The notes under the pieces: model-generated
What the model saw: only the letters and a program-made list of their open reading frames with translations
Told to the model about the DNA's origin: nothing
Databases searched by the model: none
Made by a program: the position numbers and the translations under genes
Assembly (NCBI GenBank): GCA_964564905.1
Contig: CAZMCI010000001.1
Span: 7,986 to 71,985 of the forward strand
Length of the DNA: 64,000 nt
Direction: 5' to 3'
Source: Candidatus Hadarchaeota archaeon
GTDB lineage: Archaea > Hadarchaeota > Hadarchaeia > Hadarchaeales > Hadarchaeaceae
Part shown: piece after piece, positions 1 through 64,000 of the stretch
How positions within the stretch are numbered: the first letter of the stretch is position 1
Layout: each line of letters opens with the position of its first letter

Positions 1-1317
1 CACGAAACGGCCGAAAGCAGAGGACTGCCCTACGATCCTGGGCTCAGCGATAAGTACAATACGGGGTTTGGATGGGGGATCGTCGATGCATATGCTGCTG
101 TCCAGAGGGCCCTCGGGGAAGCCGGAAACCCGGACTTTTCGATCTCAGCGGAAGATATCTCATTTTCGGATAACACACCCGTGCTCGGTCAACGAGTACT
201 GGTGAAGATCACCGTCCATAACCTCGGAGACGTTGATGGAAGCTGTGATCTCGCGTTTTACCGGCAGGATATGAAGACCTCGTTTCTTGGAAAAGTCCGA
301 GGGGTATTCGTCAAGGCAGGAGAAACCACCGATGTCAAATTTGCAGTCACACTACCCAAGCAAGGAGATTATACCGTACTCGTGAAGGTGGAGAACGCCA
401 GTCCATTCGAGAACAACTTATCAAACAACCAAGCCTCTGCAAGCATAGCGGTTGGAGCACGGCCGGATTCTCCGGATTTGACCCTCATAGAATATGACAT
501 ATATTTCCGGGGGAGACTCGCTGAAGTAGGCGTGCCGTTTCTCAGTTCCGGCGAAGTTATAAAATTAGATCTCTCAAAAAAAGATATCCCAGTTCCCCTC
601 ATCAGCGCGAAAAAACGGTTGGTCATCGCAGCCAAGATTCACAACGTGGGGAACTCGGACGCTAATTGCGGGATCGGGATTTATGTGGACAATAAAATTC
701 CAGAAAATCTGATAGAGAATTTTCATGAGATTTTTGTATTGGGGGCAAGCGACAACTGGATCTCGGTAACGTGGGAGATGCCCCCAGACATCGAGGGTGA
801 TCACCAGATCATCGTGGTGATCGAAAATGTCCCCACAGATGCCGACCCGACAAACAACGAGGCCAGCAGGCTTATTTCTTTTCCGACCACCATAACCACC
901 GGCGATATCGCCGTGGCACCGAGCGACATAATGTTTTCGGATAATCTGCCGAGAGAGGGCGAGATCGTGGATGTCACGGTGACAGTCCACAACGTGGGAG
1001 TTATAGACGTGGAAAACGTGAAGCTAGCATTGTACATCGACAATGTACCCACTGCTGTTGGAACCATACCTCTGATCGAACAGAACTCGGAGAACGTCAC
1101 ATCGATCCCATGGGTCGCCGAAGAAGGGTATCACGAGGTGGAGGTCCTCATCTCCATCGAAGGTATCAAGGAATCAAATTATGGGAACAACACTGCCTTT
1201 ACCTACATCTCCGTGAATCCAAGCGATGTGATCCCAAAGATATTCGTGATAGCTTTATCTGTGGTTGTGGGAATCTCAGCGTTCGCAATATGGAGATATG
1301 GAAGAAAACACTCATGA
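1..1317 (+). CDS. Subtilisin-like (S8) serine protease, C-terminal part. The gene enters from beyond the window start. Repeated CARDB-like beta-sandwich domains and a C-terminal transmembrane anchor.
   Basis: The in-frame translation is open from nt 1. GWGIVDAYAAVQRA resembles an S8 C-terminal motif. There are three VxVHNxG repeats (VKITVHNLGDVDG, AKIHNVGNSDANC, TVTVHNVGVIDVEN). The hydrophobic tail is IFVIALSVVVGISAFAIW followed by RYGRK. Confidence 0.5.
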   Translation, partial: HETAESRGLPYDPGLSDKYNTGFGWGIVDAYAAVQRALGEAGNPDFSISAEDISFSDNTPVLGQRVLVKITVHNLGDVDGSCDLAFYRQDMKTSFLGKVRGVFVKAGETTDVKFAVTLPKQGDYTVLVKVENASPFENNLSNNQASASIAVGARPDSPDLTLIEYDIYFRGRLAEVGVPFLSSGEVIKLDLSKKDIPVPLISAKKRLVIAAKIHNVGNSDANCGIGIYVDNKIPENLIENFHEIFVLGASDNWISVTWEMPPDIEGDHQIIVVIENVPTDADPTNNEASRLISFPTTITTGDIAVAPSDIMFSDNLPREGEIVDVTVTVHNVGVIDVENVKLALYIDNVPTAVGTIPLIEQNSENVTSIPWVAEEGYHEVEVLISIEGIKESNYGNNTAFTYISVNPSDVIPKIFVIALSVVVGISAFAIWRYGRKHS

Positions 1318-1370
1318 AACAGAGGAGCCGATGACATGATTCAATCTACGACCTCGGAAATCCTTGCTCC

Positions 1371-3839
1371 TTAGGCGGAATATTTCATCTCGGCGATAAT
1401 TCTTTTCACCGTCTCCTTTGGATTCGCCGAGTTATAGATGGCGCTCCCGGCGATGCAGATATCAGCTCCAGCTCTGATGACATCTTTCGCCACGCCTTCT
1501 TTTATCCCGCCCGCGACGGCAAGAGGGAACTGTCCGGCTCGTCTCTTGGCCTCCGAAATAAGTTGGGTTTGTTCGTATATCCCACGTCCTTTTTGCTGTT
1601 CGCTTATACCACGGTGCAGACAGAAGACCACCCGGGACTCATGCCCCCTCAACTCCTTGACGAGCTCTCCCATCACCTCGAGAGGATCCGGGCAATCGAT
1701 AAAATCTATGAGAACGGCCCTGTTCCACTGAGCCGCCTCGCTCACCGCCTCCATTACCTTCGTCCTTCCTCCGATGGCAAGCACGGCGGAGACGTCAGCG
1801 CCCGCCCTGAACGCTATCCGAGCCTCTAGATTCCCGACATCCATCGTCTTCAGATCCGCCACGAGGATAGCTCCGGGAGCAGCTTTTCTGAGGGCCGGCA
1901 GGAGGACATCGACCCCATGTCTCTTCACCGACGGCGTCCCGGCCTCTATAATCCTAGCGCCGCCCGCGTACGCTTGCCGAGCCATCTTGGCGATGGTCTC
2001 CACATCCGCGTCCATGTCAAGCGCGACCTGAAGTTGAGGAAATTCGATCCTCTCCAACGGACTCAACATTACTTCGATCCTTCTGGCCCGTTTTGGCCTC
2101 TTGAGCGGCGGTACCTTTGCTGGTATGCCCTTTCTGCTCCATCCTCTCTCCTTATAATACTCCCTGAGAAGCGGATTCAGTTTAACACCGAACTCCCGAG
2201 GTAGCCGATCGTGGGTGGAGTCAAATCCCTCGCGTACGTTGAAGAGTCTCTCCACCGTGTATATCCTCGATCCCACCTCACGCAGGTGTTGGTTGGTCCA
2301 TTCCAGTCCAGTTACCGCGGTCAGAATCCTCGCGATGTCATCAAGCTCATATTCTAGGGTTGTGAAGAGGGCAAGTCCGTGATACTTACATCCGATCATC
2401 GAATCGTAAATGGCGAAGGCATCCTGCATTTTTCGGACCAGCGAAGCCTTTCTGGTTTCGGTGCTTGGATCGACGAACTCGGGATTGCTCAGGATCTCAG
2501 GACCGATGGTATACGCCCGCAGGTGACATCCGCCGCGATTTGAGGTCGCATATGCCAACGCTATTCCCTTCGCCCCCCGCGGATCATAAGCCGGGAGCTC
2601 CAGCCCCTTGACATGAGGAGCAAGAACTTCCAAGTTGAGTTCACGGGCGGCGGCCGCCAGTCCTTTTGAGAACTTTGACCTTCCGCTGGCTATCTCGCGA
2701 ACTAGCTTTTCTGCATCGGCGAGATTTCCGACCTCACCCGCCGCCCTAGCAAAACCCAATATGGCACCAATGGAGATCGCATCAAGTCCCAGTTCATCGC
2801 ATAACCGGTTTAGAGGGACTATCTCCCGTTCATAACTATAAAATCCGGAGTTCGGGCCCAACATGACCAAATTTTCGTATTCCGGACCTTTCCCTTCCCA
2901 TCCATTGACCCTGACCCAACGGCCACACGCGGTGGGACATGCAAAACATGCCGTACGTTTGACGAGATATCGCTCCCGTATGGTCTCTCCGGAGAACTGA
3001 TCCACATCTTCAAATGTCAGGCGGCGCCCAGAAAAATTCTCTGTCGGCAACATTCCGGCTGCTGTGATCCGGTGGACGAGCACAGCGGTGCCAAATCTGG
3101 CCAAGCTACCATCGACACCAGTGACTGGATGGGTTTCTACCGTTCGTCTTATCTTTTCCAAAATTTTTTTGTACACGCTTTCATGCACGATATTTACTTT
3201 CCCCTCGGCCCGCACGGCTACCGCCTTCAAGCGTTTGGAACCCATCACGGCCCCCATCCCACATCTTCCAGCCACACTTTCCCTGCCGGTACGAGCCCCC
3301 GCGCAGATGCATGCCATGCGCGCCAAGTTTTCCCCAGCGGGCCCTATCGTAGCAACCCATGCGCCATCGTATCTGTCCACCAGCTCTCGTCTCGTCTCCG
3401 ATGTGGTCTTACCCCACAAGGAACTCGCGTTCTCGATCGAGACCTTATCGTGATCGATGACCAAGTAAACAGGATCGGACGCTCGGCCCTCGAATACGAT
3501 GCCATCAAACCCAGCTCGTTTTAGATAAGCTCCAAATGAACCACCCATGAGGGAATCCGCAATCGTACCGGTAAGCGGTGATTTTGAACACACAGCCGTC
3601 CTACCGGCTCCGGGAAACATGGTTCCAGTGAGAGGACCGGTCATAAAGATAAGTTTGTTTTTCGGGCCAAGCGGATCTGTGCCAGGTTTGAGTTCATCGT
3701 AAAGAAGTTTAGCAGCGTAACCCCTGCCACCCAAGAAGTTATAGGCCGTCGTCATATCCGTTTTCTTCGTGGTGATAGAACCATTCGAGAGGTTCACCCT
3801 CAGCAACTTGCCGGTGTATCCGCCGATCATGAAATCCAC
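1371..3839 (-). CDS. Fusion protein: aldehyde:ferredoxin oxidoreductase (AOR/FOR family, tungstopterin) N-terminal ~600 aa + 3-hexulose-6-phosphate synthase (HPS, OMPDC suprafamily) C-terminal ~215 aa
   Basis: Continuous 822-aa ORF. AOR-type N-terminus MIGGYTGKLLRVNLSNGSI; Cys cluster RTACFACPTACG. HPS signatures LQVALDMD and ADLKTMDVG; the C-terminal half matches the HPS/KGPDC fold. Confidence 0.75.
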   Translation of the reverse strand: MDFMIGGYTGKLLRVNLSNGSITTKKTDMTTAYNFLGGRGYAAKLLYDELKPGTDPLGPKNKLIFMTGPLTGTMFPGAGRTAVCSKSPLTGTIADSLMGGSFGAYLKRAGFDGIVFEGRASDPVYLVIDHDKVSIENASSLWGKTTSETRRELVDRYDGAWVATIGPAGENLARMACICAGARTGRESVAGRCGMGAVMGSKRLKAVAVRAEGKVNIVHESVYKKILEKIRRTVETHPVTGVDGSLARFGTAVLVHRITAAGMLPTENFSGRRLTFEDVDQFSGETIRERYLVKRTACFACPTACGRWVRVNGWEGKGPEYENLVMLGPNSGFYSYEREIVPLNRLCDELGLDAISIGAILGFARAAGEVGNLADAEKLVREIASGRSKFSKGLAAAARELNLEVLAPHVKGLELPAYDPRGAKGIALAYATSNRGGCHLRAYTIGPEILSNPEFVDPSTETRKASLVRKMQDAFAIYDSMIGCKYHGLALFTTLEYELDDIARILTAVTGLEWTNQHLREVGSRIYTVERLFNVREGFDSTHDRLPREFGVKLNPLLREYYKERGWSRKGIPAKVPPLKRPKRARRIEVMLSPLERIEFPQLQVALDMDADVETIAKMARQAYAGGARIIEAGTPSVKRHGVDVLLPALRKAAPGAILVADLKTMDVGNLEARIAFRAGADVSAVLAIGGRTKVMEAVSEAAQWNRAVLIDFIDCPDPLEVMGELVKELRGHESRVVFCLHRGISEQQKGRGIYEQTQLISEAKRRAGQFPLAVAGGIKEGVAKDVIRAGADICIAGSAIYNSANPKETVKRIIAEMKYSA

Positions 3840-3887
3840 AACCTAATTAGCTCGGTTGATAAATAACCTATATGGGGCGAAAGCGGT

Positions 3888-4745
3888 TTGACAAAAACGG
3901 AAAAAATCACGGTCACGACGATCCGTGAAATGAAGGATCGCGGCGAACGTGTGACGATGGTGTCTGCCTATGATTACATCATGGGATGCATGGTGGACAA
4001 ATCTGAGATAGACATCGTCCTAGTCGGAGACTCGCTCGGAAATGTGATACTGGGATATAAGGATACGCTCTCTGTCACCATGGATGAGATGATCCACCAC
4101 ACCAGAGCCGTATCCCGGGGGGTAAAACGTGCCCTGGTGGTTGGGGATCTTCCATTCATGTCCTATCAAGCAAGTGTTGAGGACGCTATCAGAAATGCGG
4201 GACGCTTTTTGAAAGAAGGCCACGCCGAGGCTGTTAAGGTAGAGGGGGGTCGCGGCATGATCCAAAAAATCGAGGCAATAATCCAGTCGGGGATACCTGT
4301 GATGGGACACTTGGGCTTAACCCCCCAGTGGTACCACCAGTTTGGAGGTTTTAAAGTCCGCGGAAAAACTAAATCAACTGCACAGATGATCCTTAAGGAC
4401 GCGCAGAGGTTGGAACGTGCGGGTGTCTTCAGCATAGTCCTCGAATGTATTCCCTGGCAGCTGGCAAAACTGATCACAGAAAAGGTCTCCGTGCCAACGA
4501 TCGGGATAGGGGCCGGTCCGTACTGTGATGGACAAGTACTGGTTCTCCATGATCTTTTGGGTATAACTCCCCAAGTGCCAAAATTCGTCAAGCGTTACGC
4601 CAAACTTGATGAGACGATTGTGCGGGCCCTCTCAGAATTCAAACGGGAGGTAAAATCAAATAAATTTCCAACCCTCGAACACAGTTACGATATGCCCCGT
4701 GAAGAAACGCAGAAGTTGCTCAGAGAATTTAGAAAAAGGCGATGA
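3888..4745 (+). CDS. panB: 3-methyl-2-oxobutanoate hydroxymethyltransferase (ketopantoate hydroxymethyltransferase)
   Basis: VSAYDY, VGDSLGNV and VVGDLPFMSY motifs; 285 aa, typical PanB length. Confidence 0.85.
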   Translation: MTKTEKITVTTIREMKDRGERVTMVSAYDYIMGCMVDKSEIDIVLVGDSLGNVILGYKDTLSVTMDEMIHHTRAVSRGVKRALVVGDLPFMSYQASVEDAIRNAGRFLKEGHAEAVKVEGGRGMIQKIEAIIQSGIPVMGHLGLTPQWYHQFGGFKVRGKTKSTAQMILKDAQRLERAGVFSIVLECIPWQLAKLITEKVSVPTIGIGAGPYCDGQVLVLHDLLGITPQVPKFVKRYAKLDETIVRALSEFKREVKSNKFPTLEHSYDMPREETQKLLREFRKRR

Positions 4746-4808
4746 ACCACAACACGCTTAAATATCCTGAAAAACAGGATAAAACGTCGAGAAAACGGAG
4801 GTGTAAAA

Positions 4809-4973
4809 ATGGCGTATGTTGTGAAGTCTGCCGTGAGAGGGTTGATAAAAAACATGAGAGCTAGCGAGGATTTCTTCAAGGAACTTGACGCATTAATAGC
4901 GAAAACGTGCAAGCGAGCAGTGGAACGAGCAAAAGGCAACGGAAGAAAGACCCTGCGAGGCGTCGATATTTAA
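4809..4973 (+). CDS. Small (54 aa) histone-fold-like protein, resembling a truncated archaeal HMf-type histone
   Basis: Not in the ORF track (<60 aa). ATG preceded by GGAGGTG. Ends ...KGNGRKTLRGVDI, resembling the HMfB AGRKTIKAEDI loop-L2/alpha3 start. Terminator hairpin downstream. Confidence 0.4.
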   Translation: MAYVVKSAVRGLIKNMRASEDFFKELDALIAKTCKRAVERAKGNGRKTLRGVDI

Positions 4974-4985
4974 AAATTTGAGCTT

Positions 4986-5031
4986 CAGTGGTGGCGTCGC
5001 AAAAGCTACCACTGGTTTTATTTTTATTTTT
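4986..5031. terminator. Hairpin (CAGTGGT...ACCACTG) plus a 17-nt T-rich tract between convergent genes; probably a bidirectional terminator
   Basis: 7-bp perfect stem, 15-nt loop, then GTTTTATTTTTATTTTT. Archaeal termination is oligo-T dependent. Confidence 0.4.
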
Positions 5032-5050
5032 CACCTCCCTCATTAATCAG

Positions 5051-7231
5051 TTACTTTATGATCACTATATCCACATTTCCTCTTTTTCTGATGACGTTGA
5101 GTTCCACATCCTTTTTCTGGCGAGTCAAAACAACATCGACCGCACCGCTTCCCACCTTTAAATTTTTAAGCCTGACCTTTTGGAGAAACTCTGGAAGAAC
5201 TGGATGATCAAAAATCACCTTTGATTGTTCTCCTATCACGGAAAGTCCCATACACGCTTGGAGTATGAAAAACGGAGCTGCGGCTGCCCAGGACTGGGGA
5301 ACACATGTTCCCGGGTAAAGGGTTGGGCCCTCGCCACGACGACGTTCGAATCCGCAAAATAACTCCGGTAGGCTGTGATTTTCCAAAAATAAACTAGCAT
5401 CAAAAAGAGAGGTAAGGATTCTCAGGGCCAAGTCCTTGTATCCGTATCTTCCAAGTCCAAACGCCACCAGAGCATTGTCGTGGGGCCAGATCGAACCATT
5501 GTGGTAGGAGGTTGGATTATATCTGACCTCCGATGTCGCCACGGTTCTCACGCCCCATCCTGAAAAGAAGATGTCATCCATCAGAAGAGACGAGATACGG
5601 CGCGCATGTTTAGGAGCGGCTATTCCGGAAAATAATGAATGTGCGGCGTTTGAGGTTCGAACTTTGCACGGACGTTTTTTTCCGTCAAGTGCTAACACGT
5701 ACGTGGAGATATCGTCGCTCCAAAATGTTTTCTGAAACCTCTCCTTTAATGCAGCGGCCTGACGAGCAAGGGACCTCGCTTCTTTCATGTTCCCAAGCAT
5801 GCGGGCTAACTCGGAGGCTCTGGATTTAGCGGCGTAAACGTACCCCTGAACCTCACATACCGCGATCGGTCCCTCAGCAATGACCCCATCCTCATAAAAA
5901 ATCGAATCTGATGAATCCTTCCATCCCTGATGTAAAAGACCGTTCGGGGAACGTCTGATGTATTCAACAAATCCATCACCGTCAAAGTCTCCATACTCAT
6001 CTATCCATTTCAAAGCCATTTCGATGTTTGACCAAATTTTTTTGATGAGAGGTTTGTCCCCGGTGTACCGGTAGTATTCACCAGCGAGAAAAACGAAAAG
6101 AGGGGTGGAATCCACGCTCCCGTAATAACGTCTGAATGGAACTTCCCCGGTTCTGGCCATTTCCCCCTTGCGAATCTCATGCAGGATCTTTCCAGGTTCA
6201 GCATCCTCGTTTGGAATGACGTCGCTCGCCTGATTAGCAGCCAAGTAAAGCAATACGTCTCTACCTATGTAAGGGTCGATCCAAAGAAGCTCTAAAGCTG
6301 TTATTATACCATCCCTCCCAAAGGTGGTGTTAAACCATGGAATTCCACCGTAGGGATAGAATCCATGAGATGTTTTTGTAAGCATTATGTGAATATCCGC
6401 CAAGGAACGATTCAGCCAGTCGTTAAACTGTTCATTGGAGGTGTAAATCTCACACTCGCGGGCCTTTATTGATCTTAGAGTACTCCTCACTTTTCGCACG
6501 GCGTTTTCGTATGGCACCACTCGTAGGGTTTTGTTCAGCTCACACGCCACGGTTATTAAAAAGGACGTTTCCTCCTTTGGTTGTAGCCTCACGTGGAAGT
6601 CCGCCCTAGAATCGAGTATACTATCTGGCTTCCAGGAGAACCTGATAACGGTTTTTCTGAATATCCCGTCCGCTCCCCTATAGGGAAACACGACCTTTCT
6701 TTTTTGCACAAGAGGTTTCAGTCTTTTCCCTTTTTTTCTCCGCTTCACACCCCTGACTTCAAACAAATCGGCAAAATCGCTACCGAAATACACTGAAAAG
6801 GGGACATCGACAGGATAGAGTCCGTAGTTCCGAATCCCGAAACGTTCATAACAAATACCGTTATAAAGAAATTTGGAACGAAACACGTGAAGGCTTCCTT
6901 TGGGGACAACGATCGTATCTTTGAGGGTTATGTCTGGATTCGTGAGATCCACCGTGAGAAAAGCATTGTCTTCCTTTATCCCAGAACTCAAAAATAATGG
7001 TCGGAGGCCGTCAAATGTGAAATTCAACCGTGACAAAAACCTGGTCCCCTCGTGGTAGATCCCACCATCACCTCCTGGCTGGATATCGCCAAACCGATCA
7101 AATATGGCAAAAGTCTCACCGTGCTTAAGCACGTGCTTGCTAATCCTCGGCTCTAGTGAGGTGATCTTGATGTAGTACTGATTTTTAAAGCTGATGGTGT
7201 CCTCCAAGAAACCAAGGCCCTCCCAAATCAT
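5051..7231 (-). CDS. Glycogen debranching enzyme / amylo-alpha-1,6-glucosidase family (GDE N-terminal + GDE_C six-hairpin glycosidase domain)
   Basis: 726 aa. GDE_C-type motifs GIPWFNTTFGRDGIITALELL and HQGWKDS; bacterial/archaeal GDE architecture. Confidence 0.65.
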   Translation of the reverse strand: MIWEGLGFLEDTISFKNQYYIKITSLEPRISKHVLKHGETFAIFDRFGDIQPGGDGGIYHEGTRFLSRLNFTFDGLRPLFLSSGIKEDNAFLTVDLTNPDITLKDTIVVPKGSLHVFRSKFLYNGICYERFGIRNYGLYPVDVPFSVYFGSDFADLFEVRGVKRRKKGKRLKPLVQKRKVVFPYRGADGIFRKTVIRFSWKPDSILDSRADFHVRLQPKEETSFLITVACELNKTLRVVPYENAVRKVRSTLRSIKARECEIYTSNEQFNDWLNRSLADIHIMLTKTSHGFYPYGGIPWFNTTFGRDGIITALELLWIDPYIGRDVLLYLAANQASDVIPNEDAEPGKILHEIRKGEMARTGEVPFRRYYGSVDSTPLFVFLAGEYYRYTGDKPLIKKIWSNIEMALKWIDEYGDFDGDGFVEYIRRSPNGLLHQGWKDSSDSIFYEDGVIAEGPIAVCEVQGYVYAAKSRASELARMLGNMKEARSLARQAAALKERFQKTFWSDDISTYVLALDGKKRPCKVRTSNAAHSLFSGIAAPKHARRISSLLMDDIFFSGWGVRTVATSEVRYNPTSYHNGSIWPHDNALVAFGLGRYGYKDLALRILTSLFDASLFLENHSLPELFCGFERRRGEGPTLYPGTCVPQSWAAAAPFFILQACMGLSVIGEQSKVIFDHPVLPEFLQKVRLKNLKVGSGAVDVVLTRQKKDVELNVIRKRGNVDIVIIK

Positions 7232-8265
7232 CTTTTCCTGTTTTTCAAAACTCTGTCGTAGATCGTCAAATAATCTTTTGCCATTCTAGAAGCTGTAAAT
7301 CTCTCCTCGAAAATCTCTCTGCATCTCTTCCGACTAAGGGTGTGAACCATCTTCACCGCCCGAACTGCATCTTCAAATCCTTCGACGATAAAACCGGTCT
7401 TACCTTCTTCCATTACCTCCGGCACAGACCCTTTCCTGTATGCTATAACTGGTGTACCACATGCCATGGCCTCGATCATCACCAGTCCAAATGGCTCTGG
7501 CCAATCTATGGGAAAAAGAAGGGCGTAAGCATTTCTCAAGAATTCTTCTTTTTCTCCTTCTCCGATTTCCCCCAGGTATTCCACAAGAGGATCGTCCAGC
7601 ATGGGTTCTATGACATCCTCGAAATATTCCCGGTCAACCGCATCTACTTTGGCCGCTATCTTGATCTTCATTTTAACCTCTTTTGCTATTCTTATTGCTC
7701 GATCGACCCGTTTTTCCGGAGAGATACGACCCAGAAAAGCTAAGTACTCTCCAGGGTTTTCCTGAAAAGAGTATAAGTCCTTTGGAAGTCCATGATACAC
7801 CGTTCCCTGCCAGTTCAACCACGGGAGAGGCTCACGCTGAGAATTTGAGATGGAAACCACTGGCATATCGGAGAACTCGCTGTAGAGGGGTACGAGATCT
7901 GGAATATCCAGCCTTCCATGTAGTGTAGTAACGACTGGAAGTTCTTTGTGTCTTCTTGAGAGAGGAAAGTGAAGATAATCTATATGGAAATGTATCACAT
8001 CAAATTCATCTGCGCGTTGAAACACTTGCTCCAACATTAAAATGTAGTGGGCTAGCTGATCGACGCAGTGCTTATCCAATCTCAGAGAACGACGACATGG
8101 AGCTATCAGCCTAGCGTTGGTGATGGAATCCCCGCTGGCAAACAAAGTCACCTCATGACCCTGACGGACCAACTCTTCCGTAAGGTAAGATACCACGCGT
8201 TCCGTTCCACCATAATACTTCGGTGGAACACTTTCATACAGTGGGGCGACCTGTGCAATCCTCAT
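7228..8265 (-). CDS. GT4-family glycosyltransferase (group 1)
   Basis: N-terminal GT-B half (YGGTERVV, HEVTLFASGD). C-terminal EPFGLVMIEAMACGTPVIA matches the GT4 E-x7-E motif region. Overlaps the debranching gene by 4 nt (same operon). Confidence 0.7.
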   Translation of the reverse strand: MRIAQVAPLYESVPPKYYGGTERVVSYLTEELVRQGHEVTLFASGDSITNARLIAPCRRSLRLDKHCVDQLAHYILMLEQVFQRADEFDVIHFHIDYLHFPLSRRHKELPVVTTLHGRLDIPDLVPLYSEFSDMPVVSISNSQREPLPWLNWQGTVYHGLPKDLYSFQENPGEYLAFLGRISPEKRVDRAIRIAKEVKMKIKIAAKVDAVDREYFEDVIEPMLDDPLVEYLGEIGEGEKEEFLRNAYALLFPIDWPEPFGLVMIEAMACGTPVIAYRKGSVPEVMEEGKTGFIVEGFEDAVRAVKMVHTLSRKRCREIFEERFTASRMAKDYLTIYDRVLKNRKR

Positions 8266-8308
8266 GGTTCATCCCCCCTGTATAACTCATCATAATTAAA
8301 CTGGTATT

Positions 8309-8701
8309 TTACCCTTTAACGCGCTCAATTTTCCTTCTTCCAAGAGCTTGAATGTATTCAACCTCGACTCCCTCACGCACGTCCCCCCTCAGGTTTATGG
8401 GAACGGGCAGTTCGAAGGTCTCGTAGGTGGTAAGATCCATCAACTGGGCATTATTTGCCACGATCGCCAGAACCTGAGCGCTCCCCCGTTCAATTATTGG
8501 CACCTCGATCTTAGCACTGGTCGGCCGCACTATGCTGCGTTTTTGGGAATCAAAGAGTCCAATGGCATCTATTTTTGCTTTTGCGTGGCCATGCTTTCCC
8601 GGCGCCGAAGTCGAAAACCCAACTATGCGACATGGTTCATCATCTATTATGATAAAGCGACCCTCCTTCAGTTTTCCTACCTCAGCCATCTCTTTGCTCA
8701 T
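8309..8701 (-). CDS. Translation initiation factor 5A (aIF5A)
   Basis: Hypusine-loop motif STSAPGKHGHAKAK; 130 aa. Confidence 0.85.
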   Translation of the reverse strand: MSKEMAEVGKLKEGRFIIIDDEPCRIVGFSTSAPGKHGHAKAKIDAIGLFDSQKRSIVRPTSAKIEVPIIERGSAQVLAIVANNAQLMDLTTYETFELPVPINLRGDVREGVEVEYIQALGRRKIERVKG

Positions 8702-8884
8702 TGAAACACCTTTTGATTTTTTTAGTTATTGCTTAAAAATTTGGTGTCTGAGAAACAAGATTAACTCTATTTCTTAGATTGAGCCTAGGTCCAAAAAAAA
8801 CGTGTAATCTTCACCCAATCTGAAAATTGATCCCCAACTCCTCGAAAAAACAATGCCCCAATGAACTTCCCGGAACCATCCCCC

Positions 8885-8902
8885 CGGCGGTAAAGTTAAA
8901 TA
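8885..8902 (+). promoter_or_regulatory. Promoter-like element CGGCGGTAAAGTTAAATA (BRE+TATA candidate) about 36 nt upstream of the sepF TTG start
   Basis: The same 16-mer core is found upstream of the hypothetical gene at 22725, at psmB (12505-12520, minus strand), and as a variant upstream of minD (53527-53544). Confidence 0.35.
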
Positions 8903-8937
8903 GTTTTGACACCAGCAATTATTAAAAGGGTGATTAT

Positions 8938-9306
8938 TTGAAGGCTTTAAAACGTGTGTTTGGGGGTTCGAAGACTGAAGAGAACGCCGTAAGCGAGGTT
9001 CCCGTCATGGAGGTAGAAACTGCCAACACGGTAAGGGCTCCCAGCGAACTCGAACCGATTTACGTGAAAAGCATGGAATTGAGAAGCCTAGTGGATGTAC
9101 AAGAAGTGGCAGAAGAACTCAAAAACGGCAATATCATGATTCTCGATATCAGCACGCTCATGAATCAGGACCAAGAAGAGCTAAAACGGGCGATAGATCA
9201 GATAAAAGGAATCTCTCAGGCCATCGGTGGGGATATCGGCCGTCTCACGGAATCTAAAGTTATCGCAACTCCCCGATTTGTAAATATTCAGTTCAGGAAA
9301 CCCTAG
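8938..9306 (+). CDS. sepF: Cell division protein SepF homolog (DUF552)
   Basis: C-terminal SepF domain IMILDISTLMNQDQEELKRAIDQIKGISQAIGGDIGRL; TTG start as in the ORF track. Confidence 0.65.
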   Translation: MKALKRVFGGSKTEENAVSEVPVMEVETANTVRAPSELEPIYVKSMELRSLVDVQEVAEELKNGNIMILDISTLMNQDQEELKRAIDQIKGISQAIGGDIGRLTESKVIATPRFVNIQFRKP

Positions 9307-9324
9307 GTTATTTTTGGTGAACCC

Positions 9325-9888
9325 ATGTTTGAAAGGGAGTTTGTGCTCCCTAGCGGTCGGTGCCCTATTTGTGGAGCCGAAAACACATTCGTGATCAGAG
9401 GGCGTATCAACGACATCCCTCACTTTGGAGAAACCATGGAAACTCTCGTAAGCTGCAGCAACTGCAAGTTCAAGCATGCGGACGTGATGCATCTAGAGGA
9501 ACACGAACCCATGCGCTATGAGTTCAAGATCTCCTCAGAGAAGGACCTCATGGTGCGTGTCGTCAAATCGAGTACTGGAACGATAAAAATACCTAAATTG
9601 GGCATAACGGTGAAACCAGGCTCCGGAAGCGAGGGGTATATCTCCAATATCGAAGGAGTAATCAACCGCATTGAAAGGGCGATTGCACTGGCAATTGAAA
9701 AGGCGGACCCTATCAAACGTCGGCGTGGCAGATCCAAGCTAAACAGGCTCAATGCCGTCAGAAACGGGAGGGAAGAAATCAAAATTATAGTAATGGATCC
9801 ATTTGGGCACAGCGCTATTATCGACAAACGAGTAAAAAAACGCAGACTCAGCAAAAGAGAGGTAAACAGGCTAAAAGCTGAACTCTAA
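9325..9888 (+). CDS. ZPR1-type zinc-finger protein
   Basis: CPICG...(24)...CSNCKFK C4 zinc ribbon followed by a ZPR1-like beta-rich domain; 187 aa. Confidence 0.55.
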   Translation: MFEREFVLPSGRCPICGAENTFVIRGRINDIPHFGETMETLVSCSNCKFKHADVMHLEEHEPMRYEFKISSEKDLMVRVVKSSTGTIKIPKLGITVKPGSGSEGYISNIEGVINRIERAIALAIEKADPIKRRRGRSKLNRLNAVRNGREEIKIIVMDPFGHSAIIDKRVKKRRLSKREVNRLKAEL

Positions 9889-11792
9889 CGTAATCTTACC
9901 GTTTCCAGGTTCTGAATGGATCTAGTCTCCACCCTGAAAAGCCTGTGCAATGCACTTGCTAGGTCTATGCATTTGTTTTCATCTCCGTGTACACTCAATA
10001 TCCGTTGGGGTTTTGGGGATATCCTCCTAACGTAGTTTAGAAGTTGAGCCCGGTCGGAGTGCCCACTGAACCCTTCCACGCTCTTGACCTCCAAGTTGAC
10101 CTTTACTTCTTTCACCTTGCCCTTTTCATCCGGCATTGGTATTTCTCTCCATCCCTTCTGGATACGTCTGCCGAGCGAGCCCTCAGCCTGATACCCAACA
10201 AAAACCAAGGTATTGCGCGGATCGGGGGCCAGATATTTGAAATACTCCATGACCGGTCCACCCGTCATCATACCAGCGGTCGAGATTATAACACTCGGCT
10301 CTCCATCGATCACGTTTGCCCTTTGATCCGCTCCCGAAACTTTCACAAACATGTCGGACAGAAATGGGTTCTCGTCCGCTTTGAATATGAGTTCACGCAG
10401 ATCTTGGGAGAGATACTCTGGATATGCCGTGTGGATGGCTGTCGCTTCCCATATCATTCCATCCAGGTAAACCGGCACGCTATCAAGAATGCCTTTTCGC
10501 CTAAAGTCCTCCAAGAGAACCATTATCTCCTGAGACCGGCCAACCGCAAACGCGGGGATCAAAACTTTCCCGCCTCGTTTAACGGTCTCCGAGACGATCC
10601 GTATGAATTCCTTTTCGGCTTCAGAGCGGTGAGGTTGAATATCATCAGCTCCTCCATATGTGCTCTCGATTATCAAGGCTTCCACTCTGGGAAAAGAGTA
10701 GACTGCAGGAGGAAAAAGACGTGTGCGGTCGAATTTGATATCTCCAGTATATACCACGTTGTAGAGCCCCTCGCCAATATGAAAGTGCAGAACTGAAGAG
10801 CCGAGGATGTGCCCAGCATTATTGAAGGTAACTCTTATATCTGGCGTGACGTCGGTGACATCGCCATATTCCAGAGGGATGCAGTGCGAAAGAAAGGTGC
10901 TTATATCTCGTTTGCTGTAGGGCAGGGGTTTGTCCTCTCTCTCCGCTATTTCTACGTAATCCATCTGCAGGAGAACTGCGAGATCCCGGGTAGGCGGTGT
11001 ACAGTACACTGGACCATCGAACCCGTACTTAAACAGGTATGGAACGAAACCGCTGTGATCCAAATGCGCATGGGAGATCACCACTGCGTCCAGCTCCGAC
11101 AATCTCATTTCCGGAACTTCGAGATGCGGATATGCCCTATCCTCAGACGCCACGTTCACCCCGCAATCCACCATCACCTTGCTCTCAGGGGTTTGGAGCA
11201 GGAAACAGGACCTACCGACTTCCCTAGCCCCACCTAAAGCTGTGAAACGTACCCAGTCGCCCTTTGATTTCGATTCACGATGTATACGACGTCCAATTTT
11301 CCTCAAAATTTCTCTTCTTTCTGAACTGGCATGGATCATCGAAAGACGGATGTTTCTCACCAAGTCCGATTTTATAGGTGGAGCCCGAACCACATGGGGG
11401 GTCCATTTAATCTTATACATCAGCTCGCGGAGGAGGCTCCCGCCTTTTCCTATCGCTATTCCTGGTTTCTCCGCTTCGATGGTGACCTCACCTATGTCCT
11501 CGCTGAAAATGATATCGGTCACCCCAGCCTCCGGCGGAACCAGCTCTCTGATCAGCTTTTCCGCTTCTTCTTTCTTAGTCAGGATTGATGGATCCGGGCG
11601 CAAAATAATTCGCTTTCTGATTTTTCGTGCGAGTTCCTTTATCGCTTCGCCGTTCTCCATCAGCAGATCCAAGTTCTTGCAGTAAAGCACAACCCTTGGG
11701 CCCTCGAAATCGATGTCTGAAACCGCACCGGCAAACGGTGTCTCCTCTCTCACGATACGCTTTATCTCTTTCAACAGTTCTTCTGCAGCCAT
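9885..11792 (-). CDS. Archaeal CPSF1 homolog / beta-CASP ribonuclease (FttA transcription termination factor)
   Basis: N-terminal KH domains, metallo-beta-lactamase motif HAHLDHSG, beta-CASP region; 635 aa, typical for aCPSF1. Confidence 0.85.
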   Translation of the reverse strand: MAAEELLKEIKRIVREETPFAGAVSDIDFEGPRVVLYCKNLDLLMENGEAIKELARKIRKRIILRPDPSILTKKEEAEKLIRELVPPEAGVTDIIFSEDIGEVTIEAEKPGIAIGKGGSLLRELMYKIKWTPHVVRAPPIKSDLVRNIRLSMIHASSERREILRKIGRRIHRESKSKGDWVRFTALGGAREVGRSCFLLQTPESKVMVDCGVNVASEDRAYPHLEVPEMRLSELDAVVISHAHLDHSGFVPYLFKYGFDGPVYCTPPTRDLAVLLQMDYVEIAEREDKPLPYSKRDISTFLSHCIPLEYGDVTDVTPDIRVTFNNAGHILGSSVLHFHIGEGLYNVVYTGDIKFDRTRLFPPAVYSFPRVEALIIESTYGGADDIQPHRSEAEKEFIRIVSETVKRGGKVLIPAFAVGRSQEIMVLLEDFRRKGILDSVPVYLDGMIWEATAIHTAYPEYLSQDLRELIFKADENPFLSDMFVKVSGADQRANVIDGEPSVIISTAGMMTGGPVMEYFKYLAPDPRNTLVFVGYQAEGSLGRRIQKGWREIPMPDEKGKVKEVKVNLEVKSVEGFSGHSDRAQLLNYVRRISPKPQRILSVHGDENKCIDLASALHRLFRVETRSIQNLETVRLR

Positions 11793-11811
11793 GCAACCAA
11801 CTTTCAGGTGA

Positions 11812-12504
11812 TTAAATTAATTTTTTGATCTGTTCAGGTGTCAGCTCAAAATAACCTCCCTTGGTCACGGACGCCGCCATAACTTCGTTTCCGGTGGCGA
11901 TATCCCGTCTCATCGCCGTTTTTATAGCTTTAACTGCTATCGGCAATGCCGTGTCGACCTTCGTGCCCTCCTTGAACTCCGTTTCGAGCACCCCATACGC
12001 CACCGGAGATCCGGAACCGGTAGCGAGCATTTTCTCCTCGACCAAACCTCCGTCCATGCTTACGAAGAACAATTTTGGTCCCGCCCGGTCCACCCCGCCG
12101 ATGAGAAGATGGGCCATGTAAGGGAAAAAGCTATATGCGTTCATGATATTCGCCACCAGCCTAGCACATGCTTGTACGTCCATCGGGATCCCCTCGCGCA
12201 TCGAGTAATATCCTGCTTCTGCTCTCATCACGTCAACAAGACGCTGAGTATCAGCCACGCCCCCCGCGGTAGTAAAGGCGATATTGTCGGTTATCTTGTA
12301 GATCTTTCTGGCCTTTTTGCTCGCTATCTCGTAATCCATGGTAGCACGAGTATCCGTGGCCAAGACTACTCCATCTTCGCACACGAGGCCAACCGTCGTC
12401 GTACCTTTCAGATATTTCAGTTTCTCATCTTTCAGGTCCCTCAATTCAACACCGTCCGAAAAACGCTGCGTTAAAAGCAGCAATTTAGTGCTGGAGTTAG
12501 TCAT
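11812..12504 (-). CDS. psmB: Proteasome subunit beta. The start is uncertain: the first ATG is at 12504, and an alternative TTG gives a ~14-aa propeptide.
   Basis: Mature N-terminus GTTTVGL, Ntn-hydrolase fold motifs. The ORF track's longer 260-aa version has an implausible N-terminal extension. Confidence 0.8.
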   Translation of the reverse strand: MTNSSTKLLLLTQRFSDGVELRDLKDEKLKYLKGTTTVGLVCEDGVVLATDTRATMDYEIASKKARKIYKITDNIAFTTAGGVADTQRLVDVMRAEAGYYSMREGIPMDVQACARLVANIMNAYSFFPYMAHLLIGGVDRAGPKLFFVSMDGGLVEEKMLATGSGSPVAYGVLETEFKEGTKVDTALPIAVKAIKTAMRRDIATGNEVMAASVTKGGYFELTPEQIKKLI

Positions 12505-12520
12505 ATTTAACTTTACCGCC
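12505..12520 (-). promoter_or_regulatory. GGCGGTAAAGTTAAAT motif directly abutting the first ATG of psmB
   Basis: The reverse complement of 12505-12520 reads GGCGGTAAAGTTAAAT, followed by ATG. Confidence 0.3.
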
Positions 12521-12739
12521 AGGAAGCCCCCTTCCGCGATGGAGGGGCGAAGAAGCGAGTTTTTTCTATATAAAGAACCTCCGGCTAAATACATGGGGGA
12601 TGAGTCGATGCTATCGTACAGATTCGGTTTCTATCCATCAAAAATGGTACAAAGAAGTCCCGTCACTGGAGCAGGAAGCTCCCTGCGAAAGCTGGGGGAG
12701 AGTTCACATCTTATCAGCCGCCAAAAAAGCGGTGCGCGG

Positions 12740-13786
12740 TTGAAGGAATCCAAATGCATCCAGCTTCCCCGTGAGGTCTGGATGGGTCCAAAGGTAATTT
12801 CCCAGCTGGCTGACGTCTGCAAACGACTCTGTCCTGGAAACCGCACGTTGATAGTGGCGGACCGTACCACCTACAGGCTAGCCGGCCAGAAAGTTGAGGA
12901 ATTGTTCCGGCAGGCGAAATTCAAAGCAGACCATGTGTTGATAGAGCAAGCTGACATGAAGACGGTCAAAAACGTCAGACGGCTGGTAAGGAGAAAGAGT
13001 GATTTTTTGCTTGGTCTTGGAGGAGGAAGATGTATCGATGTGGCAAAGCTGGCATCCTTCGAGGAAGGCATACCCTTCGTCTCAGTTCCGACAGCCGCTT
13101 CTCACGATGGTATAGCTTCATCCAGAGCATCCATCCTTGGAAAACGTAAACCTACCTCAGTTGAGACCCATGCCCCGATAGCGATCGTCGCGGATACGCT
13201 TATCATAAAAAGTGCGCCCCATAGACTGCTCGCTGCTGGATGTGGAGACCTGGTCGCAAATTTCACCGCAGTCCGGGACTGGCAGCTGGCCCACCGCCTG
13301 AAGGGAGAGCCCTACAGTGAGTACGCTGCTACTCTCTCTTTAGTGAGTGCTCAGATAGTAATGGAAAATGCAAAGTTCATCAGTCGGCATACCGAGAAGA
13401 GCGTGAGAAAAGTGGTGAAGGCGCTCATTTCCAGCAGTGTGGCGATGGCGATAGCTGGAAGCAGCAGACCCGCGAGCGGGGCGGAGCATTTGTTCAGCCA
13501 TGCTCTTGACCTCATCGCTCCCAAGCCAGCGCTCCACGGCGAGCAGTGTGGAGTTGGGACAATAATGATGGCTTACCTTCACGGTGAGGATTGGCAGGAA
13601 ATCAGAAAAACGCTTCAGATAATTGGGGCCCCGACGAACGCGAGAGAGCTTGGCATCCCTGCTAAATACATCGTCAAGGCGCTCACGATTGCTCACCGCA
13701 TAAGGCCGGAGCGCTACACAATTTTAAAAAAAGGTCTGAAACCCCGTGCGGCCGAACAACTTGCGAAGATCACCGGCGTCATTTAG
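12740..13786 (+). CDS. egsA: Glycerol-1-phosphate dehydrogenase [NAD(P)+] (archaeal lipid backbone synthesis). Start proposed at TTG 12740; upstream in-frame ATGs at 12608/12644 would add an atypical ~30-45-aa extension.
   Basis: IQLPREVWMGPKVI...LIVADRTTY N-terminal G1PDH motif, Fe-ADH/DHQS-like fold. 349 aa from the TTG. Adjacent to a UbiA prenyltransferase. Confidence 0.7.
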   Translation: MKESKCIQLPREVWMGPKVISQLADVCKRLCPGNRTLIVADRTTYRLAGQKVEELFRQAKFKADHVLIEQADMKTVKNVRRLVRRKSDFLLGLGGGRCIDVAKLASFEEGIPFVSVPTAASHDGIASSRASILGKRKPTSVETHAPIAIVADTLIIKSAPHRLLAAGCGDLVANFTAVRDWQLAHRLKGEPYSEYAATLSLVSAQIVMENAKFISRHTEKSVRKVVKALISSSVAMAIAGSSRPASGAEHLFSHALDLIAPKPALHGEQCGVGTIMMAYLHGEDWQEIRKTLQIIGAPTNARELGIPAKYIVKALTIAHRIRPERYTILKKGLKPRAAEQLAKITGVI

Positions 13787-13866
13787 TGGCTCTTTGGCTC
13801 CGCTAAGGTTAAGTTTCTCTGATAAGTAGAAACACCTGAAGGGAAAAGGAGGCCGAAACTATTCGC

Positions 13867-14721
13867 ATGCCGCCGATACTTGAACTCATCCGACCTTTGA
13901 ACTGTATCCTCGCAGGTGTAGCTGTGCTTATTGGAGCGGTGATCACAACTGGCAGTCTGAACATGCCTGAATTGGTACTATTTTCGGCTTTTGCAGCTGC
14001 TGCGCTTGTTGCGGGTGGTGGCAACGCGATAAATGACTACTTCGACCGGGATATCGACCGCGTCAATCGTCCTCATCGCCCCATCCCCTCAGGTGGTGTA
14101 ACCCCCAGAACTGCCCTGATCATCGCTCAGGTGCTGTTCATAGCGGGAATCGCATTCACAGCATTTCTTAACATTTACTGCCTTTTGCTCGCCACCTTGA
14201 ACTCTGCGGTGTTGTTCGTCTACACATGGAAGCTCAAGCGTCGTGGGCTTGTCGGCAACATCTCAATAGGATACTTGGTGGGATCGACCCTCCTTTTCGG
14301 CGGACTTGCCACTGCCCATTTAAGGGCAGGATCACCCATCTCCGGTGGGCTCCTAGTCTTGGTCTTAATGGCATCGCTTTCCACAGTTGGACGTGAACTT
14401 ATCAAAGCGATTGAGGATATGAGGGGAGACCGAAAGCTCGGATTCAAGACCTTTCCACTCCGTCACGGTGTCGGCAAGACGGCGGCGTTGGCGATAGGGT
14501 TTCTGGGTGCCGCGATAGCGATCTCCCCCCTGCCGTATCTGCTGGGTATATTCGGATGGCCGTATCTCGCTCTTCTTATAATTTCGATCATTGCATTCTT
14601 GGTTGCGATTGGTATAATAGTGCGGAGTAGGGAACCGAAAGGAGCGGGCAAGTCATCGCTTGCATGCAAGATAGGAATGGCGCTCGGCTTGCTGGCATTT
14701 TTGGTGGGTACGTTCTTCTGA
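13867..14721 (+). CDS. UbiA-family prenyltransferase, probable (S)-2,3-di-O-geranylgeranylglyceryl phosphate synthase
   Basis: NAINDYFDRDIDRVNRPHRPIPSG Asp-rich motif, 8-9 predicted TM helices, downstream of egsA. Confidence 0.7.
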   Translation: MPPILELIRPLNCILAGVAVLIGAVITTGSLNMPELVLFSAFAAAALVAGGGNAINDYFDRDIDRVNRPHRPIPSGGVTPRTALIIAQVLFIAGIAFTAFLNIYCLLLATLNSAVLFVYTWKLKRRGLVGNISIGYLVGSTLLFGGLATAHLRAGSPISGGLLVLVLMASLSTVGRELIKAIEDMRGDRKLGFKTFPLRHGVGKTAALAIGFLGAAIAISPLPYLLGIFGWPYLALLIISIIAFLVAIGIIVRSREPKGAGKSSLACKIGMALGLLAFLVGTFF

Positions 14722-14727
14722 TTCTGG

Positions 14728-15189
14728 TCAGCCAAGCCACTGATAAGGATTAAACTCGGACGGCGGGATGAACATCACTTCAGCATATCCCCTACGAAGA
14801 AGCTCTGCATTCAGATTCACCCAACATCCCCCAATTTTGACGTACACAACTGCAATTGTCCGACCGTAACGGTCCGCCGGGCCGAGATCATCGACATCCA
14901 AACCAATTATTTTCCCTGATGGACAAAGCCCCTCGACGAACTCTTTCGCCTCGAGCCCATCACCTGAGGAAGTTTCAGGGGTGTTTACCCCGACCAATCT
15001 GACTTCCTCTCCACCTTGAATGATGATAGTGTCGCCATCCACCACATACCACACCCTCTCCTCCCGCTCGATATGTGGTAAAGATGAGCTATCCACTGAA
15101 CCTGTCGGGACAAAAATTCCGCTTAAAAATACAACACCGAATGCCGCCGCGATAAAGATCAAAACCATCAGCCGGTTTGACCTGTTCAT
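14728..15189 (-). CDS. Membrane-anchored thermonuclease (staphylococcal nuclease/SNase-like)
   Basis: N-terminal TM helix. SNase motifs YVVDGDTIII and VRLVGVNTPE. Confidence 0.6.
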   Translation of the reverse strand: MNRSNRLMVLIFIAAAFGVVFLSGIFVPTGSVDSSSLPHIEREERVWYVVDGDTIIIQGGEEVRLVGVNTPETSSGDGLEAKEFVEGLCPSGKIIGLDVDDLGPADRYGRTIAVVYVKIGGCWVNLNAELLRRGYAEVMFIPPSEFNPYQWLG

Positions 15190-15444
15190 CCCCCCGCTCG
15201 GTCTTTGCGTGGAAGGTTCCTTTAAAGGGAAAATTAGGGCTCTGTTTCAAACTCGGGAGACGGACCAATAAATCCGAGCCCGCAATCGTCCCAAAGCCAG
15301 GGGGCACTTGGCGTCTTCGATGCGTGGACATGCAAGATCATGGGGCGAGATGGGAAGATCGAAAAGGCCAGAATACCCCCTTTGGTATGCCATCTTCCGA
15401 AGGTGAAGCAGAACCAATTTTAGTCAAGTGACGACAAATCAATA

Positions 15445-15735
15445 TTGATATCCATGAAAGCCAGAGCTCACGTTTTCATCACCGGACGTGTCACCGGTGT
15501 CTTCTTCAGGTACTACACCCAACAACTGGCCAGAAAACTGGGCGTGAATGGGTGGGTTAGAAATTTGCGCGATGGAAGGGTCGAGGCCGTCTTCGAGGGG
15601 GGACGTGAAGAGGTGGAGAAAATGGTGAAATTCTGTCATGATGGACCCCCTGGTGCAAGAGTGACGGATGTTGAAGTCAAATGGGAGGAATACAAGAGCG
15701 AGTTCTCGGGATTTGAGATAAGGTACTGGGGATGA
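15445..15735 (+). CDS. acyP: Acylphosphatase
   Basis: VxGxVQGVxFR-type motif ([14 protein letters not shown]), [17 protein letters not shown]; 96 aa. Confidence 0.8.
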
Positions 15736-16199
15736 ATATGAGCGTTCGTTCGCTGGCTGAGATTATGGAGGAGATGCGTAAGTATTACAAAGCCAACCCA
15801 GAACTCCGCCGGAAGTGGAGGGTCCTAGCAGGGAGCGATGAATATGGTTTTAGCGATTTATTCTTCTACGCGCCAAAGCTGGGGATATGGCAGATCAAAG
15901 GCGAGCTGAGGTCACCTAACGAACTCATAGGGGCTGGAGCTCGAGTTTCGGCGAGAAAGATCGACGAGGAAATCAGAGCATTGATGGAGCAGGGGACACC
16001 CGTGCCGTTCGGTCTCATCTCGCCCCACCCTAAGCTGAGGGACCACGCAATCATCGCGACAGGTTTGGGACGGTATCAGGAAACAACCAAGCAATTAAAA
16101 GAGCACCTCACGAGTCGGGAGCGCAAAGCGGATGCGGAACTCAAGAAAAGAATCGAGAGGTTGCGGCGCGAGCTGGGCCTTGACTTGGCCTACCTCTAA
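15732..16199 (+). CDS. Hypothetical protein (155 aa), translationally coupled to acyP
   Basis: 4-nt overlap with the acyP stop; no recognisable motif. Confidence 0.4.
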
Positions 16200-16243
16200 C
16201 CCAACCAAAAATAAGCTTCCTCACGCATATTTGGCTGATAAAA

Positions 16244-19105
16244 ATGTATGAAAAAACTAACGTGTTCGAGCTATTGGCGAAACCCATCCGCAAGTTGCTA
16301 GCTGAACGTGGGTTGACCGAACCAACTTTACCGCAACAGAAGTCCATCCCAAAAATTCTGGAAGGTAAAAACGTGCTGTTGATTGCGCCAAGCGGTACTG
16401 GAAAGACGGAAAGCGCGTTCTTGCCAGTGCTCCACCAACTACTGCTCTCCCAGAGCCGTGAACCCGGAATCAAAGTCCTTTACGTAACACCGCTCAGGGC
16501 CCTCAACCGTGACATGCTCGAACGTCTGGAGTGGTGGTGCCGTGCTTTAGACTTACGAATATCTGTACGCCACGGTGACACGACGGCGCGCGAGAGAAGA
16601 ACCCAAGCCCTGTTTTCCTCTGATGTGATGATCACCACCCCGGAAACGCTTCAGATATTCTTACTGGGACGGAGGTTGAGCGAACACCTCCGGGGGGTGA
16701 GATGGGTGATCATAGATGAGGTTCACGAACTCGCGGACAACAAACGGGGAGCCCAACTTGCCTTGACGCTGGAACGTCTTCGCGAACTTAAAGGAGGTGA
16801 GTTCCAGCTTATCGGGCTTTCGGCCACTATAGGATCTCCACAGGAAGTCGCCCGGTTTTTGGTGGGGACGGGACGCCCCTGCGAAATCGTCGATGTGAGC
16901 GTCGCGCGCGAACTCAGGATAGATGTGGAATACCCGGAACCAACCAAGCGCGACCTTGGACTCGCAAATGAACTCTACACGTACCCTCCCGTCGCAGCTA
17001 GGCTTCGGTTGATGCGGAAACTCATCGAAGAACACGGCTCCACGTTGATTTTCACGAACACCCGCCCGACCGCGGAAGTGCTCGCGAGCCGCTTCAAGCT
17101 CTGGGACATCCGCTTTCCCCTCAGCGTCCACCATGGCTCCCTCTCAAGCTTTTCCCGCCTCAGGGCCGAGCGTGCGCTGAAACAAGGGGAAGTCAAGGGG
17201 ATAATCTGTACCTCATCGATGGAACTCGGACTGGATATAGGACGCATCGACCTCGTCATCCAGTATAACTCCCCCAGACAGGTGACTCGATTGTTGCAGC
17301 GAGTGGGTCGCAGTGGTCACCGGATAGGTGAAGTGGCTAAAGGGGTCATCGTGGTTCAGGACCCGGATGATGCCCTTGAATCCATAGTCATCGCCGCACG
17401 GTCACGCCAGCGGAAACTCGAACCGGTATCGGTCGTCCAAAAGCCCCTGGACGTGCTCCTGCACGCCCTTGTCTCGATGCTCACGGTGAGGAGCAGGAGT
17501 GGGGTCGATGAAGCTTATGAGGTGTTCAGGCGCGCATATCCATTCAAGGACCTCACAAAGGAGGACCTGATTAACGTGCTCAATTTCGCGCAGAGCTTGG
17601 AAAAACAGCTCCTGTGGGTGTCCAAGGACGGAAAGGAATTTGCGCGCCCGAGGTCCAAGGAACGCGTCTTCGAGTACTATTTCGGCAACCTCTCCATGAT
17701 TCCCGAGTTCCGTCAGTACCTCGTAGTGGACGATGAAAAAAACCAACCAGTCGGGATTCTCGACGAGTCCTTCGTGGCGGAGTACGGTGAACCGGGTGTG
17801 AAATTTGTGATCGGTGGCGAGATATGGAGAATTCTGCAGGTCTTCAGAGACAGGGTATATGTGAGATCCGATAGGGACCCGCTTGGAGCGATTCCAACTT
17901 GGATAGGAGAGGAAATCCCGGTACCTTACTCAGTGGCTCAAGAGGTGGGAAAGCTTAGGGGGTGGCTCGACGAACTCCTGCGGAAAAACAAAAAATTTGA
18001 GGAAGCAGCCGCCGAGCTCGCAAAACACTACGATGTATCGACCAAAACGATGGCACTCGCCCTCGCCGACGCCCACAAGCAGATCAACGCGGGTTTACCG
18101 CTACCCACAGACCGGAGGATTACCGTAGAGCGTGTAAAAGAGATATGCGTGGTCAACGCTTGCTTCGGGACTCTCGTTAATCGAACCCTCGCGCGCCTGC
18201 TAGCTTACAAGGCCTCGTTGGAGCTGGGTGAAACGGTATCAACCTCGGTGGACCCTTATCGGATCTTGCTCCGCTCGGAAACACTGAAACCAAAGCAAGT
18301 TATCGAAATCCTCAAGGGAAGGCTCAGCGCAGATCTCAAGCGCGACTTGCGTGAGATCATCGAGCAGAGTCGCTTCTTCCGCTGGAGGCTGTCACAGGTA
18401 GCTAGGCGAATGGGCGTCCTCGAGCGCGAAGCCGAAATCACGAGTGCCGTCCTGGATAAGCTCATGCATGCGTTGAGAGGCACTTCGGCGTTCGAGGAAA
18501 CGTTCAAAGAAGTCGTGCGTAAGGACCTCCACTTAGAGCGATCACTTGAGGTGCTGGAACGCATCAAAAAAGGAGAAATTGAGGTGGTATCGTTGGGAGA
18601 ACTGCCGGAACCGACCCCGGTGTCCAGCTCGGCTTGGCGACAACGCTACCTCGCTCTTGAACCCGTGATGCCCGAGCGTCTCAGATTGCTAGCAATAGCC
18701 TCTACCAAAGCGCGCCTCCTCAGTGAAGCCAGAACCTTCGCCTGCACCCAATGCAAACGCTATGTGGGGGAGCTCCAAATTTACGAGCTCGATGAACGCC
18801 CCAAGTGTCCTCGCTGTGGGTCGACTAAATTGGGGATGACGGAAAAATCTGAGGAAGAGGTACAACGAGCGATCGAGCTGTCCGAGAAGGGCAGAACTGT
18901 AGCACTCTGGCGGACACTGCAAGAAAGCGCAAAACTCATCTCTCGATACGGGAAAACAGCTGCTCTCGCGTTGGTCGGGCGAGGGATAACACCGGCAGCT
19001 GCGGGAGACATTTTATCTAGGGAACCAAAGTTTTCGAACAAATTCATAGAACTCCTGCTCAGAAAAGAACGGGATGCTCTCCTCAAGCGGTTCAGGTGGG
19101 CGTGA
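16244..19105 (+). CDS. Lhr-type (Ski2-like superfamily 2) DEVH-box helicase with C-terminal zinc ribbon
   Basis: Walker A APSGTGKT, DEVH box (IIDEVHEL), helicase C motifs, CTQCKRY...CPRCGS near the C-terminus; 953 aa. Confidence 0.7.
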   Translation: MYEKTNVFELLAKPIRKLLAERGLTEPTLPQQKSIPKILEGKNVLLIAPSGTGKTESAFLPVLHQLLLSQSREPGIKVLYVTPLRALNRDMLERLEWWCRALDLRISVRHGDTTARERRTQALFSSDVMITTPETLQIFLLGRRLSEHLRGVRWVIIDEVHELADNKRGAQLALTLERLRELKGGEFQLIGLSATIGSPQEVARFLVGTGRPCEIVDVSVARELRIDVEYPEPTKRDLGLANELYTYPPVAARLRLMRKLIEEHGSTLIFTNTRPTAEVLASRFKLWDIRFPLSVHHGSLSSFSRLRAERALKQGEVKGIICTSSMELGLDIGRIDLVIQYNSPRQVTRLLQRVGRSGHRIGEVAKGVIVVQDPDDALESIVIAARSRQRKLEPVSVVQKPLDVLLHALVSMLTVRSRSGVDEAYEVFRRAYPFKDLTKEDLINVLNFAQSLEKQLLWVSKDGKEFARPRSKERVFEYYFGNLSMIPEFRQYLVVDDEKNQPVGILDESFVAEYGEPGVKFVIGGEIWRILQVFRDRVYVRSDRDPLGAIPTWIGEEIPVPYSVAQEVGKLRGWLDELLRKNKKFEEAAAELAKHYDVSTKTMALALADAHKQINAGLPLPTDRRITVERVKEICVVNACFGTLVNRTLARLLAYKASLELGETVSTSVDPYRILLRSETLKPKQVIEILKGRLSADLKRDLREIIEQSRFFRWRLSQVARRMGVLEREAEITSAVLDKLMHALRGTSAFEETFKEVVRKDLHLERSLEVLERIKKGEIEVVSLGELPEPTPVSSSAWRQRYLALEPVMPERLRLLAIASTKARLLSEARTFACTQCKRYVGELQIYELDERPKCPRCGSTKLGMTEKSEEEVQRAIELSEKGRTVALWRTLQESAKLISRYGKTAALALVGRGITPAAAGDILSREPKFSNKFIELLLRKERDALLKRFRWA

Positions 19106-19167
19106 AGGTGTCCAGAAAGTTATCTCCTCGCTCTTCTTAGAAATCGTCCGCACCAAAAGTTTTGACC

Positions 19168-19800
19168 TTACTCAGCTTTCTTTTCATCTCTTGTTTCAGC
19201 TTCCGGTTCAGTTTTTATCTCGCTGGATTTTTCCACCTCTTTTCCAAGTAATAACCCGAGAAGGGTACGTTGATCGATCTCCGCACGGGTGCGCCATCCG
19301 ATATAGAGCAACCCCTCATCGTCCTCGCTCAGGTACCCCCTCCTGATGAAGCGATCAATAGTTGACTCAATACGCCAGCGCGGAAATTTCTCCTCGAGCA
19401 CCCGCTCCACCTCCTTCAGCTGAGCCTTTCCCCCCTTTGCAAGGATATGGGAGAGGGCCACCGTAAGCATCGCCATGTCATCGATTCTCCACCCGAACGT
19501 TCTCGCTTCCGTGAGTCTCGGATGGCCTTTGAGAGTGACAAAGTAACGATCCGATTCCGATCCCTCTTCACCCTCACTTACATGTTTCACCATCAGACCA
19601 AGCTTCCCCAATTCAGCATCGAGTAGCTTCAAAATCTCTCGATATTCTCTGCCCAGCGCCCGCTTCAACTCCCAGGTCTTTGCCCCGGGTTGCATATGAT
19701 GTCTGAACAAAAGCAGCTGAGCCGCGCGCGCAAGTTTTTCCCTCAGCTCCAAGATCTCACGGTCTTCACCCATGTTTTCTCCTCTCGAGCCATTCCTCAC
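19168..19800 (-). CDS. ScpB-like protein (two predicted winged-helix domains), last gene of the smc-like/scpA operon
   Basis: Position and size fit ScpB; weak direct similarity. Overlaps the scpA stop. Confidence 0.4.
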   Translation of the reverse strand: MRNGSRGENMGEDREILELREKLARAAQLLLFRHHMQPGAKTWELKRALGREYREILKLLDAELGKLGLMVKHVSEGEEGSESDRYFVTLKGHPRLTEARTFGWRIDDMAMLTVALSHILAKGGKAQLKEVERVLEEKFPRWRIESTIDRFIRRGYLSEDDEGLLYIGWRTRAEIDQRTLLGLLLGKEVEKSSEIKTEPEAETRDEKKAE

Positions 19801-20557
19801 GTGAAATGGATATCGGAATCGAAAACGTGGCGACCTGTTCCAGCTTTTCTGGCTTTGGAAGTGGTCTGAGTACTATCTCCTCTTCAAGCGGCTTGAGTTC
19901 AAGTGTGGCGTATCCGTAACTGACTAGAAAACTCACCAGCCAAGCTTTGAGCACCGTATCCTCAAAACTCTCCTCGGATATGAAATCCCAATAGGACATT
20001 TCCCCCCTGTCGCCAGCGGAGTCCTTCAGTTCCCTCCACGTTTTGTCCAACATGGCAGCAAAATCCTCGTCCGAGAGTATCCCCATTCGGGCCAGTTCTC
20101 TGCGTGCTACCTCGCCAGTCAAAATCTCCACCGTCTCCAAGTCACGCCAACGCTCATCCAGACTGGGCAGATTTGTCCAGTACTCTCTAGCCTCCCTTAT
20201 TCCGGGGGGTGAAAGACATTCCAAGTCGATGATGGGATGCCATGCACGCACCAAGATCTCCGCCAAATCTTTTATGGACAACGCGTGTAGCTTTAGCATT
20301 ATCAACAGGGGATCTAAGTAAAGCATCGACGATTTGTGTTTGATCCATTCCTCCTGCTGAAAAACGACCTCTGCCAGACCAAGCACAGCTTGGATGTCCA
20401 GATAAAGCTCACTCTGTTTTTGGAGTTTCGGTAAAAGCTCCCTAAGCCTATCAAAGAACTCACGGACTTCCACGTCAAACGGATCCAATCCCCTCTTCCT
20501 CACGGAATCGCAAAGATCGATTATCCTGAGCATCAACTCTTGCTGTTCACCCCTCAT
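19766..20557 (-). CDS. scpA: Segregation and condensation protein A (kleisin ScpA)
   Basis: N-terminal ScpA-like helix pair ending ...HKSSML (IKS-type motif); C-terminal winged helix FLVSYGYATLE; 263 aa. Confidence 0.6.
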   Translation of the reverse strand: MRGEQQELMLRIIDLCDSVRKRGLDPFDVEVREFFDRLRELLPKLQKQSELYLDIQAVLGLAEVVFQQEEWIKHKSSMLYLDPLLIMLKLHALSIKDLAEILVRAWHPIIDLECLSPPGIREAREYWTNLPSLDERWRDLETVEILTGEVARRELARMGILSDEDFAAMLDKTWRELKDSAGDRGEMSYWDFISEESFEDTVLKAWLVSFLVSYGYATLELKPLEEEIVLRPLPKPEKLEQVATFSIPISISREEWLERRKHG

Positions 20558-22477
20558 CTAAACCGCCACCTTCACTCGGGAAGCACCTGCGAGATTTTGG
20601 ACTGTTATCACGTGAGGCACACCCTCCAGGCTCACCAGCTGACCGGGAGTTATAACAATGTACTGGGTCTTCTCCCCCTTCATAAAATCTATGATCCCAG
20701 AAAATATCGCCTCCCGGTTGCGTGGATCGAGATGAGCCTCAAATTCATCAATCGCGCGGATCGGTGATTGAATCCGTTGTTGAAGCGCCAGCAGAAAACA
20801 CATGATCGCGGTGGTGCGTTCTCCTCCACTTTGAGTGTACGCATCGAGCACCTGAGGCGCCGCGCCTTTAAACCCAACGAGTAACTCCAGCCCAGCTTCA
20901 TCTATGTCCTGGAGATTGACCGCTCGAACGTCGCCAACTGCGTGAACCTTTTCCAACACTTCAGCATACTTTTTCTTGAGTTCCCGGAACAACTCATTTA
21001 TCTCGTCGACCCATCGCTGTTTTCTCAGCTCCAACTCCTCAAGTGCCCGACGTCGATTTGCCGCGGCAACTTCGGCCTTTGCCTCCAGTTCTTTCAACGT
21101 GCTTCTGTAGTTCAGATACATCCGTTCAACATCGGGGGATACGTCGGCAAGATTTGCAAGCTTCATGTTCGTGAACTTCAGCTCGTCCAAGACCTCCTGA
21201 GGCTTTCGCTTGGTCTCTACCCTGGGACCTATTCTCTTGGCCTCATTCTCGAGTTGTTCGAGCTCTCGTCTGACCCTGCGCAGCTCTGACCGAGCTGCAG
21301 AAACGTCCCTTTCGAGGAGTTCTCGTCTGAGACCAAGAACCGCTCCTCTGACTCGGGAGCTGACATAGCTCTCATGAACTTGCTCATTTTCCTCCTTTAT
21401 CCTGACGAGCTTGGACCTCGTCTCCTTAGCGTGCGTGCCGGCCTCGACGGAACTCCTCCGAGCCCGCTCGAGCTCTGCTGAGAAACTTTTCACCATTTCC
21501 TCTGGTTCTGCTCCGACCGATCGCAGAGAGCTGCGGATCCACTCCATCAGCTTGACCCTTGCCTCCGATTCGGCCTGTATTCGTTCTTGTTCGATCAATC
21601 TTTGATACGCGCTGTCCAGCTCAAATTCCAGTTCCCTGAGCTTCTTTTCCAACTCCCGTTGCTTTTTGGAGTTTTCACTCAACTCTCCGATGACCTCTTC
21701 TAACTCACCGTTTAATTCATCTAGTTTTGAGTGGAGGGTTCCAGCCACTTCTTCCTGTCTGATGCATTTGGCCCAAGCGTATTCGAGCTCCAGCTTGTTC
21801 TTCATCTCTACGAGTTCCTGCTTTTTCCGAAAACGATGGTATTCTCCCTCCCAATAACGCAGAGTCTCACGGGCTTTTTCAAGCAGGTTTCGGGTGGACT
21901 CCTCCTCACTAAGTGTATGGGAAAGTTTTTCCCTAGCCTCCAAGATCCGTTCGCGGTACTCCCGAAGGCCCACGGCCTCTTCCACAAGCGTCAACCGTTC
22001 GGTGGGATCTATCGCTCCAAATAGGTCAACCATATTCTGATGCATTATGATGAGCATGTTATCCGGGTTGATCGAAAGCCGGCGAAGGAGCCTCAGGACC
22101 TCCCCCTTGGTAACGGTCCTGCCATTTATCTCGTGCCAGTATGTACCATCTCGACTTAGGTAGCGAGAAAGCACGATCGTGTCTGAATTTATGCTGGGGA
22201 TGGGGCGCTTATCGTTGTTGGTGGAGTTGTCGAAGACTATACTAACACGTCCGAGATCCTTTCCCCTACGGATGAGGTCACTGAGCTTTCTGGAGCGTTC
22301 AGTATAGGTCTGTCCCAAGGCCACGGCCAAACCAAGCAATATGGAGGACTTGCCCGCACCATTGGGTCCGCAGATCAAATTGAGTCCGGGACTAAGGGGA
22401 ACCCTGGAATACTCGTGGGACATGAAATTTTCGAGGATGATCTCCCGGACCAAGGCCCTCGTAGGCATGGATACCAA
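20558..22477 (-). CDS. Short SMC-like ATPase (639 aa): Walker A/B head split by a ~330-aa coiled coil, no hinge domain
   Basis: GPNGAGKSS Walker A; signature motif QSGGERT; Walker B/D-loop AIDEFEAHLD; heptad-rich middle. Directly upstream of scpA-scpB on the same strand. Confidence 0.7.
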   Translation of the reverse strand: MVSMPTRALVREIILENFMSHEYSRVPLSPGLNLICGPNGAGKSSILLGLAVALGQTYTERSRKLSDLIRRGKDLGRVSIVFDNSTNNDKRPIPSINSDTIVLSRYLSRDGTYWHEINGRTVTKGEVLRLLRRLSINPDNMLIIMHQNMVDLFGAIDPTERLTLVEEAVGLREYRERILEAREKLSHTLSEEESTRNLLEKARETLRYWEGEYHRFRKKQELVEMKNKLELEYAWAKCIRQEEVAGTLHSKLDELNGELEEVIGELSENSKKQRELEKKLRELEFELDSAYQRLIEQERIQAESEARVKLMEWIRSSLRSVGAEPEEMVKSFSAELERARRSSVEAGTHAKETRSKLVRIKEENEQVHESYVSSRVRGAVLGLRRELLERDVSAARSELRRVRRELEQLENEAKRIGPRVETKRKPQEVLDELKFTNMKLANLADVSPDVERMYLNYRSTLKELEAKAEVAAANRRRALEELELRKQRWVDEINELFRELKKKYAEVLEKVHAVGDVRAVNLQDIDEAGLELLVGFKGAAPQVLDAYTQSGGERTTAIMCFLLALQQRIQSPIRAIDEFEAHLDPRNREAIFSGIIDFMKGEKTQYIVITPGQLVSLEGVPHVITVQNLAGASRVKVAV

Positions 22478-22653
22478 CTTAATTTATGTATTCAAGTGTG
22501 AACTACCCCCAGCTTTCGCAGGGGGCTTCCTGCTTCAGCAGCGGGGCCTGTTTTTGATGGGTAAAGACGGAACCTGTACGAGAGCATTAACTCATCCCTC
22601 ATGTATTTAGCCGGGGGTTCTTTATATAGGAAAACTCGGCTTCTCCGCTCCCT

Positions 22654-22690
22654 CCCTTTCAAAAGGGAACTTCTCGGCGGTAAAGTTAAA
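22654..22690 (+). promoter_or_regulatory. Palindrome CCCTTTCAAAAGGG followed by CGGCGGTAAAGTTAAA (BRE/TATA candidate) upstream of the hypothetical gene at 22725
   Basis: Motif shared with the sepF, psmB and minD upstream regions. Confidence 0.35.
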
Positions 22691-22724
22691 GGAAGTCCAG
22701 TATTTAAATGTGGGGGGTAACTCG

Positions 22725-23429
22725 ATGGTGCTGGTAGCCAAGGTATTCGAATTTAAAGAACCCATAGAACTGTCCATCGCGGCCAAGAAGCTCAAAGATT
22801 TTTCGGAGGAGGAACCATACGAATCCGGAGATAAAAGCACAAAGCTCACCACGGAGATACTCGACCTAAAAATGGAAGGAGAGGTGCTCAGAGGGGTTTT
22901 CAGCAGGGATTTCGTGCTCAGCCGATATTACAAGAGGGGCCTCGTGGAGACCGTGGTCACGGAGGAGGTGCCCTTCCTCATCAAACGGTCTGGTGGGAGA
23001 ACTTTCTTGGTGGTACTCGCACCGTCAAAGGCCCGTGGTGTGAAGAAACTGCTAACCAACTACGTGGCAAACAAGCTCAGCGAGATCCTGTTCATAAAAA
23101 CCGGTGCGATCGTCGAGGTGAAGATCACACACGAGACACTAAAGAACCTACACGAGTCCAACCCTCGGGCGACCAAGCTGATCTGGTTTGATGATGTAGA
23201 CATCCCGGATATAGGAAAGCTCGCCCTCGCGGGATCTGGGCTCGCAGATACCAAGCTTTATCACGAGTATCTAAAACACGGGAAGATATGGTACTGTGTG
23301 TTCGAGGTGCAGAAACGTGGGTTCACGGTAGGAATAACCAGGAATTGTGTGGTAACACTGTTCACGCAAATCGACCCCGAGGAGTTCATCAATTACATTA
23401 TGAATGACGTGCTGCCGCTAATTTCTTAG
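22725..23429 (+). CDS. Hypothetical protein (234 aa from ATG 22725; the ORF track starts at GTG 22710)
   Basis: No recognisable domain. Divergent from the SMC-like operon and carries the shared promoter motif. Confidence 0.5.
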   Translation: MVLVAKVFEFKEPIELSIAAKKLKDFSEEEPYESGDKSTKLTTEILDLKMEGEVLRGVFSRDFVLSRYYKRGLVETVVTEEVPFLIKRSGGRTFLVVLAPSKARGVKKLLTNYVANKLSEILFIKTGAIVEVKITHETLKNLHESNPRATKLIWFDDVDIPDIGKLALAGSGLADTKLYHEYLKHGKIWYCVFEVQKRGFTVGITRNCVVTLFTQIDPEEFINYIMNDVLPLIS

Positions 23430-23440
23430 GAGGGTTTTTG

Positions 23441-23465
23441 TGGTGCAGCTGGCGGGATTCGAACC
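23441..23465 (-). other. tRNA 3'-end-like fragment (acceptor 3' strand + CCA + T-loop GGTTCGAATCC); putative attachment-site remnant, not an intact tRNA
   Basis: The minus strand reads ...GGTTCGAATCCCGCCAGCTGCACCA. No complementary 5' acceptor strand nearby, and the T-stem does not pair. Confidence 0.4.
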
Positions 23466-23608
23466 TCACAACCCTTATTTTGGATAGGATGTTTTCATAC
23501 CGGTATACCAAAAAGCTTTTTCTTTCTGTTTTTGTATATTATGCTCTATTTGTATATTTATATAACAAAAGTCTTAAATATCTAATTTTGTCATATTAAT
23601 ATGAAAAC

Positions 23609-23974
23609 ATGAAAATTGAGGACCATATTCAGAAGCTGAAAGCTATGGAGAAGACATTTGATAAACTGGACGGGCAATCAGACTATGAAGCTATAGTCGA
23701 GCTCTGCATGCTGATTTCTGCACATTATACAAACGCCGCGTTGCACAGACTTAATGTAACACCGACCGACAGAGACATCAAACATAACAAGCTGGCTGGT
23801 GAAATAACCCGGCGGCGCGTGGAGGAGCTTTTCAGCGTCGCAGAAGCAACCAGTGCGCTTGAACAGCTCAGGCCAAGGCACATTTACGGCAAGGGCACCG
23901 ACGGAGAAGTTGCTAGGAGAGCTTTGGAGAACCTGAGGAGGGTTCGAGATACATGTATGCAGGTACTCGACTAA
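23609..23974 (+). CDS. Small helical protein, possible HEPN-like partner of the downstream nucleotidyltransferase
   Basis: 121 aa, overlaps the MNT gene by 22 nt, RDIKH motif; gene order typical of HEPN/MNT modules. Confidence 0.3.
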   Translation: MKIEDHIQKLKAMEKTFDKLDGQSDYEAIVELCMLISAHYTNAALHRLNVTPTDRDIKHNKLAGEITRRRVEELFSVAEATSALEQLRPRHIYGKGTDGEVARRALENLRRVRDTCMQVLD

Positions 23975-24546
23975 GGGACCTGTTTGACTTCGGGGAAAGC
24001 GTCGGGAAACTTCCCAACGTGCTGGCCGTAACGCTGTTCGGAAGCGCCGCTAGGGGTGAGGCGACAATCGAGAGCGACATCGATGTCGCTGTGATCTATG
24101 CGAGGAAAAACGATGCTGTCATGAAGCAGGTTGAGAGGCTGGCTCCGCCACGCGTCCACGTGGTGCATGTCACCACCAAAGAGCTCGCAAAAAATATCTC
24201 GTTGGGAGGCGCGCTGAGCGGAGAGGCGCTCCTCCTGTTCGGAAAACCCGTGATGATACAGGCGCAAAAACTCAAGCTCAGGCCCATGATGATAATCGCC
24301 TACGATACCACCGGGCTCGACCAAAACACTAGGAACAAACTGAACCACGCGCTATACGGCAGGGCGTACAGAGGAAGCGGGCGCGGGGGGAAACTTTACA
24401 GGTACGAGGGAATCGCGACGCGCCCAGGCATTTTAAAACTCGGTAAAGCTGTGTTGTTAATCCCTCGAGAGAATACATCGATTATCACGAAAACTCTTGA
24501 AGCCCACGGTGCGAAATGGCAGGAAATTCCGGTCTGGACGTACTGA
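23953..24546 (+). CDS. Pol-beta-superfamily nucleotidyltransferase (MNT-like)
   Basis: LFGSAARGEATIESDIDVAVIY (GS...SD[IV]D motif). Confidence 0.7.
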   Translation: MYAGTRLRDLFDFGESVGKLPNVLAVTLFGSAARGEATIESDIDVAVIYARKNDAVMKQVERLAPPRVHVVHVTTKELAKNISLGGALSGEALLLFGKPVMIQAQKLKLRPMMIIAYDTTGLDQNTRNKLNHALYGRAYRGSGRGGKLYRYEGIATRPGILKLGKAVLLIPRENTSIITKTLEAHGAKWQEIPVWTY

Positions 24547-24619
24547 TCTGGAAAAATTGATGCGGCCGTATTTGGTCATAGACATAAATATGCTGTCTCA
24601 TCATTCACCCGTTTGAAAC

Positions 24620-24647
24620 TTGGTGCGGCCAGCGGGCATTCGAACCC
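24620..24647 (-). other. Second tRNA 3'-end-like fragment (TTGGTGCGGCCAGCGGGCATTCGAACCC)
   Basis: The minus strand reads GGGTTCGAATGCCCGCTGGCCGCACCAA; incomplete tRNA features. Confidence 0.35.
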
Positions 24648-24676
24648 TAGAAAAGGTTAGTCCAAAGATCGAGAAG

Positions 24677-24713
24677 TGTAGTACGTAACATTTAAAAACT
24701 TGTAGTACGTAAC
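24677..24713 (+). promoter_or_regulatory. Two direct copies of TGTAGTACGTAAC flanking a TTTAAAAA TATA-like box, 10-45 nt upstream of the putative antitoxin gene; probable operator/promoter
   Basis: Exact 13-nt repeat at 24677-24689 and 24701-24713. Confidence 0.4.
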
Positions 24714-24721
24714 TGATATCG

Positions 24722-24982
24722 GTGAATCTCGTGGTGCACGTCAGACTCAGGACAATTAAAGGCAACAAATATTTTTACCTTTACACATCCGAGCGCATCG
24801 GTGGCCAGCCCAGATCTAAGTACATCGCCTACTTGGGTCGTGCGGGTTCGAACGTGGGCCGCAGGTTGCCGAGAAAATACAGATCCCGTGAGCTTGTGGA
24901 ACGGGTCAGAGCACTCGAGTTCGATGCGAGGTTAGACGAGATACTCAAAAAAAGACATGATGTGATGGTGAGACTCGGGTGA
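24722..24982 (+). CDS. Small basic protein, putative antitoxin of the downstream Fic/Doc protein
   Basis: 86 aa, 4-nt overlap with the Doc-family gene. Confidence 0.35.
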   Translation: MNLVVHVRLRTIKGNKYFYLYTSERIGGQPRSKYIAYLGRAGSNVGRRLPRKYRSRELVERVRALEFDARLDEILKKRHDVMVRLG

Positions 24983-25443
24983 CAACAGATCCGGATTGTC
25001 TAAGAACGGAAGAAATACTCAAAATCAACCAGGAACTCGCCAGACGGGACTTTCCATACACGGGGTCTGATGAATATCCAGTCAGAAAGGAAAAAATAGA
25101 ACATTTGGTTAGAGCCGTCCCGTCCCGGAGCCCGATCGATGTCGCAGCATATTACCTTAAGAACTTGCCACTGCTTCAGCCTTTTCCCGACGGCAACCAC
25201 CGGACCGCGCTAATCGCAGTAGAGATATTTTTGGAACGAAAAGGATATCGCTTTGACTACACCGAGGAAGAGGCGAATCAGCTAAGGAACCAGATGCTGA
25301 GCCTGCAGTTCAAGCTCTACGGCACTTACGAGGAGTTGCCGGAAGCGGTGACTGAAGAGCCTGACAATGAACTTTTCCGTCTGTGCCGCGATTTCATAAA
25401 AAAACACGCAATACGCGGCCGTCCCAAAACCCAGTCGAAGTAG
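24979..25443 (+). CDS. Fic/Doc-family protein (death-on-curing-like toxin)
   Basis: Fic/Doc motif PFPDGNHRTALIA (HxFx[DN]GNxR-like). Confidence 0.65.
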   Translation: MTTDPDCLRTEEILKINQELARRDFPYTGSDEYPVRKEKIEHLVRAVPSRSPIDVAAYYLKNLPLLQPFPDGNHRTALIAVEIFLERKGYRFDYTEEEANQLRNQMLSLQFKLYGTYEELPEAVTEEPDNELFRLCRDFIKKHAIRGRPKTQSK

Positions 25444-25454
25444 GTTGTCTTGAA

Positions 25455-25472
25455 TTTGGTGCGGCCGGCGGG
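25455..25472 (-). other. Third, degenerate tRNA-acceptor-like fragment (TTTGGTGCGGCCGGCGGG) inside a TTGAATT/AATTCAA inverted repeat
   Basis: Shares TTGGTGCGGCC.GCGGG with the fragment at 24620. Confidence 0.25.
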
Positions 25473-25606
25473 TAGTGGATTTCAATTCAAACTTATCAGA
25501 CCAAATTCCCCTTACGCGAATGATTTTAGTGGACTCTTGTAACGGGTCTCCGAATCTAACGCAAATATAATAACTGGGGGGGACATAAGTATTGAATTGG
25601 TTGAGA

Positions 25607-26440
25607 TAGATGCTGTTAACTTAGCACCTCCATCCACGTTCTGAAACCTCCTTCGCCGCCGCTCGGTGGCCAGCCTAACGACATGTGTTGCCTGCATTTG
25701 TTGTACCAAAAACAGAAAACCACGGCAAAGTTTTGAATCGTCTTCAATCGCTGGGTCGGGAAGTAGCAGTCAAACGCGCGCAACCTATCCTTGAACGTCT
25801 CGAACCAGCGCTCGATGTGGTTGCGCTCTCCGCCGCACATCACGATGTGCTTCAGTCCAAGCCGCCGCGTCGGCCATCGGTACCAGGGACCACCATCGGT
25901 GATGATAACTGGCTTCCCCTTGCAGTAGCGAAGGCAGCGCTTGAGGAATCTCAGCGTATCGATGCTCTCCCGGTACTTTGTCGCCAGCAGATATACGATC
26001 TCGCGATTTTCGGGGTCTACGGCCCCAAAAACGTAAATCCAGCCGCTTTTCGTGCGGATCTTGGTCTCGTCGACGACGAGGCAGCGCCTCCGCCTCCGTC
26101 TGAACACACGTTCCTTCAGGACCTGTCCGAGTTTCTGGACCCACTTCCAGATCGCCACATGCGATACTCGTGCGCCCAAATCACGTAGGAGTTCCTTGAG
26201 CCTGCGGAGGCTGGATCCTTGCGCGTAGAGATACGAGGTGAAGACTTTCACCTCCAGTGCCACGCGCTTGCGCACGAAAATGCTTTTTGTCTGTTGACCC
26301 AACAGACTACTTGGGGCCAGGTGGGTAAGGAACTCTTTGAGTTCCGACGACATTGGAAATCACCTCCTATGTGTCCCCCACCGCCCCAAATCCAGCAAAG
26401 AATATCTCTAGGAGGAAAATCTTAAGTTAACAGCATCCAT
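25607..26440 (-). mobile_element. IS6-family insertion sequence (~830 bp) with 15-bp terminal inverted repeats GATGCTGTTAACTTA
   Basis: The left end at 25609-25623 and the reverse complement of the right end at 26421-26438 share GATGCTGTTAACTTA. Single DDE transposase ORF inside. No clear target-site duplication. Confidence 0.7.
25616..26353 (-). CDS. IS6-family DDE transposase
   Basis: VVDETKIRTKSGWIYVFGAVD...ITDGGPWY...HIERWFETFKDRL matches the IS6 D-D-E arrangement; 245 aa. Confidence 0.75.
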   Translation of the reverse strand: MSSELKEFLTHLAPSSLLGQQTKSIFVRKRVALEVKVFTSYLYAQGSSLRRLKELLRDLGARVSHVAIWKWVQKLGQVLKERVFRRRRRRCLVVDETKIRTKSGWIYVFGAVDPENREIVYLLATKYRESIDTLRFLKRCLRYCKGKPVIITDGGPWYRWPTRRLGLKHIVMCGGERNHIERWFETFKDRLRAFDCYFPTQRLKTIQNFAVVFCFWYNKCRQHMSLGWPPSGGEGGFRTWMEVLS

Positions 26441-26491
26441 TTAGAAGGTAAAATAAAGTAATTGCACATCTTATAAACAATAGAGATAAAG

Positions 26492-27346
26492 ATGTCGAAA
26501 TCCCCCGTTACATTCTCGGTACTGTTACCATCCTCCCTCGTCGCAGATGCTCCAGACCTTCGCCAGAAAACTGTCAAAGTTGGATCAGTGGGGCGCGCAC
26601 TTGCCATCTTCGGTGTTGATAAAGTTTGCATTTACAACGACGATGACCCCTACACAAAAAACCAAACTATCGAGGCAAAGCTAATTGCTTCTCTTCTGCG
26701 CTACATGGAAACGCCCCAATACCTGCGCAAGCTCCTTTTCTCTCGCACGAAAGAACTACGATATGCCGGTCTGTTGCCCCCTCTCCGTACACCCCACCAT
26801 CCACTGGATGGAGAAAAAACTAAGCCTGGAGATCTGCGGGAGGGTGTGGTCACTCAGAGCGGTGAAAGTGGTAGTCTCGTGGAGATGGGTCTTCGGGAAA
26901 AAGGCATAACCAGGAAAAGACTGCGGAGCGGATGTCGTTTAACGGTCAAATTGGGCAAAAGATTGGGAGATGGAAGGGTGGAGGTCAGCCAGGTCTCCAA
27001 AGAAGATGTGAGGGAATATTGGGGGTATGAAGTGCTGACCGCTAACAGCCTCAGAGAGGGCTTAAATCGGCTCGATATAGACTACAAAATAGGAACCTCC
27101 AGACACGGCAGAAATTTATATGAGGCCGTGAGGGGTATAAAAGAAAGCAGCCCCAAAAGCGTGGGGGTGGCCTTCGGGGGACCGTATGCCGGTCTCTTCG
27201 AGATCTGCAGGCGTCAGGGCGTCGATATTGAAGAGCTCTTCGACGCTGTGGTGAACACGATCCCCGGACAGAGGACCGCGACGGTTAGGACCGAGGAGGC
27301 ACTCATGGCCACGCTTTCGGTGCTGAACGCGCTCATAGGGGAATAA
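26492..27346 (+). CDS. Putative SPOUT-superfamily RNA methyltransferase (COG2106/DUF171-like) heading the uL3 operon
   Basis: Conserved position upstream of rpl3 in archaea; the C-terminal half has a SPOUT-like glycine-rich stretch (VGVAFGGPYAGL); weak direct similarity. Confidence 0.45.
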   Translation: MSKSPVTFSVLLPSSLVADAPDLRQKTVKVGSVGRALAIFGVDKVCIYNDDDPYTKNQTIEAKLIASLLRYMETPQYLRKLLFSRTKELRYAGLLPPLRTPHHPLDGEKTKPGDLREGVVTQSGESGSLVEMGLREKGITRKRLRSGCRLTVKLGKRLGDGRVEVSQVSKEDVREYWGYEVLTANSLREGLNRLDIDYKIGTSRHGRNLYEAVRGIKESSPKSVGVAFGGPYAGLFEICRRQGVDIEELFDAVVNTIPGQRTATVRTEEALMATLSVLNALIGE

Positions 27347-27348
27347 AA

Positions 27349-28359
27349 ATGGGAAGGCGAAAACATCGTCCGAGGCGGGGCTCGCTCGCTTACATGCCAC
27401 GCGTGCGGGCTCCGAGGCCAGTGGCCCAGGTGCGGGCTTGGCCAGCGGAAGCAAGGCTCGGTCTCCAGGGTGTGGCCGGATACAAAGCAGGAATGACCCA
27501 GCTTTTCATGATAGATGACCATAAGCACAGCATGACCGCAGGCCAGGAAATATGTGTTCCGGCGACCGTGATCGAGACCCCGCCTCTCTTCGTGTGCGCG
27601 ATCCGTCTTTACGTTTCGACCTCACGTGGATTGACTACGGCGTCTGAGGTCTGGACCAGCGATCTTCCGCGAGAACTTTCACGGGTGATAAAACTCCCAA
27701 AGAAGTATGACGCGCAAAAGAGGATGGAACAGGTGGAGAAATGGATCAAGGAAAGCAAAGTGACAGATATTCGCGTTATAGCGTGTACCCAGCCGAAGAT
27801 GACCAACCTTCCAAAGAAAAAACCAGATCTTATCGAAATCAGGGTGAGTGGAAGTTCAGTGGAAGAACGATGGAACTATTCCAAAGGAATTCTCGGAAAA
27901 CAGGTGCGGGTCTCCGACGTGTTCAAAGAAGGGGAGTATGCGGACGTGCTTGCGATAACCAAGGGTAAGGGGTTCCAGGGTCCCGTCAAACGCTGGGGGA
28001 TAAAAATTTTGCCCAGGAAAACAGAGGGCGGCCGCCGACAGGTTGGGACTTTGGGTCCTTGGTCTCCCGCGAGGGTAATGTGGACCGTCCCGGCAGCCGG
28101 ACAGATGGGTTATCACCAGCGAACCGAGTTCAACAAACGGATCCTGAAAATCGGCAGCGACGGTAAGGAAATCACTCCTAAAGGAGATTTTCTCCGATAT
28201 GGTCCGGTTAGAAGCGAGTTTGTGGTGCTGGCTGGCTCGGTTCCAGGTCCAACAAAGCGTCTGATACAGCTCAGACGTCCCGTGAGACCCAGACCGACTC
28301 TTCCCACATCGCCACCATCTGTCACCCATGTGGCTCTCTCTTCCCACCAAGGTGTGTGA
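27349..28359 (+). CDS. rpl3: Ribosomal protein uL3
   Basis: MGRRKHRPRRGSLAY N-terminus, 336 aa, first in the canonical L3-L4-L23-L2 block. Confidence 0.9.
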   Translation: MGRRKHRPRRGSLAYMPRVRAPRPVAQVRAWPAEARLGLQGVAGYKAGMTQLFMIDDHKHSMTAGQEICVPATVIETPPLFVCAIRLYVSTSRGLTTASEVWTSDLPRELSRVIKLPKKYDAQKRMEQVEKWIKESKVTDIRVIACTQPKMTNLPKKKPDLIEIRVSGSSVEERWNYSKGILGKQVRVSDVFKEGEYADVLAITKGKGFQGPVKRWGIKILPRKTEGGRRQVGTLGPWSPARVMWTVPAAGQMGYHQRTEFNKRILKIGSDGKEITPKGDFLRYGPVRSEFVVLAGSVPGPTKRLIQLRRPVRPRPTLPTSPPSVTHVALSSHQGV

Positions 28360-29144
28360 ACATGAAGGCTCATATTTTTTCGCTGGATGGAAAACCCTTT
28401 GAGGAGATTGAGCTTCCTCCGGTGTTTGACACAGAGCTCAGACCAGATGTGATAAAACGGGCTGTTCTCGCCGCTCAAACCGCTAGATTGCAGCCTTGGG
28501 GGGCAAATGTCATGGCCGGAAAAAGAACGTCCGCGGAAACCTGGGGTAAAGGGTTTGGTGTATCCAGGACCAGAAGGGTAAAAGGGACCAGATACCCAGC
28601 TGCCGGGAGGGGTGCATTTTCACCCCATACGGTGGGTGGGAGAAGGGCTCACCCTCCAAAGGTGGAGAAAGTCCTGAGAGAACGCATAAACAGAAAAGAA
28701 CGCCGGCTTGCAATTCGTTCCGCCATCGCTGCCACAAAGGAGAAAAAACTGGTTTCCAGCCGGGGCCACGTGGTCGATGGTGTGGTTGGGATCCCAGTGA
28801 TCGTTACCGACGAGTTCGAGAAACTGGGAAAGGCCAGCGATGTTCGTGAGGTCATAAAAAAGCTTGGTTTGTGGGATGATATCGAGCGCGTTAGGGAGAG
28901 CAAACGAATTCGGGCCGGACGCGGCAAGGTACGCGGAAGAAAGTATAAAGAGGCGGTGGGGCCTCTCTTGGTGGTAAGCGAAGACGGAGGGATACTTAGG
29001 GGAGCGAGGAACCTCCCTGGTGTGGAGGTGGTAAAAGTCTCCGAACTTAATGCTGAAATACTTGCCCCCGGCGGTAGACCCGGGCGCCTTACCCTGTGGA
29101 CCAGGGGAGCCATTCAGAAACTGGCAGAGGGATTGTTTTCATGA
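28356..29144 (+). CDS. rpl4: Ribosomal protein uL4
   Basis: Position and size (262 aa), 4-nt overlap coupling. Confidence 0.9.
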   Translation: MNMKAHIFSLDGKPFEEIELPPVFDTELRPDVIKRAVLAAQTARLQPWGANVMAGKRTSAETWGKGFGVSRTRRVKGTRYPAAGRGAFSPHTVGGRRAHPPKVEKVLRERINRKERRLAIRSAIAATKEKKLVSSRGHVVDGVVGIPVIVTDEFEKLGKASDVREVIKKLGLWDDIERVRESKRIRAGRGKVRGRKYKEAVGPLLVVSEDGGILRGARNLPGVEVVKVSELNAEILAPGGRPGRLTLWTRGAIQKLAEGLFS

Positions 29145-29404
29145 AGGATCCACATAAGGTGTTGCTCTACCCCCAAGCTACGGAAAAAGCCGTTAAGATG
29201 ATCGAGTCCGAGAACAAACTCATCTTCATCGTGGATCGGGAAGCCACCAGGGCTGACGTCAAACATGCCGTGGAAACGCTTTTTGATGTGAAAGTGGACA
29301 ACGTGAAGGTGGGGATAACCCCCGATGGACGAAAACGTGCCTATGTAAAACTCGCACCCGAGTTCATGGCGGATGAAATAGCGGCCAAGTTGGGGATGAT
29401 CTAA
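29141..29404 (+). CDS. rpl23: Ribosomal protein uL23 (start at ATG 29141, overlapping the uL4 stop)
   Basis: MKDPHKVLLYPQATEKAV N-terminus; the ORF track's extended start is rejected. Confidence 0.85.
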   Translation: MKDPHKVLLYPQATEKAVKMIESENKLIFIVDREATRADVKHAVETLFDVKVDNVKVGITPDGRKRAYVKLAPEFMADEIAAKLGMI

Positions 29405-30112
29405 ATGGGGAAGCGTGTCAGAGCACAGCGCCTCGGGAAGGGTTCGCCCACCTATCGGGCGAAGTCTTGGAGGAGAGTGGGAGAGGTGAAGTTACCTCCG
29501 CTGGACGCGCCTGGTGAGGCTGTGGTGGTCGACCTACTCAACGATCCTGGGAGAAGTGCTCCAGTTGCTGTGGTCAGATACGGGGATGGGCAGGAGCGTT
29601 TGGTTCTCGCTCCGGCGGGTATAAAGGTGGGAGACAGGATATCGGCAGGTATCTCGGCCCCAATTAAACTAGGAAACACATTGACGTTGGCGGAGATCCC
29701 GGAGGGGACCTCAATTCACAATATCGAGTCCAGGCCTGGAGGAGGTGGACAGTTTGTGAGGTCCTCGGGAACCTATGCCACCTTGATCGCTCATGACGTC
29801 GGTCGTGCGATCGTCCAGCTTCCCTCCGGAGAGATAAAGGATTTTGATCCCCGCTGTCGTGCCACAATAGGAGCGGTGGCTGGAGGAGGTCGACTGGACA
29901 AACCACTAATCAAGGCTGGAAAACGCCATCACATCATGCTTTCAAGGGGGAAACCTTATCCCCACGTGCGGGGGGTGGCGATGAACGTTGTCGATCACCC
30001 TTTTGGGGGGGGACGTGGAAAACATGCTGGGAGGCCCAAGACAATCAAGAGGGGAGCGCCGCCGGGACAAAAGGTGGGATTAATAGCAGCGAGAAGGACA
30101 GGTGAGAGGTAA
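29405..30112 (+). CDS. rpl2: Ribosomal protein uL2
   Basis: GRNxxG-type motifs, [16 protein letters not shown]; 235 aa. Confidence 0.9.
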
Positions 30113-30116
30113 TCTC

Positions 30117-30512
30117 ATGCCGAAAAAATTCACTTACCGAGGGTTCACACTGGAGGAACTTCAGAAGCTTTCATTGGATGAGTTCGCGAAGCTCCTGCCG
30201 GCGAGGCAGAGACGTTCGTTGGAGAGAGGATTTACTCCCAGAGAAAAGAAGCTGCTCGAGCGGATAAGAAAGCTCCGGGAAGCGGGAAAAGATGGACCCA
30301 TCCGCACCCATTGCAGGGAGATGATCATACTTCCAGAGATGGTGGGCCTGAGATTTGCCGTCCACAATGGAAAGGAATTCGTTAACGTTGAGGTTAAACC
30401 CGAAATGATCGGGCATCGGTTGGGAGAATTTTCCATAACCCGGAAAAAAGTCACCCACGGAACGCCTGGGATAGGTGCGACCAGAAGCTCTCTCTACGTA
30501 CCGTTGAAGTGA
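30117..30512 (+). CDS. rps19: Ribosomal protein uS19
   Basis: [15 protein letters not shown] start, ...VHNGKEFV...GHRLGEF. Confidence 0.85.
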
Positions 30513-30518
30513 TCTACG

Positions 30519-30971
30519 ATGCCAAAGTTCGGTTATTCCACCAAGGTTGAGGGTCCATGCGGAAAAGCCTTCGGAAGAGAGATGAGGATCTCCCCGAAAC
30601 ATGCGATGGAGGTCTGCCGAGCGATACGTAATATGCACCTTGCCGCCGCCAAGGAATACCTCGAGGATGTTCAGAAAAAGAAAAGAGCTGTTCCCTTCAT
30701 GCGCCACCGAAAAAAACTTGCTCACAGGAAAGGAGTGGGTGGCAGCGGGCAGTACCCGGTCAAAGCCGCACGGGAGATCCTGAAGGTACTAAAAAACGCC
30801 GAGGCGAACGCGAGCTATAAAGGCCTAGACACGGAAAAGCTCAGGATAGTCCATGCGAGCGCCTATAAGGGGATCACCATTCCCGGGATTTTGCCGAGAG
30901 CGTTTGGTCGAGCGACCCCTCACAACAAGCCGCTTACAAATGTTGAGATAATCTTGAAGGAGGTTCCATGA
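30519..30971 (+). CDS. rpl22: Ribosomal protein uL22
   Basis: Position between S19 and S3; 150 aa. Confidence 0.85.
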   Translation: MPKFGYSTKVEGPCGKAFGREMRISPKHAMEVCRAIRNMHLAAAKEYLEDVQKKKRAVPFMRHRKKLAHRKGVGGSGQYPVKAAREILKVLKNAEANASYKGLDTEKLRIVHASAYKGITIPGILPRAFGRATPHNKPLTNVEIILKEVP

Positions 30972-31657
30972 TGCCGGTTGAGCGGACTTTCATAAAGCGT
31001 GGGTTGAAACGGGTTGAACTTGAGGCGTTTCTTGTTCGGGAGCTAGGGCAGGCAGGTTATGGTGGAGTGGACGTAAGGCGCGTGCCGACGGGAACCCGCG
31101 TCACGCTCTATGTGGACAGGCCGGGCATGGTGATAGGGCGCAAGGGAAGAAGCATAAAACTGCTCACCGAAGAGCTTGAGAAGGGATTTGGGCTGGAAAA
31201 CCCCCAGATAGAGGTGGTGGAGATACCAAAGCCTGAACTCTCCGGTCCGATAATGGCAAAGCGTATTGCTTTCGCTCTGGAGCGCGGGGTGAGCGCAAGG
31301 AGGATCGGTCACATCATGACCCGTAGGATAATGGAAGCCGGTGCTCGAGGAGTCGAGATAACGATCTCCGGGAGGATAGCTGGGGAGCGTTCCAGAAGAG
31401 AACGATTTTATAAGGGTTATATAAGCAAAGCTGGAGAACCGGCGGAGAAACTCGTAAGTCACGGATATGCTGAGGCGAAGCTGAAACCCGGCGTTGCAGG
31501 AGTGAAGGTTAGCATAATGCCCCCAGATGTGCCGCTCCCCGACGAAATTAAGACGGAGGAAGAGGCAAAACCTGTGGAGCCCGCGGGTTCCGTGACCGCC
31601 CGGGAGGAAACCGAAAGCCGGGCCGAGGAGGGAGGAAAAGAAGATGGGGATACTTAG
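30968..31657 (+). CDS. rps3: Ribosomal protein uS3
   Basis: KH-domain signature region, acidic C-terminal tail; 229 aa. Confidence 0.9.
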   Translation: MMPVERTFIKRGLKRVELEAFLVRELGQAGYGGVDVRRVPTGTRVTLYVDRPGMVIGRKGRSIKLLTEELEKGFGLENPQIEVVEIPKPELSGPIMAKRIAFALERGVSARRIGHIMTRRIMEAGARGVEITISGRIAGERSRRERFYKGYISKAGEPAEKLVSHGYAEAKLKPGVAGVKVSIMPPDVPLPDEIKTEEEAKPVEPAGSVTAREETESRAEEGGKEDGDT

Positions 31658-31847
31658 AGCTGAGGAGATCAGGGGAATGAGTCGGGAGGAAATGATCGAA
31701 AAACTCAAAGAGCTTCGGGGTGAGCTGGCCCGGACGCGAGCGACGGCGGCCGCGGGCGGATCGCTTGAGAACCCGGCTAAGATCCGGGAACTCAAGCGTG
31801 CCATAGCGAGAATACTTACGGTAATGAAGGAAAAAGGAGGTGCATGA
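31644..31847 (+). CDS. rpl29: Ribosomal protein uL29
   Basis: 67 aa, ...EEMIEKLKELRGELARTRA... Confidence 0.8.
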   Translation: MGILRAEEIRGMSREEMIEKLKELRGELARTRATAAAGGSLENPAKIRELKRAIARILTVMKEKGGA

Positions 31848-32158
31848 GCGCGCAGGAGATTTGCAAGGTCTGTGGGTTGCCCAAGGAGCTCTGCGTCTGC
31901 CAGGAGATCTCGCGCGAGCAGCAGCGGATAAGTGTGTACTCGATGAAACGAAAGTTCGGCAAGGTCGTGACCATTATAGAGGGACTGGACGAAAAGCAGG
32001 TGAACCTGAAGGATCTCACGAAAGACCTTAAATCAAAACTTGCGTGTGGCGGAACCTCGAAGGAAGGACGCATAGAGCTTCAGGGTGACCACAAAACACG
32101 CGTGAAGGAAGTGCTGGTCGGGATGGGATTCTCCCAGAACATGATCGATGTGAGATAA
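31844..32158 (+). CDS. Translation initiation factor SUI1 (aIF1)
   Basis: CxxC...C N-terminal zinc knuckle; SUI1 domain VVTIIEGLD...LACGGT. Confidence 0.85.
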   Translation: MSAQEICKVCGLPKELCVCQEISREQQRISVYSMKRKFGKVVTIIEGLDEKQVNLKDLTKDLKSKLACGGTSKEGRIELQGDHKTRVKEVLVGMGFSQNMIDVR

Positions 32159-32163
32159 AAAAG

Positions 32164-32439
32164 GTGGCAAAAATGGCCGTAAAGCGGAAGTTGCTCAGGC
32201 AGGGACTTATCGGGCTCGAGGCGGAGGTCGTCCACAGTTCGGATCCTACCCTCCTAGGTCTCTCCGGAAAGATAGTGGACGAAACACGTAATATGGTGGT
32301 GATAGAGCATGAAGGGAAAACTAAAAAAATCCAAAAGTCCATTTCAACATTCATCTTGAGAGGACCCGATGGTGAGACGATGAACGTGAACGGAAAGGAG
32401 TTGGTCGGACGGCCCGAAGCGCAGATCCAGAAGAGGTGA
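32164..32439 (+). CDS. rnp1: RNase P protein component 1 (Rpp29/Pop4 homolog)
   Basis: Conserved position between L29/SUI1 and S17; Sm-like Rpp29 motif GLIGLEAEVVHSSDPTLLGLSGKIVDETRN. Confidence 0.75.
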   Translation: MAKMAVKRKLLRQGLIGLEAEVVHSSDPTLLGLSGKIVDETRNMVVIEHEGKTKKIQKSISTFILRGPDGETMNVNGKELVGRPEAQIQKR

Positions 32440-32443
32440 GCTC

Positions 32444-32761
32444 ATGGTGGGCATGGGGATAAAACCGCCTGAGGAAAAATGCTCGGACGAACGATGTCCA
32501 TTTCACGGAAAGTTATCGGTCAGGGGACGGGTGTTTGAAGGAGTGGTAGTAAGCGACAAGATGGCCAAGACGGTCACCGTGAAACTCGAGCGCATGCATA
32601 AAATACCGAAATATGAAAGGTACGAGCGTCGTACTTCCAAGTTCCACGTCCATAATCCCCCCTGCATATCGGCGAAGGTAGGAGACAGGGTGAGGTTTAT
32701 GGAGTGCCGGAGATTGAGCAAGACCAAGGCATTCGTGGTCGTACAAAAGCTGGAGGGATAA
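32444..32761 (+). CDS. rps17: Ribosomal protein uS17
   Basis: FHGKLSVRGRVFEGVVVSDKMAKTVTV... OB-fold S17 motif. Confidence 0.85.
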   Translation: MVGMGIKPPEEKCSDERCPFHGKLSVRGRVFEGVVVSDKMAKTVTVKLERMHKIPKYERYERRTSKFHVHNPPCISAKVGDRVRFMECRRLSKTKAFVVVQKLEG

Positions 32762-32764
32762 AAA

Positions 32765-33190
32765 ATGGGTAAGAAAGGTGCGGGTACCTCGATAGGAGTT
32801 TCTCCGGTGACTCCTGTTAGAGTCATCCCGGTCAACGCACGGCTCACTTGTGCCGACAACACGGGAGCTAGGGAGATCCAGATCGTGAGCGTGATGGGCT
32901 ACAGGGGCAGACGGGCCCGCATGGCTCGGGCTGGCGTTGGAGATCGGATAGTTGCTTCCGTGAAAAAAGGAACACCAGAACTTCGGTCACAGCTGGTTCA
33001 GGCCGTCATCATAAGGCAGACAAAGGAGTACCGTCGCATGGATGGAATGCGCATAAAATTTGAGGATAACGCGGCCGTCCTGATCACCCCTGATGCCGCC
33101 CCTCGGGGCTCCGAGATAAAAGGCCCCATGGCCAGAGAGGCCGCGGAAAGGTGGCCAAGAGTTGCCGGAATAGCTTCGGTTGTGGTGTAA
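32765..33190 (+). CDS. rpl14: Ribosomal protein uL14
   Basis: [14 protein letters not shown] motif. Confidence 0.9.
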
Positions 33191-33193
33191 GGC

Positions 33194-33556
33194 ATGGCGA
33201 CCAAACAGCCCCGGAAACAGCGTTTGCGCAGGTTTTCTGCCCCACTTCATTCCCGCCACAAGCATCTTTCAGCTCCACTTAGCCGGGAACTCAGGGAAAA
33301 ATACAAAACACGTTCGCTTCCGGTCAGGAAAGGTGATCGCGTCCGCGTGCTCACCGGGGACTTTAAAAAACTTGAAGGCGACATCGTGGAGGTCGACATG
33401 AAACGGGGCTTTATCCAGGTAGAAGGAGGGGCCGTGACAAAAGCGGACGGCACGCAGGTTCCGAGGATGATCCACCCCTCAAATGTTTTATTGTTGAGGC
33501 TGGCTGAAGACAAGGAACGTGCGCGTGTCCTGGAAAGGAGGTCTGGAAGTGGCTAG
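33194..33556 (+). CDS. rpl24: Ribosomal protein uL24 (KOW)
   Basis: KGDRVRVLTGDFKKLEGDIVEV KOW motif. Confidence 0.85.
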   Translation: MATKQPRKQRLRRFSAPLHSRHKHLSAPLSRELREKYKTRSLPVRKGDRVRVLTGDFKKLEGDIVEVDMKRGFIQVEGGAVTKADGTQVPRMIHPSNVLLLRLAEDKERARVLERRSGSG

Positions 33557-34280
33557 CAAAGGTGGAAGCAGACATCTGAAGCGATATGCCGTATCTGGAA
33601 AACTTAGGTTGCCCAGAAAATCGTACGCGTGGTTCACCAAACCGACACCCGGTCCACACTCAAACGAAAGCTCAATTCCGATCCGCGTCGCTCTTCGTGA
33701 TTATCTCTCGGTGGGACATACCGCCAGGGAAGTTGACCACATCATCGTGGGGGGGAACGTGCTTGTGGATGGAGAGGTCAGGCGGGAGCCGAAATTTCCA
33801 ATCGGTCTCATGGATGTGGTACAACTTCCGGCTCTTAATAGCAGTTATCGCGTGCTCTTGGACAAGAGGGGACGTTTGATTCTGGTCAAGATACCTCAGG
33901 AGGAGGCATCGACAAAACTGTGTAGGGTAATACGGAAACAGACCATCAGAGGAAAAAAGGTCCATCTCACATTTCATGATGGGAAGACCGCATCCGGAGA
34001 TCTAAATAGCTTCAAACCCGGAGACGTCGCGAAATTGGAGCTACCGGGGGTGAAGATATCAGAACGTCTTCCTTTCGAGGTGGGCGCTGTTGCGTTGGTG
34101 ACCGGGGGCAGCAATGTCGGCAGGATCGGAAGAATTTCCGAGATCAGGCTCGTAGCCGGGACCCAGCCGAATCTCGTCCTACTGAAAAGCGATAGAGAGG
34201 AGTTTCAGGCACCGGAACATTACGTGTTCGTCGTAGGCAAGGAGAAACCCTCCATCTCCCTTCCGGGTGAGAGTACATGA
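33549..34280 (+). CDS. rps4e: Ribosomal protein eS4 (start at GTG 33549: MASKGGSRHLKRY)
   Basis: GGSRHLKRY N-terminus, S4 RNA-binding and KOW regions. The ORF track's ATG at 33519 overlaps uL24 and is rejected. Confidence 0.85.
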   Translation: MASKGGSRHLKRYAVSGKLRLPRKSYAWFTKPTPGPHSNESSIPIRVALRDYLSVGHTAREVDHIIVGGNVLVDGEVRREPKFPIGLMDVVQLPALNSSYRVLLDKRGRLILVKIPQEEASTKLCRVIRKQTIRGKKVHLTFHDGKTASGDLNSFKPGDVAKLELPGVKISERLPFEVGAVALVTGGSNVGRIGRISEIRLVAGTQPNLVLLKSDREEFQAPEHYVFVVGKEKPSISLPGEST

Positions 34281-34783
34281 ATCCCATGCGCGAAATCAGA
34301 GTTGAGAAGGTGGTCCTCAATATCGGAACCGGTGAGGGAGGAGATAAACTTGCCAAGGCCGAGAAGATCCTTCGGAGCATCACAGGACAAAAGCCAGCTA
34401 GGACCTTTGCAAAAAAATCTGTGAGGGAATGGGGAGTAAAACGTGGAGCTCCTCTGGGATGCGTGGTAACCCTCCGTGGTGAGCGCGCGATCGAAACCCT
34501 GAAAAAGCTGTTTGATGCCGTGGAGCGGCGCCTGAAGAAGAGTTCGTTCGATGAGAGGGGAAATTTTGCCTTCGGTATCAGGGAGCATATCGATATCCCC
34601 GGAGTTTCCTACGATCCCGAGCTCGGCGTGTTTGGGATGGATGTGTGCGTTTCACTGATGAGGCCCGGATACAGAATAAGACGCAGACGAAGACTGACCC
34701 GGCCCATCCCCGCGTCGCACCTCGTCACCAGAGAGGAAGCGATAAATTTCATAAGTGAGAAGTTTGGAGTTCAGGTGGTCTGA
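34277..34783 (+). CDS. rpl5: Ribosomal protein uL5
   Basis: 168 aa; position before S14/S8. Confidence 0.9.
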
Positions 34784-34929
34784 TGTCAAAGGCAAAATTT
34801 GGGAAAGGTGCGCATAAATGCATGCACTGTGGCAGATATAAGTTCGTCTACCAGCAACATGGGCTGAGGCTGTGCAGGCGGTGTTTCCGGGAGCTAGCTC
34901 CAAAGATGGGATTCAAAAAGTACAGTTAG
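34783..34929 (+). CDS. rps14: Ribosomal protein uS14 (zinc-binding type Z, 48 aa). Not in the ORF track.
   Basis: [48 protein letters not shown]; CxxC...CxxC; overlaps the uL5 stop. Confidence 0.85.
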
Positions 34930-34935
34930 GTGTGA

Positions 34936-35328
34936 ATGATGTTGCTCGATCCGCTCGCCAATGCTCTCTCCAAGATCCAGAATCACGAGAGGGCTAGAAA
35001 GCGGGAGGTGGAAGTTGCGCCGGGGTCCAAGTTGATCAGAGAGGTCCTTCAGCTCATGCTGGATGGAGGTTTTATTGAAAAATTCGAGTTCATAGACGAC
35101 AAAAAGGCGGGCAGGTTCAGGGTGGTCCTCAAGGGAAGGATAAACAGGTGCGGGGTGATAAAACCCCGGTATTCCGTCAAACGCGATGAGTACGAGCGGT
35201 GGGAAAAGCGCTATCTTCCTGCGGCTGGTTTTGGCGTGCTCGTGGTCTCGACCCCTCGCGGTGTTATGACACATAAAAAAGCCACGGAAATGGGTTTGGG
35301 CGGCCGCCTCTTGGCCTACATCTATTAG
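34936..35328 (+). CDS. rps8: Ribosomal protein uS8
   Basis: [15 protein letters not shown] start. Confidence 0.9.
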
Positions 35329-35410
35329 ACCTATTAGACCGGACTTTTTCACCACACTTTTTATTAAAGAAAGTTGAAAATAGACGGAGCGTATATGGAG
35401 TGCGTTGACG

Positions 35411-35947
35411 ATGAAGCCTGTGATCAAGGAGGAGCTTGAAGTGCCTGAAGGCGTGGAGCTGAAAGTGTCTGGTAGGACGGTCGAGGTCAGTGGACCGAAG
35501 GGTAAGCTTACTCGAACCTTCGATTTTCAGAGGGTGAGCATTGAGGCCGGAGGAAAAAAGGTCCTCATAAGTTCGGACTCCGCGCGCCGGAGGACCAAGG
35601 CTGCCGTCATGACGGTCAGATCGCACTTGCGAAACATGTTCAAAGGAGTTACCGAGGGATTTACGTACAAGTTGAAAGTCGTATACTCTCATTTCCCGAT
35701 AACCGTGAAGGTCGATGGAGAACGAAAACGTGTTCTGATACAGAATTTTATCGGAGAGCGTGCGCCCCGTGTGGCGAGGATCGTTGGAGATGTCAAGGTG
35801 GAGGTTCGAGGGGATGAGATCATCGTGAATGGGATAAACAAGGATGATGTGGGACAAACAGCCTTCAACATCGAACAGGCTACTCAGGTAAAGTACCGGG
35901 ATCTGAGGGTTTTTCAGGATGGTTGCTACATCACGGAAAGAGGGTGA
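35411..35947 (+). CDS. rpl6: Ribosomal protein uL6
   Basis: Two-domain L6 repeat pattern (VEVSGPKGKLTR...; VDGERKRVLIQ...). Confidence 0.85.
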   Translation: MKPVIKEELEVPEGVELKVSGRTVEVSGPKGKLTRTFDFQRVSIEAGGKKVLISSDSARRRTKAAVMTVRSHLRNMFKGVTEGFTYKLKVVYSHFPITVKVDGERKRVLIQNFIGERAPRVARIVGDVKVEVRGDEIIVNGINKDDVGQTAFNIEQATQVKYRDLRVFQDGCYITERG

Positions 35948-35953
35948 AGTGGT

Positions 35954-36334
35954 ATGGGAAAAAGACATCCAACGTTCAGACGGCAGGAGTGGTTCAGGTT
36001 CAAGAGGCTCGGAGAAAAGTGGCGCAGGCCGCGTGGACGGGACAGCAAGATGCGTCTGGGTCTCTCGGGGAAGCCAGCCACGGTCTCGATTGGATACGGT
36101 TCCCCCCGGGCTGAGAGGGGGATCCATCCCTCAGGTCTTTCGGAAGTGTTGGTCGAAAACCTGCGGGATCTAGAAGGTATCGATCCTGACAGGCAGGTGG
36201 TCAGGATATCCTCAAAAGTGGGCGACAAAAAGCGAGAGCAGATTCTCGCTAAAGCGAGGGAGAAAAACATCAGGGTACTCAATCCAAGGGTGAAAAAACG
36301 TGAAATTGAGCGAAAAGAAAAAGCTGGCAGCTAG
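35954..36334 (+). CDS. rpl32e: Ribosomal protein eL32
   Basis: FRRQEWFRFKRLGEKWRRPRGRDSKMR. Confidence 0.85.
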   Translation: MGKRHPTFRRQEWFRFKRLGEKWRRPRGRDSKMRLGLSGKPATVSIGYGSPRAERGIHPSGLSEVLVENLRDLEGIDPDRQVVRISSKVGDKKREQILAKAREKNIRVLNPRVKKREIERKEKAGS

Positions 36335-36749
36335 AATTCTCAAGGTCGGCGTAAACAGGGTTTGGATCGATCCCGCCCGCACCGGGGACATCTCGGCAGC
36401 GATAACGCGCGAGGATATAAGGCGCTTGGTTAAATCCGGAGTCATCCGTGCAAAACCGGCTCGGGGAACCAGCCGGGGAAGGGCGAGAAGACTGGCGCTC
36501 AAGCGAAAGAAGGGCAGACGTGGTGGTCCTGGGAGCAGGAAAGGAGCCAAACACGCGAGATTTCGGGAAAAATCCAAATGGATCCAGACTGTTCGTCCTC
36601 TGCGTTCGAGACTGCGCGAGCTGAAGAGAGAAGGGGTGCTCGAACCCACGGAATATCGACGTTTGTATCGCATGGTCAGAGGAGGGGTTTTCAAGAGTAA
36701 GGCTCATCTTGAGACCCACCTCAAGGAAAAAGGCATATTGAAGGGATAG
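36300..36749 (+). CDS. rpl19e: Ribosomal protein eL19
   Basis: KKLAARILKVGVNRVWIDP. Confidence 0.85.
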   Translation: MKLSEKKKLAARILKVGVNRVWIDPARTGDISAAITREDIRRLVKSGVIRAKPARGTSRGRARRLALKRKKGRRGGPGSRKGAKHARFREKSKWIQTVRPLRSRLRELKREGVLEPTEYRRLYRMVRGGVFKSKAHLETHLKEKGILKG

Positions 36750-36751
36750 AT

Positions 36752-37345
36752 GTGAAAGTAGGGCCTCGCTACAGAGTAGAGTTCAGGAGAAAGCGGGAGG
36801 GCAGGACCGACTACCGGCGGAGGCTGAACCTGCTGAGGTCGAGAAAACCGCGTTTGGTGGCGCGGGTCTCGCTCAAACATGTACATGTGCAGGTCGTCCA
36901 AGCCACCCCTTCCGGGGATGTTGTTCTTGCTTCAGCGCACTCAAAGCAGCTTGGAAAATTCGGATGGAAGACCCCCACCTCAAATGTTCCGGCGAGTTAT
37001 CTAGTAGGTTTGCTCTGCGGATATCGGGCCATAAAGGCAGGCGTGAAAGAGACCGTGTTCGATGTGGGAATGCACGATGTGGTCCCCCAATCCAAGGTAT
37101 TTGCGGTCCTCAAGGGGGCTCTCGATGCTGGTTTGAGTGTTCCCCATGGGGAGAAAATTTTGCCTCAGGAGGAGCGAATTGTTGGAGAACATATTTCCAA
37201 ATATGCTGAGAAGTTAAAAAAAGATGACCCGGAGGGATACCGGGCCCGTTTTTCGAGATATCTTGCAGAAGGGGTTCCACCAGAACAACTCCCCGCGCAT
37301 TTTAATGAAGTTAGACGAGCAATAATAACACAATTTGGTGGGTGA
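36752..37345 (+). CDS. rpl18: Ribosomal protein uL18
   Basis: RRKREGRTDYRRRLNLLRSRKPRLVARVS. Confidence 0.85.
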   Translation: MKVGPRYRVEFRRKREGRTDYRRRLNLLRSRKPRLVARVSLKHVHVQVVQATPSGDVVLASAHSKQLGKFGWKTPTSNVPASYLVGLLCGYRAIKAGVKETVFDVGMHDVVPQSKVFAVLKGALDAGLSVPHGEKILPQEERIVGEHISKYAEKLKKDDPEGYRARFSRYLAEGVPPEQLPAHFNEVRRAIITQFGG

Positions 37346-37348
37346 TGG

Positions 37349-38011
37349 ATGTCGAGCCCTCAAAAGGAGTTCAATATTGAGTTGTGGAAGCCGAGAACCA
37401 GCTTGGGTCGAAAGGTCAAAGAGGGACGGATAACCAGCATATCCCAGATTCTTCGGGAAGGCAATCCCATAAAGGAGGTTGAGATCGTCGATGCGCTGGT
37501 ACCAAATCTCGAGGAGAAGGTCTTGGGGGTAAGCTTGGTCCAGCGAATGCACAAATCGGGGCGACGGGTCAAGTACAAAGTCGTGGTCGTCGTCGGAAAT
37601 CGGGACGGAGTTGTCGGCGTGGGGCAGGGGAGCACCAGGGAAATAAGCTCCTCGATAAGGAAGGCCGTGAACAATGCAAAATTGAATTTGATTGAGGTGA
37701 CTAGGGGATGCGGAAGCTGGGAGTGCAGGTGTGGCCGTCCCCACTCGGTCCCGTTCAAGGTGACCGGAAAACGTGGCAGCACAAGGGTCACCATAATCCC
37801 CGCGCCCCGTGGTCTCGGTGTCGCCGCCGCGGAGGTTCCGAAAACGATCCTTCGCATGGCCGGGATCAAGGACGCCTGGACACATTCGAAGGGACAGACC
37901 AAAACGACTTTGAACTTTGCCTTCGCCACGCTGGAGGCGCTTAGGCAGACCACCTTAGTGAGCCCTCCGGAACGACTTAGGGAGCACGTTCATACCGAAA
38001 AAGATTGGTGA
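37349..38011 (+). CDS. rps5: Ribosomal protein uS5
   Basis: dsRBD-like + S5 C-terminal domain, VVVVVGNRDGVVGVGQG. Confidence 0.9.
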   Translation: MSSPQKEFNIELWKPRTSLGRKVKEGRITSISQILREGNPIKEVEIVDALVPNLEEKVLGVSLVQRMHKSGRRVKYKVVVVVGNRDGVVGVGQGSTREISSSIRKAVNNAKLNLIEVTRGCGSWECRCGRPHSVPFKVTGKRGSTRVTIIPAPRGLGVAAAEVPKTILRMAGIKDAWTHSKGQTKTTLNFAFATLEALRQTTLVSPPERLREHVHTEKDW

Positions 38012-38017
38012 GATTAA

Positions 38018-38485
38018 ATGGGTAAGCTAGCGGTTGTTCGGATCCGAAGCGGTATCAACGCGCGCGGGGACGTGAAAAAAACGTTGAATCTCCTTCGCCT
38101 GACGCGCGTGAATCACTGCGTCGTAGTCGATGATGATCCTTCCACGCTTGGGATGATCAAGAAGGCCAAGGACTACATAACATGGGGAGAGGTTGATCCG
38201 AAGACCCTCGAGTACTTGCTCAGAAAGCGTGGGCGGCTTTCTGGGAACAGACCTCTGACGGATGACTTCATTAGATCCAAAACGGAGTTTTCCGGAATCG
38301 ATGGGCTGGCAGCAGCACTGTGTGCAGGAGAGATCAGATTCGAGGATGTGCCTGGCCTCAAAAAGGTCTTCAGGCTTCATCCCCCGCGGAAAGGGTACAA
38401 GTCTACAAAGCGACCGGTCGGGGACCTTGGAGACCTTGGATACCGTGGCAGGCGGATAAATGAGTTGATAATGAGAATGGCATAG
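38018..38485 (+). CDS. rpl30: Ribosomal protein uL30
   Basis: LAVVRIRSGINARGDVKKTLNLLRL. Confidence 0.85.
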   Translation: MGKLAVVRIRSGINARGDVKKTLNLLRLTRVNHCVVVDDDPSTLGMIKKAKDYITWGEVDPKTLEYLLRKRGRLSGNRPLTDDFIRSKTEFSGIDGLAAALCAGEIRFEDVPGLKKVFRLHPPRKGYKSTKRPVGDLGDLGYRGRRINELIMRMA

Positions 38486-38935
38486 GTGAAAAGCATGGTA
38501 GTTCGAAGACGGAGAAAGGTTAGGACCCAGCGGGGCACACGCACGCACGGAAGAGGATGCGCCAAGCGTGGGCGTGGCAGCGGCGAGAGAGCCGGTACTG
38601 GGTTGAGCGGCGGTCACAAACAAAAGTGGTCGTATATTCTAAAACACATGCCCGACCACTTCGGAAAACACGGCTTTAAACGTCCCTCCGCAGTTCGGGA
38701 GGAGGTTGGAACGGTTAACGTTGGAGAACTCGACGAACGTTTAGATGAACTTCTGCAGTCGGGGATCGCGAGGCGAGAAGGAGAAAAATTCGTGGTCGAT
38801 GCTGGCCAGTTGGGATTCCAGAAAGTGTTGGGTGGTGGCAGGGTCACGCGTCCTCTTGAGGTGATAGCTAAGGAATTTTCCGAATCCGCCAGAAGAAAGC
38901 TCGACGAAGCCGGTGGCAGGGCAGTCTCCGGGTGA
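38486..38935 (+). CDS. rpl15: Ribosomal protein uL15
   Basis: Basic Gly-rich N-terminus KRGRGSGERAGTGLSGGHK. Confidence 0.85.
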   Translation: MKSMVVRRRRKVRTQRGTRTHGRGCAKRGRGSGERAGTGLSGGHKQKWSYILKHMPDHFGKHGFKRPSAVREEVGTVNVGELDERLDELLQSGIARREGEKFVVDAGQLGFQKVLGGGRVTRPLEVIAKEFSESARRKLDEAGGRAVSG

Positions 38936-40272
38936 AAGCGATGGAGTCAGCAGGTGTGCTAAGGTCGAAGCTCTACGCGCTTGAACCCCTCGTCACCAGA
39001 CTGCCCGAGGTGTCTGTCCCCAAACGTCACGTGACCTTTAAAGAAAAATTCATGTGGACGGGGATAGTCCTCGTCCTCTTCTTCATCATGACCCAGATTT
39101 CACTTTACGGCATTCCTCCCGGGCAAGAGGTCTCAGATTTTTTTGGCCAGTTGAGGTTTGTCCTCGCTAGTCACGCTGGAACCCTGATGGAACTTGGAAT
39201 CGGGCCCATTGTGACCGCCGGCATCATCATGCAGCTATTGGTGGGAAGTAAGATAATAGGACTTAACCTCACCGACCACAGAGACCGGGCATTGTTTACA
39301 GGTGTCCAGAAGCTCCTGGCGGTCGGGATGGGTATCTTTGAGGGCGCTATGTTCGTGTTGAGCGGAAGATATGGGGTCGGGCTTGGGGACCCGGCCGGAA
39401 TCTTCATACTCATTCAGCTCGCTCTTGGGGTGATTATCGTGATTTACCTAGATGAGCTTGTCTCGAAATACGGATTCGGAAGCGGCGTGAGTCTCTTCAT
39501 AGCCGGAGGCGTGGCGATGACCGTATTCTGGCAGGCGCTGAACCCCATGACCGGGGCCATCCCCAATTTTGTGGGATCCATGCTGGCAGGGGAGAGCATC
39601 GGAGACGTGTTTTTCAGACCCGGCCTCCCCAACATGATGGGAGTGGTGGCGACTGTGGTGGTGTTCCTGGTAGTGGTCTACGCGGAGAGCATGAGGATAG
39701 AGATACCGCTCGCGTATGGCAGGTTCGGCGGGATAAGGGGAAGATACCCCATCAGGTTCCTGTACACCTCGAACATCCCGGTTATCCTCGCCATGACCGT
39801 CTTCGCCAACTTCAGGATGCTGGCCGCCGTGCTGAACGTACCATGGTTATCCTACTACACTACGCCACCAAATGGACTCAGCTCTGTGACGGCGGATCCC
39901 CTCCAAGCTGGCGTGTACACGGTGATCCTAGTTTTGGCAAGCATAGGTTTTTCGCTGCTCTGGGTGAATCTAACAGGTATGGGACCGAGGGATGTGGCCC
40001 AGCAGCTTGATCGATCCGGAATGCTTATTCCCGGTTTCCGGCGCGACATAAGGGTGATGGAGTGGATTTTACGGAGATATATCCTCGCCACCGCCCTGAT
40101 GGGTGGGATGTTCGTTGGGCTGATATCAGCGGGTGCCGATATTATGGGTGCTCTGGGCAGCGGAACCGGGATCCTGCTTACGGTTGGTATTATTTACCGC
40201 CTCTACGAGGAGATAGCGAGGGAACGCGTGGCTGAGATGTTTCCCGCTGTGAGGAGGTTTTTGGGTGAGTAA
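38932..40272 (+). CDS. secY: Preprotein translocase subunit SecY
   Basis: 10 TM helices, 446 aa, after L15. Confidence 0.9.
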   Translation: MKAMESAGVLRSKLYALEPLVTRLPEVSVPKRHVTFKEKFMWTGIVLVLFFIMTQISLYGIPPGQEVSDFFGQLRFVLASHAGTLMELGIGPIVTAGIIMQLLVGSKIIGLNLTDHRDRALFTGVQKLLAVGMGIFEGAMFVLSGRYGVGLGDPAGIFILIQLALGVIIVIYLDELVSKYGFGSGVSLFIAGGVAMTVFWQALNPMTGAIPNFVGSMLAGESIGDVFFRPGLPNMMGVVATVVVFLVVVYAESMRIEIPLAYGRFGGIRGRYPIRFLYTSNIPVILAMTVFANFRMLAAVLNVPWLSYYTTPPNGLSSVTADPLQAGVYTVILVLASIGFSLLWVNLTGMGPRDVAQQLDRSGMLIPGFRRDIRVMEWILRRYILATALMGGMFVGLISAGADIMGALGSGTGILLTVGIIYRLYEEIARERVAEMFPAVRRFLGE

Positions 40273-40837
40273 AAGGGTTGTCGTGACGGGTGTTCCCGGC
40301 TCCGGAAAGACGACAGTTCTGGAGAGAGCACTTGCACAGCTCGCTGCCAAGGGGATAAATTACGCAGTCTTGAATTACGGCGACGCGATGCTGGAGCTCA
40401 TGAAGAAGGAGGGTATACGGGATCGTGATGACATGCGAAAGGTTCCGACCGAGAGATATCGAGAAATCCAACGGGAGGCGGCCAAGCGTATAGCCCAGGC
40501 ATCGAAACGGGGTCCGGTCATCGTGGATACCCACTGTCTCATCAAAAAGCCTGAGGGGTATTATCCCGGCCTGCCGCGGTGGGTGCTGGAAGAGCTCAAT
40601 CCCGAGTCCATTATCATAATAGAAGCGAGCCCGGAGGAAGTCGCTGGACGTCGTGATCGGGACTTGAGTAGGAGGAGGGATAAGGAGGTTGTTCAGATGA
40701 TAGAGGAGCACCAAGCGATGAACCGCGCGACCGCCGCTGCTTATGCCGCATTTTCGGGTGCTACGGTGAGGATAATCAAAAATAGGGATAAAAAATTAAA
40801 CGAGGCGGTGAATGAGATGGTCGAGGCGTTGAGGTGA
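40265..40837 (+). CDS. adk: Adenylate kinase (archaeal type)
   Basis: VVVTGVPGSGKTT P-loop, 190 aa, conserved position after secY. Confidence 0.85.
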   Translation: MSKRVVVTGVPGSGKTTVLERALAQLAAKGINYAVLNYGDAMLELMKKEGIRDRDDMRKVPTERYREIQREAAKRIAQASKRGPVIVDTHCLIKKPEGYYPGLPRWVLEELNPESIIIIEASPEEVAGRRDRDLSRRRDKEVVQMIEEHQAMNRATAAAYAAFSGATVRIIKNRDKKLNEAVNEMVEALR

Positions 40838-40841
40838 GCTT

Positions 40842-41651
40842 GTGAAAAAGGGGATAGCGGTCCTAATAGCGGCGATATTGGTGCTCGCTGTTCACGGCGA
40901 CGTTCAGGCTCAGGAGGAAAATCACCAAGCTGATCTGTTCACCTTGGTGAACAAACTGGACACGTCCATCACCTCGCTGAGGCGGGGAGACACGGATGGC
41001 GCTTCCGCGCTCATCTCTGAGGCATCGGATATATATCAGGCAGATTTCAGCCCGAGGATTGAAAATATCGACAACTCACTCGACTCGCGGATCGAGGAGG
41101 CTTTCGCCTCTCTTAAACAGGAACCCACGGAAAACGGAATTTTTGCGCTTAAAAACGATGTTCTTCAGGCCGCAGGTTTGATCGGTGTTTTTCTATCCCC
41201 GATCTACTCATATTCCATGTTCATCATTCTGGTCATCGCATTGGTGGCATCCCTACTCGTCACCCTTCTCAACAAGTGGCTGGTCAACTGGAGCTTTGTA
41301 AAGGAAAGCAGGGCCAAGATGTCCGAGTTTCAGAAGGAGCTCCGTGAGGCCAGAAGCAAGCGGGATATGAAGCAGCTTCACAGGATCCAGCAACGGCAGG
41401 GCGAGATCCTCAAGCTTCAGAGTGAAATGTTCAAACAGACGCTCAAGCCGACCATCATATACCTCATCCCCCTCATGCTCCTCTGGATGATCCTGCTCGG
41501 CGTGTACGCTGGGTGGGTGGTTGCTTGGCTGCCGTTCACCATAGACCTTCCGATCTTCGGACGGTTGGTGGCGTTTGGAGTGGGTTGGTGGTACTTCATC
41601 TCATACATGGGGTTCTCCCAGATATTCAGGAAAATTTTAATCGGGGATTGA
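40842..41651 (+). CDS. DUF106-family membrane protein (archaeal Oxa1/YidC/EMC3-like insertase homolog) with an N-terminal signal peptide and ~110-aa extension
   Basis: Conserved position between adk and rpl34e. Coiled-coil motif KMSEFQKELREARSKRD between TM helices; 269 aa. Confidence 0.5.
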   Translation: MKKGIAVLIAAILVLAVHGDVQAQEENHQADLFTLVNKLDTSITSLRRGDTDGASALISEASDIYQADFSPRIENIDNSLDSRIEEAFASLKQEPTENGIFALKNDVLQAAGLIGVFLSPIYSYSMFIILVIALVASLLVTLLNKWLVNWSFVKESRAKMSEFQKELREARSKRDMKQLHRIQQRQGEILKLQSEMFKQTLKPTIIYLIPLMLLWMILLGVYAGWVVAWLPFTIDLPIFGRLVAFGVGWWYFISYMGFSQIFRKILIGD

Positions 41652-41652
41652 G

Positions 41653-41919
41653 ATGCCCGAGCGAAGATACAGGACAAAAGGATATAAGCGTCGATCAGTC
41701 CGGAGCACCGGAGGACGAGTTGTCTGGCATTACAAGAATGCCCGTCCGGGACCGGCCAGATGTGCTTCATGCGGCCGAGTTTTGGGTGGTGTCCCACGCT
41801 TGAGAGGGAGCGCTATGCGGTCCCTTCCTCGGAGTTCAAGAATGCCGAACCGTCCGTTTGGCGGGTATCTGTGCCCGGCGTGCGCACGCAGGTCCATCAA
41901 AGAAACGGTCAGAACGTGA
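41653..41919 (+). CDS. rpl34e: Ribosomal protein eL34
   Basis: RRYRTKGYKRRSVRSTGGRVVWHYKNARPGPARCASCG...GGYLCPAC. Confidence 0.8.
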   Translation: MPERRYRTKGYKRRSVRSTGGRVVWHYKNARPGPARCASCGRVLGGVPRLRGSAMRSLPRSSRMPNRPFGGYLCPACARRSIKETVRT

Positions 41920-41924
41920 ATTCC

Positions 41925-42491
41925 ATGGTGGTCGTGGCGATAAGCGGTTCGTCCGGGACCGGCAAGACGACCGTGGCCAGGTATCTTGTAAAGGAGTTTG
42001 GGCTCAAATACGTGTGTGCTGGAACCATTTTCAGAAAACTTGCGGAGGAAAAAGGAATGACGCTCGAGGAGTTCTCCAGATACGTGGAGCGGCATCCGGA
42101 GATCGACAGGATGATCGACCGACGCACCGTGGAGGCCGCTAGGGAAAAGAACGTGCTCATCGACGCCCGTCTGGCGGGCTGGATGGCGAAAAAAGCGGAT
42201 GTGAAAATTTTGCTTACGGCGCCTCTCGAGGTGAGGGTCAGACGAATATCTCAGCGAGAGGGACGCAGGCATGATGAGGTGCTGAGGGAAACCGTAGTAC
42301 GGGAGCGGAGCGAACGGAGACGTTTCAAAAAAATTTACGGTATCGATGTGGGCGATCATTCGTCTTTTGATCTTATCCTCAATACCGCACGTCTCTCAGT
42401 TCGCGAGACCGTGGGGATATCTAAATCCGCGATCGACCTCATTCGCAGGCGGAAGGCCGAACAACGAAATGGCGTTAGGAAATATTCATGA
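41925..42491 (+). CDS. cmk: Cytidylate kinase (archaeal)
   Basis: VAISGSSGTGKTT P-loop; start at ATG 41925 immediately after the eL34 stop. Confidence 0.8.
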   Translation: MVVVAISGSSGTGKTTVARYLVKEFGLKYVCAGTIFRKLAEEKGMTLEEFSRYVERHPEIDRMIDRRTVEAAREKNVLIDARLAGWMAKKADVKILLTAPLEVRVRRISQREGRRHDEVLRETVVRERSERRRFKKIYGIDVGDHSSFDLILNTARLSVRETVGISKSAIDLIRRRKAEQRNGVRKYS

Positions 42492-44038
42492 AAAATTTTT
42501 CCACGAGAGCCGTCTTACCCATTTTGGCGGTCCTGCTCATCTCAAGTGCTCTGCTAATTCTTGGATGGAAGGAAGAGCCTCCGCTTGAAATCACTGCTAC
42601 AGAGAGCCATCATGCGATCCGGAATACCGGAGAAATGATAACAGGCACGGTTTTGGGCATGTTGAACGAGGATGAACTTGAACTTACAGACGGGGACATC
42701 GAGCTCCTCAATTCTGCGGTGGACCTGCTCACACGTTCCAAGGCCGCATTCTATGCCGGGAATTACCCCACAGCCAAGGAGTTGGCTGATAACTCAAGAC
42801 AGTTGATGGAACAGTTGAAACAATCGTTGAAGATATCGGAGACGAGTATGGATGACCTTTACGTAGCTCCCCCCAACGGCGGAATTACAAAGTACAAGGG
42901 CGTGTGGACCCATTCCATCGAGGCAATGCGGGATATGTTGATGAACGTGGAGAACCTGAAGCGGATGGGTGTGAATTTTATCACCGTGACCCTGGATGTC
43001 GAGATGGATGAGAATGGGAACATGCATGTCGTTGGAGGTAACGATGCTCTGTTTTACATAATGGCATACCATCGGTGTGGGTTCAGGGTTCTTCTCATGC
43101 TGGATCCGTGCCATCCGACGTTTGTGAATGGGTTTGAGTGGGAGCTGGGAGACAACAGCGCCTTGGTGAGAAGGGGCCCTGAGATCTTGGAAAATCTCAC
43201 ACCGCTGGTGATGGAATGGGCCGAGATCGCGGAGAAGTATGGAGTAGAGATGTACTCTCCCGTGAACGAGACACAGACCTTCGTCCGTAGCTCGGAAGAG
43301 GCGTCGCAGTGGGCACAGAAGATATTGCCGGGGCTCCGGGAGAGGTATGGGGGGAAGCTGGTTCTCAGGAGCCATGGCGGAGCTGAGTTCAATTCATTTG
43401 AGCCGAATGCCAGTGGGTATGACCTAGTCGCCCTGAGCGGATGTTCTACTTGGCAGCCACTCGAATCTTGGCGGGCGCATCTGAGGGAACAGTTGGACAA
43501 CTTGGTCTCCATGGTTGAAAGGGATGGATGCGATAACGGAATCCTCCTTGATTTCGGCTCCACATATCTTGGCGGATCTTGGTGCGAGCCATCAGCGGTA
43601 CAGCCACTGACCGAGGAGGTTCAAGCTCAGGCGTTGCAGATGCTGTTCGAGGATGGGTGGGAGAGGACCAAAGGCTTTTTCCTGCCGGTGGGGCAGGGAT
43701 GGAGCTTCATTGGGCACCCGGCGGAAAATGTGGTTGGGGAGTGGTACGGGGAAAGCGGAACGCTCCCTATAAAACCCGTGGACAAGATATGGAACAACCC
43801 GCATCTCCTCAAACTTGTTGAAAAGGTCCTCTCTCCGGAAAAGAGACCGTTTTACCACTGGACGTACTCAAATGGGGTGCATGTGGATAACCAAAACCCC
43901 GGACCGAACGGTTGTACGAGTGCGGAAGAATGCGACGAATATGCGCTGGCCCACGAGAAGGAGTGCGATGAATGGTTGATGGAAAGGGGTATCGAGGGTT
44001 ATGGGAGCAACTTTTTTGTAGAGTGTTACACAGAATGA
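42488..44038 (+). CDS. Secreted/membrane-anchored TIM-barrel protein, glycoside-hydrolase-like (GH5-like NE motif); inserted inside the conserved cmk-eL14-cbf5 block
   Basis: N-terminal signal anchor; beta/alpha-barrel-like alternation; YSPVNETQTF resembles the GH5 acid/base NEP motif; Cys-rich C-terminus. Confidence 0.35.
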   Translation: MKNFSTRAVLPILAVLLISSALLILGWKEEPPLEITATESHHAIRNTGEMITGTVLGMLNEDELELTDGDIELLNSAVDLLTRSKAAFYAGNYPTAKELADNSRQLMEQLKQSLKISETSMDDLYVAPPNGGITKYKGVWTHSIEAMRDMLMNVENLKRMGVNFITVTLDVEMDENGNMHVVGGNDALFYIMAYHRCGFRVLLMLDPCHPTFVNGFEWELGDNSALVRRGPEILENLTPLVMEWAEIAEKYGVEMYSPVNETQTFVRSSEEASQWAQKILPGLRERYGGKLVLRSHGGAEFNSFEPNASGYDLVALSGCSTWQPLESWRAHLREQLDNLVSMVERDGCDNGILLDFGSTYLGGSWCEPSAVQPLTEEVQAQALQMLFEDGWERTKGFFLPVGQGWSFIGHPAENVVGEWYGESGTLPIKPVDKIWNNPHLLKLVEKVLSPEKRPFYHWTYSNGVHVDNQNPGPNGCTSAEECDEYALAHEKECDEWLMERGIEGYGSNFFVECYTE

Positions 44039-44058
44039 AGGACAAGACTTGGTGAGGT

Positions 44059-44292
44059 GTGGAAATGGTCGTGGATGTTGGACGGGTGTGCGTGAAGACA
44101 GTGGGGCATGAGGCAGGCAAACGATGCGTGGTTGTCGAGGTTTTGGACGGCACCTTCGTGGTGGTGACCGGTCCGAAGGTAAAGCGAAGGCGCTGCAACA
44201 TTGCCCACCTCGAGCCTACTGACAAAAAACTGGAGATCAGGGAGGGGGCCTCGGACGAAGAGGTAAAGCGGGCTCTCGAGGCTTTGGGTTAA
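44059..44292 (+). CDS. rpl14e: Ribosomal protein eL14 (KOW)
   Basis: VGRVCVKTVGHEAGKRCVVVEVLDGTFVVVTG. Confidence 0.75.
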   Translation: MEMVVDVGRVCVKTVGHEAGKRCVVVEVLDGTFVVVTGPKVKRRRCNIAHLEPTDKKLEIREGASDEEVKRALEALG

Positions 44293-44296
44293 GCTG

Positions 44297-45289
44297 GTGT
44301 CTGGATTGGGCAAACTACCTTCGGATGTAAAACGGGAAGTCCTCGTCCGGGCGCACGATGTGACGGATCCAGAGCACGGATATAAACCCTCAGAACGCCC
44401 CGTTCGAGAACATCTCCGACTGGGCATTGTCAATCTCGACAAGCCTCCCGGCCCCACCTCCCACGAAATAGTGGCCTGGATAAAACAAGTGCTCGGCCTG
44501 CGTAGAGCAGGCCACGGAGGCACGCTTGATCCCAAGGTGAGCGGAGTGCTTCCCATCGCACTCGAGGACGCGACGAAAATAGTTCAGGTTCTTCTGCCGG
44601 CGGGAAAGGAGTACGTATGCGTGATGCACCTCCATGGCGATGTTTCCAATTCTCGTCTGGAGAAAGTCCTCAAAGAGTTTGAGGGTGAGATATTTCAGCG
44701 TCCGCCCCTCCGCGCGGCCGTCAAACGGCAACTGCGCACGCGGCATGTTTATTACATCGAACTTCTCGAGCGGGAAGGTCGCGATGTGCTCATGCGAGTC
44801 GGGTGCGAGGCGGGAACCTACCTCAGGAAAATATGTTTTGACATCGGGGAAGCGCTGGGATGCGGTGCCCACATGCGTGAGCTCCGGAGGACCAGGACAG
44901 GTCCATTTCGAGAGGAATCGGCGGTGAGATTTCACGATCTGGCTGACGCTTACGCATTTTGGCGTGAGGAGGGCGATGAGAAAAGGTTGCGTGAGGTGGT
45001 GCTGCCCGTGGAGGCCGCCGTGGAGCACCTGCCGAAACTCATCGTCAGGGATGGGGCCGTGGATGCCCTCTGCCACGGAGCTAGGTTAGCGGCCCCCGGA
45101 GTGCTTGTGCTTGACACGGGGATCTCAGTTGGAGACCTCATCGCAATTTTTACCCTGAAGGGAGAGCTGGTCGGGTTGGCAAGGGCGACGATGGACTCAA
45201 GACAGATCTACGAGGCAGAGCACGGAATCGTCGCCAAACCTGAGCGGGTGGTGATGTCCCCCGGGGTCTACCCGAGAAAGTGGAAATAG
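44297..45289 (+). CDS. cbf5: tRNA/rRNA pseudouridine synthase Cbf5 (TruB catalytic domain + PUA)
   Basis: DKPPGPTSHE and GTLDPKVSGVLPI TruB motifs; C-terminal PUA domain. Confidence 0.85.
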   Translation: MSGLGKLPSDVKREVLVRAHDVTDPEHGYKPSERPVREHLRLGIVNLDKPPGPTSHEIVAWIKQVLGLRRAGHGGTLDPKVSGVLPIALEDATKIVQVLLPAGKEYVCVMHLHGDVSNSRLEKVLKEFEGEIFQRPPLRAAVKRQLRTRHVYYIELLEREGRDVLMRVGCEAGTYLRKICFDIGEALGCGAHMRELRRTRTGPFREESAVRFHDLADAYAFWREEGDEKRLREVVLPVEAAVEHLPKLIVRDGAVDALCHGARLAAPGVLVLDTGISVGDLIAIFTLKGELVGLARATMDSRQIYEAEHGIVAKPERVVMSPGVYPRKWK

Positions 45290-45337
45290 TTTTCAAGATC
45301 TAAGTGGATATAGGGGCTGTGACTCAGTTAATTCGGT

Positions 45338-45438
45338 GCCGGGGTGCCTGAATCTGGTTAAAGGGCACGCCTGGAGTCGCTGACCGAAAGCGTGTGGCCC
45401 TCTGGGCCTTCAGGGTTCAAATCCCTGCCCCGGCGCCA
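45338..45438 (+). tRNA. tRNA-Ser (type II, long variable arm), anticodon GGA or GCT, with a ~12-nt insertion in the anticodon loop (putative small intron)
   Basis: Acceptor GCCGGGG/CCCCGGC, discriminator G, encoded CCA. T-arm CAGGG-TTCAAAT-CCCTG. Variable-arm helix GGCCC/GGGCC. Anticodon stem CACGC/GCGTG flanking a 19-nt loop. Confidence 0.7.
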
Positions 45439-45495
45439 CAGGACCACCGATGAAAAACTATTAAACGTCAGGCAGGAAGCAACTTCTGTGGTCAC

Positions 45496-46932
45496 ATGCA
45501 ACAAAAAGGTGTTACCACAGTTGCAGTTGGGATTGTTGTGGTCGCGATTATCCTTGGGGTGGTGGTTGCTTGGTCCTTGATGGAGAGACCCACAGAAGAA
45601 GGGGGGGAGGTGAGTGAGATAGATTTCGGGGGTGTCACTTCGGCCATCGCGGTCGGACATGATAAGATAGATATCGAATGGACGCCGCTCACACCTGCAG
45701 AAAACTACTTTTATCGGGTTTACATCTCCACGACCTCCGGCGCCCAGAATTTCGATACTCCCGCGTTTTCAACCGCATTCGGGGCCTCATCCTGTCGGCT
45801 TACCGGTCTGGAGGCGGGAACTACCTATTACATCGTGGTTAGGGCTTTTCTCGCTTCCGGAGATTCGGTGGATACGAACACCGTCGAGGCACACACGACC
45901 ACAGAAACAAATGAGGGGTGGGAGGTGGAGCATGTGGATGACTCCGTGGACGATGTGGGTCTTTACACCTGCCTGAAAGTGGACAGCAGTGATAACTGGA
46001 ACATTTTTTACACGAACGCCACCGACAACCAGATCTGGATGGTCGGACCAGAGGCCGCTCCTCCGTATTTCATGCCTAGACCATTCTCCAAGTCAGGCTT
46101 GACCTATCGGCCGTTTGTCGACATTGCAGATGATGATCACTTTGAGCTCGTCTATTACAGCATCTCGGACAATGCTCTCTATTTCGCCGAGCAGACGATC
46201 AAGGACATCGGGGTGAGCGGGACCTACTGCGACACCCAGATCACGAGCGGCGAGGCGGGCCGTCACGCCTCCATGAAAATAGACTCCTCCGGGAACCGGC
46301 TGGTGGCCTTCTACGATTCCGAGAGCGGCGATCTGAAATACGTGGAGATCTCCAGCGACGGGACGGTAGGAACCGTGAGCACCGTGGACTCGGACGGGAA
46401 TGTCGGGCAGTACTGCTCGCTCGCGATCGACCCCTCTACGGACCTTCCGCGGGTGAGCTATTACGACGCCACCAATCAGGACCTAAAATATGCCGTGAAA
46501 ATGGCTGACGGTAGCTGGACGGTCCAAACTATAGACTCCAACGGCGATGTGGGACGTTATTCATCTTTGGCAATCGATTCATCCGGCGCGGCCTACGTGG
46601 CATATCACGATGCATCCGCCAAAAGCTTGAAACTAGCCACAAAAGATGGCGCCGCTTGGACGATAGAGAATATCGACAATGAGGGCAACGTCGGGGAGTA
46701 TTGCTCACTGGCTCTGGATCCTCAGGGAAACCTTGGGATAAGCTATTACGATGCCACCAACGGAGATTTGAAATATGCCAAGGGGAAGTCCGGGCTTTGG
46801 AGTATTCAAACCGTGGTGGCAAACGATGACGTCGGCAGATATTCTTCACTGGGCTTTACCTCAAATGAGAGAGCAGTTATCAGTTATTACGATGCTTCTA
46901 GGGGGGACCTGTGGGTCGCAAGGGAAATTTAG
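45496..46932 (+). CDS. Membrane-anchored surface protein: N-terminal TM helix, fibronectin-III-like domain, then ~6 tandem ~45-aa repeats (G.Y.SLA.D...YYDA...DLKYA), likely a beta-propeller
   Basis: Repeat units: DGNVGQYCSLAIDP...VSYYDATNQDLKYA; NGDVGRYSSLAIDS...VAYHDASAKSLKLA; EGNVGEYCSLALDP...ISYYDATNGDLKYA; NDDVGRYSSLGFTS...ISYYDASRGDLWVA. Confidence 0.5.
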   Translation: MQQKGVTTVAVGIVVVAIILGVVVAWSLMERPTEEGGEVSEIDFGGVTSAIAVGHDKIDIEWTPLTPAENYFYRVYISTTSGAQNFDTPAFSTAFGASSCRLTGLEAGTTYYIVVRAFLASGDSVDTNTVEAHTTTETNEGWEVEHVDDSVDDVGLYTCLKVDSSDNWNIFYTNATDNQIWMVGPEAAPPYFMPRPFSKSGLTYRPFVDIADDDHFELVYYSISDNALYFAEQTIKDIGVSGTYCDTQITSGEAGRHASMKIDSSGNRLVAFYDSESGDLKYVEISSDGTVGTVSTVDSDGNVGQYCSLAIDPSTDLPRVSYYDATNQDLKYAVKMADGSWTVQTIDSNGDVGRYSSLAIDSSGAAYVAYHDASAKSLKLATKDGAAWTIENIDNEGNVGEYCSLALDPQGNLGISYYDATNGDLKYAKGKSGLWSIQTVVANDDVGRYSSLGFTSNERAVISYYDASRGDLWVAREI

Positions 46933-47041
46933 GAGTCCAGAGGTCGGTCGAGCTACATCATAAGGTCTGGGGAGTCGGTTATCTGACCATCGCAATCGCC
47001 TTAAATCAGCCGAACCAATGTAGAAAAGGCTCGGGATCAGG

Positions 47042-47545
47042 ATGAGTGAAGAATTCAAGCATATAGTGAGAATAGCAGGGAAGGACCTATCGGGCGAGAA
47101 GAGGGTTCAGCTAGCGCTCTCTGACCTGAAGGGTGTAAATGTAAATTATGCTAGGGCTGTGGCATATGCTGCAAACGTTGACCCGTTCACGAAGCTGGGA
47201 GAGCTCACAGAAGAGCAGATTCAGCTGGTCGAGAAAATTTTGAAAAATCCCGCTGAGCATGGGATCCCTACCTGGATGCTCAACCGCAGGAAAGATTTTG
47301 AGACGGGGAGAGATCTTCACCTAGTCGGAACGGATGTGGATATCGCCGTGCGTTCTGACATCGGCAGGGAACGACGAATCCGGAGTCGCAGGGGGATCAG
47401 GCACGAGCTTGGACTGCCGGTGCGCGGACAGCGTACCCGTACTACCGGAAGAAAGGGCCTCGTGGTTGGTGTGAAGCGCAAGGAGGTCCGGATTCGAGAG
47501 GAGGCAGCCAAGGCATCCAAGGAAAAAAAGGGGAAGAATGAATGA
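47042..47545 (+). CDS. rps13: Ribosomal protein uS13
   Basis: [20 protein letters not shown]... and [19 protein letters not shown]. Confidence 0.9.
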
Positions 47546-48120
47546 AACGTCAACGTAAAAAGTTTCTCCGACCTTCCCATCCGTGGGAAAAAGAACGGAT
47601 GGATGCCGAAGACAGGATGCTACGCCAGTTTGGACTTTCGCGAAAAAAGGAGATCTGGCGGACGCAGACCCTCCTCAGAAATTTTAGACGACAAGCGAGA
47701 AAGTTGCTCGCCGCCTCTGGACCACAGGCCGAGCGCGAGACCAAGCAGCTTCTTGAGCGGCTCCGGAAGCTTGGGCTCGTCGGCACAGAGGCAACTTTGG
47801 ACGATGTTCTCGGGCTGACCGTTGAGAAACTTCTCGAGAGGCGCCTGCAGACGTTGGTGTGGCGAAAAGGTCTTGCTAGGACTCCAAGACATGCCCGTCA
47901 GCTTGTGGTCCACGGACACGTGACGATAGGTGGCAGAAAGGTGAACGTACCCAGTTATCTGGTCCCGGTAGACGAAGAATCCTCGATCGAGTGCATCGGG
48001 GGTACAAGTCCTCCAGAGGTTCCTCCCGCTCAGGAGCCAGGGCGCGTTTTGGAAGGGACAGGGGAGAGTGCGGGAGAAAGCGCTCAGACAGTTGAGAACA
48101 GATCGGAGGGAGAGGCATGA
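47542..48120 (+). CDS. rps4: Ribosomal protein uS4
   Basis: [24 protein letters not shown]; S4 domain [20 protein letters not shown]. Confidence 0.85.
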
Positions 48121-48506
48121 GCGACGGAAAGTGGGGTGTGGCGCACATTTATTCCTCGTTCAACAACACCATCATCCACATAACTGATCTCACGGGGGCG
48201 GAGACGATAGCTCGATGCTCCGGTGGAATGATAGTGAAGGCAGATCGTGAGGAATCCTCTCCATATGCGGCCATGCAGGCGGCCATGCGTGCCGCAGAGG
48301 AGGCCATGGATAAAGGGATTGGCGGTATCCACATAAAAGTTCGAGCTCCGGGCGGAAGTGGGTCCAAAAGTCCAGGTCCTGGAGCGCAGGCAGCGATTCG
48401 GGCCTTGGCCCGCGCAGGGTTAAAAATAGGAAGAATTGAAGATGTCACTCCTATTCCACACGATGGAACGAGGAAACCTGGGGGAAGGCGCGGAAGAAGG
48501 GTATGA
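48117..48506 (+). CDS. rps11: Ribosomal protein uS11
   Basis: [25 protein letters not shown]. Confidence 0.9.
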
Positions 48507-48640
48507 AGTGCTTCCGACTCTCATAGGAGGACTTGTTAAAACACAGATGGAGACGAAGTTAAACGGTCTCAGTGGAGGCTTGCGAAAAAGTTAAAACGAT
48601 TGGGTTCAATCTTATCTGGCAGAATGGTTTTGGGGATTCG

Positions 48641-49426
48641 ATGCAGCTCGAAATTCGAAAAGTGGACGGGCACGAGATGGAGTTCGTACTCTCAGGTTCC
48701 AATCCTGCTTTTGCTAATTCCATCAGACGTGTAGCCATGTGGGAGGTTCCGGTCATGGCGGTGGACGAGGTTGAGTTCAAATCCAATGATTCTGCCATGT
48801 ACGATGAGATCATAGCGCACCGGCTGGCCCTCGTTCCGCTACGTACTCCCACCAAGGGATACAACCTCCCAGAGGAATGCAGCTGTCGCGTGGGGCGATG
48901 TCCTAAATGTTCGGTGGAGCTCACCCTCAAGAAAGAGGGCCCGGCGATGGTCACCACCGGCGATCTAAACTCCTCCGACGATGAAGTGAGACCCGTTAGC
49001 GATTCGATCCCAATAGTTAGGTTGGAGAGAGGGCAGAAGCTGGAGTTAACCGCGATTGCACGTTTGGGAATAGGTAAGAATCACGCGAAGTGGCAACCCG
49101 GGCTTGTGACATATAAGTACATGCCTAGGATCGAGTTTGATGAAAATTGTAACGCTTGTGGAGAATGCGTTAAGGCCTGTCCCAAAGGCATCCTTGAGGT
49201 GGCAGAGGGAAAAATTTTGGTCAGGGACCTCACGCTCTGTAGCCTGTGCAAGGCATGCGTCGAAGCGTGTCCGAACGATGCGGTAAAGGTAAGCGGAGAT
49301 CCCACCAGTTTCGTCTTCCGCGTCGAATCCTCCGGCGCATTCCCCCCCGATCAGCTCATCCTACAGACGATGAGGGTGCTCGAAAAAAAATTCGAAGAGT
49401 TCTCAAAGCTCGCAGGCAGGCTTTGA
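48641..49426 (+). CDS. rpoD: DNA-directed RNA polymerase subunit D (Rpo3) with a ferredoxin-like 4Fe-4S domain
   Basis: MQLEIRKVDGHEMEFVLSG...AFANSIRR start; CNACGECVKACP...CSLCKACVEACP cluster motifs. Confidence 0.85.
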   Translation: MQLEIRKVDGHEMEFVLSGSNPAFANSIRRVAMWEVPVMAVDEVEFKSNDSAMYDEIIAHRLALVPLRTPTKGYNLPEECSCRVGRCPKCSVELTLKKEGPAMVTTGDLNSSDDEVRPVSDSIPIVRLERGQKLELTAIARLGIGKNHAKWQPGLVTYKYMPRIEFDENCNACGECVKACPKGILEVAEGKILVRDLTLCSLCKACVEACPNDAVKVSGDPTSFVFRVESSGAFPPDQLILQTMRVLEKKFEEFSKLAGRL

Positions 49427-49505
49427 TTTGTACCTTTTCTTGATACTCGGGTTTTTCTTCACAGGAACTGGATGTAGCTCACCCAAAAAGCTGGCGTCAC
49501 GGTCT

Positions 49506-50201
49506 TCATCTTACCATGTCGTCGAGTATCAGGTCTTCCCTTCTCGCCCCGATCTTCCTCAGGATGCTTATTGCCCAGTCGATTTTCCCCACGTCCGCAG
49601 GGGAGTGGGCGTCCGAACCCACGCTTAGCTTCACCCCCTCCCGGAGGCACAAGGCCAGAAACTCCTCATCCGGCGCGCGGTATTTCACGTTCACCTCTAC
49701 AGCCATGCCGCGGCGGGCGAGCAGTTTCACAAAGTTCTCTATCTCCTGTCGAGGGAGATATGGAAGTAGGTTCTGATGATAGTGAAATGGATGGCCCAGC
49801 ACGTCGAACTTTCTGTTGGTCACCGCTTTTTTCATTCTTTCTAGGTACTCCCTCGCTGCTTCCCTGGGATCGACAAGCTCTCCGAGCGTGTGGATGCTAA
49901 TTATGCGCAGATCCAGCATTTTCTCGAGTTCTGGTTCTAAATCAACTCTGCCCTCTTGGTCCACCACGTTTACTTCCATACCTTTCAGCACGGGTATTGC
50001 AGCTTGTTCGCGCGCCATCTCGATGTCTCTTAGCATGTGTTTCACTTTTCCGCGCAGGACTCCCACGTGTAGCTCCGGTCCGTGGTCGGTTATGGCTACA
50101 GCCTCCAGCCCGCGGGCCTCCGCTGCCTCCACCATCTCAAGCGGCCCGCTTCTCCCGTCAGAATAGTATGTGTGGGTGTGAAAGTCGAATTTTGGTATCA
50201 T
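49506..50201 (-). CDS. PHP-domain metal-dependent phosphoesterase
   Basis: FDFHTHTYYSDG N-terminal PHP motif; ITDHG; GSDAHS. Confidence 0.6.
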   Translation of the reverse strand: MIPKFDFHTHTYYSDGRSGPLEMVEAAEARGLEAVAITDHGPELHVGVLRGKVKHMLRDIEMAREQAAIPVLKGMEVNVVDQEGRVDLEPELEKMLDLRIISIHTLGELVDPREAAREYLERMKKAVTNRKFDVLGHPFHYHQNLLPYLPRQEIENFVKLLARRGMAVEVNVKYRAPDEEFLALCLREGVKLSVGSDAHSPADVGKIDWAISILRKIGARREDLILDDMVR

Positions 50202-50298
50202 TCAACCAATTAATGAAACTATCCAAAATTGAAAAAGCTAACTGATGAGCGATCTCCATCCTTCTCCATTTTCCACATAGGGTTCGATTCTTGTCAAA

Positions 50299-50414
50299 AG
50301 TTAATGTTGTTAGAAATTGTTAAGATTTTGGTTAGATTTTGTTAGAAATAGTTAGCTTTATAAGACAAGGACTGTCAAATGTGGTTAGAAATGGTTAAAA
50401 ATTGTTAGGAAAGG
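50299..50414. repeat. Iteron-like array: at least 8 tandem degenerate copies of (T/G)GTTAGAAAT at ~11-bp phasing in an AT-rich spacer
   Basis: GTTAGAAAT appears three times exactly (50311, 50341, 50384), plus the variants GTTAAGATT, GGTTAGATT, AGTTAGCTT, GGTTAAAAAT, GTTAGGAAA. GTTA offsets are spaced 9-13 bp. Confidence 0.5.
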
Positions 50415-50469
50415 TGAGATTACGGGAGGGGACAAAGCGAGACTTTACACAGTAGGAGAAGCATGTTCT

Positions 50470-51201
50470 GTGCTTGGTATACACCCGAATACTCTCAGGA
50501 GGTGGGACAAACAGGGAAAGATAAAAGTGGTGCGTCATGGAAGGGGCCATAGAAGGATTCCGGAGGAGGAGATCGCTCGGGTACTTCAGAAATCAGAGGT
50601 CTTTGAAAAGAAATCGACCCTATCAGGTCCAGAAAATTTGAAGGAGGAGCTCAAATCCTCGTTTTTGAGATACGTTTTTTTGTATAATCGGGATGATTGG
50701 GAGCTCGTTAAGCGGGCGGTTCTCATTCGGGACAATTATACGTGTGCGAAATGCGGTGGAAAGGAGCTTTTGGATGTCCATCACAAAGATGGGACTTCCC
50801 GTAACGATCCGGATAACCTCATCACCCTATGTAAAAAGTGTCATGGAGAGGTTCATGGTGAGATTTCGGTACAAAAAAAGCATAAAATTGAAACTAAAAC
50901 TCAAATTAAGCATTTAAATAAAACAAAATTTGAAATAAAGACAAAAACATCCCCGGAAAAGAAAGAAATGCCTCGTACAAGCATTATTGATGGACTTACT
51001 CCATCGGGACTTATGGAGCGGACAGCGTTTGGAGGGCTTCTCTCAGGAGCGATTGCGCTGAAAAATTTTACGGTGGAGGAGCTTGCGAATAGGACCAGAT
51101 GTCCGATACCGGTTGCAAAGAAGTTTTGCGAGCGCATGGAGGCGCGCGGCCACGTGTTGAACAAGGATGGGAAGTACGAAATGGTGGTGAAGGTGATCTA
51201 G
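50470..51201 (+). CDS. MerR/excisionase-type HTH + HNH endonuclease domain protein. The HTH first helix is encoded upstream of the annotated GTG start, but no canonical start codon is in frame.
   Basis: The upstream in-frame translation reads ...LYTVGEACSVLGIHPNTLRRWDKQGKI. HNH motif CAKCGG...DVHHKDG...NLITLCKKCHGEVHG. Confidence 0.55.
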   Translation: MLGIHPNTLRRWDKQGKIKVVRHGRGHRRIPEEEIARVLQKSEVFEKKSTLSGPENLKEELKSSFLRYVFLYNRDDWELVKRAVLIRDNYTCAKCGGKELLDVHHKDGTSRNDPDNLITLCKKCHGEVHGEISVQKKHKIETKTQIKHLNKTKFEIKTKTSPEKKEMPRTSIIDGLTPSGLMERTAFGGLLSGAIALKNFTVEELANRTRCPIPVAKKFCERMEARGHVLNKDGKYEMVVKVI

Positions 51202-52079
51202 TGAGCATTTTTGACGATAAGATAGGTCGGGATAAGGTCTTTGAAGACTACCTCATGCGCTGGGGTCTCCAGCACGACCCGTTTCAGTTGGAGATGTCTT
51301 CCATAGATCTCTTCGTACCTGTTCAAGAGGAGGATCTGAGGAAGCTGAAGTGGGTTCTCACTGGGGGAAAATTAGGAGCTCTGGTGGGAGGACTCGGCAC
51401 CGGAAAAACCACGCTATGCGAGTTTTTGGTGGCTTCTTTGAGGGAGGAGAGCCTGCTTGCCCCGGAAAGCTCGAAACTGATCGTACCAGTGTTCGTCCAT
51501 GGCGCTGCTTACCGGTCCATGGATGATGTGCTACGGGCCATAATGCTTGGTTTAGAGATGGACGCTGGAAAGGACCGCGCAAGCATGTTTGAAGTTCTTC
51601 GCAGGTGGCCGTGGGAACATCCAGAGCGCTTAGCACTTGTGGTCGATGACATCCACGAGAGCCGGGTGAATCCTAGGGACATGGGTGAGTTCCTAAGAGT
51701 TCTTGTGGACATCCCAGAGATAACCATCCTGATAAACGGAGAGCCCAAACGAATGCGCGAGTTCTTAGAGAAGGTCCCCGCGCTCAGGGATCGCATCCAG
51801 GTGCACGTTGAGATAAAGCCAATGAGTCCAGAAAGCTTGAGAAAGATGTTGGATCTACGCCTAAAAAACGCTGGTTGCGAAAACGGAGCCGTATTATTGA
51901 CCGAAAGCGGATTTAAAGCGATTTACAGGTTCAGCAAGGGGGTACCACGCCGGGCGCTCAAGCTTGCAAGCAATGCTCTCCGGTACGCGGCGAGGGTTGA
52001 TACACCCATCACGGATAAAGCAGTGAAAAAGGGAAACGGGATCTCCTTTTTTAGACGCTCGTTTGCGAGATGGATTTAA
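51201..52079 (+). CDS. ExeA-like AAA+ ATPase (AAA_16/AAA_22-type P-loop NTPase), start at GTG 51201
   Basis: YLMRWGLQHDPFQLEMSS...LVGGLGTGKTTL Walker A; LVVDDIHE Walker B; overlaps the HNH gene stop. Confidence 0.6.
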   Translation: MSIFDDKIGRDKVFEDYLMRWGLQHDPFQLEMSSIDLFVPVQEEDLRKLKWVLTGGKLGALVGGLGTGKTTLCEFLVASLREESLLAPESSKLIVPVFVHGAAYRSMDDVLRAIMLGLEMDAGKDRASMFEVLRRWPWEHPERLALVVDDIHESRVNPRDMGEFLRVLVDIPEITILINGEPKRMREFLEKVPALRDRIQVHVEIKPMSPESLRKMLDLRLKNAGCENGAVLLTESGFKAIYRFSKGVPRRALKLASNALRYAARVDTPITDKAVKKGNGISFFRRSFARWI

Positions 52080-52546
52080 TCCTGCGGGGGAAGAGCCCCG
52101 ACAATTATTTATTGGAGTTTCCAAAATATGGAAACGATATCGTGCCGGATAGAAACTCTCTCCAGCCCGAGGAGTGGTTACGAGAAAACCTGCTCGCTCA
52201 CGCACTTCTGGAACGTTCGCACTTGGATGAAAAAACGTTGAAAGCAATGATTTTGCACTCTTGGAGCGAGAATACGAGCTTTGCCGAAATCGCCAAGAGG
52301 CTCAAAATGCAGAAACCAGGAGCATGGAAGCGATGGCAGAGAGGCAGGGACGCGATAATGCGATCATTTTACACCATAGAGCTTGCCATCTACGCCGGAG
52401 TTTTAGATGTTGAAACAGCTGAACTCCTGATAGACGATCTGTTGGACTATACAAGTCTATCGCGCGGTGAAGGAAATGTTGAAGAAATAAGGGACCGCAT
52501 AGAACGCCGAATGATACAGCTCGCCAAGCAGGCCTCTAGGAGATAA
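52070..52546 (+). CDS. Small protein with a sigma-70 region-4-like HTH
   Basis: LDEKTLKAMILHSWSENTSFAEIAKRLKMQKPGAWKRWQRGRDAIMR resembles ECF sigma region 4; overlaps the ATPase stop. Confidence 0.4.
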   Translation: MDLILRGKSPDNYLLEFPKYGNDIVPDRNSLQPEEWLRENLLAHALLERSHLDEKTLKAMILHSWSENTSFAEIAKRLKMQKPGAWKRWQRGRDAIMRSFYTIELAIYAGVLDVETAELLIDDLLDYTSLSRGEGNVEEIRDRIERRMIQLAKQASRR

Positions 52547-52552
52547 GGTCAG

Positions 52553-53176
52553 CTACAGAGATACACGTCTGATTACACCGTTCTTTTCGTCTATTTCAAA
52601 GTCTACGAATGCGGTTGGAGCGTGTTTTTTTAGTATCTTCAGCACTTCCATGGCCATTCTCCTGATCTCCCATTGGGCATCCTGCTGTCCCCTTAGCTCG
52701 ATTATGTGACGCCACTCTCTGAAGTTGGCGGTTACCACCACCTGAGTCTCAACGGCGTTTGGTAGCACGAACCGAGCATCTTCCTTTTTGATCCCCACCT
52801 TTTGGAGTTCGGAATACGCCTTTTTAGCTTCGTCCATGAGCTTTGTGAAAATAAGATGGGCTTGGGGGTGGTTTTTTACAGATTCCGGCTCGATGTAGTT
52901 GAAATCGCTTTCATCCACGTATCTCTGAGATTGCTGGCTAAACGAACATAACCTATGTCTCACAAATTGATGTGTGAACGCTCTCGATACGCCGGAGATC
53001 CTGAACGTCGCATATGCGTGCTCCAAGACAGAAAGATGTCCTCTTTTGATCAGCATTTTGAGGAAAGCTTTTTCAGTGTCCTTCCCCTGTTTGGCAAATG
53101 ACTGGTAACAAGTACGAGCAGCGGATTCTATCAATTTCTCAGCATTCGGCGTGATGAACAACAACTCAACTTTCAT
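52553..53176 (-). CDS. thyX: FAD-dependent thymidylate synthase ThyX
   Basis: ThyX motif RHR in ...SGVSRAFTHQFVRHRLCSFSQQSQRY; 207 aa. Confidence 0.85.
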   Translation of the reverse strand: MKVELLFITPNAEKLIESAARTCYQSFAKQGKDTEKAFLKMLIKRGHLSVLEHAYATFRISGVSRAFTHQFVRHRLCSFSQQSQRYVDESDFNYIEPESVKNHPQAHLIFTKLMDEAKKAYSELQKVGIKKEDARFVLPNAVETQVVVTANFREWRHIIELRGQQDAQWEIRRMAMEVLKILKKHAPTAFVDFEIDEKNGVIRRVSL

Positions 53177-53510
53177 TCTCTCCCTCTCGGAAATATGATA
53201 AGTGCCTTTTCTTAATAATCCTCCCTAAGGAGCCCATCCACAGTGTGGATCACTCCAGCTCTCGTGGGGAGCTTCCTGCTTCAGCGACGGGAGATGCTCA
53301 GCGACCACGGCTTGAACGCCGAGTAGGGAGCCCGTCTCCATAGGCGCCGCTTCGGGCTCTTCCAGTTCCACCATATTCCCACTAAAGTTATTCCACAAGA
53401 CCTGATAGTCCCTGTTAGGGAGTTTGTTTCCAAGTTCCCTTCAGGTTCACCCAGCTCAAAAACCGGACCCAACCAAAACCGAAGGCTACGGGTCGCCTCT
53501 CCGTCTTCCT

Positions 53511-53544
53511 CCCTTTCGGAAAGGGACTTCGGTAAAATTAAAAG
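53511..53544 (+). promoter_or_regulatory. Palindrome CCCTTTCGGAAAGGG followed by CTTCGGTAAAATTAAAAG (BRE/TATA candidate) ~30 nt upstream of minD
   Basis: Paralogous to 22654-22690. Confidence 0.35.
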
Positions 53545-53571
53545 AGCATAAATAGACATCAACGTGTTTGT

Positions 53572-54312
53572 ATGGGGAAAGTTCTCGCATTCGCCTCGGG
53601 AAAGGGTGGTTCGGGAAAAAGCGTGGTCACAGCGAACCTCGGGATAGCATTTGCCAAGTTCGGTAAGAGCACCCTGCTCATGGATGCCGATCTGTCGATG
53701 CCGAATCTCGGCATTCTAACAGGCTTGAAAAGCGCTCCTGTGACCCTCTACGAAGTGCTCGACAAAACCAAACCCTTGGATCAAGCTATCTACAAAGTGT
53801 ACGCTGGAGCGGACATCATGCCCTGTGGGACATCATTGGAAGCCTTTTTGAAAGCCGACATCCGCAGGCTGAAAAACGTGGTGGAGAAAGTGAAGGAAAG
53901 GTACGAATATGTTTTAATCGACACGGCCTCCGGACTCAACAAGTACACCCTAGGCGGGTTAAAGGTGGCTGATGAGGTTGTGTGGGTGGTAAACTTGGAC
54001 GAACCTTCCCTCGCCGACACCCACAGGCTGAAAACAGCTGCAGAACTATTCGGACTAAAAACTAAAGGCATGATAGTAAACCGGGTAACTTCCCTTTCTT
54101 GGATAGAGCGAAAAAAGATACCCGCCCCCAAGCGAAACGAGTTGGAGACGAGACTTGGAGCAAAAATTTTGGGTGTAATCCCCGAAAGCAGGGAGGTTTA
54201 CAAGGCCACATTGCTTCAAAAGCCGGTACTGGAGTACGTCTCAAAGGGGAAAATCATGAAAGCCTTTAGGGAGTGTGCGAGAAATCTGTTGCTGGAAAAT
54301 ATGAACCAATAA
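53572..54312 (+). CDS. minD: MinD/ParA-family ATPase (archaeal MinD-like)
   Basis: Deviant Walker A ASGKGGSGKS; 246 aa. Confidence 0.8.
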   Translation: MGKVLAFASGKGGSGKSVVTANLGIAFAKFGKSTLLMDADLSMPNLGILTGLKSAPVTLYEVLDKTKPLDQAIYKVYAGADIMPCGTSLEAFLKADIRRLKNVVEKVKERYEYVLIDTASGLNKYTLGGLKVADEVVWVVNLDEPSLADTHRLKTAAELFGLKTKGMIVNRVTSLSWIERKKIPAPKRNELETRLGAKILGVIPESREVYKATLLQKPVLEYVSKGKIMKAFRECARNLLLENMNQ

Positions 54313-54353
54313 AAAGAATCGATGAAGAATCCCTGCCGTCTTGTGCCTAACCT

Positions 54354-54959
54354 TTATATTTTTCGTGCCACTCTGGGTAAAGTTATTTCCTTTTGTGCTT
54401 GGTAGATACCTTTCTTGTCCCTGTAGCTCACCAAACACCCCTCATCGCTCTCTAGAAATATCACCTGCGCTATGCCTTCATTCGCGTAGATCTTCGTGGG
54501 GCTGGGTCCCACATTGGCGATCTCTATCGTAACATGCCCCTGCCACTCGGCCTCCAGGGGAGTGATGTTGACAACCACTCCACATCTAGCATAGGTCGAC
54601 TTGCCGAAACAGAGCGCCATGACCTTTCTCGGTATTCTAAAGTACTCAACCGACCTTCCGAGCACAAAAGAATTTGGTGGGATATCGCATGTCTTTCCCC
54701 TGAAATCTCTGAACAGGGTTTTGTCGAAGTGCTTCGGGTCGAGTACGCTTTTTTCCTTGGGTTCGTAGATCTTGAACTCGTCCGCTAGGCGCATGTCGTA
54801 ACCGTAGCTGGAGAGACCGTAGGAGATATTGCCTTCGCGGACTTGGTGATCGACGAAGGGTTCGATCATGCGGTGTTTGAGGGCCATCTCGCGGATCCAT
54901 CTGTCTGCTTTTAACATATCTTTCATCCAGTTTGGGCTCCCTACCGCCAGCTGATTCAA
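54354..54959 (-). CDS. dcd: dCTP deaminase (dcd family; possibly bifunctional dCTP deaminase/dUTPase). The start may be an internal ATG (MLKADR...).
   Basis: dUTPase-fold beta-barrel, ...[10 protein letters not shown]...[17 protein letters not shown]... Confidence 0.8.
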
Positions 54960-54965
54960 GCACGC

Positions 54966-57059
54966 TCAGGTGAACTCGATTCGTTGTCTGAATTCCTCTT
55001 GTTTTCCGGTATTCCAGTTTTTCACAGGTCTGTAGTACCCGACGACGCGGGAATAGATCTCCGTGTCCGTTCCACAAGTCGGGCATTTTGGATACTCACC
55101 AGGCATGAAACCGTGGTCCGGACAGACCGTGTATGTGGGACTCACGGTGAAGTATGGCAGTCTCGTGTTGAAGGCAACCTTTCTCACAAGATTCTTGCAG
55201 CTCTCTCCATCCTCCAAGCTCTCTCCTATGAACATGTGAACCACAGTGCCTCCGGTGTAGAGAGTCTGTAGCTCCTCTTGGTGTTTTATGACGGATATAA
55301 GGTCCATCCCACTGTTCACTGGTAAGGTGGTCGAGTTCGTGTAGTATGGGGCCCGCTCTCCTGCCGTTATTATGTTCGGGTACTTGCGTTTGTCTATCTT
55401 GGCCAGCCTGTAACTCACTCCTTCGGCAGGGGTCGCCTCTAGGTTGTATATATTTCCGGTTTCCTCCTGAAATTGCTTGATACGCTCGCGCATGAATTTT
55501 AGCGTTCGAACCGCAAACTTTTTTCCTTCTTCGGTGGCTATCCCAGTTCCAAACAGGTTCAGCAGGGCTTCGTTCATTCCCACCAGGCCTATGGTCGAGA
55601 AGTGATGTTTCAGGGTGCCCAGATATCGTTTGGTGAATGGTAACAGTCCGTTCTCCATGTTTTTGCTTACCACTTCTCGCTTGACTTCAAGGGATATCTT
55701 CGCCAGCTCCATCACGTATTCCAATTTCTCGAAGAACTCGTCCTCGTTCTTGGAGAGGTAGCCCAACCGGGGCATGTTTATGGTCACTACCCCTATGGAT
55801 CCCGTGGAATCACCCGATCCAAAAAGACCCCCGGTCACGTTTTTCCTCAACTCTCTCAGGTCGAGCTGAAGCCTACAGCACATCGACCTGACATCGCTTG
55901 GTTTCAGGTCGCTATTGATAAAATTCTGAAAATAAGGGAGGCCATATTTAGCGGTCATCTCGAACAGTGCAGGCGATATTCCATTGTCCCACTCGAAATC
56001 CCTTGTAAGTGAGTAAGTTGGGATTGGAAACGTGAATGGCCGACCGTTCATGTCCCCTTCGCTCATCACCTCAATGAACGCGCGATTTATCATTTCCATC
56101 TCCTCCACATAATCCCCGTATGTCTCGTCCTGGAGTTTTCCGCCGACCACCACGTGTTCTCCTGCTAGGTCATCCGGAACGGTGAGGTCCAGGGTCACGT
56201 TGGTGAACGGCGTCTGTCCGCCCCAGCGGGAGGCGATGTTCAAGTTGAACACGAACGTCTGTATCGCCTGCTTTACCTTTTTGTAATCCAACCCGTCCTT
56301 TCTCACAAAGGGAGCCAGCATGGTGTCAACCCCGTTGAAGGCTTGGGCTCCAGCCCACTCGTTCTGGAGGGATCCTAGGAAGTTCGCCATCTGGAGCAGG
56401 GCTGTGTCGAGATGAGCTGGGGGCTTGGAGGCCACCTTGCTCGGGACTCCGTTGAACCCCTCAGCCAGAAGCTGTCGCAAACTCCAGCCGGCACAGTAGC
56501 CAACTATTCCGGAACCAAGATCATGGATGTGCATGTCCCCGTTCGTGTGAGCATCCGCGACCTCCATCGGGTAAATTTTATCCAGCGTGTAATTTGCAAT
56601 CACAGACGTGGCGATGTGATACATCAGGCCGGAGTAGGAGTATCCCATGTTGCTGTTCTCCCTGACCCTCCAGTCACGCCCGCCCGTGTAGTCATCAACC
56701 AGCCGTTCGACCTCCAGAAACGTTGATTTTATCTTTCTGAGTTCCTCGTGTTGCTTGCGGTACAGGATATATGCCTTGGCGGTCCTAGCGTGCCCCCGTT
56801 CGATCAAAACCTTTTCCACGATGTCTTGGATGTCCTCAACGCTGGGCGTTTGGTTCGCATATTTTTCCTCGAGGATCTTTACGACCTCATTTGACAGCCT
56901 TTCCGCGATCCTTCGGTCCCGACCACCAACCTCGCGAGCTGCCGCGAAGATCGCGTTGGTGATGCGTTCCTGATCGAAGTCCACGATCCTGCCGTCACGC
57001 TTTTTCACCTTCTTGATTGTCCCGCTCATGGCTCTTCCTCCAAGTTCAGTCCAGTCCAC
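54966..57059 (-). CDS. nrdD: Anaerobic ribonucleoside-triphosphate reductase (class III RNR, NrdD)
   Basis: N-terminal ATP-cone (KVKKRDGRIVDFDQERI); C-terminal zinc ribbon and glycyl-radical region CPDHGFM...CPTCG...RVVGYYRP. Confidence 0.85.
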   Translation of the reverse strand: MDWTELGGRAMSGTIKKVKKRDGRIVDFDQERITNAIFAAAREVGGRDRRIAERLSNEVVKILEEKYANQTPSVEDIQDIVEKVLIERGHARTAKAYILYRKQHEELRKIKSTFLEVERLVDDYTGGRDWRVRENSNMGYSYSGLMYHIATSVIANYTLDKIYPMEVADAHTNGDMHIHDLGSGIVGYCAGWSLRQLLAEGFNGVPSKVASKPPAHLDTALLQMANFLGSLQNEWAGAQAFNGVDTMLAPFVRKDGLDYKKVKQAIQTFVFNLNIASRWGGQTPFTNVTLDLTVPDDLAGEHVVVGGKLQDETYGDYVEEMEMINRAFIEVMSEGDMNGRPFTFPIPTYSLTRDFEWDNGISPALFEMTAKYGLPYFQNFINSDLKPSDVRSMCCRLQLDLRELRKNVTGGLFGSGDSTGSIGVVTINMPRLGYLSKNEDEFFEKLEYVMELAKISLEVKREVVSKNMENGLLPFTKRYLGTLKHHFSTIGLVGMNEALLNLFGTGIATEEGKKFAVRTLKFMRERIKQFQEETGNIYNLEATPAEGVSYRLAKIDKRKYPNIITAGERAPYYTNSTTLPVNSGMDLISVIKHQEELQTLYTGGTVVHMFIGESLEDGESCKNLVRKVAFNTRLPYFTVSPTYTVCPDHGFMPGEYPKCPTCGTDTEIYSRVVGYYRPVKNWNTGKQEEFRQRIEFT

Positions 57060-57268
57060 CTGCAGACGAGGTTGACTTCGTCAAAGTACTTGCAGTGAAA
57101 GCAGAGGCTTGGGTTTCTCTGGTTTATCGAATTTTTCCGCACACAACCCTTCGTGAAGAAATTGCAGAGTTCCCTCTCGATGAACTCCATGGCTCCACCG
57201 AGATCGTTTCCCCTCAACAACCCTCCAATGTTTCTGGCCCTCACGACAGCGGATTCTCCCGGTTTCAT
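57026..57268 (-). CDS. Small Cys-rich ORF (80 aa) between nrdG and nrdD
   Basis: Spacing: 4-nt overlap with the nrdG stop, abuts the nrdD start. Contains 5 Cys (CNFF..GC......C.HC........C). Confidence 0.3.
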   Translation of the reverse strand: MKPGESAVVRARNIGGLLRGNDLGGAMEFIERELCNFFTKGCVRKNSINQRNPSLCFHCKYFDEVNLVCRWTGLNLEEEP

Positions 57269-58005
57269 TTGATTGCTCCCTCCGTTTGGGGCGCCCTCGC
57301 ACCTCTAACCTTGCACATCTGGAAATTTGGTGCGATTTCATGCTGGATTTCCCGGATGAACTCCAACGAGTACGGCGTGATTTTAGAATATCGTTCGTCC
57401 ACGTGGGACCCATAAGGTTTGAACTGCTGAAGGCAGTATTTTTTCGCGCCCTTTATCTCCTCAGCTATGAGTAACAGATCCTCCTTTTTCAACTCCGGGA
57501 CGACTGTGGTCCTCAGCTCATAGTCCGTTCCGTTAGAATTCTGAAGAAGGCGGATACTTTCTTTTATCCTATCCACAGTCCCGTTCGCTTGTACGCCAAC
57601 TATTTCTTGGTATCTGTCCTCTCTCAGGGGTGCCTTGACGTCAATGGCCACATAATCGACGAGCCGTCTCCCGAGCAACTCGGTCAACATCTTCGGATTT
57701 GTGCCGTTCGTATCGAGCTTGACGCCGATTCCCATCTTTTTCACCTTCTCGAGAAAGGATGGCAGTTCCGGGTGTATCGTCGGCTCTCCGCCGGTTACCA
57801 CGAGTCCATCGATCCACCGTCGGTTCTCCTCGAGATATCTCAGTATCTCATCCTCCGCAATGGACGGTAGACGCTCTGGGTTCAGAACCAGGTCCCGATT
57901 GTAACAGAAACCGCATCTGAAGTTGCACCCGCCGACAAATGCGATCGCTGCGATTTTTCCCGGATAATCGAGAAGGGATACTCTCTGGAAACCCTTAAAT
58001 TCCAA
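57265..58005 (-). CDS. nrdG: Anaerobic RNR-activating radical-SAM protein NrdG
   Basis: GGCNFRCGFCYN CxxxCxxC radical-SAM motif. Confidence 0.8.
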   Translation of the reverse strand: MEFKGFQRVSLLDYPGKIAAIAFVGGCNFRCGFCYNRDLVLNPERLPSIAEDEILRYLEENRRWIDGLVVTGGEPTIHPELPSFLEKVKKMGIGVKLDTNGTNPKMLTELLGRRLVDYVAIDVKAPLREDRYQEIVGVQANGTVDRIKESIRLLQNSNGTDYELRTTVVPELKKEDLLLIAEEIKGAKKYCLQQFKPYGSHVDERYSKITPYSLEFIREIQHEIAPNFQMCKVRGARAPQTEGAIK

Positions 58006-58088
58006 TCATAATCACCCTCGGCCAGGAAATCGTTACTATTTTCGTAACGCAAATATTTAAATGTTACGCGTTATGAAACACATTACGC

Positions 58089-58805
58089 ATGAGAATCCTC
58101 CGAAAAAGCAAAAGCGTCGAGATCCTCCTTCAGCTTCTGAACGGTCCAAGCTATGTCAGAGAACTTGTCTCCAAGGTTGGGGGTAGCGCTCAGACCGTGG
58201 AAATGCGGATTCAGGAGTTGATGAAGGAGGGACTCGTGACCGAGGAAGTATGGGAAGCTTGGCCGTTCCGAAAGATGCTGAAGCTTACTGATCGAGGGAA
58301 GAACGTGGCTGGGCTCTTGAAGGTCGAGGAAAGTCTGTTTTCGGTAGCCAAAAGGATAGGAAGCGAGGAGGCTCTGAACAGGGGAAGATGGCTGCTGGCG
58401 GTACTTCACGCGATGGGGGGAACGGTCAAAGGCGCCACGAGGCTCCAAAAACTTCTCTTTCTGTTGAAAAGGGAATATGGAGTGGAAACTCCGTACAATT
58501 TCACCCCCTACATGTTTGGGCCTCACTCCCCAGATGTTCTGGAGGATGCGATAGAGCTGGAGACAGCGGGATACCTCAGCATCGATGAGGAGGTTTTTGA
58601 TACCACCTTGGCCGGAGATTGTATCATCGAAAGGAGGTACCAGCTTACCCCTGCGGGAGCCAAAGTTGCCGAGCGGATCTGTGAAGAGCTTCAGGAGGAG
58701 CAAAGACGGGCTCTTTTTGCGCTGAAAAGGTTTAACGAGATGAGGTTGACCGATCTCCTGAAGTACGTGTACACGAGATACCCTAAGGAAAGCCGTGGAC
58801 TCTAG
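58089..58805 (+). CDS. Winged-HTH + Panacea (DUF4065)-domain protein (PanA-antitoxin-like)
   Basis: N-terminal ArsR-like wHTH (VEILLQLLNGPSYVRELVSKVG). C-terminal ATRLQKLLFLLKREYGVETPYNFTPYMFGPHSPDV resembles the Panacea core. Confidence 0.45.
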   Translation: MRILRKSKSVEILLQLLNGPSYVRELVSKVGGSAQTVEMRIQELMKEGLVTEEVWEAWPFRKMLKLTDRGKNVAGLLKVEESLFSVAKRIGSEEALNRGRWLLAVLHAMGGTVKGATRLQKLLFLLKREYGVETPYNFTPYMFGPHSPDVLEDAIELETAGYLSIDEEVFDTTLAGDCIIERRYQLTPAGAKVAERICEELQEEQRRALFALKRFNEMRLTDLLKYVYTRYPKESRGL

Positions 58806-59458
58806 CGGATCTCGAACAGGTTCAGGATTCTGGCACTTCTCCGCTTCAATAACTCCGCCGGGAGATCCCATACGGCCTTCGCACGTTTGATTATCGCCCT
58901 ATCACTGGTTGCCACCACATCGAACTCCCGCAGCATGAAATCCACTCCACCCGTGGCCAGGGCGTTCCCATTCAGACAAAGTTCTTTCATCTTTCTTCTT
59001 ACCATCCCAGAAATTTCGCCGCTTTTGCTGACCTGTTTATCAAAGAGAACCACCACCTCTCTCGGTTTCGCGGTCTTCACGATCTTCAAAACCTCTGAGA
59101 TAGCGCGTTCGGTTGTCCGCGAGGGTCTGTACTTGCCGAAAATCGCGCGCAGATCCCTCACGAATCCATCGTCGCATCGCACAACCTGTTTGCTCATCAG
59201 GATGCTTTCTGAAGTTATCAGCACATTATATCCATCAATACCCAACTGTTTGCCTCGCACCTTGCTTACTCCAATGGATTTCTGACGATGCTCGGTTGCT
59301 TCTTGTTTCGAAAAAACGCAACGTGCAAGCAGATGGCGTTCGGGGAGCGGTAAGCGGTAGTGGTTGGAGACGAAGTTTACAGCCGAGTCGCGGGGGTACC
59401 CATGGTTAAGCAAATAACGCAAGTTTTGGACAGCTGCTTCTAGTGATCTGGAAAGCAC
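58802..59458 (-). CDS. DUF434 + NYN/PIN-like (YacP-like) domain protein
   Basis: GIDGYNVLITSE matches the YacP/NYN start; acidic residues positioned as in PIN-like nucleases. Confidence 0.4.
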   Translation of the reverse strand: MLSRSLEAAVQNLRYLLNHGYPRDSAVNFVSNHYRLPLPERHLLARCVFSKQEATEHRQKSIGVSKVRGKQLGIDGYNVLITSESILMSKQVVRCDDGFVRDLRAIFGKYRPSRTTERAISEVLKIVKTAKPREVVVLFDKQVSKSGEISGMVRRKMKELCLNGNALATGGVDFMLREFDVVATSDRAIIKRAKAVWDLPAELLKRRSARILNLFEIR

Positions 59459-59597
59459 GTTTATTCTTGGACGGAGGGTTATAAACTACTTCTTATTTAG
59501 ATGGCATCAAAAAATAAACAATAGGGATAATCAGCATTCCAGCGGAAAGCCATCTCTCAGACGATGTTTTACTCCGGGCAACTCCCCATCTTTTGCT

Positions 59598-60155
59598 TCA
59601 CTCCATAACGTTTATTCGAATCTTCCCGCGTCCTTCGGTGATTTCCACCTTGTGAGGAGACGCATCAAATAGCCCTTCAAAGAAAGTTCTCACAAACCGT
59701 TTAGCTTCCCGCACGTTCAATATTAGAGTAAACGCTCGACTGGAGTCCACGCTTAACCGATACCAGTTTGCCTTCTCGACGTATTCCAAGATATCTTTCA
59801 CCTCTCTGAGTCCTTTATCATAATATTCCTGCCAGTGATGCCTCCCCACATCGCGAACCTCCCTCCAGAACCCATCAGACCCTTCCCCGATCTCAGAAAA
59901 TATAGCTTTCCAGTGCTCAACATCTACTATGATGTGCTCTCCTTTGCATAGAAAATCTAAATACGCCTTGCACGCATCCAAGGAAGCTCCACCTTTCTCC
60001 TCCACAACGTCGAGATAATTAACAGCCTTTCGAATAACCTCCGCCTTGGAGGAATTATACTGGCGCTGGAGTTTTGCGAGCAGGGTTGCTGTTTCTTCAT
60101 CTAGGGATATGGTCAGCCGTATGGGGGGGTGTCTCCCGAATTTTGTTTTCATCAC
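59598..60155 (-). CDS. Ribbon-helix-helix (CopG-like) DNA-binding protein with an uncharacterised C-terminal domain
   Basis: IRLTISLDEETATLLAKLQRQYNSSKAEVIRKAVNYL RHH motif. Confidence 0.5.
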   Translation of the reverse strand: MMKTKFGRHPPIRLTISLDEETATLLAKLQRQYNSSKAEVIRKAVNYLDVVEEKGGASLDACKAYLDFLCKGEHIIVDVEHWKAIFSEIGEGSDGFWREVRDVGRHHWQEYYDKGLREVKDILEYVEKANWYRLSVDSSRAFTLILNVREAKRFVRTFFEGLFDASPHKVEITEGRGKIRINVME

Positions 60156-60315
60156 GGTTCTCCTTTTTAAAGTGTGTGGATGACTTCTTTTACTTTTTTG
60201 TTAACACCGGTGAATTATGGTGAGAAATTATTGGAATTTGTTCAATTATCTCAAACATTTTCTTATAGACATTTTTGGCACATGGCCACATGAACTGAAA
60301 AAAGGAGGATAAAAA

Positions 60316-60822
60316 ATGGTATATGAAAAATCTGGCTCTTCGACCGTCCAAACCCGCCTTCCAGAAGGAGAACCCTGTGGAACAATATCTGAAACGGTGG
60401 TTGAAGAGTTAAAAGCAAAACTCAGCTCAGATGACCCGAAGACCGCTGAGGAAGGGGTCCGAAAATCTCTCATACTGATTCAGCTATATCCTGAGGACTT
60501 CCTGGAAGAACTCCTAGCACCGCTCGCCTCTGCAGCGTGGAAGCACGAAAACTTTCAGAGAAACTTGGAAGAATCCCTCGCCGATATAGCCAAAAACAAG
60601 CCCACGTACCTCCCGGTGGACACGCTGCAAAAACTCAGCGAAAGCAAGCTCTGGTACCCCCGGTGGTTAACACTGTGGATCCTCAACAACATGTCTTACA
60701 GACACCCTAACCTCGTCCCCACTGAGTTGCTGGAGAAACTGACGAAGGACGAAAAATGGTGGAATCGAGAATTCGCAGAAGAGATCCTGAACCGGGTGTG
60801 GCGCTCGAGAGTGAAATATTGA
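60316..60822 (+). CDS. Hypothetical alpha-helical repeat (HEAT/AlkD-like) protein
   Basis: Helical repeats rich in W/L; weak resemblance to DNA-alkylation-repair HEAT proteins. Confidence 0.3.
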   Translation: MVYEKSGSSTVQTRLPEGEPCGTISETVVEELKAKLSSDDPKTAEEGVRKSLILIQLYPEDFLEELLAPLASAAWKHENFQRNLEESLADIAKNKPTYLPVDTLQKLSESKLWYPRWLTLWILNNMSYRHPNLVPTELLEKLTKDEKWWNREFAEEILNRVWRSRVKY

Positions 60823-60866
60823 ACAAAACTCGGCTAGAGCGTGCAGACTTGAAAGGAGGCAGATCT

Positions 60867-62345
60867 GTGGCCGAAACCTGTGAAAACCTGTATGTTGCAA
60901 AAGAAAGCACCTTGGCAACGCCAGGCAAGAGAATTTTATCCGAAAATATAACTCGCCTAAGAGAATTCTTCAACCCTGCGAGTATCGCGGTCATTGGAGC
61001 CTCGCGAGAGCCATCAAAACCCGGCAATGTTATTCTAAGAAATCTAAAAAGATCAGGCCTCTCCCTCTACGCTGTGAATCCTTATGCCAAAGAAATTGCT
61101 GGAGTGAAGTGTTACTCCTCGGTGTTTGACATCCCGGGAATAGTTGACATGGCGGTTATTGTTGTTCCTTCCAAGTTCGTTATCCAAGAACTCAAGAAAT
61201 GCGTGGCCAGAAGAATAAAAAATATCATAATCATCAGCAGTGGGTTCAGCGAGGCTGGAGAGGAGGGCAGAAAAGCCGAGGAAGAAGCAAGAGATATTAT
61301 CAAAGAATCCGGAGCCAAACTCTTAGGTCCGAATACCCTGGGGATGTTGCTTCCAAACAAAAAAATAGACACTTTTTTTGTCGACGAGTACACCCTTCCC
61401 AGACCACGTCCAGGTGATGTGGCCTTCATTTCCCAAAGCGGATCTATCTCCCTAGCGTTTATGGATTTCGCGAAAGCGCACAACATTGGGTTATCCGCGT
61501 TTGTTGGCCTTGGAAATAAACTAGATATCGATGAAAATCAGCTCTTGGAGTACTTCGGGGAGGATGAAGAAACCAAATGTATCCTGTTATATCTCGAAAC
61601 TTTTTCGGATGGCAGAAAATTCGCGGGGCTCTGTAAAGAAATCTGTAAGAAAAAACCTGTCATCGTACTAAAAGCTGGACGCACTGCACGAGGGGTCAGC
61701 GCTGCAATGTCTCACACGGGGAGGTTAAGTAAAGGTTCCGATCGAATCGTGGATTGTGTCTTAAAACGCGCGGGGGTCATCAGGGCGTATACTGAAGAGG
61801 ATGTGCTCGACTATACCGCTGCCTTGAGTTGGATGCCCCCGATGAAGAAAGGCGGGGTGGCAATCGTGGCCAACGGAGGGGGACACTGTGTTATCTCGGC
61901 GGACTTGATCGAAAGCAGCGAGGATATCCAACTTCGGCTGGCAGAGATCGGTGAAATCCAAAAGGAAAAGATAAAGAGTCTCCTTGATATCCCCATTTCC
62001 GCTACGAACCCGATCGACCTAACAGCAATGGCTACGGACGACACTTTTAAAACCACCCTGAGCGTGTTGGCGAAAACAGAAACTGTGGAAGGAGTGATCG
62101 TGGAACTGGCAACGCTTCAAGGGGTGAGTGAGAGGATGGTAAAAATTGTGCAAAATTTCTTCAAGAATTGTGGAAAACCTATAATCGTCTGTGTCCCTGG
62201 TGGAGATAGCGCTAGGAAGCTGGCTAAAAAATTTGAGGCTGAAAAAATACCAGTATATCCTTCTCTAAAACGTGGGATATGCGCTGCAAATGTCCTTTTG
62301 AAGAGGGGCATGTGGCTGGATAGAATTAAAAACTTTAGAAGGTGA
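60867..62345 (+). CDS. acdA: Acetyl-CoA synthetase (ADP-forming) alpha subunit (NDP-forming acyl-CoA synthetase, CoA-binding + SCS-like domains); start proposed at GTG 60867 with a GGAGG 7 nt upstream
   Basis: LREFFNPASIAVIGAS CoA-binding Rossmann start; succinyl-CoA-synthetase-alpha-like middle; 493 aa. Confidence 0.8.
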   Translation: MAETCENLYVAKESTLATPGKRILSENITRLREFFNPASIAVIGASREPSKPGNVILRNLKRSGLSLYAVNPYAKEIAGVKCYSSVFDIPGIVDMAVIVVPSKFVIQELKKCVARRIKNIIIISSGFSEAGEEGRKAEEEARDIIKESGAKLLGPNTLGMLLPNKKIDTFFVDEYTLPRPRPGDVAFISQSGSISLAFMDFAKAHNIGLSAFVGLGNKLDIDENQLLEYFGEDEETKCILLYLETFSDGRKFAGLCKEICKKKPVIVLKAGRTARGVSAAMSHTGRLSKGSDRIVDCVLKRAGVIRAYTEEDVLDYTAALSWMPPMKKGGVAIVANGGGHCVISADLIESSEDIQLRLAEIGEIQKEKIKSLLDIPISATNPIDLTAMATDDTFKTTLSVLAKTETVEGVIVELATLQGVSERMVKIVQNFFKNCGKPIIVCVPGGDSARKLAKKFEAEKIPVYPSLKRGICAANVLLKRGMWLDRIKNFRR

Positions 62346-62349
62346 GCTA

Positions 62350-63072
62350 ATGCAGAATAAAGAAAGGATAACGCAACTCATTAGATCTGCTCGAGATAGT
62401 GACAGGCGGGAGCTCACAGAATACGAATCAAAACAGATTTTATCCTTATGGGGAATCCCCATTGTGCGAACGGAATTAGCACGAAATGTTTCCGAAGCTG
62501 TACAGGTCGCTCGAAAGCTGGGATACCCCGTGGTTATGAAAATTGCGTCTCCTGAGATTCTGCACAAGAGCGAGGCAAAGGGAGTTAGAGTTGGTTTAAA
62601 CTCTGAATCTGAAGTCCGTCAGGCTTTCGAACAGATAATCTCAAACGCGACCATGTACAAAAAGGATGCGGAGATCTGGGGGGTAACTGTTCAAGAGCGT
62701 ATTCCTCCGGCACGAGAGGTTATCATAGGTCTGGTACAGGACGGAGCATTTGGTCCAACTGTTATGTTTGGCCTCGGAGGAATATGGGTGGAAGTTTTGA
62801 AAGATGTCAGTTTTAGCCTTGCCCCCGTTTCAGAGTTAGATGCTTGGGAGATGATCCACGAGATCAGGGGCTATCCCGTGCTTGAGGGAATGAGGGGAGA
62901 GAAGATGGCGGATCTCAAGGCGCTTGTGGATATTTTGCAAAAAATTGGGTTGCTAGCGATAGAATTTAAAAATATTGGCGAGATAGACCTCAATCCTGTT
63001 TTTGCATTCGAGGCTGGCAAAGGTGCTAGGGTGGCCGATGCCCGTATAATCTTAAGGTCCAACGGGCTTTGA
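62350..63072 (+). CDS. acdB: Acetyl-CoA synthetase (ADP-forming) beta subunit (ATP-grasp)
   Basis: ATP-grasp motifs; LTEYESKQILSLWGIPI...GYPVVMKI; 240 aa, immediately after alpha. Confidence 0.8.
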   Translation: MQNKERITQLIRSARDSDRRELTEYESKQILSLWGIPIVRTELARNVSEAVQVARKLGYPVVMKIASPEILHKSEAKGVRVGLNSESEVRQAFEQIISNATMYKKDAEIWGVTVQERIPPAREVIIGLVQDGAFGPTVMFGLGGIWVEVLKDVSFSLAPVSELDAWEMIHEIRGYPVLEGMRGEKMADLKALVDILQKIGLLAIEFKNIGEIDLNPVFAFEAGKGARVADARIILRSNGL

Positions 63073-64000
63073 TCACTCTATGAAAATCGCTGGTCGAAGG
63101 GGCACGGCCAATCTTGCCCGGTTTTGGGGATCATACCGTTTTTGGTCATCCCCCCTGAAGACCTGGACGCTGCGGGCCCCCGTCTGTTTTCTAATGAAAT
63201 CCGACGCCTCGCTCAATACTCGGAACTCATCAAATTCGATTTTAGAGATCAGCTCAAGTTCGTGTTCTGGGGTTCCCCGGAGTTCCCGGATCGCATGCTG
63301 CAGGTACTTTGAGACGTCTGATTTCTTGAGCTCCGGTCCTAGCTTTTCTTCGAGCTCGCGGAGGAGTTTTCCAAAATCCACTTTTCCCGCACGCACGTGC
63401 TCGACGGCGGTCCTGTGAGCCTTCCACTTCCAGTCTTGGGCCAGATAAAGGCACACTCTCTCCGGGCGAGTTATCCTCATCACCTTCTGTATCTTCCCGA
63501 TGTCCTGGATTACCCGCTCGATGTAACTCTCGGCCAGCTCGGCGCCAGGATCGATGAGTTCCTTATCGACCTCCGGCCATGGGGCGACCGAGATGAACTC
63601 CTTTTTGTTCATCCGGCTCCAGAGCTCCTCGCAGATGTGGGGGGTAAATGGAGCCAGCAACCTTAACCAGACGTCCAACACGCGTTTCAACACGTGGGCA
63701 CAGGTGCCAGAGTGAGAAGTTCTTTTCATGTACTTCCGCAGGTCCTGCATCACCCCGAAGAATGCGTGTTGCACAGCCTTGCGGGTCTCGAAGGAGTCCA
63801 AAGCGCGCGTCACAGCTTCAGTGCGATGTTGCAATTGACTGAGCATCCATCGTTCCGGTTGCGCAAAACTCGGTTTCTCGGCATCGGGAAGGGCGATTAT
63901 CTCCTCCGCGAGCGAGCAAAACCTCTCCAAATTCTTTTTCATCGCTGCCACTTCGCTCGCGCGCCAGTCGAGGTCCTGCCAGGGTTCCGCGACCGACATC
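63073..64000 (-). CDS. Class-I aminoacyl-tRNA synthetase, C-terminal anticodon-binding region (LeuRS-like). The gene continues beyond the window end.
   Basis: LAPFTPHICEELW motif typical of LeuRS/IleRS/ValRS anticodon-binding domains; the ORF is open to nt 64000. Confidence 0.5.
   Translation of the reverse strand, partial: MSVAEPWQDLDWRASEVAAMKKNLERFCSLAEEIIALPDAEKPSFAQPERWMLSQLQHRTEAVTRALDSFETRKAVQHAFFGVMQDLRKYMKRTSHSGTCAHVLKRVLDVWLRLLAPFTPHICEELWSRMNKKEFISVAPWPEVDKELIDPGAELAESYIERVIQDIGKIQKVMRITRPERVCLYLAQDWKWKAHRTAVEHVRAGKVDFGKLLRELEEKLGPELKKSDVSKYLQHAIRELRGTPEHELELISKIEFDEFRVLSEASDFIRKQTGARSVQVFRGDDQKRYDPQNRARLAVPLRPAIFIE

What the first reader, a model, noticed from the sequence alone, without database searches (positions are those of the whole stretch)
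22478..22709. Paralogous bidirectional intergenic regions: smc-like/hypothetical and thyX/minD share two conserved blocks
Block 1 is CCAGCTYTCGYRGGGRGCTTCCTGCTTCAGCRRCGGG (22509-22546 and 53255-53292; 33 of 38 identical). It lies 40-110 nt upstream of the minus-strand genes (smc-like, thyX), next to a CTTAAT(T/A) TATA-like box. Block 2 is CTCCGYYYCCTCCCTTTC-N-GAAAGGGAACTTC..GGTAAARTTAAA. It lies upstream of the plus-strand genes (hypothetical 22725, minD). The two divergent promoter regions are therefore duplicates of one regulatory module. The 53-kb copy has an extra ~150-bp GC-rich insert. The gene quartet (SMC-like, ThyX, MinD-like, unknown) fits DNA-synthesis, segregation and division co-regulation. 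Alternatively the blocks are ends of a small repeated RNA or MITE-like element.
Basis: seen in the sequence. Interest (0 to 1): 0.55.

Follow-up and report, generated by a model that had tools for sequence, protein, structure and literature searches.

The report
Gene-less remnants of a TnpB transposon
The two shared "promoter blocks" are the left and right ends of small, gene-less copies of an IS200/IS605-type (TnpB) transposon that inserted next to TTTAA sites between divergent genes of a Hadarchaeota archaeon, so they are ordinary mobile-element remnants and not a shared regulatory module.

Summary
The blocks are real, and the window holds three copies, not two: 12511-12707 (+), 22498-22685 (-) and 53245-53537 (-).

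Block 1 is the right end (RE) of an IS200/IS605-family element. In related Hadarchaeota contigs it ends a tnpB gene and forms the 3' part of its guide-RNA (omega RNA) scaffold, finishing at ...GTTCAC|. Block 2 is the left end (LE) with its subterminal hairpin, preceded by the target motif TTTAA.

- Copies 1 and 2 consist of the LE, the tnpB promoter, about 13 tnpB codons and the last ~55 nt of the RE.
- Copy 3 consists of the LE and the last ~60 tnpB codons, which cover the whole omega RNA scaffold.

Related genomes have precise empty sites for copies 1 and 2. The insertion lies exactly 3' of TTTAA with no target duplication. These features fit palindrome-associated transposable elements (PATEs), the IS605-type analogue of MITEs.

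One secondary point is inferred only. The TTTAA targets look like TATA boxes of the RE-side genes, so the elements may now supply those genes' promoter or leader.

This is a new member of a known kind and of low interest.

The parts
22498..22685 (-). PATE copy 1 (subfamily A, 188 nt). It consists of the LE, the tnpB promoter, 13 tnpB codons and the last ~55 nt of the RE.
   Evidence: The ends match the LE and RE of tnpB-bearing elements. L068 and L071 have a precise empty site.
22686..22690 (-). TTTAA target / transposon-adjacent motif (TAM) of copy 1.
   Evidence: TTTAA precedes the LE in nearly all of the elements whose LE was found; L030 has GTTAA. In the empty site the sequence reads TTTAA|AGTTGAAT.
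22647..22670 (-). LE subterminal hairpin of copy 1.
   Evidence: Coordinates. The hairpin is kept with different sequence in copy 2.
22620..22629 (-). Retained tnpB promoter-like box CTATATAAAG, pointing toward the RE and the SMC-like gene.
   Evidence: Identical in copy 1, copy 2 and L038. Promoter function is inferred, not shown.
22549..22587 (-). Remnant of the tnpB 5' coding end (MLSYRFRLYPSKT).
   Evidence: tblastn against the TnpB of L009 and L023.
22498..22526 (-). RE terminal hairpin (GCCCCCTGCGAAAGCTGGGGGT) plus the transposon end ...GTTCAC.
   Evidence: The flanks diverge immediately after GTTCAC in all loci.
12511..12707 (+).
   Evidence: the repeat finder I1, I2 and I4. blastn E = 6e-43 to copy 1. 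L039 and L040 have an empty site, and L038 has the orthologous filled site.
12506..12510 (+). TTTAA target (TAM) of copy 2. Read on the minus strand it is part of TTTAAATA upstream of the proteasome-beta gene.
   Evidence: Alignment A3.
53245..53537 (-). PATE copy 3 (subfamily B, 293 nt). It consists of the LE and the last ~60 codons of tnpB, which cover the whole omega RNA scaffold. The ends are decayed: 4 nt are missing in the LE and the end reads ATCCAC instead of GTTCAC.
   Evidence: tblastn gives 52% identity to TnpB residues 318-378. It is homologous over its full length to the 295-nt element in L064, which lies at a different site.
53245..53372 (-). Omega RNA-like scaffold retained in copy 3.
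   Evidence: It aligns with 19 RE regions. The consensus has five helices, and the copy-3 change in the terminal hairpin is compensated, C-G to U-A.
53538..53542 (-). TTTAA target (TAM) of copy 3.
8883..8900 (-). Possible solo LE fragment (TTTAA|CTTTACCGCCGGG), 40 nt upstream of an ORF.
   Evidence: 16-18-nt match to the LE, blastn E = 0.01-0.035. Weak; it could be chance.

Best explanation
The window carries three non-autonomous derivatives of one IS200/IS605-family insertion sequence. The parent is tnpB-only, IS1341-like and about 1.25-1.35 kb, and some copies also carry a Y1 tnpA. These derivatives match palindrome-associated transposable elements (PATEs).

Block 2, read on the other strand, is the left end: TTTAA|CTTTACCGCC followed by a subterminal hairpin. 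Block 1, read on the other strand, is the right end: a GAAA-loop hairpin followed by ...GTTCAC|. In full-length elements the right end overlaps the 3' end of tnpB and forms the last helices of its omega (guide) RNA.

Internal deletions removed nearly all of tnpB but kept the two ends that a Y1 transposase (TnpA) needs. Inferred step: the deletion derivatives were then moved in trans by TnpA through the single-strand 'peel-and-paste' route and inserted 3' of TTTAA without duplicating the target.

Surviving copies lie in divergent intergenic spacers. Insertions there are tolerated, and TTTAA in this 51% GC genome occurs disproportionately in intergenic DNA (32% of sites in 13% of the sequence), where it resembles TATA boxes.

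Shown here: the homology of the ends to tnpB elements, the exact boundaries, the empty sites, the lack of target duplication and the conserved RNA structure. Inferred: mobilisation by TnpA, expression of any RNA, and any present-day effect on the neighbouring genes.
For: 1. A genome scan with a block-1 pattern hit 11 Hadarchaeota contigs and one Methanomethylicaceae contig. In those with enough sequence, block 1 is followed by reverse-strand coding DNA.
2. That ORF is TnpB. Pfam gives OrfB_IS605 at 1.7e-28, plus HTH_OrfB_IS605 and Cas12f1-like_TNB. The PDB search gives ISDra2 TnpB at E = 3.6e-45. The stop codon lies 5 nt before the end ...GTAGTTCAC.
3. Full-length elements start with TTTAAC|TTTACCGCCGGGAAGTCCCCTTCCGAAAGGGAGGGG, which is the reverse complement of block 2. 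Element lengths are 1237-1348 nt, or 1613 nt where a frameshifted IS200-type tnpA is present.
4. Copies 1 and 2 contain TnpB codons 1-13 and the last ~16 codons. Copy 3 contains the last 61 codons.
5. Empty sites exist for two copies. The spacers in L039 and L040 are ~100 nt, against 307 nt in the window, and match it on both sides of the junction...TATTTAA|AGCTTATC... versus ...TATTTAA|[197 nt]|ATCTTATC.... L068 and L071 match the copy-1 spacer base for base, with only one 1-nt difference in length, once 22498-22685 is removed. Neither site has a target duplication.
6. TAM TTTAA and end TTCAC differ at positions 3 and 5, as in ISGst2 (TTTAT / TTCAC; PMC10055086). TTTAA is also the TAM of Sulfolobus islandicus IS200/IS605 elements and SisTnpB1 (bioRxiv 10.1101/2023.03.06.531077).
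7. The last ~133 nt of 20 elements fold into five helices. 96.4% of cells are paired, against 30-48% when the partners are slid. Eight pairs show compensatory changes, and 0 of 500 shuffles reach the observed covariation score.
8. The 293-nt form recurs as a 295-nt element at a different site in L064. 66-nt terminal-only forms occur at two different sites, in L026 and L056.
9. The features fit the published PATE definition (PMC3119063).
Against: - No tnpA or full tnpB lies in the 64-kb window, so an in-genome source of transposase is not shown.
- The only tnpA seen, in L009, is frameshifted.
- Copies 1 and 2 are only ~79% identical by blastn, and copy 3 has mutated ends. Recent mobility is therefore unlikely, and these may be old, fixed relics.
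- No empty site could be found for copy 3, because ThyX synteny differs in relatives.
- No Rfam family matches the RNA, so calling it an omega RNA rests on position, structure and analogy.
Confidence: 0.93

Rival explanations
1. Exapted PATEs: the elements are transposon relics that now provide the promoter and/or 5' leader of the genes on their RE side (the SMC-like ATPase gene and egsA). The insertion split those genes from their original TTTAA TATA box. This is an add-on to the main explanation, not an alternative origin.
For: - In the empty sites, TTTAA lies about 30 nt upstream of the co-oriented start codon. In L068 the first T is 35 nt from the SMC-like ATG. In L039, TATTTAAAG lies ~38 nt from the G1PDH TTG.
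- After insertion, no A/T-rich box remains between the RE and those start codons.
- CTATATAAAG is identical in copy 1, copy 2 and L038 and points at these genes.
- In roughly 13-16 of 30 distinct insertion sites, a same-strand long ORF starts 24-46 nt past the RE. By a crude count, only ~8 of 106 TTTAA sites in the window have such a position.
Against: - There are no transcript data.
- The archaeal promoter assignments are by eye, and the gene starts are crude.
- The enrichment can be explained by survivorship of intergenic insertions alone.
- Copy 3 has its own A/T-rich box between the RE and thyX and no internal TATA.
Confidence: 0.3
2. One reading: a duplicated bidirectional cis-regulatory module, bound by a common regulator, that co-regulates DNA-synthesis, segregation and division genes.
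For: All copies lie in divergent promoter regions, and block 2 ends in an A/T-rich box near the plus-side genes.
Against: - The module is absent from the orthologous spacers.
- The third copy flanks proteasome and lipid-synthesis genes.
- The same ends flank tnpB genes in many unrelated contexts.
- Any element inserted in a divergent spacer has this geometry automatically.
Confidence: 0.02
3. Copy 3 is a stand-alone guide-RNA gene. It is transcribed, loaded onto a TnpB encoded elsewhere in the genome, and directs cleavage of the empty TTTAA + ACTGTGGATGGG... site. That would preserve the element, or serve a domesticated nuclease or repressor.
For: Copy 3 keeps all five helices of the scaffold, including a compensated pair. 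The same deletion form occurs at a second site, in L064. Such homing is the known role of omega RNAs (PMC10055086).
Against: - No tnpB lies in the window.
- No promoter is evident in copy 3.
- 6 nt are missing from the helix-4 loop region, and the end motif is mutated.
- There are no expression data.
Confidence: 0.15
4. An independent family of small regulatory RNA genes or riboswitch-like leaders, unrelated to transposons.
For: Local hairpins show compensatory differences between copies.
Against: - Whole-element folds are no better than shuffled sequence: z = -1.6, -0.1 and +0.3.
- There is no Rfam match.
- Copies 1 and 2 lack the 5' strands of the main helices.
- The insertion/empty-site evidence and the tnpB remnants explain the sequence fully.
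Confidence: 0.02

Closest known systems
Palindrome-associated transposable elements (PATEs) of Haloquadratum walsbyi and Natronomonas (Dyall-Smith et al. 2011, PMC3119063), and the PATE-like elements of Geobacillus stearothermophilus (Meers et al. 2023, PMC10055086)
   Same: - No terminal inverted repeats, and near-terminal palindromes at both ends.
- A 4-5-nt target 5' of the LE, and no target duplication.
- Too short to encode a protein.
- The ends are shared with IS605/IS1341-type tnpB elements.
- They arise by core deletion that can leave short coding remnants; 52-66-nt 'terminal-only' forms exist.
   Different: - The host phylum is different (Hadarchaeota).
- The end sequences are different.
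- Subfamily A here keeps the tnpB promoter and first 13 codons.
- All three window copies lie in divergent spacers, next to TATA-like TTTAA sites.
IS200/IS605-family elements with TnpB and omega RNA: ISDra2, ISGst2, and the Sulfolobus islandicus elements with SisTnpB1
   Same: - The parent element encodes a TnpB that matches ISDra2 TnpB at E = 3.6e-45.
- The structured RNA overlaps the tnpB 3' end and stops at the RE boundary.
- TAM TTTAA is the same as for SisTnpB1.
- The TAM/TEM pair differs at positions 3 and 5, as in ISGst2.
   Different: - The window copies have lost tnpB.
- Copies 1 and 2 keep only the 3' ~52 nt of the scaffold.
- The Hadarchaeota tnpB ORF runs to 5 nt before the transposon end and appears to lack the zinc-ribbon cysteines.
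Classical MITEs (TIR + TSD elements mobilised by DDE transposases)
   Same: Short, gene-less, multi-copy, intergenic and dependent on a transposase supplied in trans.
   Different: They have no terminal inverted repeats and no target-site duplication. The ends are asymmetric (LE differs from RE), and the insertion chemistry is a different, single-strand Y1 mechanism.

Membership tests
PATE / non-autonomous IS200/IS605 derivative | The ends are homologous to the LE and RE of IS605-type (tnpB/tnpA) elements. | tested here: met
   Block 1 is the RE of tnpB elements, and block 2 is the reverse complement of their LE.
PATE / non-autonomous IS200/IS605 derivative | Subterminal imperfect palindromes at both ends, and no terminal inverted repeats. 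| tested here: met
   The LE hairpin is TCCCCTTCCGAAAGGGAGGGG and the RE hairpin is GCCCCCTGCGAAAGCTGGGGG. The termini CTTTACC... and ...GTTCAC are not inverted repeats.
PATE / non-autonomous IS200/IS605 derivative | Insertion 3' of a short specific target, without target-site duplication. | tested here: met
   The empty sites read TTTAA|AGCTTATC (L039, L040) and TTTAA|AGTTGAAT (L068, L071). TTTAA is present once, 5' of the LE, in all three window copies and in all but one (L030, GTTAA) of the related elements whose LE was found.
PATE / non-autonomous IS200/IS605 derivative | Too short to encode a transposase. | tested here: met
   The copies are 188, 197 and 293 nt and contain only tnpB remnants.
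PATE / non-autonomous IS200/IS605 derivative | Mobilised in trans by a Y1 TnpA. | not testable with these tools
   No tnpA lies in the window, and the one in L009 is frameshifted. Indirect support: the same deletion forms occur at different sites (copy 1 vs copy 2; copy 3 vs L064; L026 vs L056).
TnpB omega RNA (reRNA) | Encoded at the tnpB 3' end / RE and ending at the transposon boundary, so that the flank serves as guide. | tested here: met
   The conserved ~133-nt block ends at GTTCAC|, and the flanks are unrelated. This holds for full-length elements and copy 3. Copies 1 and 2 keep only the last ~52 nt.
TnpB omega RNA (reRNA) | Conserved secondary structure supported by covariation. | tested here: met
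   Five helices, 96.4% of cells paired, eight compensated pairs, and 0 of 500 shuffles reach the covariation score. Caveat: the sequences are closely related and the region is also coding.
TnpB omega RNA (reRNA) | Transcribed, processed and bound by TnpB, and guides TAM-dependent cleavage. | not testable with these tools
   This needs RNA-seq and biochemistry.
Curated Rfam RNA families (all of Rfam 15) | Covariance-model match at or near the gathering score. | tested here: not met
   No hits for the window at gathering thresholds. Only E > 1 noise in 22400-22800. No hits at E <= 1 in L009, L023 or L064.
Classical MITE | Terminal inverted repeats and target-site duplication. | tested here: not met
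   The ends are asymmetric and nothing is duplicated at the empty/filled junctions.
   The module is absent from L039, L040, L068 and L071, where the flanking genes are syntenic and 80-84% identical at the protein level.

The most novel reading that the evidence does not exclude
This Hadarchaeota IS605/TnpB family, with target TTTAA, preferentially ends up exactly at the TATA boxes of near-leaderless genes, between the TATA box and the transcription start. The host genes, including essential ones such as egsA and the SMC-like ATPase gene, are then expressed by transcription that starts at or inside the element and reads out through the RE. If so, the PATEs of subfamily A are retained because they carry the tnpB promoter. 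The transposon and its relics would be wired into core-promoter architecture, and the omega RNA guide would be the gene's own 5' end.
Probability: 0.25. Interest if true: 0.45.

Novelty: new member of a known kind. Interest (0 to 1): 0.2.

Why it matters
The main value is for annotation. These spacers should be labelled as IS200/IS605-derived PATEs, not as conserved regulatory motifs or sRNA genes, and ORFs that read through them are artefacts. An example is the 482-aa ORF 12338-13786, and the 395-aa G1PDH call in L038 is another. The work also defines the ends, the TAM (TTTAA) and the omega RNA scaffold of a compact Hadarchaeota TnpB family, which may interest people mining TnpB nucleases. 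If the TATA-box link holds, it would be a tidy example of a transposon target motif coinciding with the archaeal core promoter element. That remains an inference.

Tried and rejected
- **Rfam:** scans of the window, the region and three related loci gave nothing.
- **tRNA/tmRNA scan:** nothing found.
- **Whole-element RNA folding:** the three copies fold no better than shuffled sequence, so a stand-alone structured sRNA was rejected for copies 1 and 2.
- **Empty site for copy 3:** ThyX homologues at 81% identity sit in a different context (PhoU-ThyX-DCD). The only contig with identical ThyX (L037) has the same filled site.
- **tblastn for TnpA and TnpB in the window:** only the remnants inside the three copies were found.
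- **MAFFT alignment of the copy-1 spacer with its empty sites:** the alignment was poor. The collinearity was read directly from the sequences instead.
- **Literature search for Hadesarchaea + TnpB:** no papers.
- **Bacterial hits of the genome scan (L002-L007 and others):** these lack the GTTCAC end and are chance matches in GC-rich genomes.

Full report
**Observation.**
- Block 1 is 31/38 identical between 22509-22546 and 53255-53292.
- The matches are unlikely to be chance. blastn E-values within the window are 5e-6 for block 1 and 8e-4 for block 2. The block-2 hairpin motif occurs only there.
It lies on the opposite strand at about 12506-12707 and matches the 22.5-kb copy over its whole length (repeat finder arms 83% complementary; blastn 79%, E = 6e-43).
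- The 53-kb copy shares only the two ends with the other two copies. Its middle is different sequence, not an insert.

**What the blocks are.** Rfam and tRNA scans found nothing. The whole elements do not fold better than shuffled sequence.
- A scan of one genome per species with a degenerate block-1 pattern hit 11 Hadarchaeota contigs and one Methanomethylicaceae contig. The remaining hits were GC-rich bacterial chance matches.
- In the archaeal hits that hold enough sequence, block 1 is followed by ~100 nt that match the middle of the 53-kb copy, and then by reverse-strand coding DNA.
- That ORF is TnpB. Pfam gives OrfB_IS605 at 1.7e-28, HTH_OrfB_IS605 and Cas12f1-like_TNB. The PDB search gives ISDra2 TnpB at E = 3.6e-45.
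- Read in the tnpB direction, block 1 is the extreme right end of the element. The ORF stops at TAG, 5 nt before ...GTAGTTCAC, and the flanks become unrelated immediately after GTTCAC in every locus.
- The same elements begin with TTTAAC|TTTACCGCCGGGAAGTCCCCTTCCGAAAGGGAGGGG, which is the reverse complement of block 2.
- L009 also has a frameshifted IS200-type tnpA between the LE and tnpB.
- A metagenome scan added 27 loci. Most are full-length tnpB-only elements of 1237-1348 nt with these ends.

**Anatomy of the window copies**.
- Copy 1 is 22498-22685 on the minus strand, with TAM TTTAA at 22690-22686.
- Copy 2 is 12511-12707 on the plus strand, with TAM at 12506-12510.
- Copies 1 and 2 have the same build: the LE with its hairpin, a CTATATAAAG box, the first 13 tnpB codons (MLSYRFRLYPSKT), and then the last ~55 nt of the RE.
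- Copy 3 is 53245-53537 on the minus strand, with TAM at 53542-53538. It has ~110 nt of LE-side sequence joined to the last ~61 codons of tnpB (52% identity by tblastn).
- Copy 3 is homologous over its full length to a 295-nt element at an unrelated site in L064. This deletion form therefore spread as such.
- L026 and L056 carry 66-nt terminal-only forms at two different sites.
- No tnpB or tnpA lies in the window.

**Proof of insertion.** The arrangement FttA-proteasome beta <- -> G1P dehydrogenase is conserved in relatives.
- L039 and L040 (G1PDH 80-82% identical) have a ~100-nt spacer, against 307 nt in the window.
- Both sides match across the junction...TATTTAA|AGCTTATC...GCGGTGAGCGGTTGAAGG versus ...TATTTAA|[12511-12707]|ATCTTATC...GCGGTGCGCGGTTGAAGG.
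- L038 (86% identical) carries the same element at the same site.
- For copy 1, L068 and L071 (neighbouring 234-aa protein 83-84% identical) have a 55-nt spacer. It is collinear with the window spacer, apart from one 1-nt difference in length, once 22498-22685 is removed. The junction is TTTAA|AGTTGAAT on the element strand.
- Both insertions lie exactly 3' of TTTAA, with no target duplication and no terminal inverted repeats. This is the IS200/IS605 signature.
- TAM TTTAA and end motif TTCAC differ at positions 3 and 5, as reported for ISGst2 (TTTAT / TTCAC; PMC10055086).
- TTTAA is also the TAM of Sulfolobus islandicus IS200/IS605 elements and SisTnpB1.
- All features match the published definition of PATEs, including origin by core deletion (PMC3119063).

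**The RNA in block 1.** The last ~133 nt of 20 distinct elements were aligned and folded.
- They form five helices, with 96.4% of cells paired against 30-48% when the partners are slid.
- Eight pairs show compensatory changes, and 0 of 500 shuffles reach the observed covariation score.
- By position and by analogy this is the omega RNA scaffold. It matches no Rfam family.
- Copy 3 keeps the whole scaffold, including a compensated C-G to U-A pair in the terminal hairpin.
- Copies 1 and 2 keep only the 3' strands of helices 2 and 3 plus the terminal hairpin, so they cannot form the full scaffold.
- What copies 1 and 2 do keep are the two hairpin-bearing ends that a Y1 transposase recognises. That role is inferred from IS608 and ISGst work, not tested here.

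**Why they sit in promoters.** Any element in a divergent spacer automatically has a gene start on each side, so the geometry alone says nothing about regulation.
- In both empty sites, however, the TTTAA target sits about 30-38 nt upstream of the start codon of the gene on the RE side. That is where an archaeal TATA box of a near-leaderless gene would be.
- Among 30 distinct insertion sites, roughly 13-16 have a same-strand long ORF that starts 24-46 nt beyond the RE.
- By a crude count, only 8 of 106 TTTAA sites in the window have such a position. 34 of the 106 are intergenic, although only 13% of the window is non-coding.
- The simplest reading is survivorship. Insertions are only tolerated between genes, and intergenic TTTAA sites are often TATA-like.
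- A more interesting possibility, at about 25-30%, is that the split genes are now transcribed from the host TATA through the element, or from the retained tnpB promoter box. There are no transcript data to test this.

**Verdict.** The elements are PATE-type relics of a TnpB transposon family in a Hadarchaeota genome. Source identity rests on the ThyX, G1PDH and 234-aa protein best hits. This is a new member of a well-known kind, useful for annotation and otherwise ordinary.

Noticed in passing
L009:5548-6696, L023:2680-3819 (related loci, not in the window): The Hadarchaeota TnpB proteins (376-382 aa) seem to lack the zinc-ribbon. Only ~6-8 residues separate ...GTSQ/GTSK from the DRDY motif, there are no CxxC pairs in the C-terminal 70 aa, and the Pfam TNB match covers only positions 1-33 of 60. 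The last ~55 residues are encoded by the omega RNA scaffold itself, and the ORF ends 5 nt before the transposon end.
   Followed up: partly
window 8883-8900 (minus strand): A solo match to the LE start (TTTAA|CTTTACCGCCGGG), 40 nt upstream of an ORF that starts at about 8939. The next ~25 nt end in GGGAAGTTCAT, which faintly resembles an RE end. It could be an extremely short terminal-only relic or chance (blastn E = 0.01-0.035).
   Followed up: partly
window 50304-50407: Four copies of a 19-nt repeat (ATGTTGTTAGAAATTGTTA-like) lie just upstream of an ORF (~50416-51201). By eye its product looks like a MerR/excisionase-type HTH fused to an HNH motif. An AAA_22 ATPase gene (51099-52079) follows. 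This may be operator sites of a mobile-element or regulatory gene, or part of an integrated element next to thyX.
   Followed up: no
window 12338-13786 (+) and 11812-12594 (-): Long mechanical ORFs read straight through PATE copy 2 on both strands. The true starts are probably TTG 12740 for G1P dehydrogenase (the 348-aa form seen in relatives) and 12504 or a downstream TTG for proteasome beta. In L038 the gene caller made the same error, giving a 395-aa G1PDH.
   Followed up: partly
L069 / L070 positions ~430-475 (97%-identical 234-aa protein, close relative of the source): Upstream synteny with the window breaks exactly at the other TTTAA (TTTAAATG, the likely TATA box of the 234-aa gene). 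On the opposite strand it continues with AGGGATAATTCCACCAGTTTATAACTGGTGG, a near-terminal hairpin. This may be the LE of a different IS605-type element inserted at that TTTAA.
   Followed up: no
window 52553-57059: In this genome thyX lies beside a minD-like gene and near the anaerobic ribonucleotide reductase gene nrdD. In the two relatives examined with 80-81% identical ThyX it lies in a PhoU-ThyX-dCTP deaminase context. The thyX neighbourhood has therefore been rearranged.
   Followed up: partly
L018 (contig 3447 nt), L008, L021, L043, L044, L063: Several Hadarchaeota contigs begin or end inside this element's RE or LE. The family is repetitive enough to break assemblies, so copy numbers in MAGs are probably underestimated.
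   Followed up: no

What the first reader, a model, noticed from the sequence alone, without database searches (positions are those of the whole stretch)
23430..26440. 3-kb accessory island between the chromosome-maintenance genes and the ribosomal superoperon: two toxin-antitoxin modules, three tRNA-3'-end-like fragments, an AT-rich spacer and an IS6 element
The content is: a tRNA 3'-fragment; a ~110-bp spacer that is visibly more AT-rich than the rest of the window (23500-23608); HEPN-like/MNT; a second tRNA-like fragment; Phd-like/Doc, whose operator repeats flank a TATA box; a third fragment; and the IS6. Each toxin-antitoxin cassette is followed by a ~20-30-nt sequence resembling the 3' acceptor/T-arm of a tRNA (TGGTGC-GC...GCGGG-ATTCGAACC). 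None forms a complete tRNA. This is the signature of serial site-specific integrations into tRNA genes (attL/attR remnants), or of cassette-type mobilisation.
Basis: partly seen in the sequence, partly recalled or inferred. Interest (0 to 1): 0.6.

Follow-up and report, generated by a model that had tools for sequence, protein, structure and literature searches.

The report
Toxin-antitoxin cassette array at a tRNA-Gly site
In this uncultivated archaeon (Hadesarchaea), mobile DNA inserted repeatedly into the end of a glycine tRNA gene, leaving two small toxin-antitoxin cassettes separated by leftover tRNA ends; this is an ordinary way of building a genomic island, seen here in miniature.

Summary
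Three same-orientation copies of a tRNA 3' end lie at 23441-23465, 24621-24647 and 25457-25472 (0.07 expected by chance). They separate a HEPN-like/nucleotidyltransferase cassette, a Doc-family cassette and an IS6 element.

The parent is tRNA-Gly(CCC). The closest relative (L006) has an intact, intron-bearing tRNA exactly where fragment 1 sits, and its homology to the window stops inside that tRNA.

Other Hadesarchaea show the same layout: fragment, short insert, intact tRNA. The same two cassettes recur at tRNA-Gly(CCC), tRNA-Gly(GCC) and tRNA-Thr, with left repeats that mostly match the local tRNA.

Fragment 3 carries a ~25-nt arm. In L018 and L100 this arm marks the far end of 7-8 kb islands that encode a zinc-ribbon tyrosine integrase next to the tRNA.

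The AT-rich spacer is the first cassette's own conserved promoter region.

The junction with the ribosomal operon is secondary. A sister assembly has the IS6 with a 9-bp flanking duplication (8-bp IS6-type) and a different downstream gene.

This is a new member of a known kind, a tandem, partly decayed integrative-element array. No integrase or intact tRNA lies in the window.

The parts
22725..23429 (+). Conserved 234-aa gene of unknown function. It is the stable left flank of the integration hot spot.
   Evidence: 80 orthologous loci at 65-97% aa identity. What follows its stop codon varies widely between relatives. No Pfam or NCBIfam match.
23441..23465 (-). F1: displaced 3' end of tRNA-Gly(CCC), covering CCA, the acceptor 3' strand, the T-stem 3' strand, the T-loop and 2 nt more. 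It carries two transitions in the acceptor part.
   Evidence: It sits at the position of the intact tRNA in L006:10716-10807. Window-L006 homology (94% over 763 nt) ends at 23465.
23466..24557 (+). Cassette A (~1.1 kb): its own AT-rich promoter/operator region (about 23500-23608), a HEPN-like gene (23609-23974) and an MNT-type nucleotidyltransferase gene (23953-24546).
   Evidence: Pfam and NCBIfam hits. HEPN fold. The same unit, including the AT-rich region, is followed by a tRNA-Thr-type 3' fragment (decayed in L086) and preceded by a tRNA-like fragment in L087 and L088-L091.
24558..24620 (-). Possible fourth att copy (TGATGCGGCCG, 24558-24568) followed by a ~52-nt remnant. The remnant looks like a left arm (TATTTGGTC...) plus a right arm (...GTTTGAAACT) with no cargo.
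   Evidence: Repeat family D1. TATTTGGTC is shared with the left arm of L100. This part is weak and inferred.
24621..24647 (-). F2: a tRNA-Gly 3'-end copy (TGGTGCGGCCAGCGGGCATTCGAACCC) lying between cassettes A and B.
   Evidence: The extra C (GCGGGCATT) is shared with the junctions in L007, L009, L018 and L032.
24648..25456 (+). Cassette B (~0.8 kb): operator repeats TGTAGTACGTAAC (24677-24689, 24701-24713) around a TATA-like box, an 86-aa putative antitoxin (24722-24982), a Doc-family gene (24979-25443) and the right end GTTGTCTTGAATT.
   Evidence: The same unit, with both ends conserved, lies next to an intact tRNA-Gly(CCC) in L096-L098. The same genes, operator and right end lie next to tRNA-Gly(GCC) in L093-L095, with a different, longer left segment.
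25457..25497 (-). F3: a 16-nt tRNA-Gly core plus the conserved left arm TAGT-GGATTTCAATTCAAAC-TTATC. This is the distal junction of an integrase-type island.
   Evidence: The same core plus arm occurs in L018, L032 and L007, and with a tRNA-Glu core in L100. L018 and L100 encode the integrase.
25498..25608 (+). Start of element C, upstream of a 1324-aa secreted-protein gene in the sister assembly. It includes the IS6 target site GTTGAGATA (25600-25608).
   Evidence: L003 continues past the IS6 into a Laminin_G_3 / Peptidase_C25 gene.
25609..26437 (-). IS6-family insertion sequence (829 bp) with terminal inverted repeats GATGCTGTTAACTTA. The transposase gene is 25616-26353(-).
   Evidence: A 9-bp direct repeat GTTGAGATA (8-bp IS6-type target duplication plus one base) flanks it in L003 but not in the window.
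26438..26491 (.). Non-native junction leading to the RNA methyltransferase gene (26492-27346) and the ribosomal operon.
   Evidence: L003 diverges from the window exactly at 26438. Relatives have rtcB directly upstream of the methyltransferase. rtcB is absent from the window.

Best explanation
The region is a tandem array of small integrated elements at the 3' end of a tRNA-Gly(CCC) gene.

How the array formed:
- A tyrosine recombinase joins an element site to the tRNA 3' end. The element site has the form right arm - core - left arm, and the core equals the tRNA's CCA/acceptor end.
- Each insertion rebuilds the tRNA on one side. On the other side it leaves a tRNA-end copy followed by element DNA.
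- Repeated insertions give this order: flank gene | F1 | cassette A (HEPN-like/MNT) | weak copy plus arm-only remnant | F2 | cassette B (antitoxin/Doc) | F3 plus left arm | element C.

The cassettes:
- Neither encodes an integrase.
- They are either moved in trans by integrases of the L018/L099/L100 family, or they are what survives of larger elements because toxin-antitoxin pairs resist loss.

Later event: an IS6 inserted into element C. The present link to the ribosomal operon comes from recombination between two IS6 copies or from an assembly join at the repeat.

Shown: the fragment identity, the empty site in a relative, the recurring layout and arms, and the cassettes at other tRNAs.

Inferred: the recombinase responsible, the order of the events, and mobilisation in trans.
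For: - The fragments are non-random and share one orientation.
- L006 has an intact tRNA (Rfam 55 bits, intron in the anticodon loop) at F1's position. Homology to the window ends inside that tRNA.
- The same layout (fragment, insert, intact tRNA) occurs in L009, L018, L030 and L032. It also occurs at tRNA-Thr in L087.
- The 8.2-kb insert in L018 encodes a tyrosine recombinase (Phage_integrase, 3e-20) next to the tRNA.
- The F3 arm is conserved for about 25 nt in the window, L018, L032 and L007, then the sequences diverge.
- Related integrases in L099 and L100 sit next to tRNA-Glu with the same arms around a tRNA-Glu core.
- Cassette B lies at tRNA-Gly(CCC) in L096-98 and at tRNA-Gly(GCC) in L093-95. 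In each case the left repeat matches the local tRNA.
- Cassette A occurs in at least three contexts and next to two tRNA types.
- The IS6 has a 9-bp flanking direct repeat (8-bp IS6-type target duplication plus one base) in L003 but none in the window.
Against: - The window holds no intact tRNA-Gly and no integrase. The right end of the array was therefore never seen for this genome, and L003 ends inside the next gene.
- The genome's own tRNA set could not be examined.
- No excised circle or other direct sign of current mobility was observed.
- Cassette A's left ends carry no recognisable arm.
- In L093/L094 an extra ~200 nt lies between the fragment and cassette B, so the unit is not identical everywhere.
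- The fragments are short (11-27 nt).
Confidence: 0.85

Rival explanations
1. The cassettes were never mobile on their own. They are the last survivors of larger integrase-bearing islands whose other genes were deleted, and they persist because losing a toxin-antitoxin pair is harmful.
For: - An arm-only 52-nt remnant (24569-24620) and a 144-nt remnant in L009 show that elements can decay down to their ends.
- No integrase lies within any small array examined.
- The spacing between the left fragment and cassette A's promoter varies from about 8 to 110 nt.
- Cassette B in L093/L094 has about 200 extra nt on its left.
Against: - Both ends of cassette B are conserved between the window and L096-98, in a different neighbourhood.
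- Cassette B sits at two different tRNA-Gly genes, with left repeats that match each target.
- Cassette A, at about the same 1.1 kb, is bounded by tRNA ends in several contexts.
- Independent decay would not be expected to stop at the same borders each time.
Confidence: 0.3
2. The fragments are working pieces of split or permuted tRNA genes, joined in trans as in Nanoarchaeum or Caldivirga.
For: - ARAGORN finds no tRNA in 64 kb.
- The sequence next to F3 is conserved in relatives.
- Several tRNAs of this lineage carry introns.
Against: - The fragments keep only 16-27 nt, far less than a 3' half.
- In L018 and L032 the F3-type fragment sits alongside an intact tRNA-Gly at the same locus.
- F1 has two unpaired-type substitutions, and F2 has an extra base in the T-loop.
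- The conserved arm recurs with a tRNA-Glu core next to an integrase.
Confidence: 0.02
3. This is an integron-like cassette array: the cassettes are captured through attC-type sites by an integron integrase.
For: - It is an array of short cassettes, and toxin-antitoxin cassettes with their own promoters are typical of chromosomal integrons (my own knowledge).
- The NCBIfam model that best matches the L018 integrase is named 'tyrosine recombinase/integron integrase'.
Against: - The boundaries are direct copies of a tRNA 3' end, not imperfect palindromic attC sites.
- The integrase scores far below the integron-integrase cut-offs (60.6 bits against 265).
- No integrase or attI lies next to the array.
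Confidence: 0.03
4. The similarity to a tRNA arose by chance, or the island is an assembly artefact.
For: The window's right junction is probably chimeric or recombinant.
Against: - 0 of 100 shuffles give three hits.
- Two independent assemblies reproduce 23265-25638 and 14979-26437.
- The orthologous intact tRNA is present in L006.
Confidence: 0.01

Closest known systems
Tandem arrays of tRNA/tmRNA-targeting genomic islands. Examples are the Dehalococcoides ssrA islands (PMC3146451), the tycheposon islands of Prochlorococcus (bioRxiv 10.1101/2020.12.28.424599) and integrated elements of archaea (PMC6563490).
   Same: - Site-specific insertion into the 3' end of a small-RNA gene.
- Newer elements push older ones away from the gene.
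- Partial gene copies mark the borders.
- Extra conserved bases next to the repeat mark the element side.
- Degenerate remnants are scattered through the island.
   Different: - The units here are very small (0.05-1.2 kb). Two of them are nothing but a toxin-antitoxin operon with its promoter.
- The host is an uncultivated Hadesarchaeon.
- The recombinase seen in relatives is a tyrosine integrase with a C-terminal zinc ribbon. Dehalococcoides uses a serine recombinase.
- The intact gene end is missing from this window.
Cis-mobilizable elements (CIMEs) of streptococcal integrative elements (defined in PMC6323972)
   Same: Short inserts that keep attL- and attR-type borders but encode neither integration nor transfer functions. 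They lie in tandem ('accretion') with related elements.
   Different: - CIMEs are bacterial, ride on conjugative elements and stay at one att site.
- Here the same cassette appears at different tRNA genes: Gly-CCC, Gly-GCC and Thr.
- Mobilisation has not been shown.
HEPN/MNT (type VII) and Phd/Doc (type II) toxin-antitoxin modules
   Same: - Two-gene overlapping operons.
- A nucleotidyltransferase domain paired with a HEPN-fold partner.
- A Fic/Doc-domain protein preceded by a small overlapping gene.
- A repeated operator around the promoter.
   Different: - The HEPN-like gene lies upstream of the nucleotidyltransferase and matches no sequence family.
- The nucleotidyltransferase has a 125-aa C-terminal extension.
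- The Doc-like motif reads QxFP(D/N)GNHR, with Gln where the usual His sits. This is invariant in the subfamily.
- The 86-aa partner matches no antitoxin family.
IS6-family insertion sequences
   Same: An 829-bp element with about 15-bp terminal inverted repeats, one DDE transposase and an 8-bp target duplication, seen in L003.
   Different: In the window its two flanks do not match. This copy therefore joins two unrelated regions, either through recombination between copies or through an assembly join.

Membership tests
Integrative-element array at a tRNA gene (tyrosine-recombinase type) | The inserted DNA is bounded by direct copies of the 3' part of a tRNA gene. | tested here: met
   F1, F2 and F3 are in the same orientation. 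They match the tRNA-Gly(CCC) 3' end of relatives.
Integrative-element array at a tRNA gene (tyrosine-recombinase type) | An unoccupied site exists in a close relative: an intact tRNA with the same flank. | tested here: met
   L006 has an intact tRNA at 10716-10807, directly after the orthologous flank gene. Homology to the window ends inside the tRNA.
Integrative-element array at a tRNA gene (tyrosine-recombinase type) | An intact tRNA gene lies at one end of the array. | tested here: inconclusive
   None is found in the window. The array is cut by the IS6, and the sister contig L003 ends inside the next gene. This feature is present in the relatives L009, L018, L030, L032, L087 and L093-97.
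Integrative-element array at a tRNA gene (tyrosine-recombinase type) | An integrase is encoded in or next to the array. | tested here: not met
   tblastn with the L018 integrase found no homologue in the window or in the other 234-aa-gene loci L006-L085. Integrases are present in L018, L099 and L100, which carry the same arms. The window therefore holds only the integrase-less part of such an array.
Cis-mobilizable (integrase-less) element | Keeps both att borders and lacks integration and transfer genes. | tested here: met
   Cassettes A and B each lie between tRNA-end copies. Each encodes only a two-gene module.
Cis-mobilizable (integrase-less) element | Is excised or moved by the recombinase of a related element. 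| not testable with these tools
   There is only indirect support: the same cassettes occur at different tRNA genes, with left repeats that match the target.
Integron gene cassette | An attC recombination site (imperfect palindrome) at the cassette border, with an IntI integrase and attI nearby. | tested here: not met
   The borders are tRNA-end direct repeats, and no long inverted repeats sit at the borders. No integrase is in the window. The L018 integrase scores far below the integron-integrase cut-offs.
HEPN/MNT toxin-antitoxin | A minimal nucleotidyltransferase domain encoded next to a HEPN-domain protein. | tested here: met
   NTP_transf_2 at 1.8e-9, above the Pfam cut-off. The partner's model (pLDDT 92) best matches HEPN domains at TM 0.6-0.73, although Foldseek E-values are only 0.07-0.2. 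The pairing is conserved in 53 homologues.
HEPN/MNT toxin-antitoxin | The HEPN RNase motif Rx4-6H. | tested here: inconclusive
   The invariant residues are H39, N42, H46, D56, H59, R88 and P89. No clear Rx4-6H motif is seen, and the protein scores below the MntA equivalog cut-off. Toxicity was not tested.
Phd/Doc toxin-antitoxin | A Fic/Doc domain with the motif HxFx(D/N)(A/G)NKR. | tested here: inconclusive
   The Pfam Fic hit is above its cut-off (30 bits against 24), while TIGR01550 is below its cut-off. The motif reads QPFPDGNHR, and the Gln is invariant in 14 homologues down to 36% identity.
Phd/Doc toxin-antitoxin | An upstream antitoxin of a known fold (Phd/YefM or similar). | tested here: not met
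   The 86-aa protein has no hit in Pfam, NCBIfam, PHROGs or PADLOC. Only its position, the 4-nt overlap and the conserved pairing support an antitoxin role.
IS6 family | A DDE transposase of the IS6 type, short terminal inverted repeats and an 8-bp target duplication. | tested here: met
   transpos_IS6 scores 127.5 bits against a cut-off of 125. Inverted repeats are present. The flanking direct repeat GTTGAGATA (8-bp duplication plus one base) is seen in L003.

The most novel reading that the evidence does not exclude
Hadesarchaea may carry a pool of miniature, integrase-less cassettes, many of them toxin-antitoxin operons with their own promoters. These would hop between the 3' ends of different tRNA genes (Gly-CCC, Gly-GCC, Thr) and pile up in arrays. 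They would be moved in trans by a widespread family of zinc-ribbon tyrosine integrases that read a short arm-core-arm site. In effect this would be an integron-like cassette system that uses tRNA ends as its recombination sites.
Probability: 0.4. Interest if true: 0.6.

Novelty: new member of a known kind. Interest (0 to 1): 0.33.

Why it matters
It gives a clean, small-scale example of how genomic islands form at tRNA genes in an archaeal lineage known only from metagenomes. It defines a candidate attachment site (arm-core-arm) for a large family of archaeal integrases. It shows that two toxin-antitoxin operons travel as ~1-kb units bounded by tRNA ends. It also warns that the apparent link between this island and the ribosomal operon comes from a repeated IS6 and should not be read as native gene order.

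Tried and rejected
- **Split or permuted tRNA halves.** Rejected. The fragments are too short, and they sit alongside intact tRNAs in relatives.
- **Primer-binding-site-like sequences of a retroelement** (complement of a tRNA 3' end including CCA). Rejected. CCA is encoded in the genes, and F1 shares its flank with the intact gene in L006.
- **Integron attC sites.** Rejected.
- **Partial tRNA hits with Rfam at E up to 10 on 23300-26600.** None were found because the fragments are too short.
- **ARAGORN's tRNA naming.** It calls the L006 tRNA Trp(cca) and those of L030/L032 Gly(tcc). I read all of them as Gly(CCC), with an intron after position 37. My reasons are U33/A37 and the intron-less orthologues in L018 and L096.
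- **Exact look-ups.** The 239-aa flank protein and the window's IS6 transposase found nothing, so other IS6 copies and the genome's own tRNA-Gly could not be located. Cluster look-up gave no accession.
- **Viral collection.** There was no match to the F3 core-plus-arm pattern, the L018 integrase, the Doc-like family or the HEPN-like family.
- **PDB sequence search with the HEPN-like profile.** No hit.
- **Composition.** Apart from the promoter region, the island's GC (0.45-0.58) does not stand out. Codon-usage analysis was not run.


Full report
**Source.** The window comes from a Hadesarchaea genome. A contig named Hadesarchaea archaeon B75_G9 (L001) is 90% identical to it from 26689 onward, and a second Hadesarchaea contig (L002) is 72% identical. 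Two other assemblies cover the island itself. L003 (ENA ERZ27248455) matches window 14979-26437 at 99.84%. L004 (Logan SRR7517633) matches 23265-25638 at 99.75%. The island is therefore not an artefact of one assembly.

**The observation.**
- The pattern TGGTGCGGCCNGCGGG with up to two mismatches occurs three times, at 23441, 24621 and 25457. All three are on the + strand. Chance predicts 0.07 hits, and no shuffle reached three.
- The fragments are reverse complements of a tRNA 3' end, so the tRNA sense is on the minus strand.
- F1 (23441-23465) runs from CCA through the T-loop. F2 (24621-24647) does the same, with one substitution and an extra C. F3 (25457-25472) keeps 16 nt.
- A weak fourth copy, TGATGCGGCCG, lies at 24558-24568.
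- ARAGORN and Rfam find no complete tRNA in the 64 kb.
- The AT-rich stretch is real: GC is 0.30-0.34 against about 0.5.

**The genes.**
- 23953-24546 has a nucleotidyltransferase domain.
- 24979-25443 has a Fic/Doc domain.
- 25616-26353(-) is an IS6 transposase with 15-18-nt terminal inverted repeats.
- The 121-aa protein at 23609-23974 matches no sequence family. Its model (pLDDT 92, pTM 0.87) best matches HEPN domains: human sacsin, AF_0298 and ST0689. TM scores are 0.6-0.73, but E-values are modest.
- The 86-aa protein at 24722-24982 matches nothing in four libraries. 'Phd-like' is therefore unverified.

**The parent tRNA and the empty site.**
- A metagenome scan with the 234-aa gene that precedes F1 returned 80 orthologous loci.
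- In the closest one, L006 (97% aa), an intact tRNA lies on the minus strand directly after that gene (L006:10716-10807).
- Rfam scores this tRNA at 55 bits, with an 18-nt insertion in the anticodon loop.
- Window and L006 are 94% identical from 22703 to 23465. Homology then stops, inside the T-arm of that tRNA.
- The tRNA's 3' end is TGGTGCGGCCGGCGGGATTCGAACCCGCG in + strand reading. F3 matches it exactly over 16 nt, F2 has one mismatch and F1 has two transitions.
- ARAGORN names this tRNA Trp(cca). I read the loop as UUCCCA plus an intron, which is Gly(CCC). Intron-less orthologues in L018 and L096 are called Gly(ccc).

**The same layout in relatives.** The region after the 234-aa gene varies widely between relatives. 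Several relatives show a displaced tRNA-Gly end, then an insert, then the intact tRNA.
- L009 has fragments at 1440 and 2711 and the tRNA at 2855.
- L018 has a fragment at 10745 and the tRNA at 18985.
- L030 has them at 9302 and 10608.
- L032 has them at 3836 and 5473.
- The inserts differ in content. L009 carries another nucleotidyltransferase pair, L030 an AbrB/PhoU protein and L032 membrane proteins.
- The usual right flank is a CBS-domain gene, which is absent from the window.

**The recombinase and its site.**
- The 8.2-kb insert in L018 encodes a 399-aa tyrosine recombinase with a zinc ribbon, right next to the intact tRNA (Phage_integrase 3e-20).
- Its far junction reads core TGGTGCGGCCGGCG plus AGCATTGGATTTCAATTCAAACCTATC.
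- Window F3 continues with TAGTGGATTTCAATTCAAACTTATC. L032 and L007 carry the same arm.
- Beyond about 25 nt all four sequences diverge completely.
- The near junction of L018 carries an inverted version of the arm, ATAAGTTAGAATTGAATTA, just before the tRNA end.
- The integrase family is large, with 1470 homologues at E below 1e-20 from several archaeal orders.
- Two close homologues sit next to tRNA-Glu. L099 has AAGTTAGAATTCAAATT before TGGTGCTCCGGCC.
- L100 is bounded by TGGTGCTCCGGCCG repeats. Its left arm is AGTATTTGGTCTCAATTCAAACC and its right arm is AAGTCTAAATTGAAATT.
- The arms therefore go with the integrase family and the core goes with the target tRNA. F3 is the far junction of such an island.

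**The cassettes elsewhere.**
- The 121-aa gene always travels with a ~198-aa nucleotidyltransferase gene. Most copies lie on contigs of 1-3 kb, as expected if repeats flank them.
- In L087 the pair sits between two copies of ACGTGGAGCCGCCGGTGGG. That array ends in an intact tRNA-Thr(tgt) whose 3' end carries that sequence.
- In L088-L092 the cassette is followed by a tRNA-Thr-type end. In L088-L091 a different tRNA-like end lies upstream.
- In L086 a decayed copy follows it.
- The AT-rich region is conserved upstream of the 121-aa gene in all of these. It is therefore the cassette's own promoter/operator region, not a spacer.
- The Doc cassette lies directly next to an intact tRNA-Gly(CCC) in L096-L098, and both of its ends are conserved there.
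- In L093-L095 it lies next to tRNA-Gly(GCC). The left repeat there reads TGGTGCGGCAGG, matching that tRNA and not the CCC one.
- The operator repeats and the TATA-like box are conserved too.
- Left repeats that match the local target are what site-specific insertion predicts.

**The right border.**
- In L003 the IS6 (window 25609-26437) is flanked by GTTGAGATA on both sides. It is followed by a 1324-aa Laminin_G_3 / Peptidase_C25 gene.
- In the window the right flank is CATTTAGA, so there is no duplication. L003 and the window diverge exactly at 26438.
- The IS6 itself has four mismatches in 829 bp, against four in the 4.4 kb to its left.
- Relatives have rtcB directly upstream of the methyltransferase. 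rtcB is not in the window.
- The link between island and ribosomal operon therefore arose either by recombination between two IS6 copies or by an assembly join at the repeat.

**Interpretation.**
- The island is a tandem, partly decayed array of integrated elements at tRNA-Gly(CCC), later hit by an IS6. I hold this at about 0.85.
- It is open whether cassettes A and B move as units with an integrase supplied in trans (about 0.55-0.6) or are only survivors of larger islands (about 0.3).
- Arrays with partial tRNA or tmRNA copies are well described, as are integrase-less elements that keep their borders (10.1101/2020.12.28.424599; PMC3146451; PMC6323972; PMC6563490).
- A text search found only one paper that mentions Hadesarchaea together with integrase and tRNA, and its subject is Caldarchaeales genomes.
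- I therefore file this as a new member of a known kind.

**Limits.**
- The genome's own tRNA set, its intact tRNA-Gly and any integrase lie outside the available sequence.
- No excision product was seen.
- The toxin activities are untested. The Doc-like motif has Gln where the usual His sits.

Noticed in passing
window 25174-25200 (Doc-like protein residues 66-74): The Fic/Doc motif reads QPFPDGNHR. Gln replaces the usual His, and NHR replaces NKR/NGR. LLQxFP(D/N)(G/A)NHRTAL is nearly invariant in 14 homologues down to 36% identity, with Q, F, P and NHRTAL strictly invariant, so this is a distinct Doc-like subfamily whose chemistry may differ.
   Followed up: partly
L006:10716-10807; L030:10608-10702; L032:5473-5566: ARAGORN names these orthologous intron-bearing tRNAs Trp(cca) or Gly(tcc). 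Read with U33 and A37 they are all Gly(CCC) with an intron after position 37. This is an example of intron placement changing the called anticodon.
   Followed up: partly
L094:6480-6590; L100:11130-11290: The tRNA-Gly(GCC) in L094/L095 and the tRNA-Glu in L100 appear to carry extra or non-canonical introns, and ARAGORN misses them. tRNA genes of Hadesarchaea seem rich in introns.
   Followed up: no
window 15366-15430: Ten of the 18 differences between the window and the sister assembly L003 (14979-26437) cluster in 65 nt. This is a small hypervariable patch or a local recombination tract.
   Followed up: no
window 26438-26491 versus L001:400-430 and L002:1090-1120: In two relatives rtcB ends a few bases before the RNA methyltransferase gene. 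In the window a 54-nt AT-rich stretch with no similarity replaces this, and rtcB is nowhere in the 64 kb.
   Followed up: partly
L027:6990-7060 and L077:1470-1510: Other relatives carry further tRNA debris right after the 234-aa gene. L027 has a + strand fragment GGTTCAAATCCCGCCCGGGGCACCA. L077 has an arm-like GGATTTAATTTCAAACC with no clear core. The site is a long-standing hot spot.
   Followed up: no
L087:8540-8660: Two more degenerate tRNA-end-like pieces (TGGTGCCCCGGGAG... and TGGAGGCACCGGTGGAGTTCAGAAC) precede a pair of 86-aa genes next to tRNA-Thr. This is probably another small two-gene cassette in that array.
   Followed up: no
window 19168-23429: The 234-aa protein, and the 263-aa and 210-aa proteins next to the SMC-like ATPase, have no recorded Pfam hit (the 234-aa one was scanned here; the other two by the precomputed hits). 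Yet the 234-aa protein is conserved at 65-97% across 80 Hadesarchaea-type loci. It may be an uncharacterised partner of the SMC-like protein.
   Followed up: no

What the first reader, a model, noticed from the sequence alone, without database searches (positions are those of the whole stretch)
50299..50414. Phased array of >=8 GTTAGAAAT-like iterons (~11-bp period) in front of the HTH-HNH gene
There are three exact GTTAGAAAT copies plus five one- or two-mismatch variants (some extended by a G). GTTA offsets are spaced 9-13 bp apart, roughly one helical turn, which is typical of protein-wrapping sites such as plasmid iterons, partition centromeres, or transposon-end binding arrays. It is not a CRISPR array: the units are 9-10 bp with no unique spacers. 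The MerR-HTH of the downstream protein is the likely binder.
Basis: seen in the sequence. Interest (0 to 1): 0.5.

Follow-up and report, generated by a model that had tools for sequence, protein, structure and literature searches.

The report
Phased operator repeats before archaeal HTH-HNH gene
Ten short direct repeats, set one DNA turn apart around the promoter of a Hadarchaeota DNA-binding/nuclease gene, are conserved across the phylum and are most likely where that protein lines up head-to-tail to control its own operon, a bacterial mechanism here seen in a new archaeal setting.

Summary
Nine GTTA-core units plus a tenth GTGA unit lie at 50300-50422, all on the + strand. They form two blocks of 6 and 4 units around a TATA-like box. 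Local spacing is mostly 10 bp, and the whole set fits a 10.5-bp period (R=0.93). Nothing else in the 64-kb window comes close (9 GTTA[AG] in 120 bp; the next best cluster has 3).

The array is not an accident of AT-rich DNA. The same layout precedes the orthologous gene in every Hadarchaeota locus with upstream sequence examined, while the spacer and flanks diverge. A sister clade with a different recognition helix has a different unit (AAGGACA) at the same place.

The downstream protein combines an HTH_17/MerR-like domain, an HNH domain and a winged helix. Its N-terminal domain matches BldC best by sequence and predicted fold, and it resembles the DNA-binding domains of IS607 transposases. 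Both of those bind helically phased 9-bp direct repeats as cooperative head-to-tail filaments.

Best reading (about 0.6): an autoregulatory operator array covering BRE/TATA and the transcription start of a three-gene operon (HTH-HNH, Orc1/Cdc6-like AAA+ ATPase, small HTH protein). No evidence supports a replication origin, centromere or transposon end, but an ATPase-loading platform is not excluded. Binding is inferred, not shown.

The parts
50300..50359 (+). Block A: six direct-repeat units (starts 50300, 50309, 50319, 50331, 50341, 50351), consensus TTGTTAGAAAT. The last unit (AGTTAGC) occupies the BRE position next to the TATA-like box.
   Evidence: The number of upstream units varies from 2 to 7 among orthologous loci. 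The closest relative, L081, has one more unit than the window.
50357..50364 (+). TATA-like box TTTATAAG. Transcription is inferred to start near 50387, giving a 5' UTR of about 35 nt.
   Evidence: The sequence is. AGTTAAC-TTTTTAAGG or GTTAAC-TTTATATG is conserved at about -72 to -57 from the start codon in all orthologues. The start-site position is an inference from the usual archaeal distance between TATA box and start site, and was not measured.
50365..50383 (+). Variable spacer between the TATA-like box and block B. It contains AAGACAAGGAC and TGTCAAATG.
   Evidence: It is not conserved among relatives, whereas the flanking units are (alignment A2). The step between the last block A unit and the first block B unit is 33-35 bp in most loci, about three helical turns.
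50384..50422 (+). Block B: four units at an exact 10-bp spacing (starts 50384, 50394, 50404, 50414). The last unit, GTGAGATTA, contains the Shine-Dalgarno-like GGTGA (50413-50417).
   Evidence: Units at -38, -28, -18 and -8 from the start codon are conserved in orthologues.
50422..51201 (+). Gene for the protein with a BldC/IS607-DBD-like HTH, an HNH nuclease domain, a Lys-rich linker and a C-terminal winged helix. ACG at 50422 stands where orthologues have ATG or GTG. The public annotation starts at GTG 50470, which would cut off the first helix of the HTH.
   Evidence: Pfam HTH_17 8e-13, MerR 8e-9, HNH 4e-6. Alignment with 15 homologues. AlphaFold2 model with mean pLDDT 77 and well-folded domains. 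Foldseek match to BldC with TM 0.77-0.84.
51201..52079 (+). Gene for an AAA_22 (ExeA-like) AAA+ ATPase of 292 aa. Its GTG start overlaps the preceding stop codon by one base (TAGTG).
   Evidence: Pfam AAA_22 5.9e-10. TIGR03015 1.5e-14, below its cut-off. Model pLDDT 87; the best solved folds are archaeal Orc1/Cdc6 (TM 0.64-0.70), then TnsC, MuB and RFC. Present in all 21 loci.
52142..52546 (+). Gene for a protein of about 134 aa found only in Hadarchaeota, with weak similarity to sigma-70 region 4 / YlxM-type HTH.
50234..50242 (-). A single GTTAGCTTT on the opposite strand, in the BRE/TATA-like element of the divergent PHP gene (49506-50201, minus strand).
   Evidence: Perfect 10-nt inverted copy of 50350-50359. 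PHP promoters in other loci read ATTARC-(C/T)TTTTCA whether or not they lie next to the array.

Best explanation
The array is a set of about ten binding sites, one protomer per 9-10-bp unit, for the protein encoded immediately downstream. That protein's N-terminal MerR-like winged HTH is of the BldC / IS607-transposase type. Protomers would bind head-to-tail and cooperatively on one face of the DNA. The resulting filament would run from about 90 bp upstream to about 35 bp downstream of the transcription start. It would cover the BRE/TATA (block A, last unit) and the start site plus leader (block B). In this way it would set the expression of the operon, most simply by repression at high occupancy. 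The operon encodes the HTH-HNH protein, an Orc1/Cdc6-like AAA+ ATPase and a small HTH protein.

Shown: the repeats, their phasing, their conservation and fixed position, the fold of the HTH, and the change of repeat unit together with the protein clade.
Inferred: that this protein is the binder, that one protomer binds per unit, the position of the transcription start, and the sign of regulation.
For: 1. Ten same-strand units fit a 10.5-bp period with R=0.93. The mean R over 17 orthologous loci peaks at 10.5-10.75 bp (0.74-0.78), against 0.30 at 10.0 bp and 0.28 at 12 bp.
2. Aligned on the start codon, the 19 orthologous loci with upstream sequence (41-83% protein identity) share one layout. 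Nearly all have units at about -38, -28, -18 and -8, GTTAAC next to a TATA-like box at about -72, and further units upstream. The spacer, the flanking gene (PHP, HypE, TnpB or a 195-aa ORF) and the number of upstream units all vary.
3. Across 261 kb of Hadarchaeota loci, such clusters occur only in front of this gene, or in duplicated copies of its promoter.
4. The N-terminal domain's best PDB match by sequence is BldC (6ama/6amk, E=1e-5). BldC is also the best match by predicted fold (TM 0.77-0.84, rmsd 1.4-1.8 A, 35% identity). BldC binds 9-bp direct repeats AATTxxxx(C) head-to-tail in variable numbers (PMC5859096). The reverse complement of the unit, ATTTCTAAC, fits that pattern.
5. The same domain is 51-65% identical to the DNA-binding domains of archaeal IS607-family transposases. 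IS1535 TnpA nucleates on four helically phased 9-bp direct repeats, with about 10 bp covered per unit (PMC6188088).
6. Co-variation: clade-2 orthologues have recognition helix SVRTLQRQ instead of HPNTLRRW and no HNH domain. They carry 3-5 AAGGAC/AAGAC units and no GTTA between TATA and start. Clade 1 carries 3-9 GTTA[AG] units and no AGGAC/AAGAC units there, apart from two in the window's own spacer.
7. The array is kept where the catalytic His-His of the HNH domain is lost (L017, L018, L021). In clade 2, where the domain is absent, the array is replaced by another repeat. The conserved role is therefore DNA binding, not cutting.
Against: - No binding data exist.
- The operon encodes three candidate DNA-binding modules: the N-terminal HTH, the C-terminal winged helix and the small HTH protein. 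The clade co-variation does not tell them apart, because all three proteins differ between the clades.
- BldC Arg30 aligns with a residue that is Leu in one GTTA-bearing lineage (P0027 group), so the BldC contact map does not transfer directly.
- A purely regulatory role does not explain why the partner genes are a nuclease domain and an initiator-clade ATPase.
- In this window the start-codon position reads ACG, so the protein may be poorly made in this genome.
- The TATA box and transcription start are predicted only.
Confidence: 0.6

Rival explanations
1. The array is a loading or assembly platform, and regulation is secondary. The site-specific binder bound to the repeats would recruit the neighbouring Orc1/Cdc6-like AAA+ ATPase onto DNA. 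This would resemble ORC-Cdc6, TniQ-TnsC, MuA-MuB or IstA-IstB. The result would be a lineage-specific replication origin or another DNA transaction, possibly with nicking by the HNH domain.
For: - The ATPase model's best solved-fold matches are archaeal Orc1/Cdc6, then TnsC and MuB. It lacks a DNA-binding domain of its own (292 aa, AAA_22 only).
- The three genes are strictly linked in 21 of 21 loci, and the ATPase start overlaps the preceding stop codon.
- The region is AT-rich (GC 0.28) and the repeats are helically phased.
- The set is found across the phylum at a stable chromosomal position.
Against: - The units lack the TTCC...GAA core of ORB and mini-ORB elements (PMC1904270). No ORB-like cluster is present in the window.
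- All units point one way, with no inverted arms around an unwinding element.
- The array is tied base-for-base to the TATA box and start codon.
- Gene orientation and cumulative GC skew around 52 kb are convergent rather than divergent, which is weak evidence in archaea.
- The fold-search E-values for Orc1/Cdc6 and for TnsC/RFC are close, so the match indicates the AAA+ clade, not the family.
- The HNH catalytic residues are lost in several lineages.
Confidence: 0.15
2. The repeats are operators for a different factor. This could be the C-terminal winged helix of the same protein, the small HTH protein of about 134 aa, or an unlinked global regulator (for example of the SurR, Lrp or TrmB type). 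The BldC-like HTH would then not be the binder.
For: - The C-terminal domain is a confident winged helix (pLDDT 86-95) resembling IclR, MarR and TrmBL2. It is the most conserved part of the protein, including two conserved cysteines.
- The small protein has HTH-like annotations from some sources.
- The clade co-variation cannot separate these candidates.
Against: - Winged helices of the MarR/IclR type and sigma region 4-type HTHs usually bind dyad or paired sites as dimers. Here there are up to ten same-strand units with no dyad.
- The only experimentally established binders of 9-10-bp helically phased head-to-tail repeats among the relatives found are BldC and IS607 TnpA, both homologous to the N-terminal domain.
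- The SurR site GTTn3AAC(n5GTT) implies a 14-bp register and an AAC arm, which the units lack. This comparison rests on my own knowledge of that motif.
Confidence: 0.15
3. The array is a centromere-like partition site, or a relic or active end of a mobile element (an IS607-like subterminal repeat array, an attachment site or a packaging site).
For: - The HTH resembles IS607 transposase DNA-binding domains, whose natural sites are subterminal phased repeats.
- PHROGs and PADLOC give weak hits to excisionase, small terminase, MuB and mad1/mad8.
- In one lineage the 140-bp array is duplicated in direct orientation around a 1.1-1.25-kb insert, with three copies in L020.
- A ParA/MinD gene lies 1.4 kb downstream of the operon in the window.
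Against: - The locus is a single copy at the same chromosomal position across the phylum, between the PHP/hyp genes and thyX. There is no recombinase, no second end and no variable cargo.
- ParA is not consistently adjacent.
- The duplicated copies are decaying (71-85% identity) and the insert carries no mobility gene.
- Neither the array nor homologues of the proteins were found in viral contigs.
Confidence: 0.05
4. The array is neutral AT-rich tandem-repeat DNA produced by slippage, or an RNA element in the 5' leader, with no protein-binding role.
For: - Perfect (N)GTTAGAAAT tandem repeats occur in many unrelated metagenomic contigs.
- Unit number varies between close relatives.
- Block B is probably transcribed.
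Against: - The units are conserved, while the spacer diverges, across relatives down to 41% protein identity.
- The register relative to TATA and start codon is fixed.
- Helical phasing is maintained across a 33-35-bp gap.
- The units are degenerate rather than recent perfect copies.
- Block A lies upstream of the predicted promoter, so an RNA role cannot explain it.
- No Rfam match falls in the array.
Confidence: 0.03

Closest known systems
BldC of Streptomyces (a MerR-like winged HTH with no dimerisation domain) and its direct-repeat operators (PMC5859096; PDB 6AMA, 6AMK)
   Same: - BldC is the best sequence and predicted-fold match of the N-terminal domain.
- Its sites are 9-bp direct repeats, present in variable number and bound head-to-tail and cooperatively. 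Each has an AT-rich part plus a fixed G/C pair, and they lie in promoters. The unit ATTTCTAAC fits AATTxxxx(C).
   Different: - This case is archaeal, whereas the BldC family was described as bacterial.
- The domain is fused to an HNH nuclease and a second winged helix in a protein of about 260 aa; BldC is a free-standing 68-aa protein.
- There are up to ten units here, against two to four for BldC.
- The core is a strict GTTA, with a 10-10.5-bp register rather than 9 bp.
- This is an apparently single autoregulatory site, whereas BldC controls a regulon.
- The NCBIfam BldC model scores 32 bits against a cut-off of 77, so the protein is not a family member by that criterion.
N-terminal DNA-binding domain of IS607-family serine transposases and their subterminal repeats (IS1535; PMC6188088)
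   Same: - These are the closest sequence relatives of the HTH outside the family, at 51-65% identity over about 50 residues in archaeal TnpA proteins. NCBIfam transpos_IS607 scores 8e-9 on the HTH only.
- IS1535 TnpA binds four 9-bp direct repeats in helical phase, covers about 10 bp per unit, and forms a cooperative filament.
   Different: - No serine-recombinase domain is present.
- There are no transposon ends, no GG termini and no second array.
- The locus is fixed in the chromosome.
- The array overlaps a promoter.
Lambda Xis and other excisionase-type winged helices on X1-X1.5-X2 sites
   Same: - The excisionase-family HTH models match the domain (TIGR01764 3.4e-11, above its cut-off; Pfam HTH_17).
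- From established knowledge and PMC5859096, Xis forms head-to-tail micro-filaments on direct repeats.
   Different: No integrase or att site is present, there are many more units, and the array lies in a promoter.
Archaeal oriC with ORB / mini-ORB repeats next to orc1/cdc6
   Same: An AT-rich intergenic region with multiple short repeats lies next to a gene whose product folds like the Orc1/Cdc6 AAA+ module.
   Different: - There is no TTCC...GAA core in the units and no inverted ORB pair.
- The ATPase lacks the winged-helix domain and does not reach the orc1/cdc6 model cut-off (TIGR02928 E=0.088).
- The repeats are tied to a promoter.
Plasmid iterons (RepA/Pi-type)
   Same: Both are direct repeats in helical phase, close to and autoregulating a gene for the binding protein.
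   Different: - Iterons are typically 17-22 bp and are bound by Rep proteins with two winged helices.
- The context here is chromosomal and conserved across a phylum.
- No Rep homologue is present.

Membership tests
BldC-type direct-repeat operator | The binder has a MerR-like winged HTH without the coiled-coil dimerisation or effector domain. | tested here: met
   Pfam HTH_17/MerR covers residues 19-68 only. No coiled coil follows; the HNH domain comes next. BldC is the top Foldseek hit, with TM 0.77-0.84.
BldC-type direct-repeat operator | The protein scores above the curated BldC family threshold. | tested here: not met
   NF033787 HTH_BldC scores 32.1 bits against a cut-off of 77. The resemblance is at domain level, not subfamily level.
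BldC-type direct-repeat operator | The sites are same-strand repeats of about 9 bp, in variable number, each with an AT-rich part plus a fixed G/C position, located in promoters. | tested here: met
   Orthologous loci carry 2-10 GT[TG]A units, and the reverse complement ATTTCTAAC fits AATTxxxx(C).
BldC-type direct-repeat operator | Cooperative head-to-tail binding with one protomer per repeat. | not testable with these tools
   This needs EMSA, footprinting or a structure.
IS607-family transposon end | A serine-recombinase catalytic domain follows the HTH. | tested here: not met
   No resolvase domain or YARVSS motif is present. The transpos_IS607 model matches positions 2-52 only, at 35 bits against a cut-off of 110.
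IS607-family transposon end | Two ends with subterminal motifs bound a mobile segment. | tested here: not met
   There is a single array at a fixed chromosomal position in 21 or more species.
Archaeal Orc1/Cdc6 origin (oriC) | ORB or mini-ORB elements with conserved TTCC and GAA cores, usually as inverted pairs around an AT-rich unwinding element. | tested here: not met
   The units read TTGTTAGAAAT and all lie on one strand. No ORB-like cluster is present in the window. The consensus is taken from PMC1904270.
Archaeal Orc1/Cdc6 origin (oriC) | An adjacent orc1/cdc6 gene encoding an AAA+ module plus a C-terminal winged helix. | tested here: inconclusive
   The neighbouring ATPase has an Orc1/Cdc6-like AAA+ fold. 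It is only 292 aa, has no winged-helix domain, and scores E=0.088 on TIGR02928.
Archaeal Orc1/Cdc6 origin (oriC) | Replication starts at this site (skew switch, marker frequency). | not testable with these tools
   Only 64 kb is held. The skew in the window follows gene orientation.
Partition centromere (parS / SegB site) | The site is linked to a ParA/SegA ATPase and a centromere-binding protein in one operon. | tested here: not met
   The ParA/MinD gene (53572-54312) is separated from the operon by thyX on the other strand, and it is absent or distant in most orthologous loci.
CRISPR array | Repeats of 24-48 bp separated by unique spacers of similar length. | tested here: not met
   The units are 9-10 bp and contiguous.

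The most novel reading that the evidence does not exclude
The array, the HTH-HNH-winged-helix protein, the Orc1/Cdc6-like ATPase that lacks its own DNA-binding domain, and the small HTH protein may together form a 'split initiator' specific to Hadarchaeota. The repeat filament would recruit and load the AAA+ ATPase at one chromosomal site. That would make the site a non-ORB replication origin, or a site for another programmed DNA transaction. The DNA-binding domain would have been exapted from an IS607-like transposase.
Probability: 0.1. Interest if true: 0.85.

Novelty: new variant of a known kind. Interest (0 to 1): 0.45.

Why it matters
Head-to-tail filaments of MerR-like winged helices on phased direct repeats are known from only a few bacterial systems: BldC, IS607 TnpA and Xis.

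This locus would extend that binding mode to Archaea, and to an unusually long and regular array of ten units in register with the DNA helix across a promoter. It would also show the domain in a new fusion, with an HNH nuclease and a second winged helix.

The locus offers a clean test bed, because two natural protein clades carry two different repeat units at the same position.

The system is conserved across the phylum, has no assigned function, and includes an Orc1/Cdc6-like ATPase. Working out what the array recruits could therefore reveal a new piece of chromosome biology in an uncultured archaeal phylum. If the array is only an autoregulatory operator, the result is a tidy but modest addition.

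Tried and rejected
1. Scans of public collections for GTTAGAAATNGTTARAAATNGTTA gave 3 viral and 62 metagenomic hits. None encodes a homologue of the three operon proteins (tblastn). Many hits are perfect 10-bp tandem repeats in unrelated contigs, and the one examined in detail (L139) has few long ORFs and looks eukaryote-like. Inspection of neighbouring ORFs showed no consistent small HTH gene. The unit sequence alone is therefore not diagnostic, and this line gave nothing.

2. The array gave no Rfam match. Two sub-threshold hits lie inside the coding region (RAGATH-25 at 22 bits against a cut-off of 49, and a snoRNA model) and are taken as chance.

3. Canonical origin signals were absent. No ORB-like cluster was found, none of ten large ORFs sampled across the window is orc1/cdc6, and two literature searches for Hadarchaeota replication origins or Cdc6 returned nothing useful.

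4. I asked whether other proteins with the same HPNTLRRW recognition helix carry GTTA arrays upstream. These were archaeal IS607 transposases and a 66-aa Lentibacillus protein. They do not, so this gave no independent confirmation of the link between helix and motif. The sites of transposases would lie at element ends, which I did not delimit.

5. The exact GTTAGAAAT at 15556 lies inside a coding region and has no neighbouring units, so it does not indicate a second target.

6. PADLOC hits (mad1, mad8, ZorE) and PHROGs hits (HNH, MuB-like, terminase small subunit) reflect domain-level similarity only. The distribution of the operon across the phylum at a fixed position argues against a defence island or prophage.

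7. The sigma-70 promoter scanner was not used, because the organism is archaeal.
Full report
THE OBSERVATION

The region 50299-50414 contains same-strand units with an invariant GTTA core. They start at 50300, 50309, 50319, 50331, 50341 and 50351 (block A) and at 50384, 50394 and 50404 (block B). A tenth unit, GTGAGATTA, starts at 50414 and contains a Shine-Dalgarno-like GGTGA. Three units are exactly GTTAGAAAT.

Exact copies number 4 in the 64-kb window against 0.42 expected. The fourth, at 15556, lies inside a coding region. With one mismatch allowed, the window as a whole shows no excess (11 against 13.6 expected). The signal is therefore the clustering, not the word itself.

GTTA[AG] occurs 9 times in 120 bp here, against 64 times on the whole + strand. 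The next densest 120-bp stretch has 3, and the five other AT-rich segments of the window have none of note. Shuffles of the AT-rich region itself give a mean of 1.4-1.6 GTTA, and at most 1 in 10,000 reaches 9.

The steps between units are 9, 10, 12, 10, 10, 33, 10, 10, 10 bp. All ten starts fit a 10.5-bp period with resultant length 0.93, and none of 5000 random placements reaches that value. The fit is 0.35 for 10.0 bp and 0.51 for 11 bp. The units therefore lie on one face of the helix across both blocks. Tandem Repeats Finder sees periods 10 and 11 only weakly, with scores of 41-48, because the units are degenerate.

THE SURROUNDINGS

The window is core archaeal chromosome. The S13, S4, S11 and RpoD genes lie just upstream, with L3, SecY and a pseudouridine synthase further upstream. 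ThyX, a ParA/MinD-like ATPase, dCTP deaminase and an anaerobic ribonucleotide reductase lie downstream.

Between the two blocks lies TTTATAAG (50357-50364), a good archaeal TATA-like box. The last unit of block A (AGTTAGC) occupies the BRE position. By the usual archaeal spacing, transcription would start near 50387. Block B would then cover the start site and a leader of about 35 nt. This is an inference, not a measurement.

THE DOWNSTREAM PROTEIN

Pfam finds HTH_17 / MerR (8e-13) and HNH (4e-6). The AlphaFold2 model has three confident folded parts joined by disordered linkers: an N-terminal winged HTH, the HNH domain and a C-terminal winged helix.

The HTH begins upstream of the first canonical start codon (GTG 50470). 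Fifteen homologues start M-x-E-x-K-x-R-L-Y-T, and their start codon aligns with ACG at 50422. The true 5' end of the gene therefore abuts the array. In this genome the initiation codon is non-canonical or mutated.

CONSERVATION

Full-length homologues come only from Hadarchaeota (Hadesarchaea) genomes: 21 loci in a scan of one genome per species. In every locus that extends far enough, the gene is followed by the same two genes.
- The first is an AAA_22 ATPase, 43-83% identical to the window's. Its start overlaps the preceding stop codon.
- The second is a protein of about 134 aa found only in this phylum.

Aligned on the start codon, the 19 loci with upstream sequence share one layout. Nearly all have units at about -38, -28, -18 and -8, GTTAAC abutting a TATA-like box at about -72, and further units upstream. 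The weakest case is L016, with only two GT[TG]A starts in the 130 bp scanned.

In a five-way alignment the invariant columns fall on the units and the TATA-like box, while the spacer between TATA and block B is free to vary. The closest relative (83% protein identity) has one more upstream unit than the window. The step from the last upstream unit to the first downstream unit is 33-35 bp in most loci.

Mean phasing strength over 17 loci peaks at 10.5-10.75 bp (0.74-0.78), against 0.30 at 10.0 bp.

The gene upstream of the array differs between lineages. It is PHP in the window, HypE in many loci, an inserted TnpB element in L081, and a small membrane-protein gene in the L009 group. The array therefore travels with the HTH gene, not with its neighbour.

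A NATURAL SPECIFICITY SWAP

A more distant clade keeps the synteny (PHP, hypCAE, HTH protein, ATPase, small protein). Its first protein is about 188 aa, has no HNH domain, and has a different recognition helix: SVRTLQRQ instead of HPNT[LI]R[RL]W. In its four loci, the stretch from the TATA-like box to the start codon is filled with AAGGACA/AAAGACA direct repeats at 9-10-bp spacing and contains no GTTA. Clade-1 loci have 3-9 GTTA[AG] units and no such units there. The one exception is two in the window's own spacer.

The repeat unit thus changes together with the protein while its position stays the same. That is what is expected if a product of the operon binds the repeats. It does not show which of the operon's three DNA-binding modules is responsible.

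WHY THE N-TERMINAL HTH IS THE BEST CANDIDATE

- Its best match among solved structures is BldC, both by sequence (6AMA/6AMK, E about 1e-5) and by predicted fold (TM 0.77-0.84, rmsd 1.4-1.8 A, 35% identity).
- BldC is a MerR-like winged HTH without a dimerisation domain. It binds 9-bp direct repeats, AATTxxxx(C), head-to-tail and cooperatively, in numbers that vary between promoters (PMC5859096). The reverse complement of the unit here, ATTTCTAAC, fits that pattern.
- Outside its own family, the domain's closest sequence relatives are the N-terminal DNA-binding domains of archaeal IS607-family serine transposases, at 51-65% identity.

Two independent experimental precedents from the same domain family therefore match the anatomy seen here. 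By contrast, MarR/IclR-type winged helices (the C-terminal domain) and sigma region 4-type HTHs (the small protein) usually read dyads. This last point rests on established knowledge.

WHAT THE HNH DOMAIN AND THE ATPase ADD

The zinc-binding cysteines and the catalytic His-His of the HNH domain are intact in the window and in most homologues. The His-His is lost in L017, L018 and L021, and the domain is absent in clade 2, yet the repeats persist. The conserved core function is therefore DNA binding rather than cleavage.

The ATPase model (pLDDT 87) is closest to the AAA+ module of archaeal Orc1/Cdc6 (1W5S, 1FNN, 2QBY, 2V1U; TM 0.64-0.70). TnsC, MuB and RFC follow. The protein is only 292 aa, lacks a winged-helix domain, and does not reach the orc1/cdc6 family threshold. 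It belongs to the initiator/loader clade of AAA+ ATPases, whose members are typically recruited to DNA by a separate site-specific protein.

This keeps open a more interesting reading: the repeat filament could be a loading platform. Several points argue against a canonical origin.
- The units lack the TTCC...GAA core of ORB and mini-ORB elements (PMC1904270).
- All units point one way.
- No ORB cluster is present in the window.
- The array is tied to the promoter.

I could not test for a canonical orc1/cdc6 gene elsewhere in these genomes, or for replication profiles.

VERDICT

The most likely mechanism (about 0.6) is a BldC-like head-to-tail filament on the gene's own promoter, autoregulating a three-gene operon of unknown function that is conserved across the phylum. 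This is a new archaeal variant of a known bacterial binding mode. Every step involving binding remains inferred.

Noticed in passing
window 50419-50472: The codon aligned with the ATG/GTG start of every orthologue is ACG (50422), preceded by an in-frame ATT (50419). No canonical in-frame start exists between the stop at 50386-50388 and GTG 50470. The public annotation uses GTG 50470 (243 aa), which removes the first helix of the HTH. The cause could be non-canonical initiation, a recent start-codon mutation or a sequencing error.
   Followed up: partly
L009 4934-5061 and 5896-6024; also L014, L015, L019; L020 3411-6030: In one Hadarchaeota lineage the array-plus-promoter segment of about 140 bp is duplicated in direct orientation (71-85% identity). 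The copies flank a 1.1-1.25-kb insert that encodes a 195-aa membrane-anchored protein on the opposite strand. L020 has three array copies (a tandem duplication at 92% identity). This suggests that the arrays act as recombination substrates.
   Followed up: partly
L081 4191-5489 (also L082; L088 2068-3162): TnpB (Cas12f1-like_TNB, IS200/605-type) genes are inserted next to the operon: between PHP and the array in the closest relative, and downstream of the ATPase in a clade-2 locus. The array is left intact.
   Followed up: no
L006 1-80: The contig begins with four tandem copies of a 20-bp two-unit block (ATTGTTAGGAATGGTTAAGG) just before the start codon. This is either a real expansion of block B or an assembly break within the repeats.
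   Followed up: no
window 51201-52079: The ExeA-like AAA_22 ATPase is predicted with high confidence to fold like the AAA+ module of archaeal Orc1/Cdc6, then TnsC and MuB. It has no winged-helix domain. Its family is essentially confined to Hadarchaeota and is always linked to the HTH gene.
   Followed up: partly
L017, L018, L021 (HNH region); L084, L086-L088: The catalytic His-His of the HNH domain is lost in three lineages, though the zinc cysteines are kept. The whole domain is absent in a sister clade. The HTH, the C-terminal winged helix and the promoter repeats persist in all of them.
   Followed up: yes
window 50234-50243 (minus strand) and 50350-50359: A perfect 10-nt inverted copy, AGTTAGCTTT, sits in the promoter-like element of the divergent PHP gene. 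PHP promoters in other loci read ATTARC-(C/T)TTTTCA even when they are far from the array. RTTARC next to a T-rich box may therefore be a shared BRE-like feature or a single regulator site.
   Followed up: partly
L084 4270-4330; L087 upstream of 1935: Some clade-2 loci carry a second, G-rich repeat family (AAC[TC]GGGGAGT, 3-4 copies about 14-15 bp apart) upstream of the TATA-like box. It is distinct from the AAGGACA units downstream.
   Followed up: no
window 50362-50372: The variable spacer of the window contains AAGACAAGGAC, which resembles two units of the clade-2 repeat. No other clade-1 locus has this.
   Followed up: no
window 50880-50950: The Lys-rich disordered linker between the HNH domain and the C-terminal winged helix is encoded by AT-rich DNA that contains a 17-bp tandem repeat (50912-50946, 2.1 copies). 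Linker length varies among homologues.
   Followed up: no
C-terminal domain of the HTH-HNH protein (about 51100-51160): Two cysteines eight residues apart (RCP...FCERM) are invariant or nearly invariant in the C-terminal winged helix across the family. They may form a redox or metal site.
   Followed up: no
L092, L095, L105, L115, L118, L139, L150 (metagenome contigs): Degenerate TTGTTAGAAAT arrays of 8-10 units, strikingly similar to the window's, occur in low-GC contigs. The one examined in detail (L139) has few long ORFs and looks eukaryote-like. None of these contigs has a homologue of the operon proteins.
   Followed up: partly
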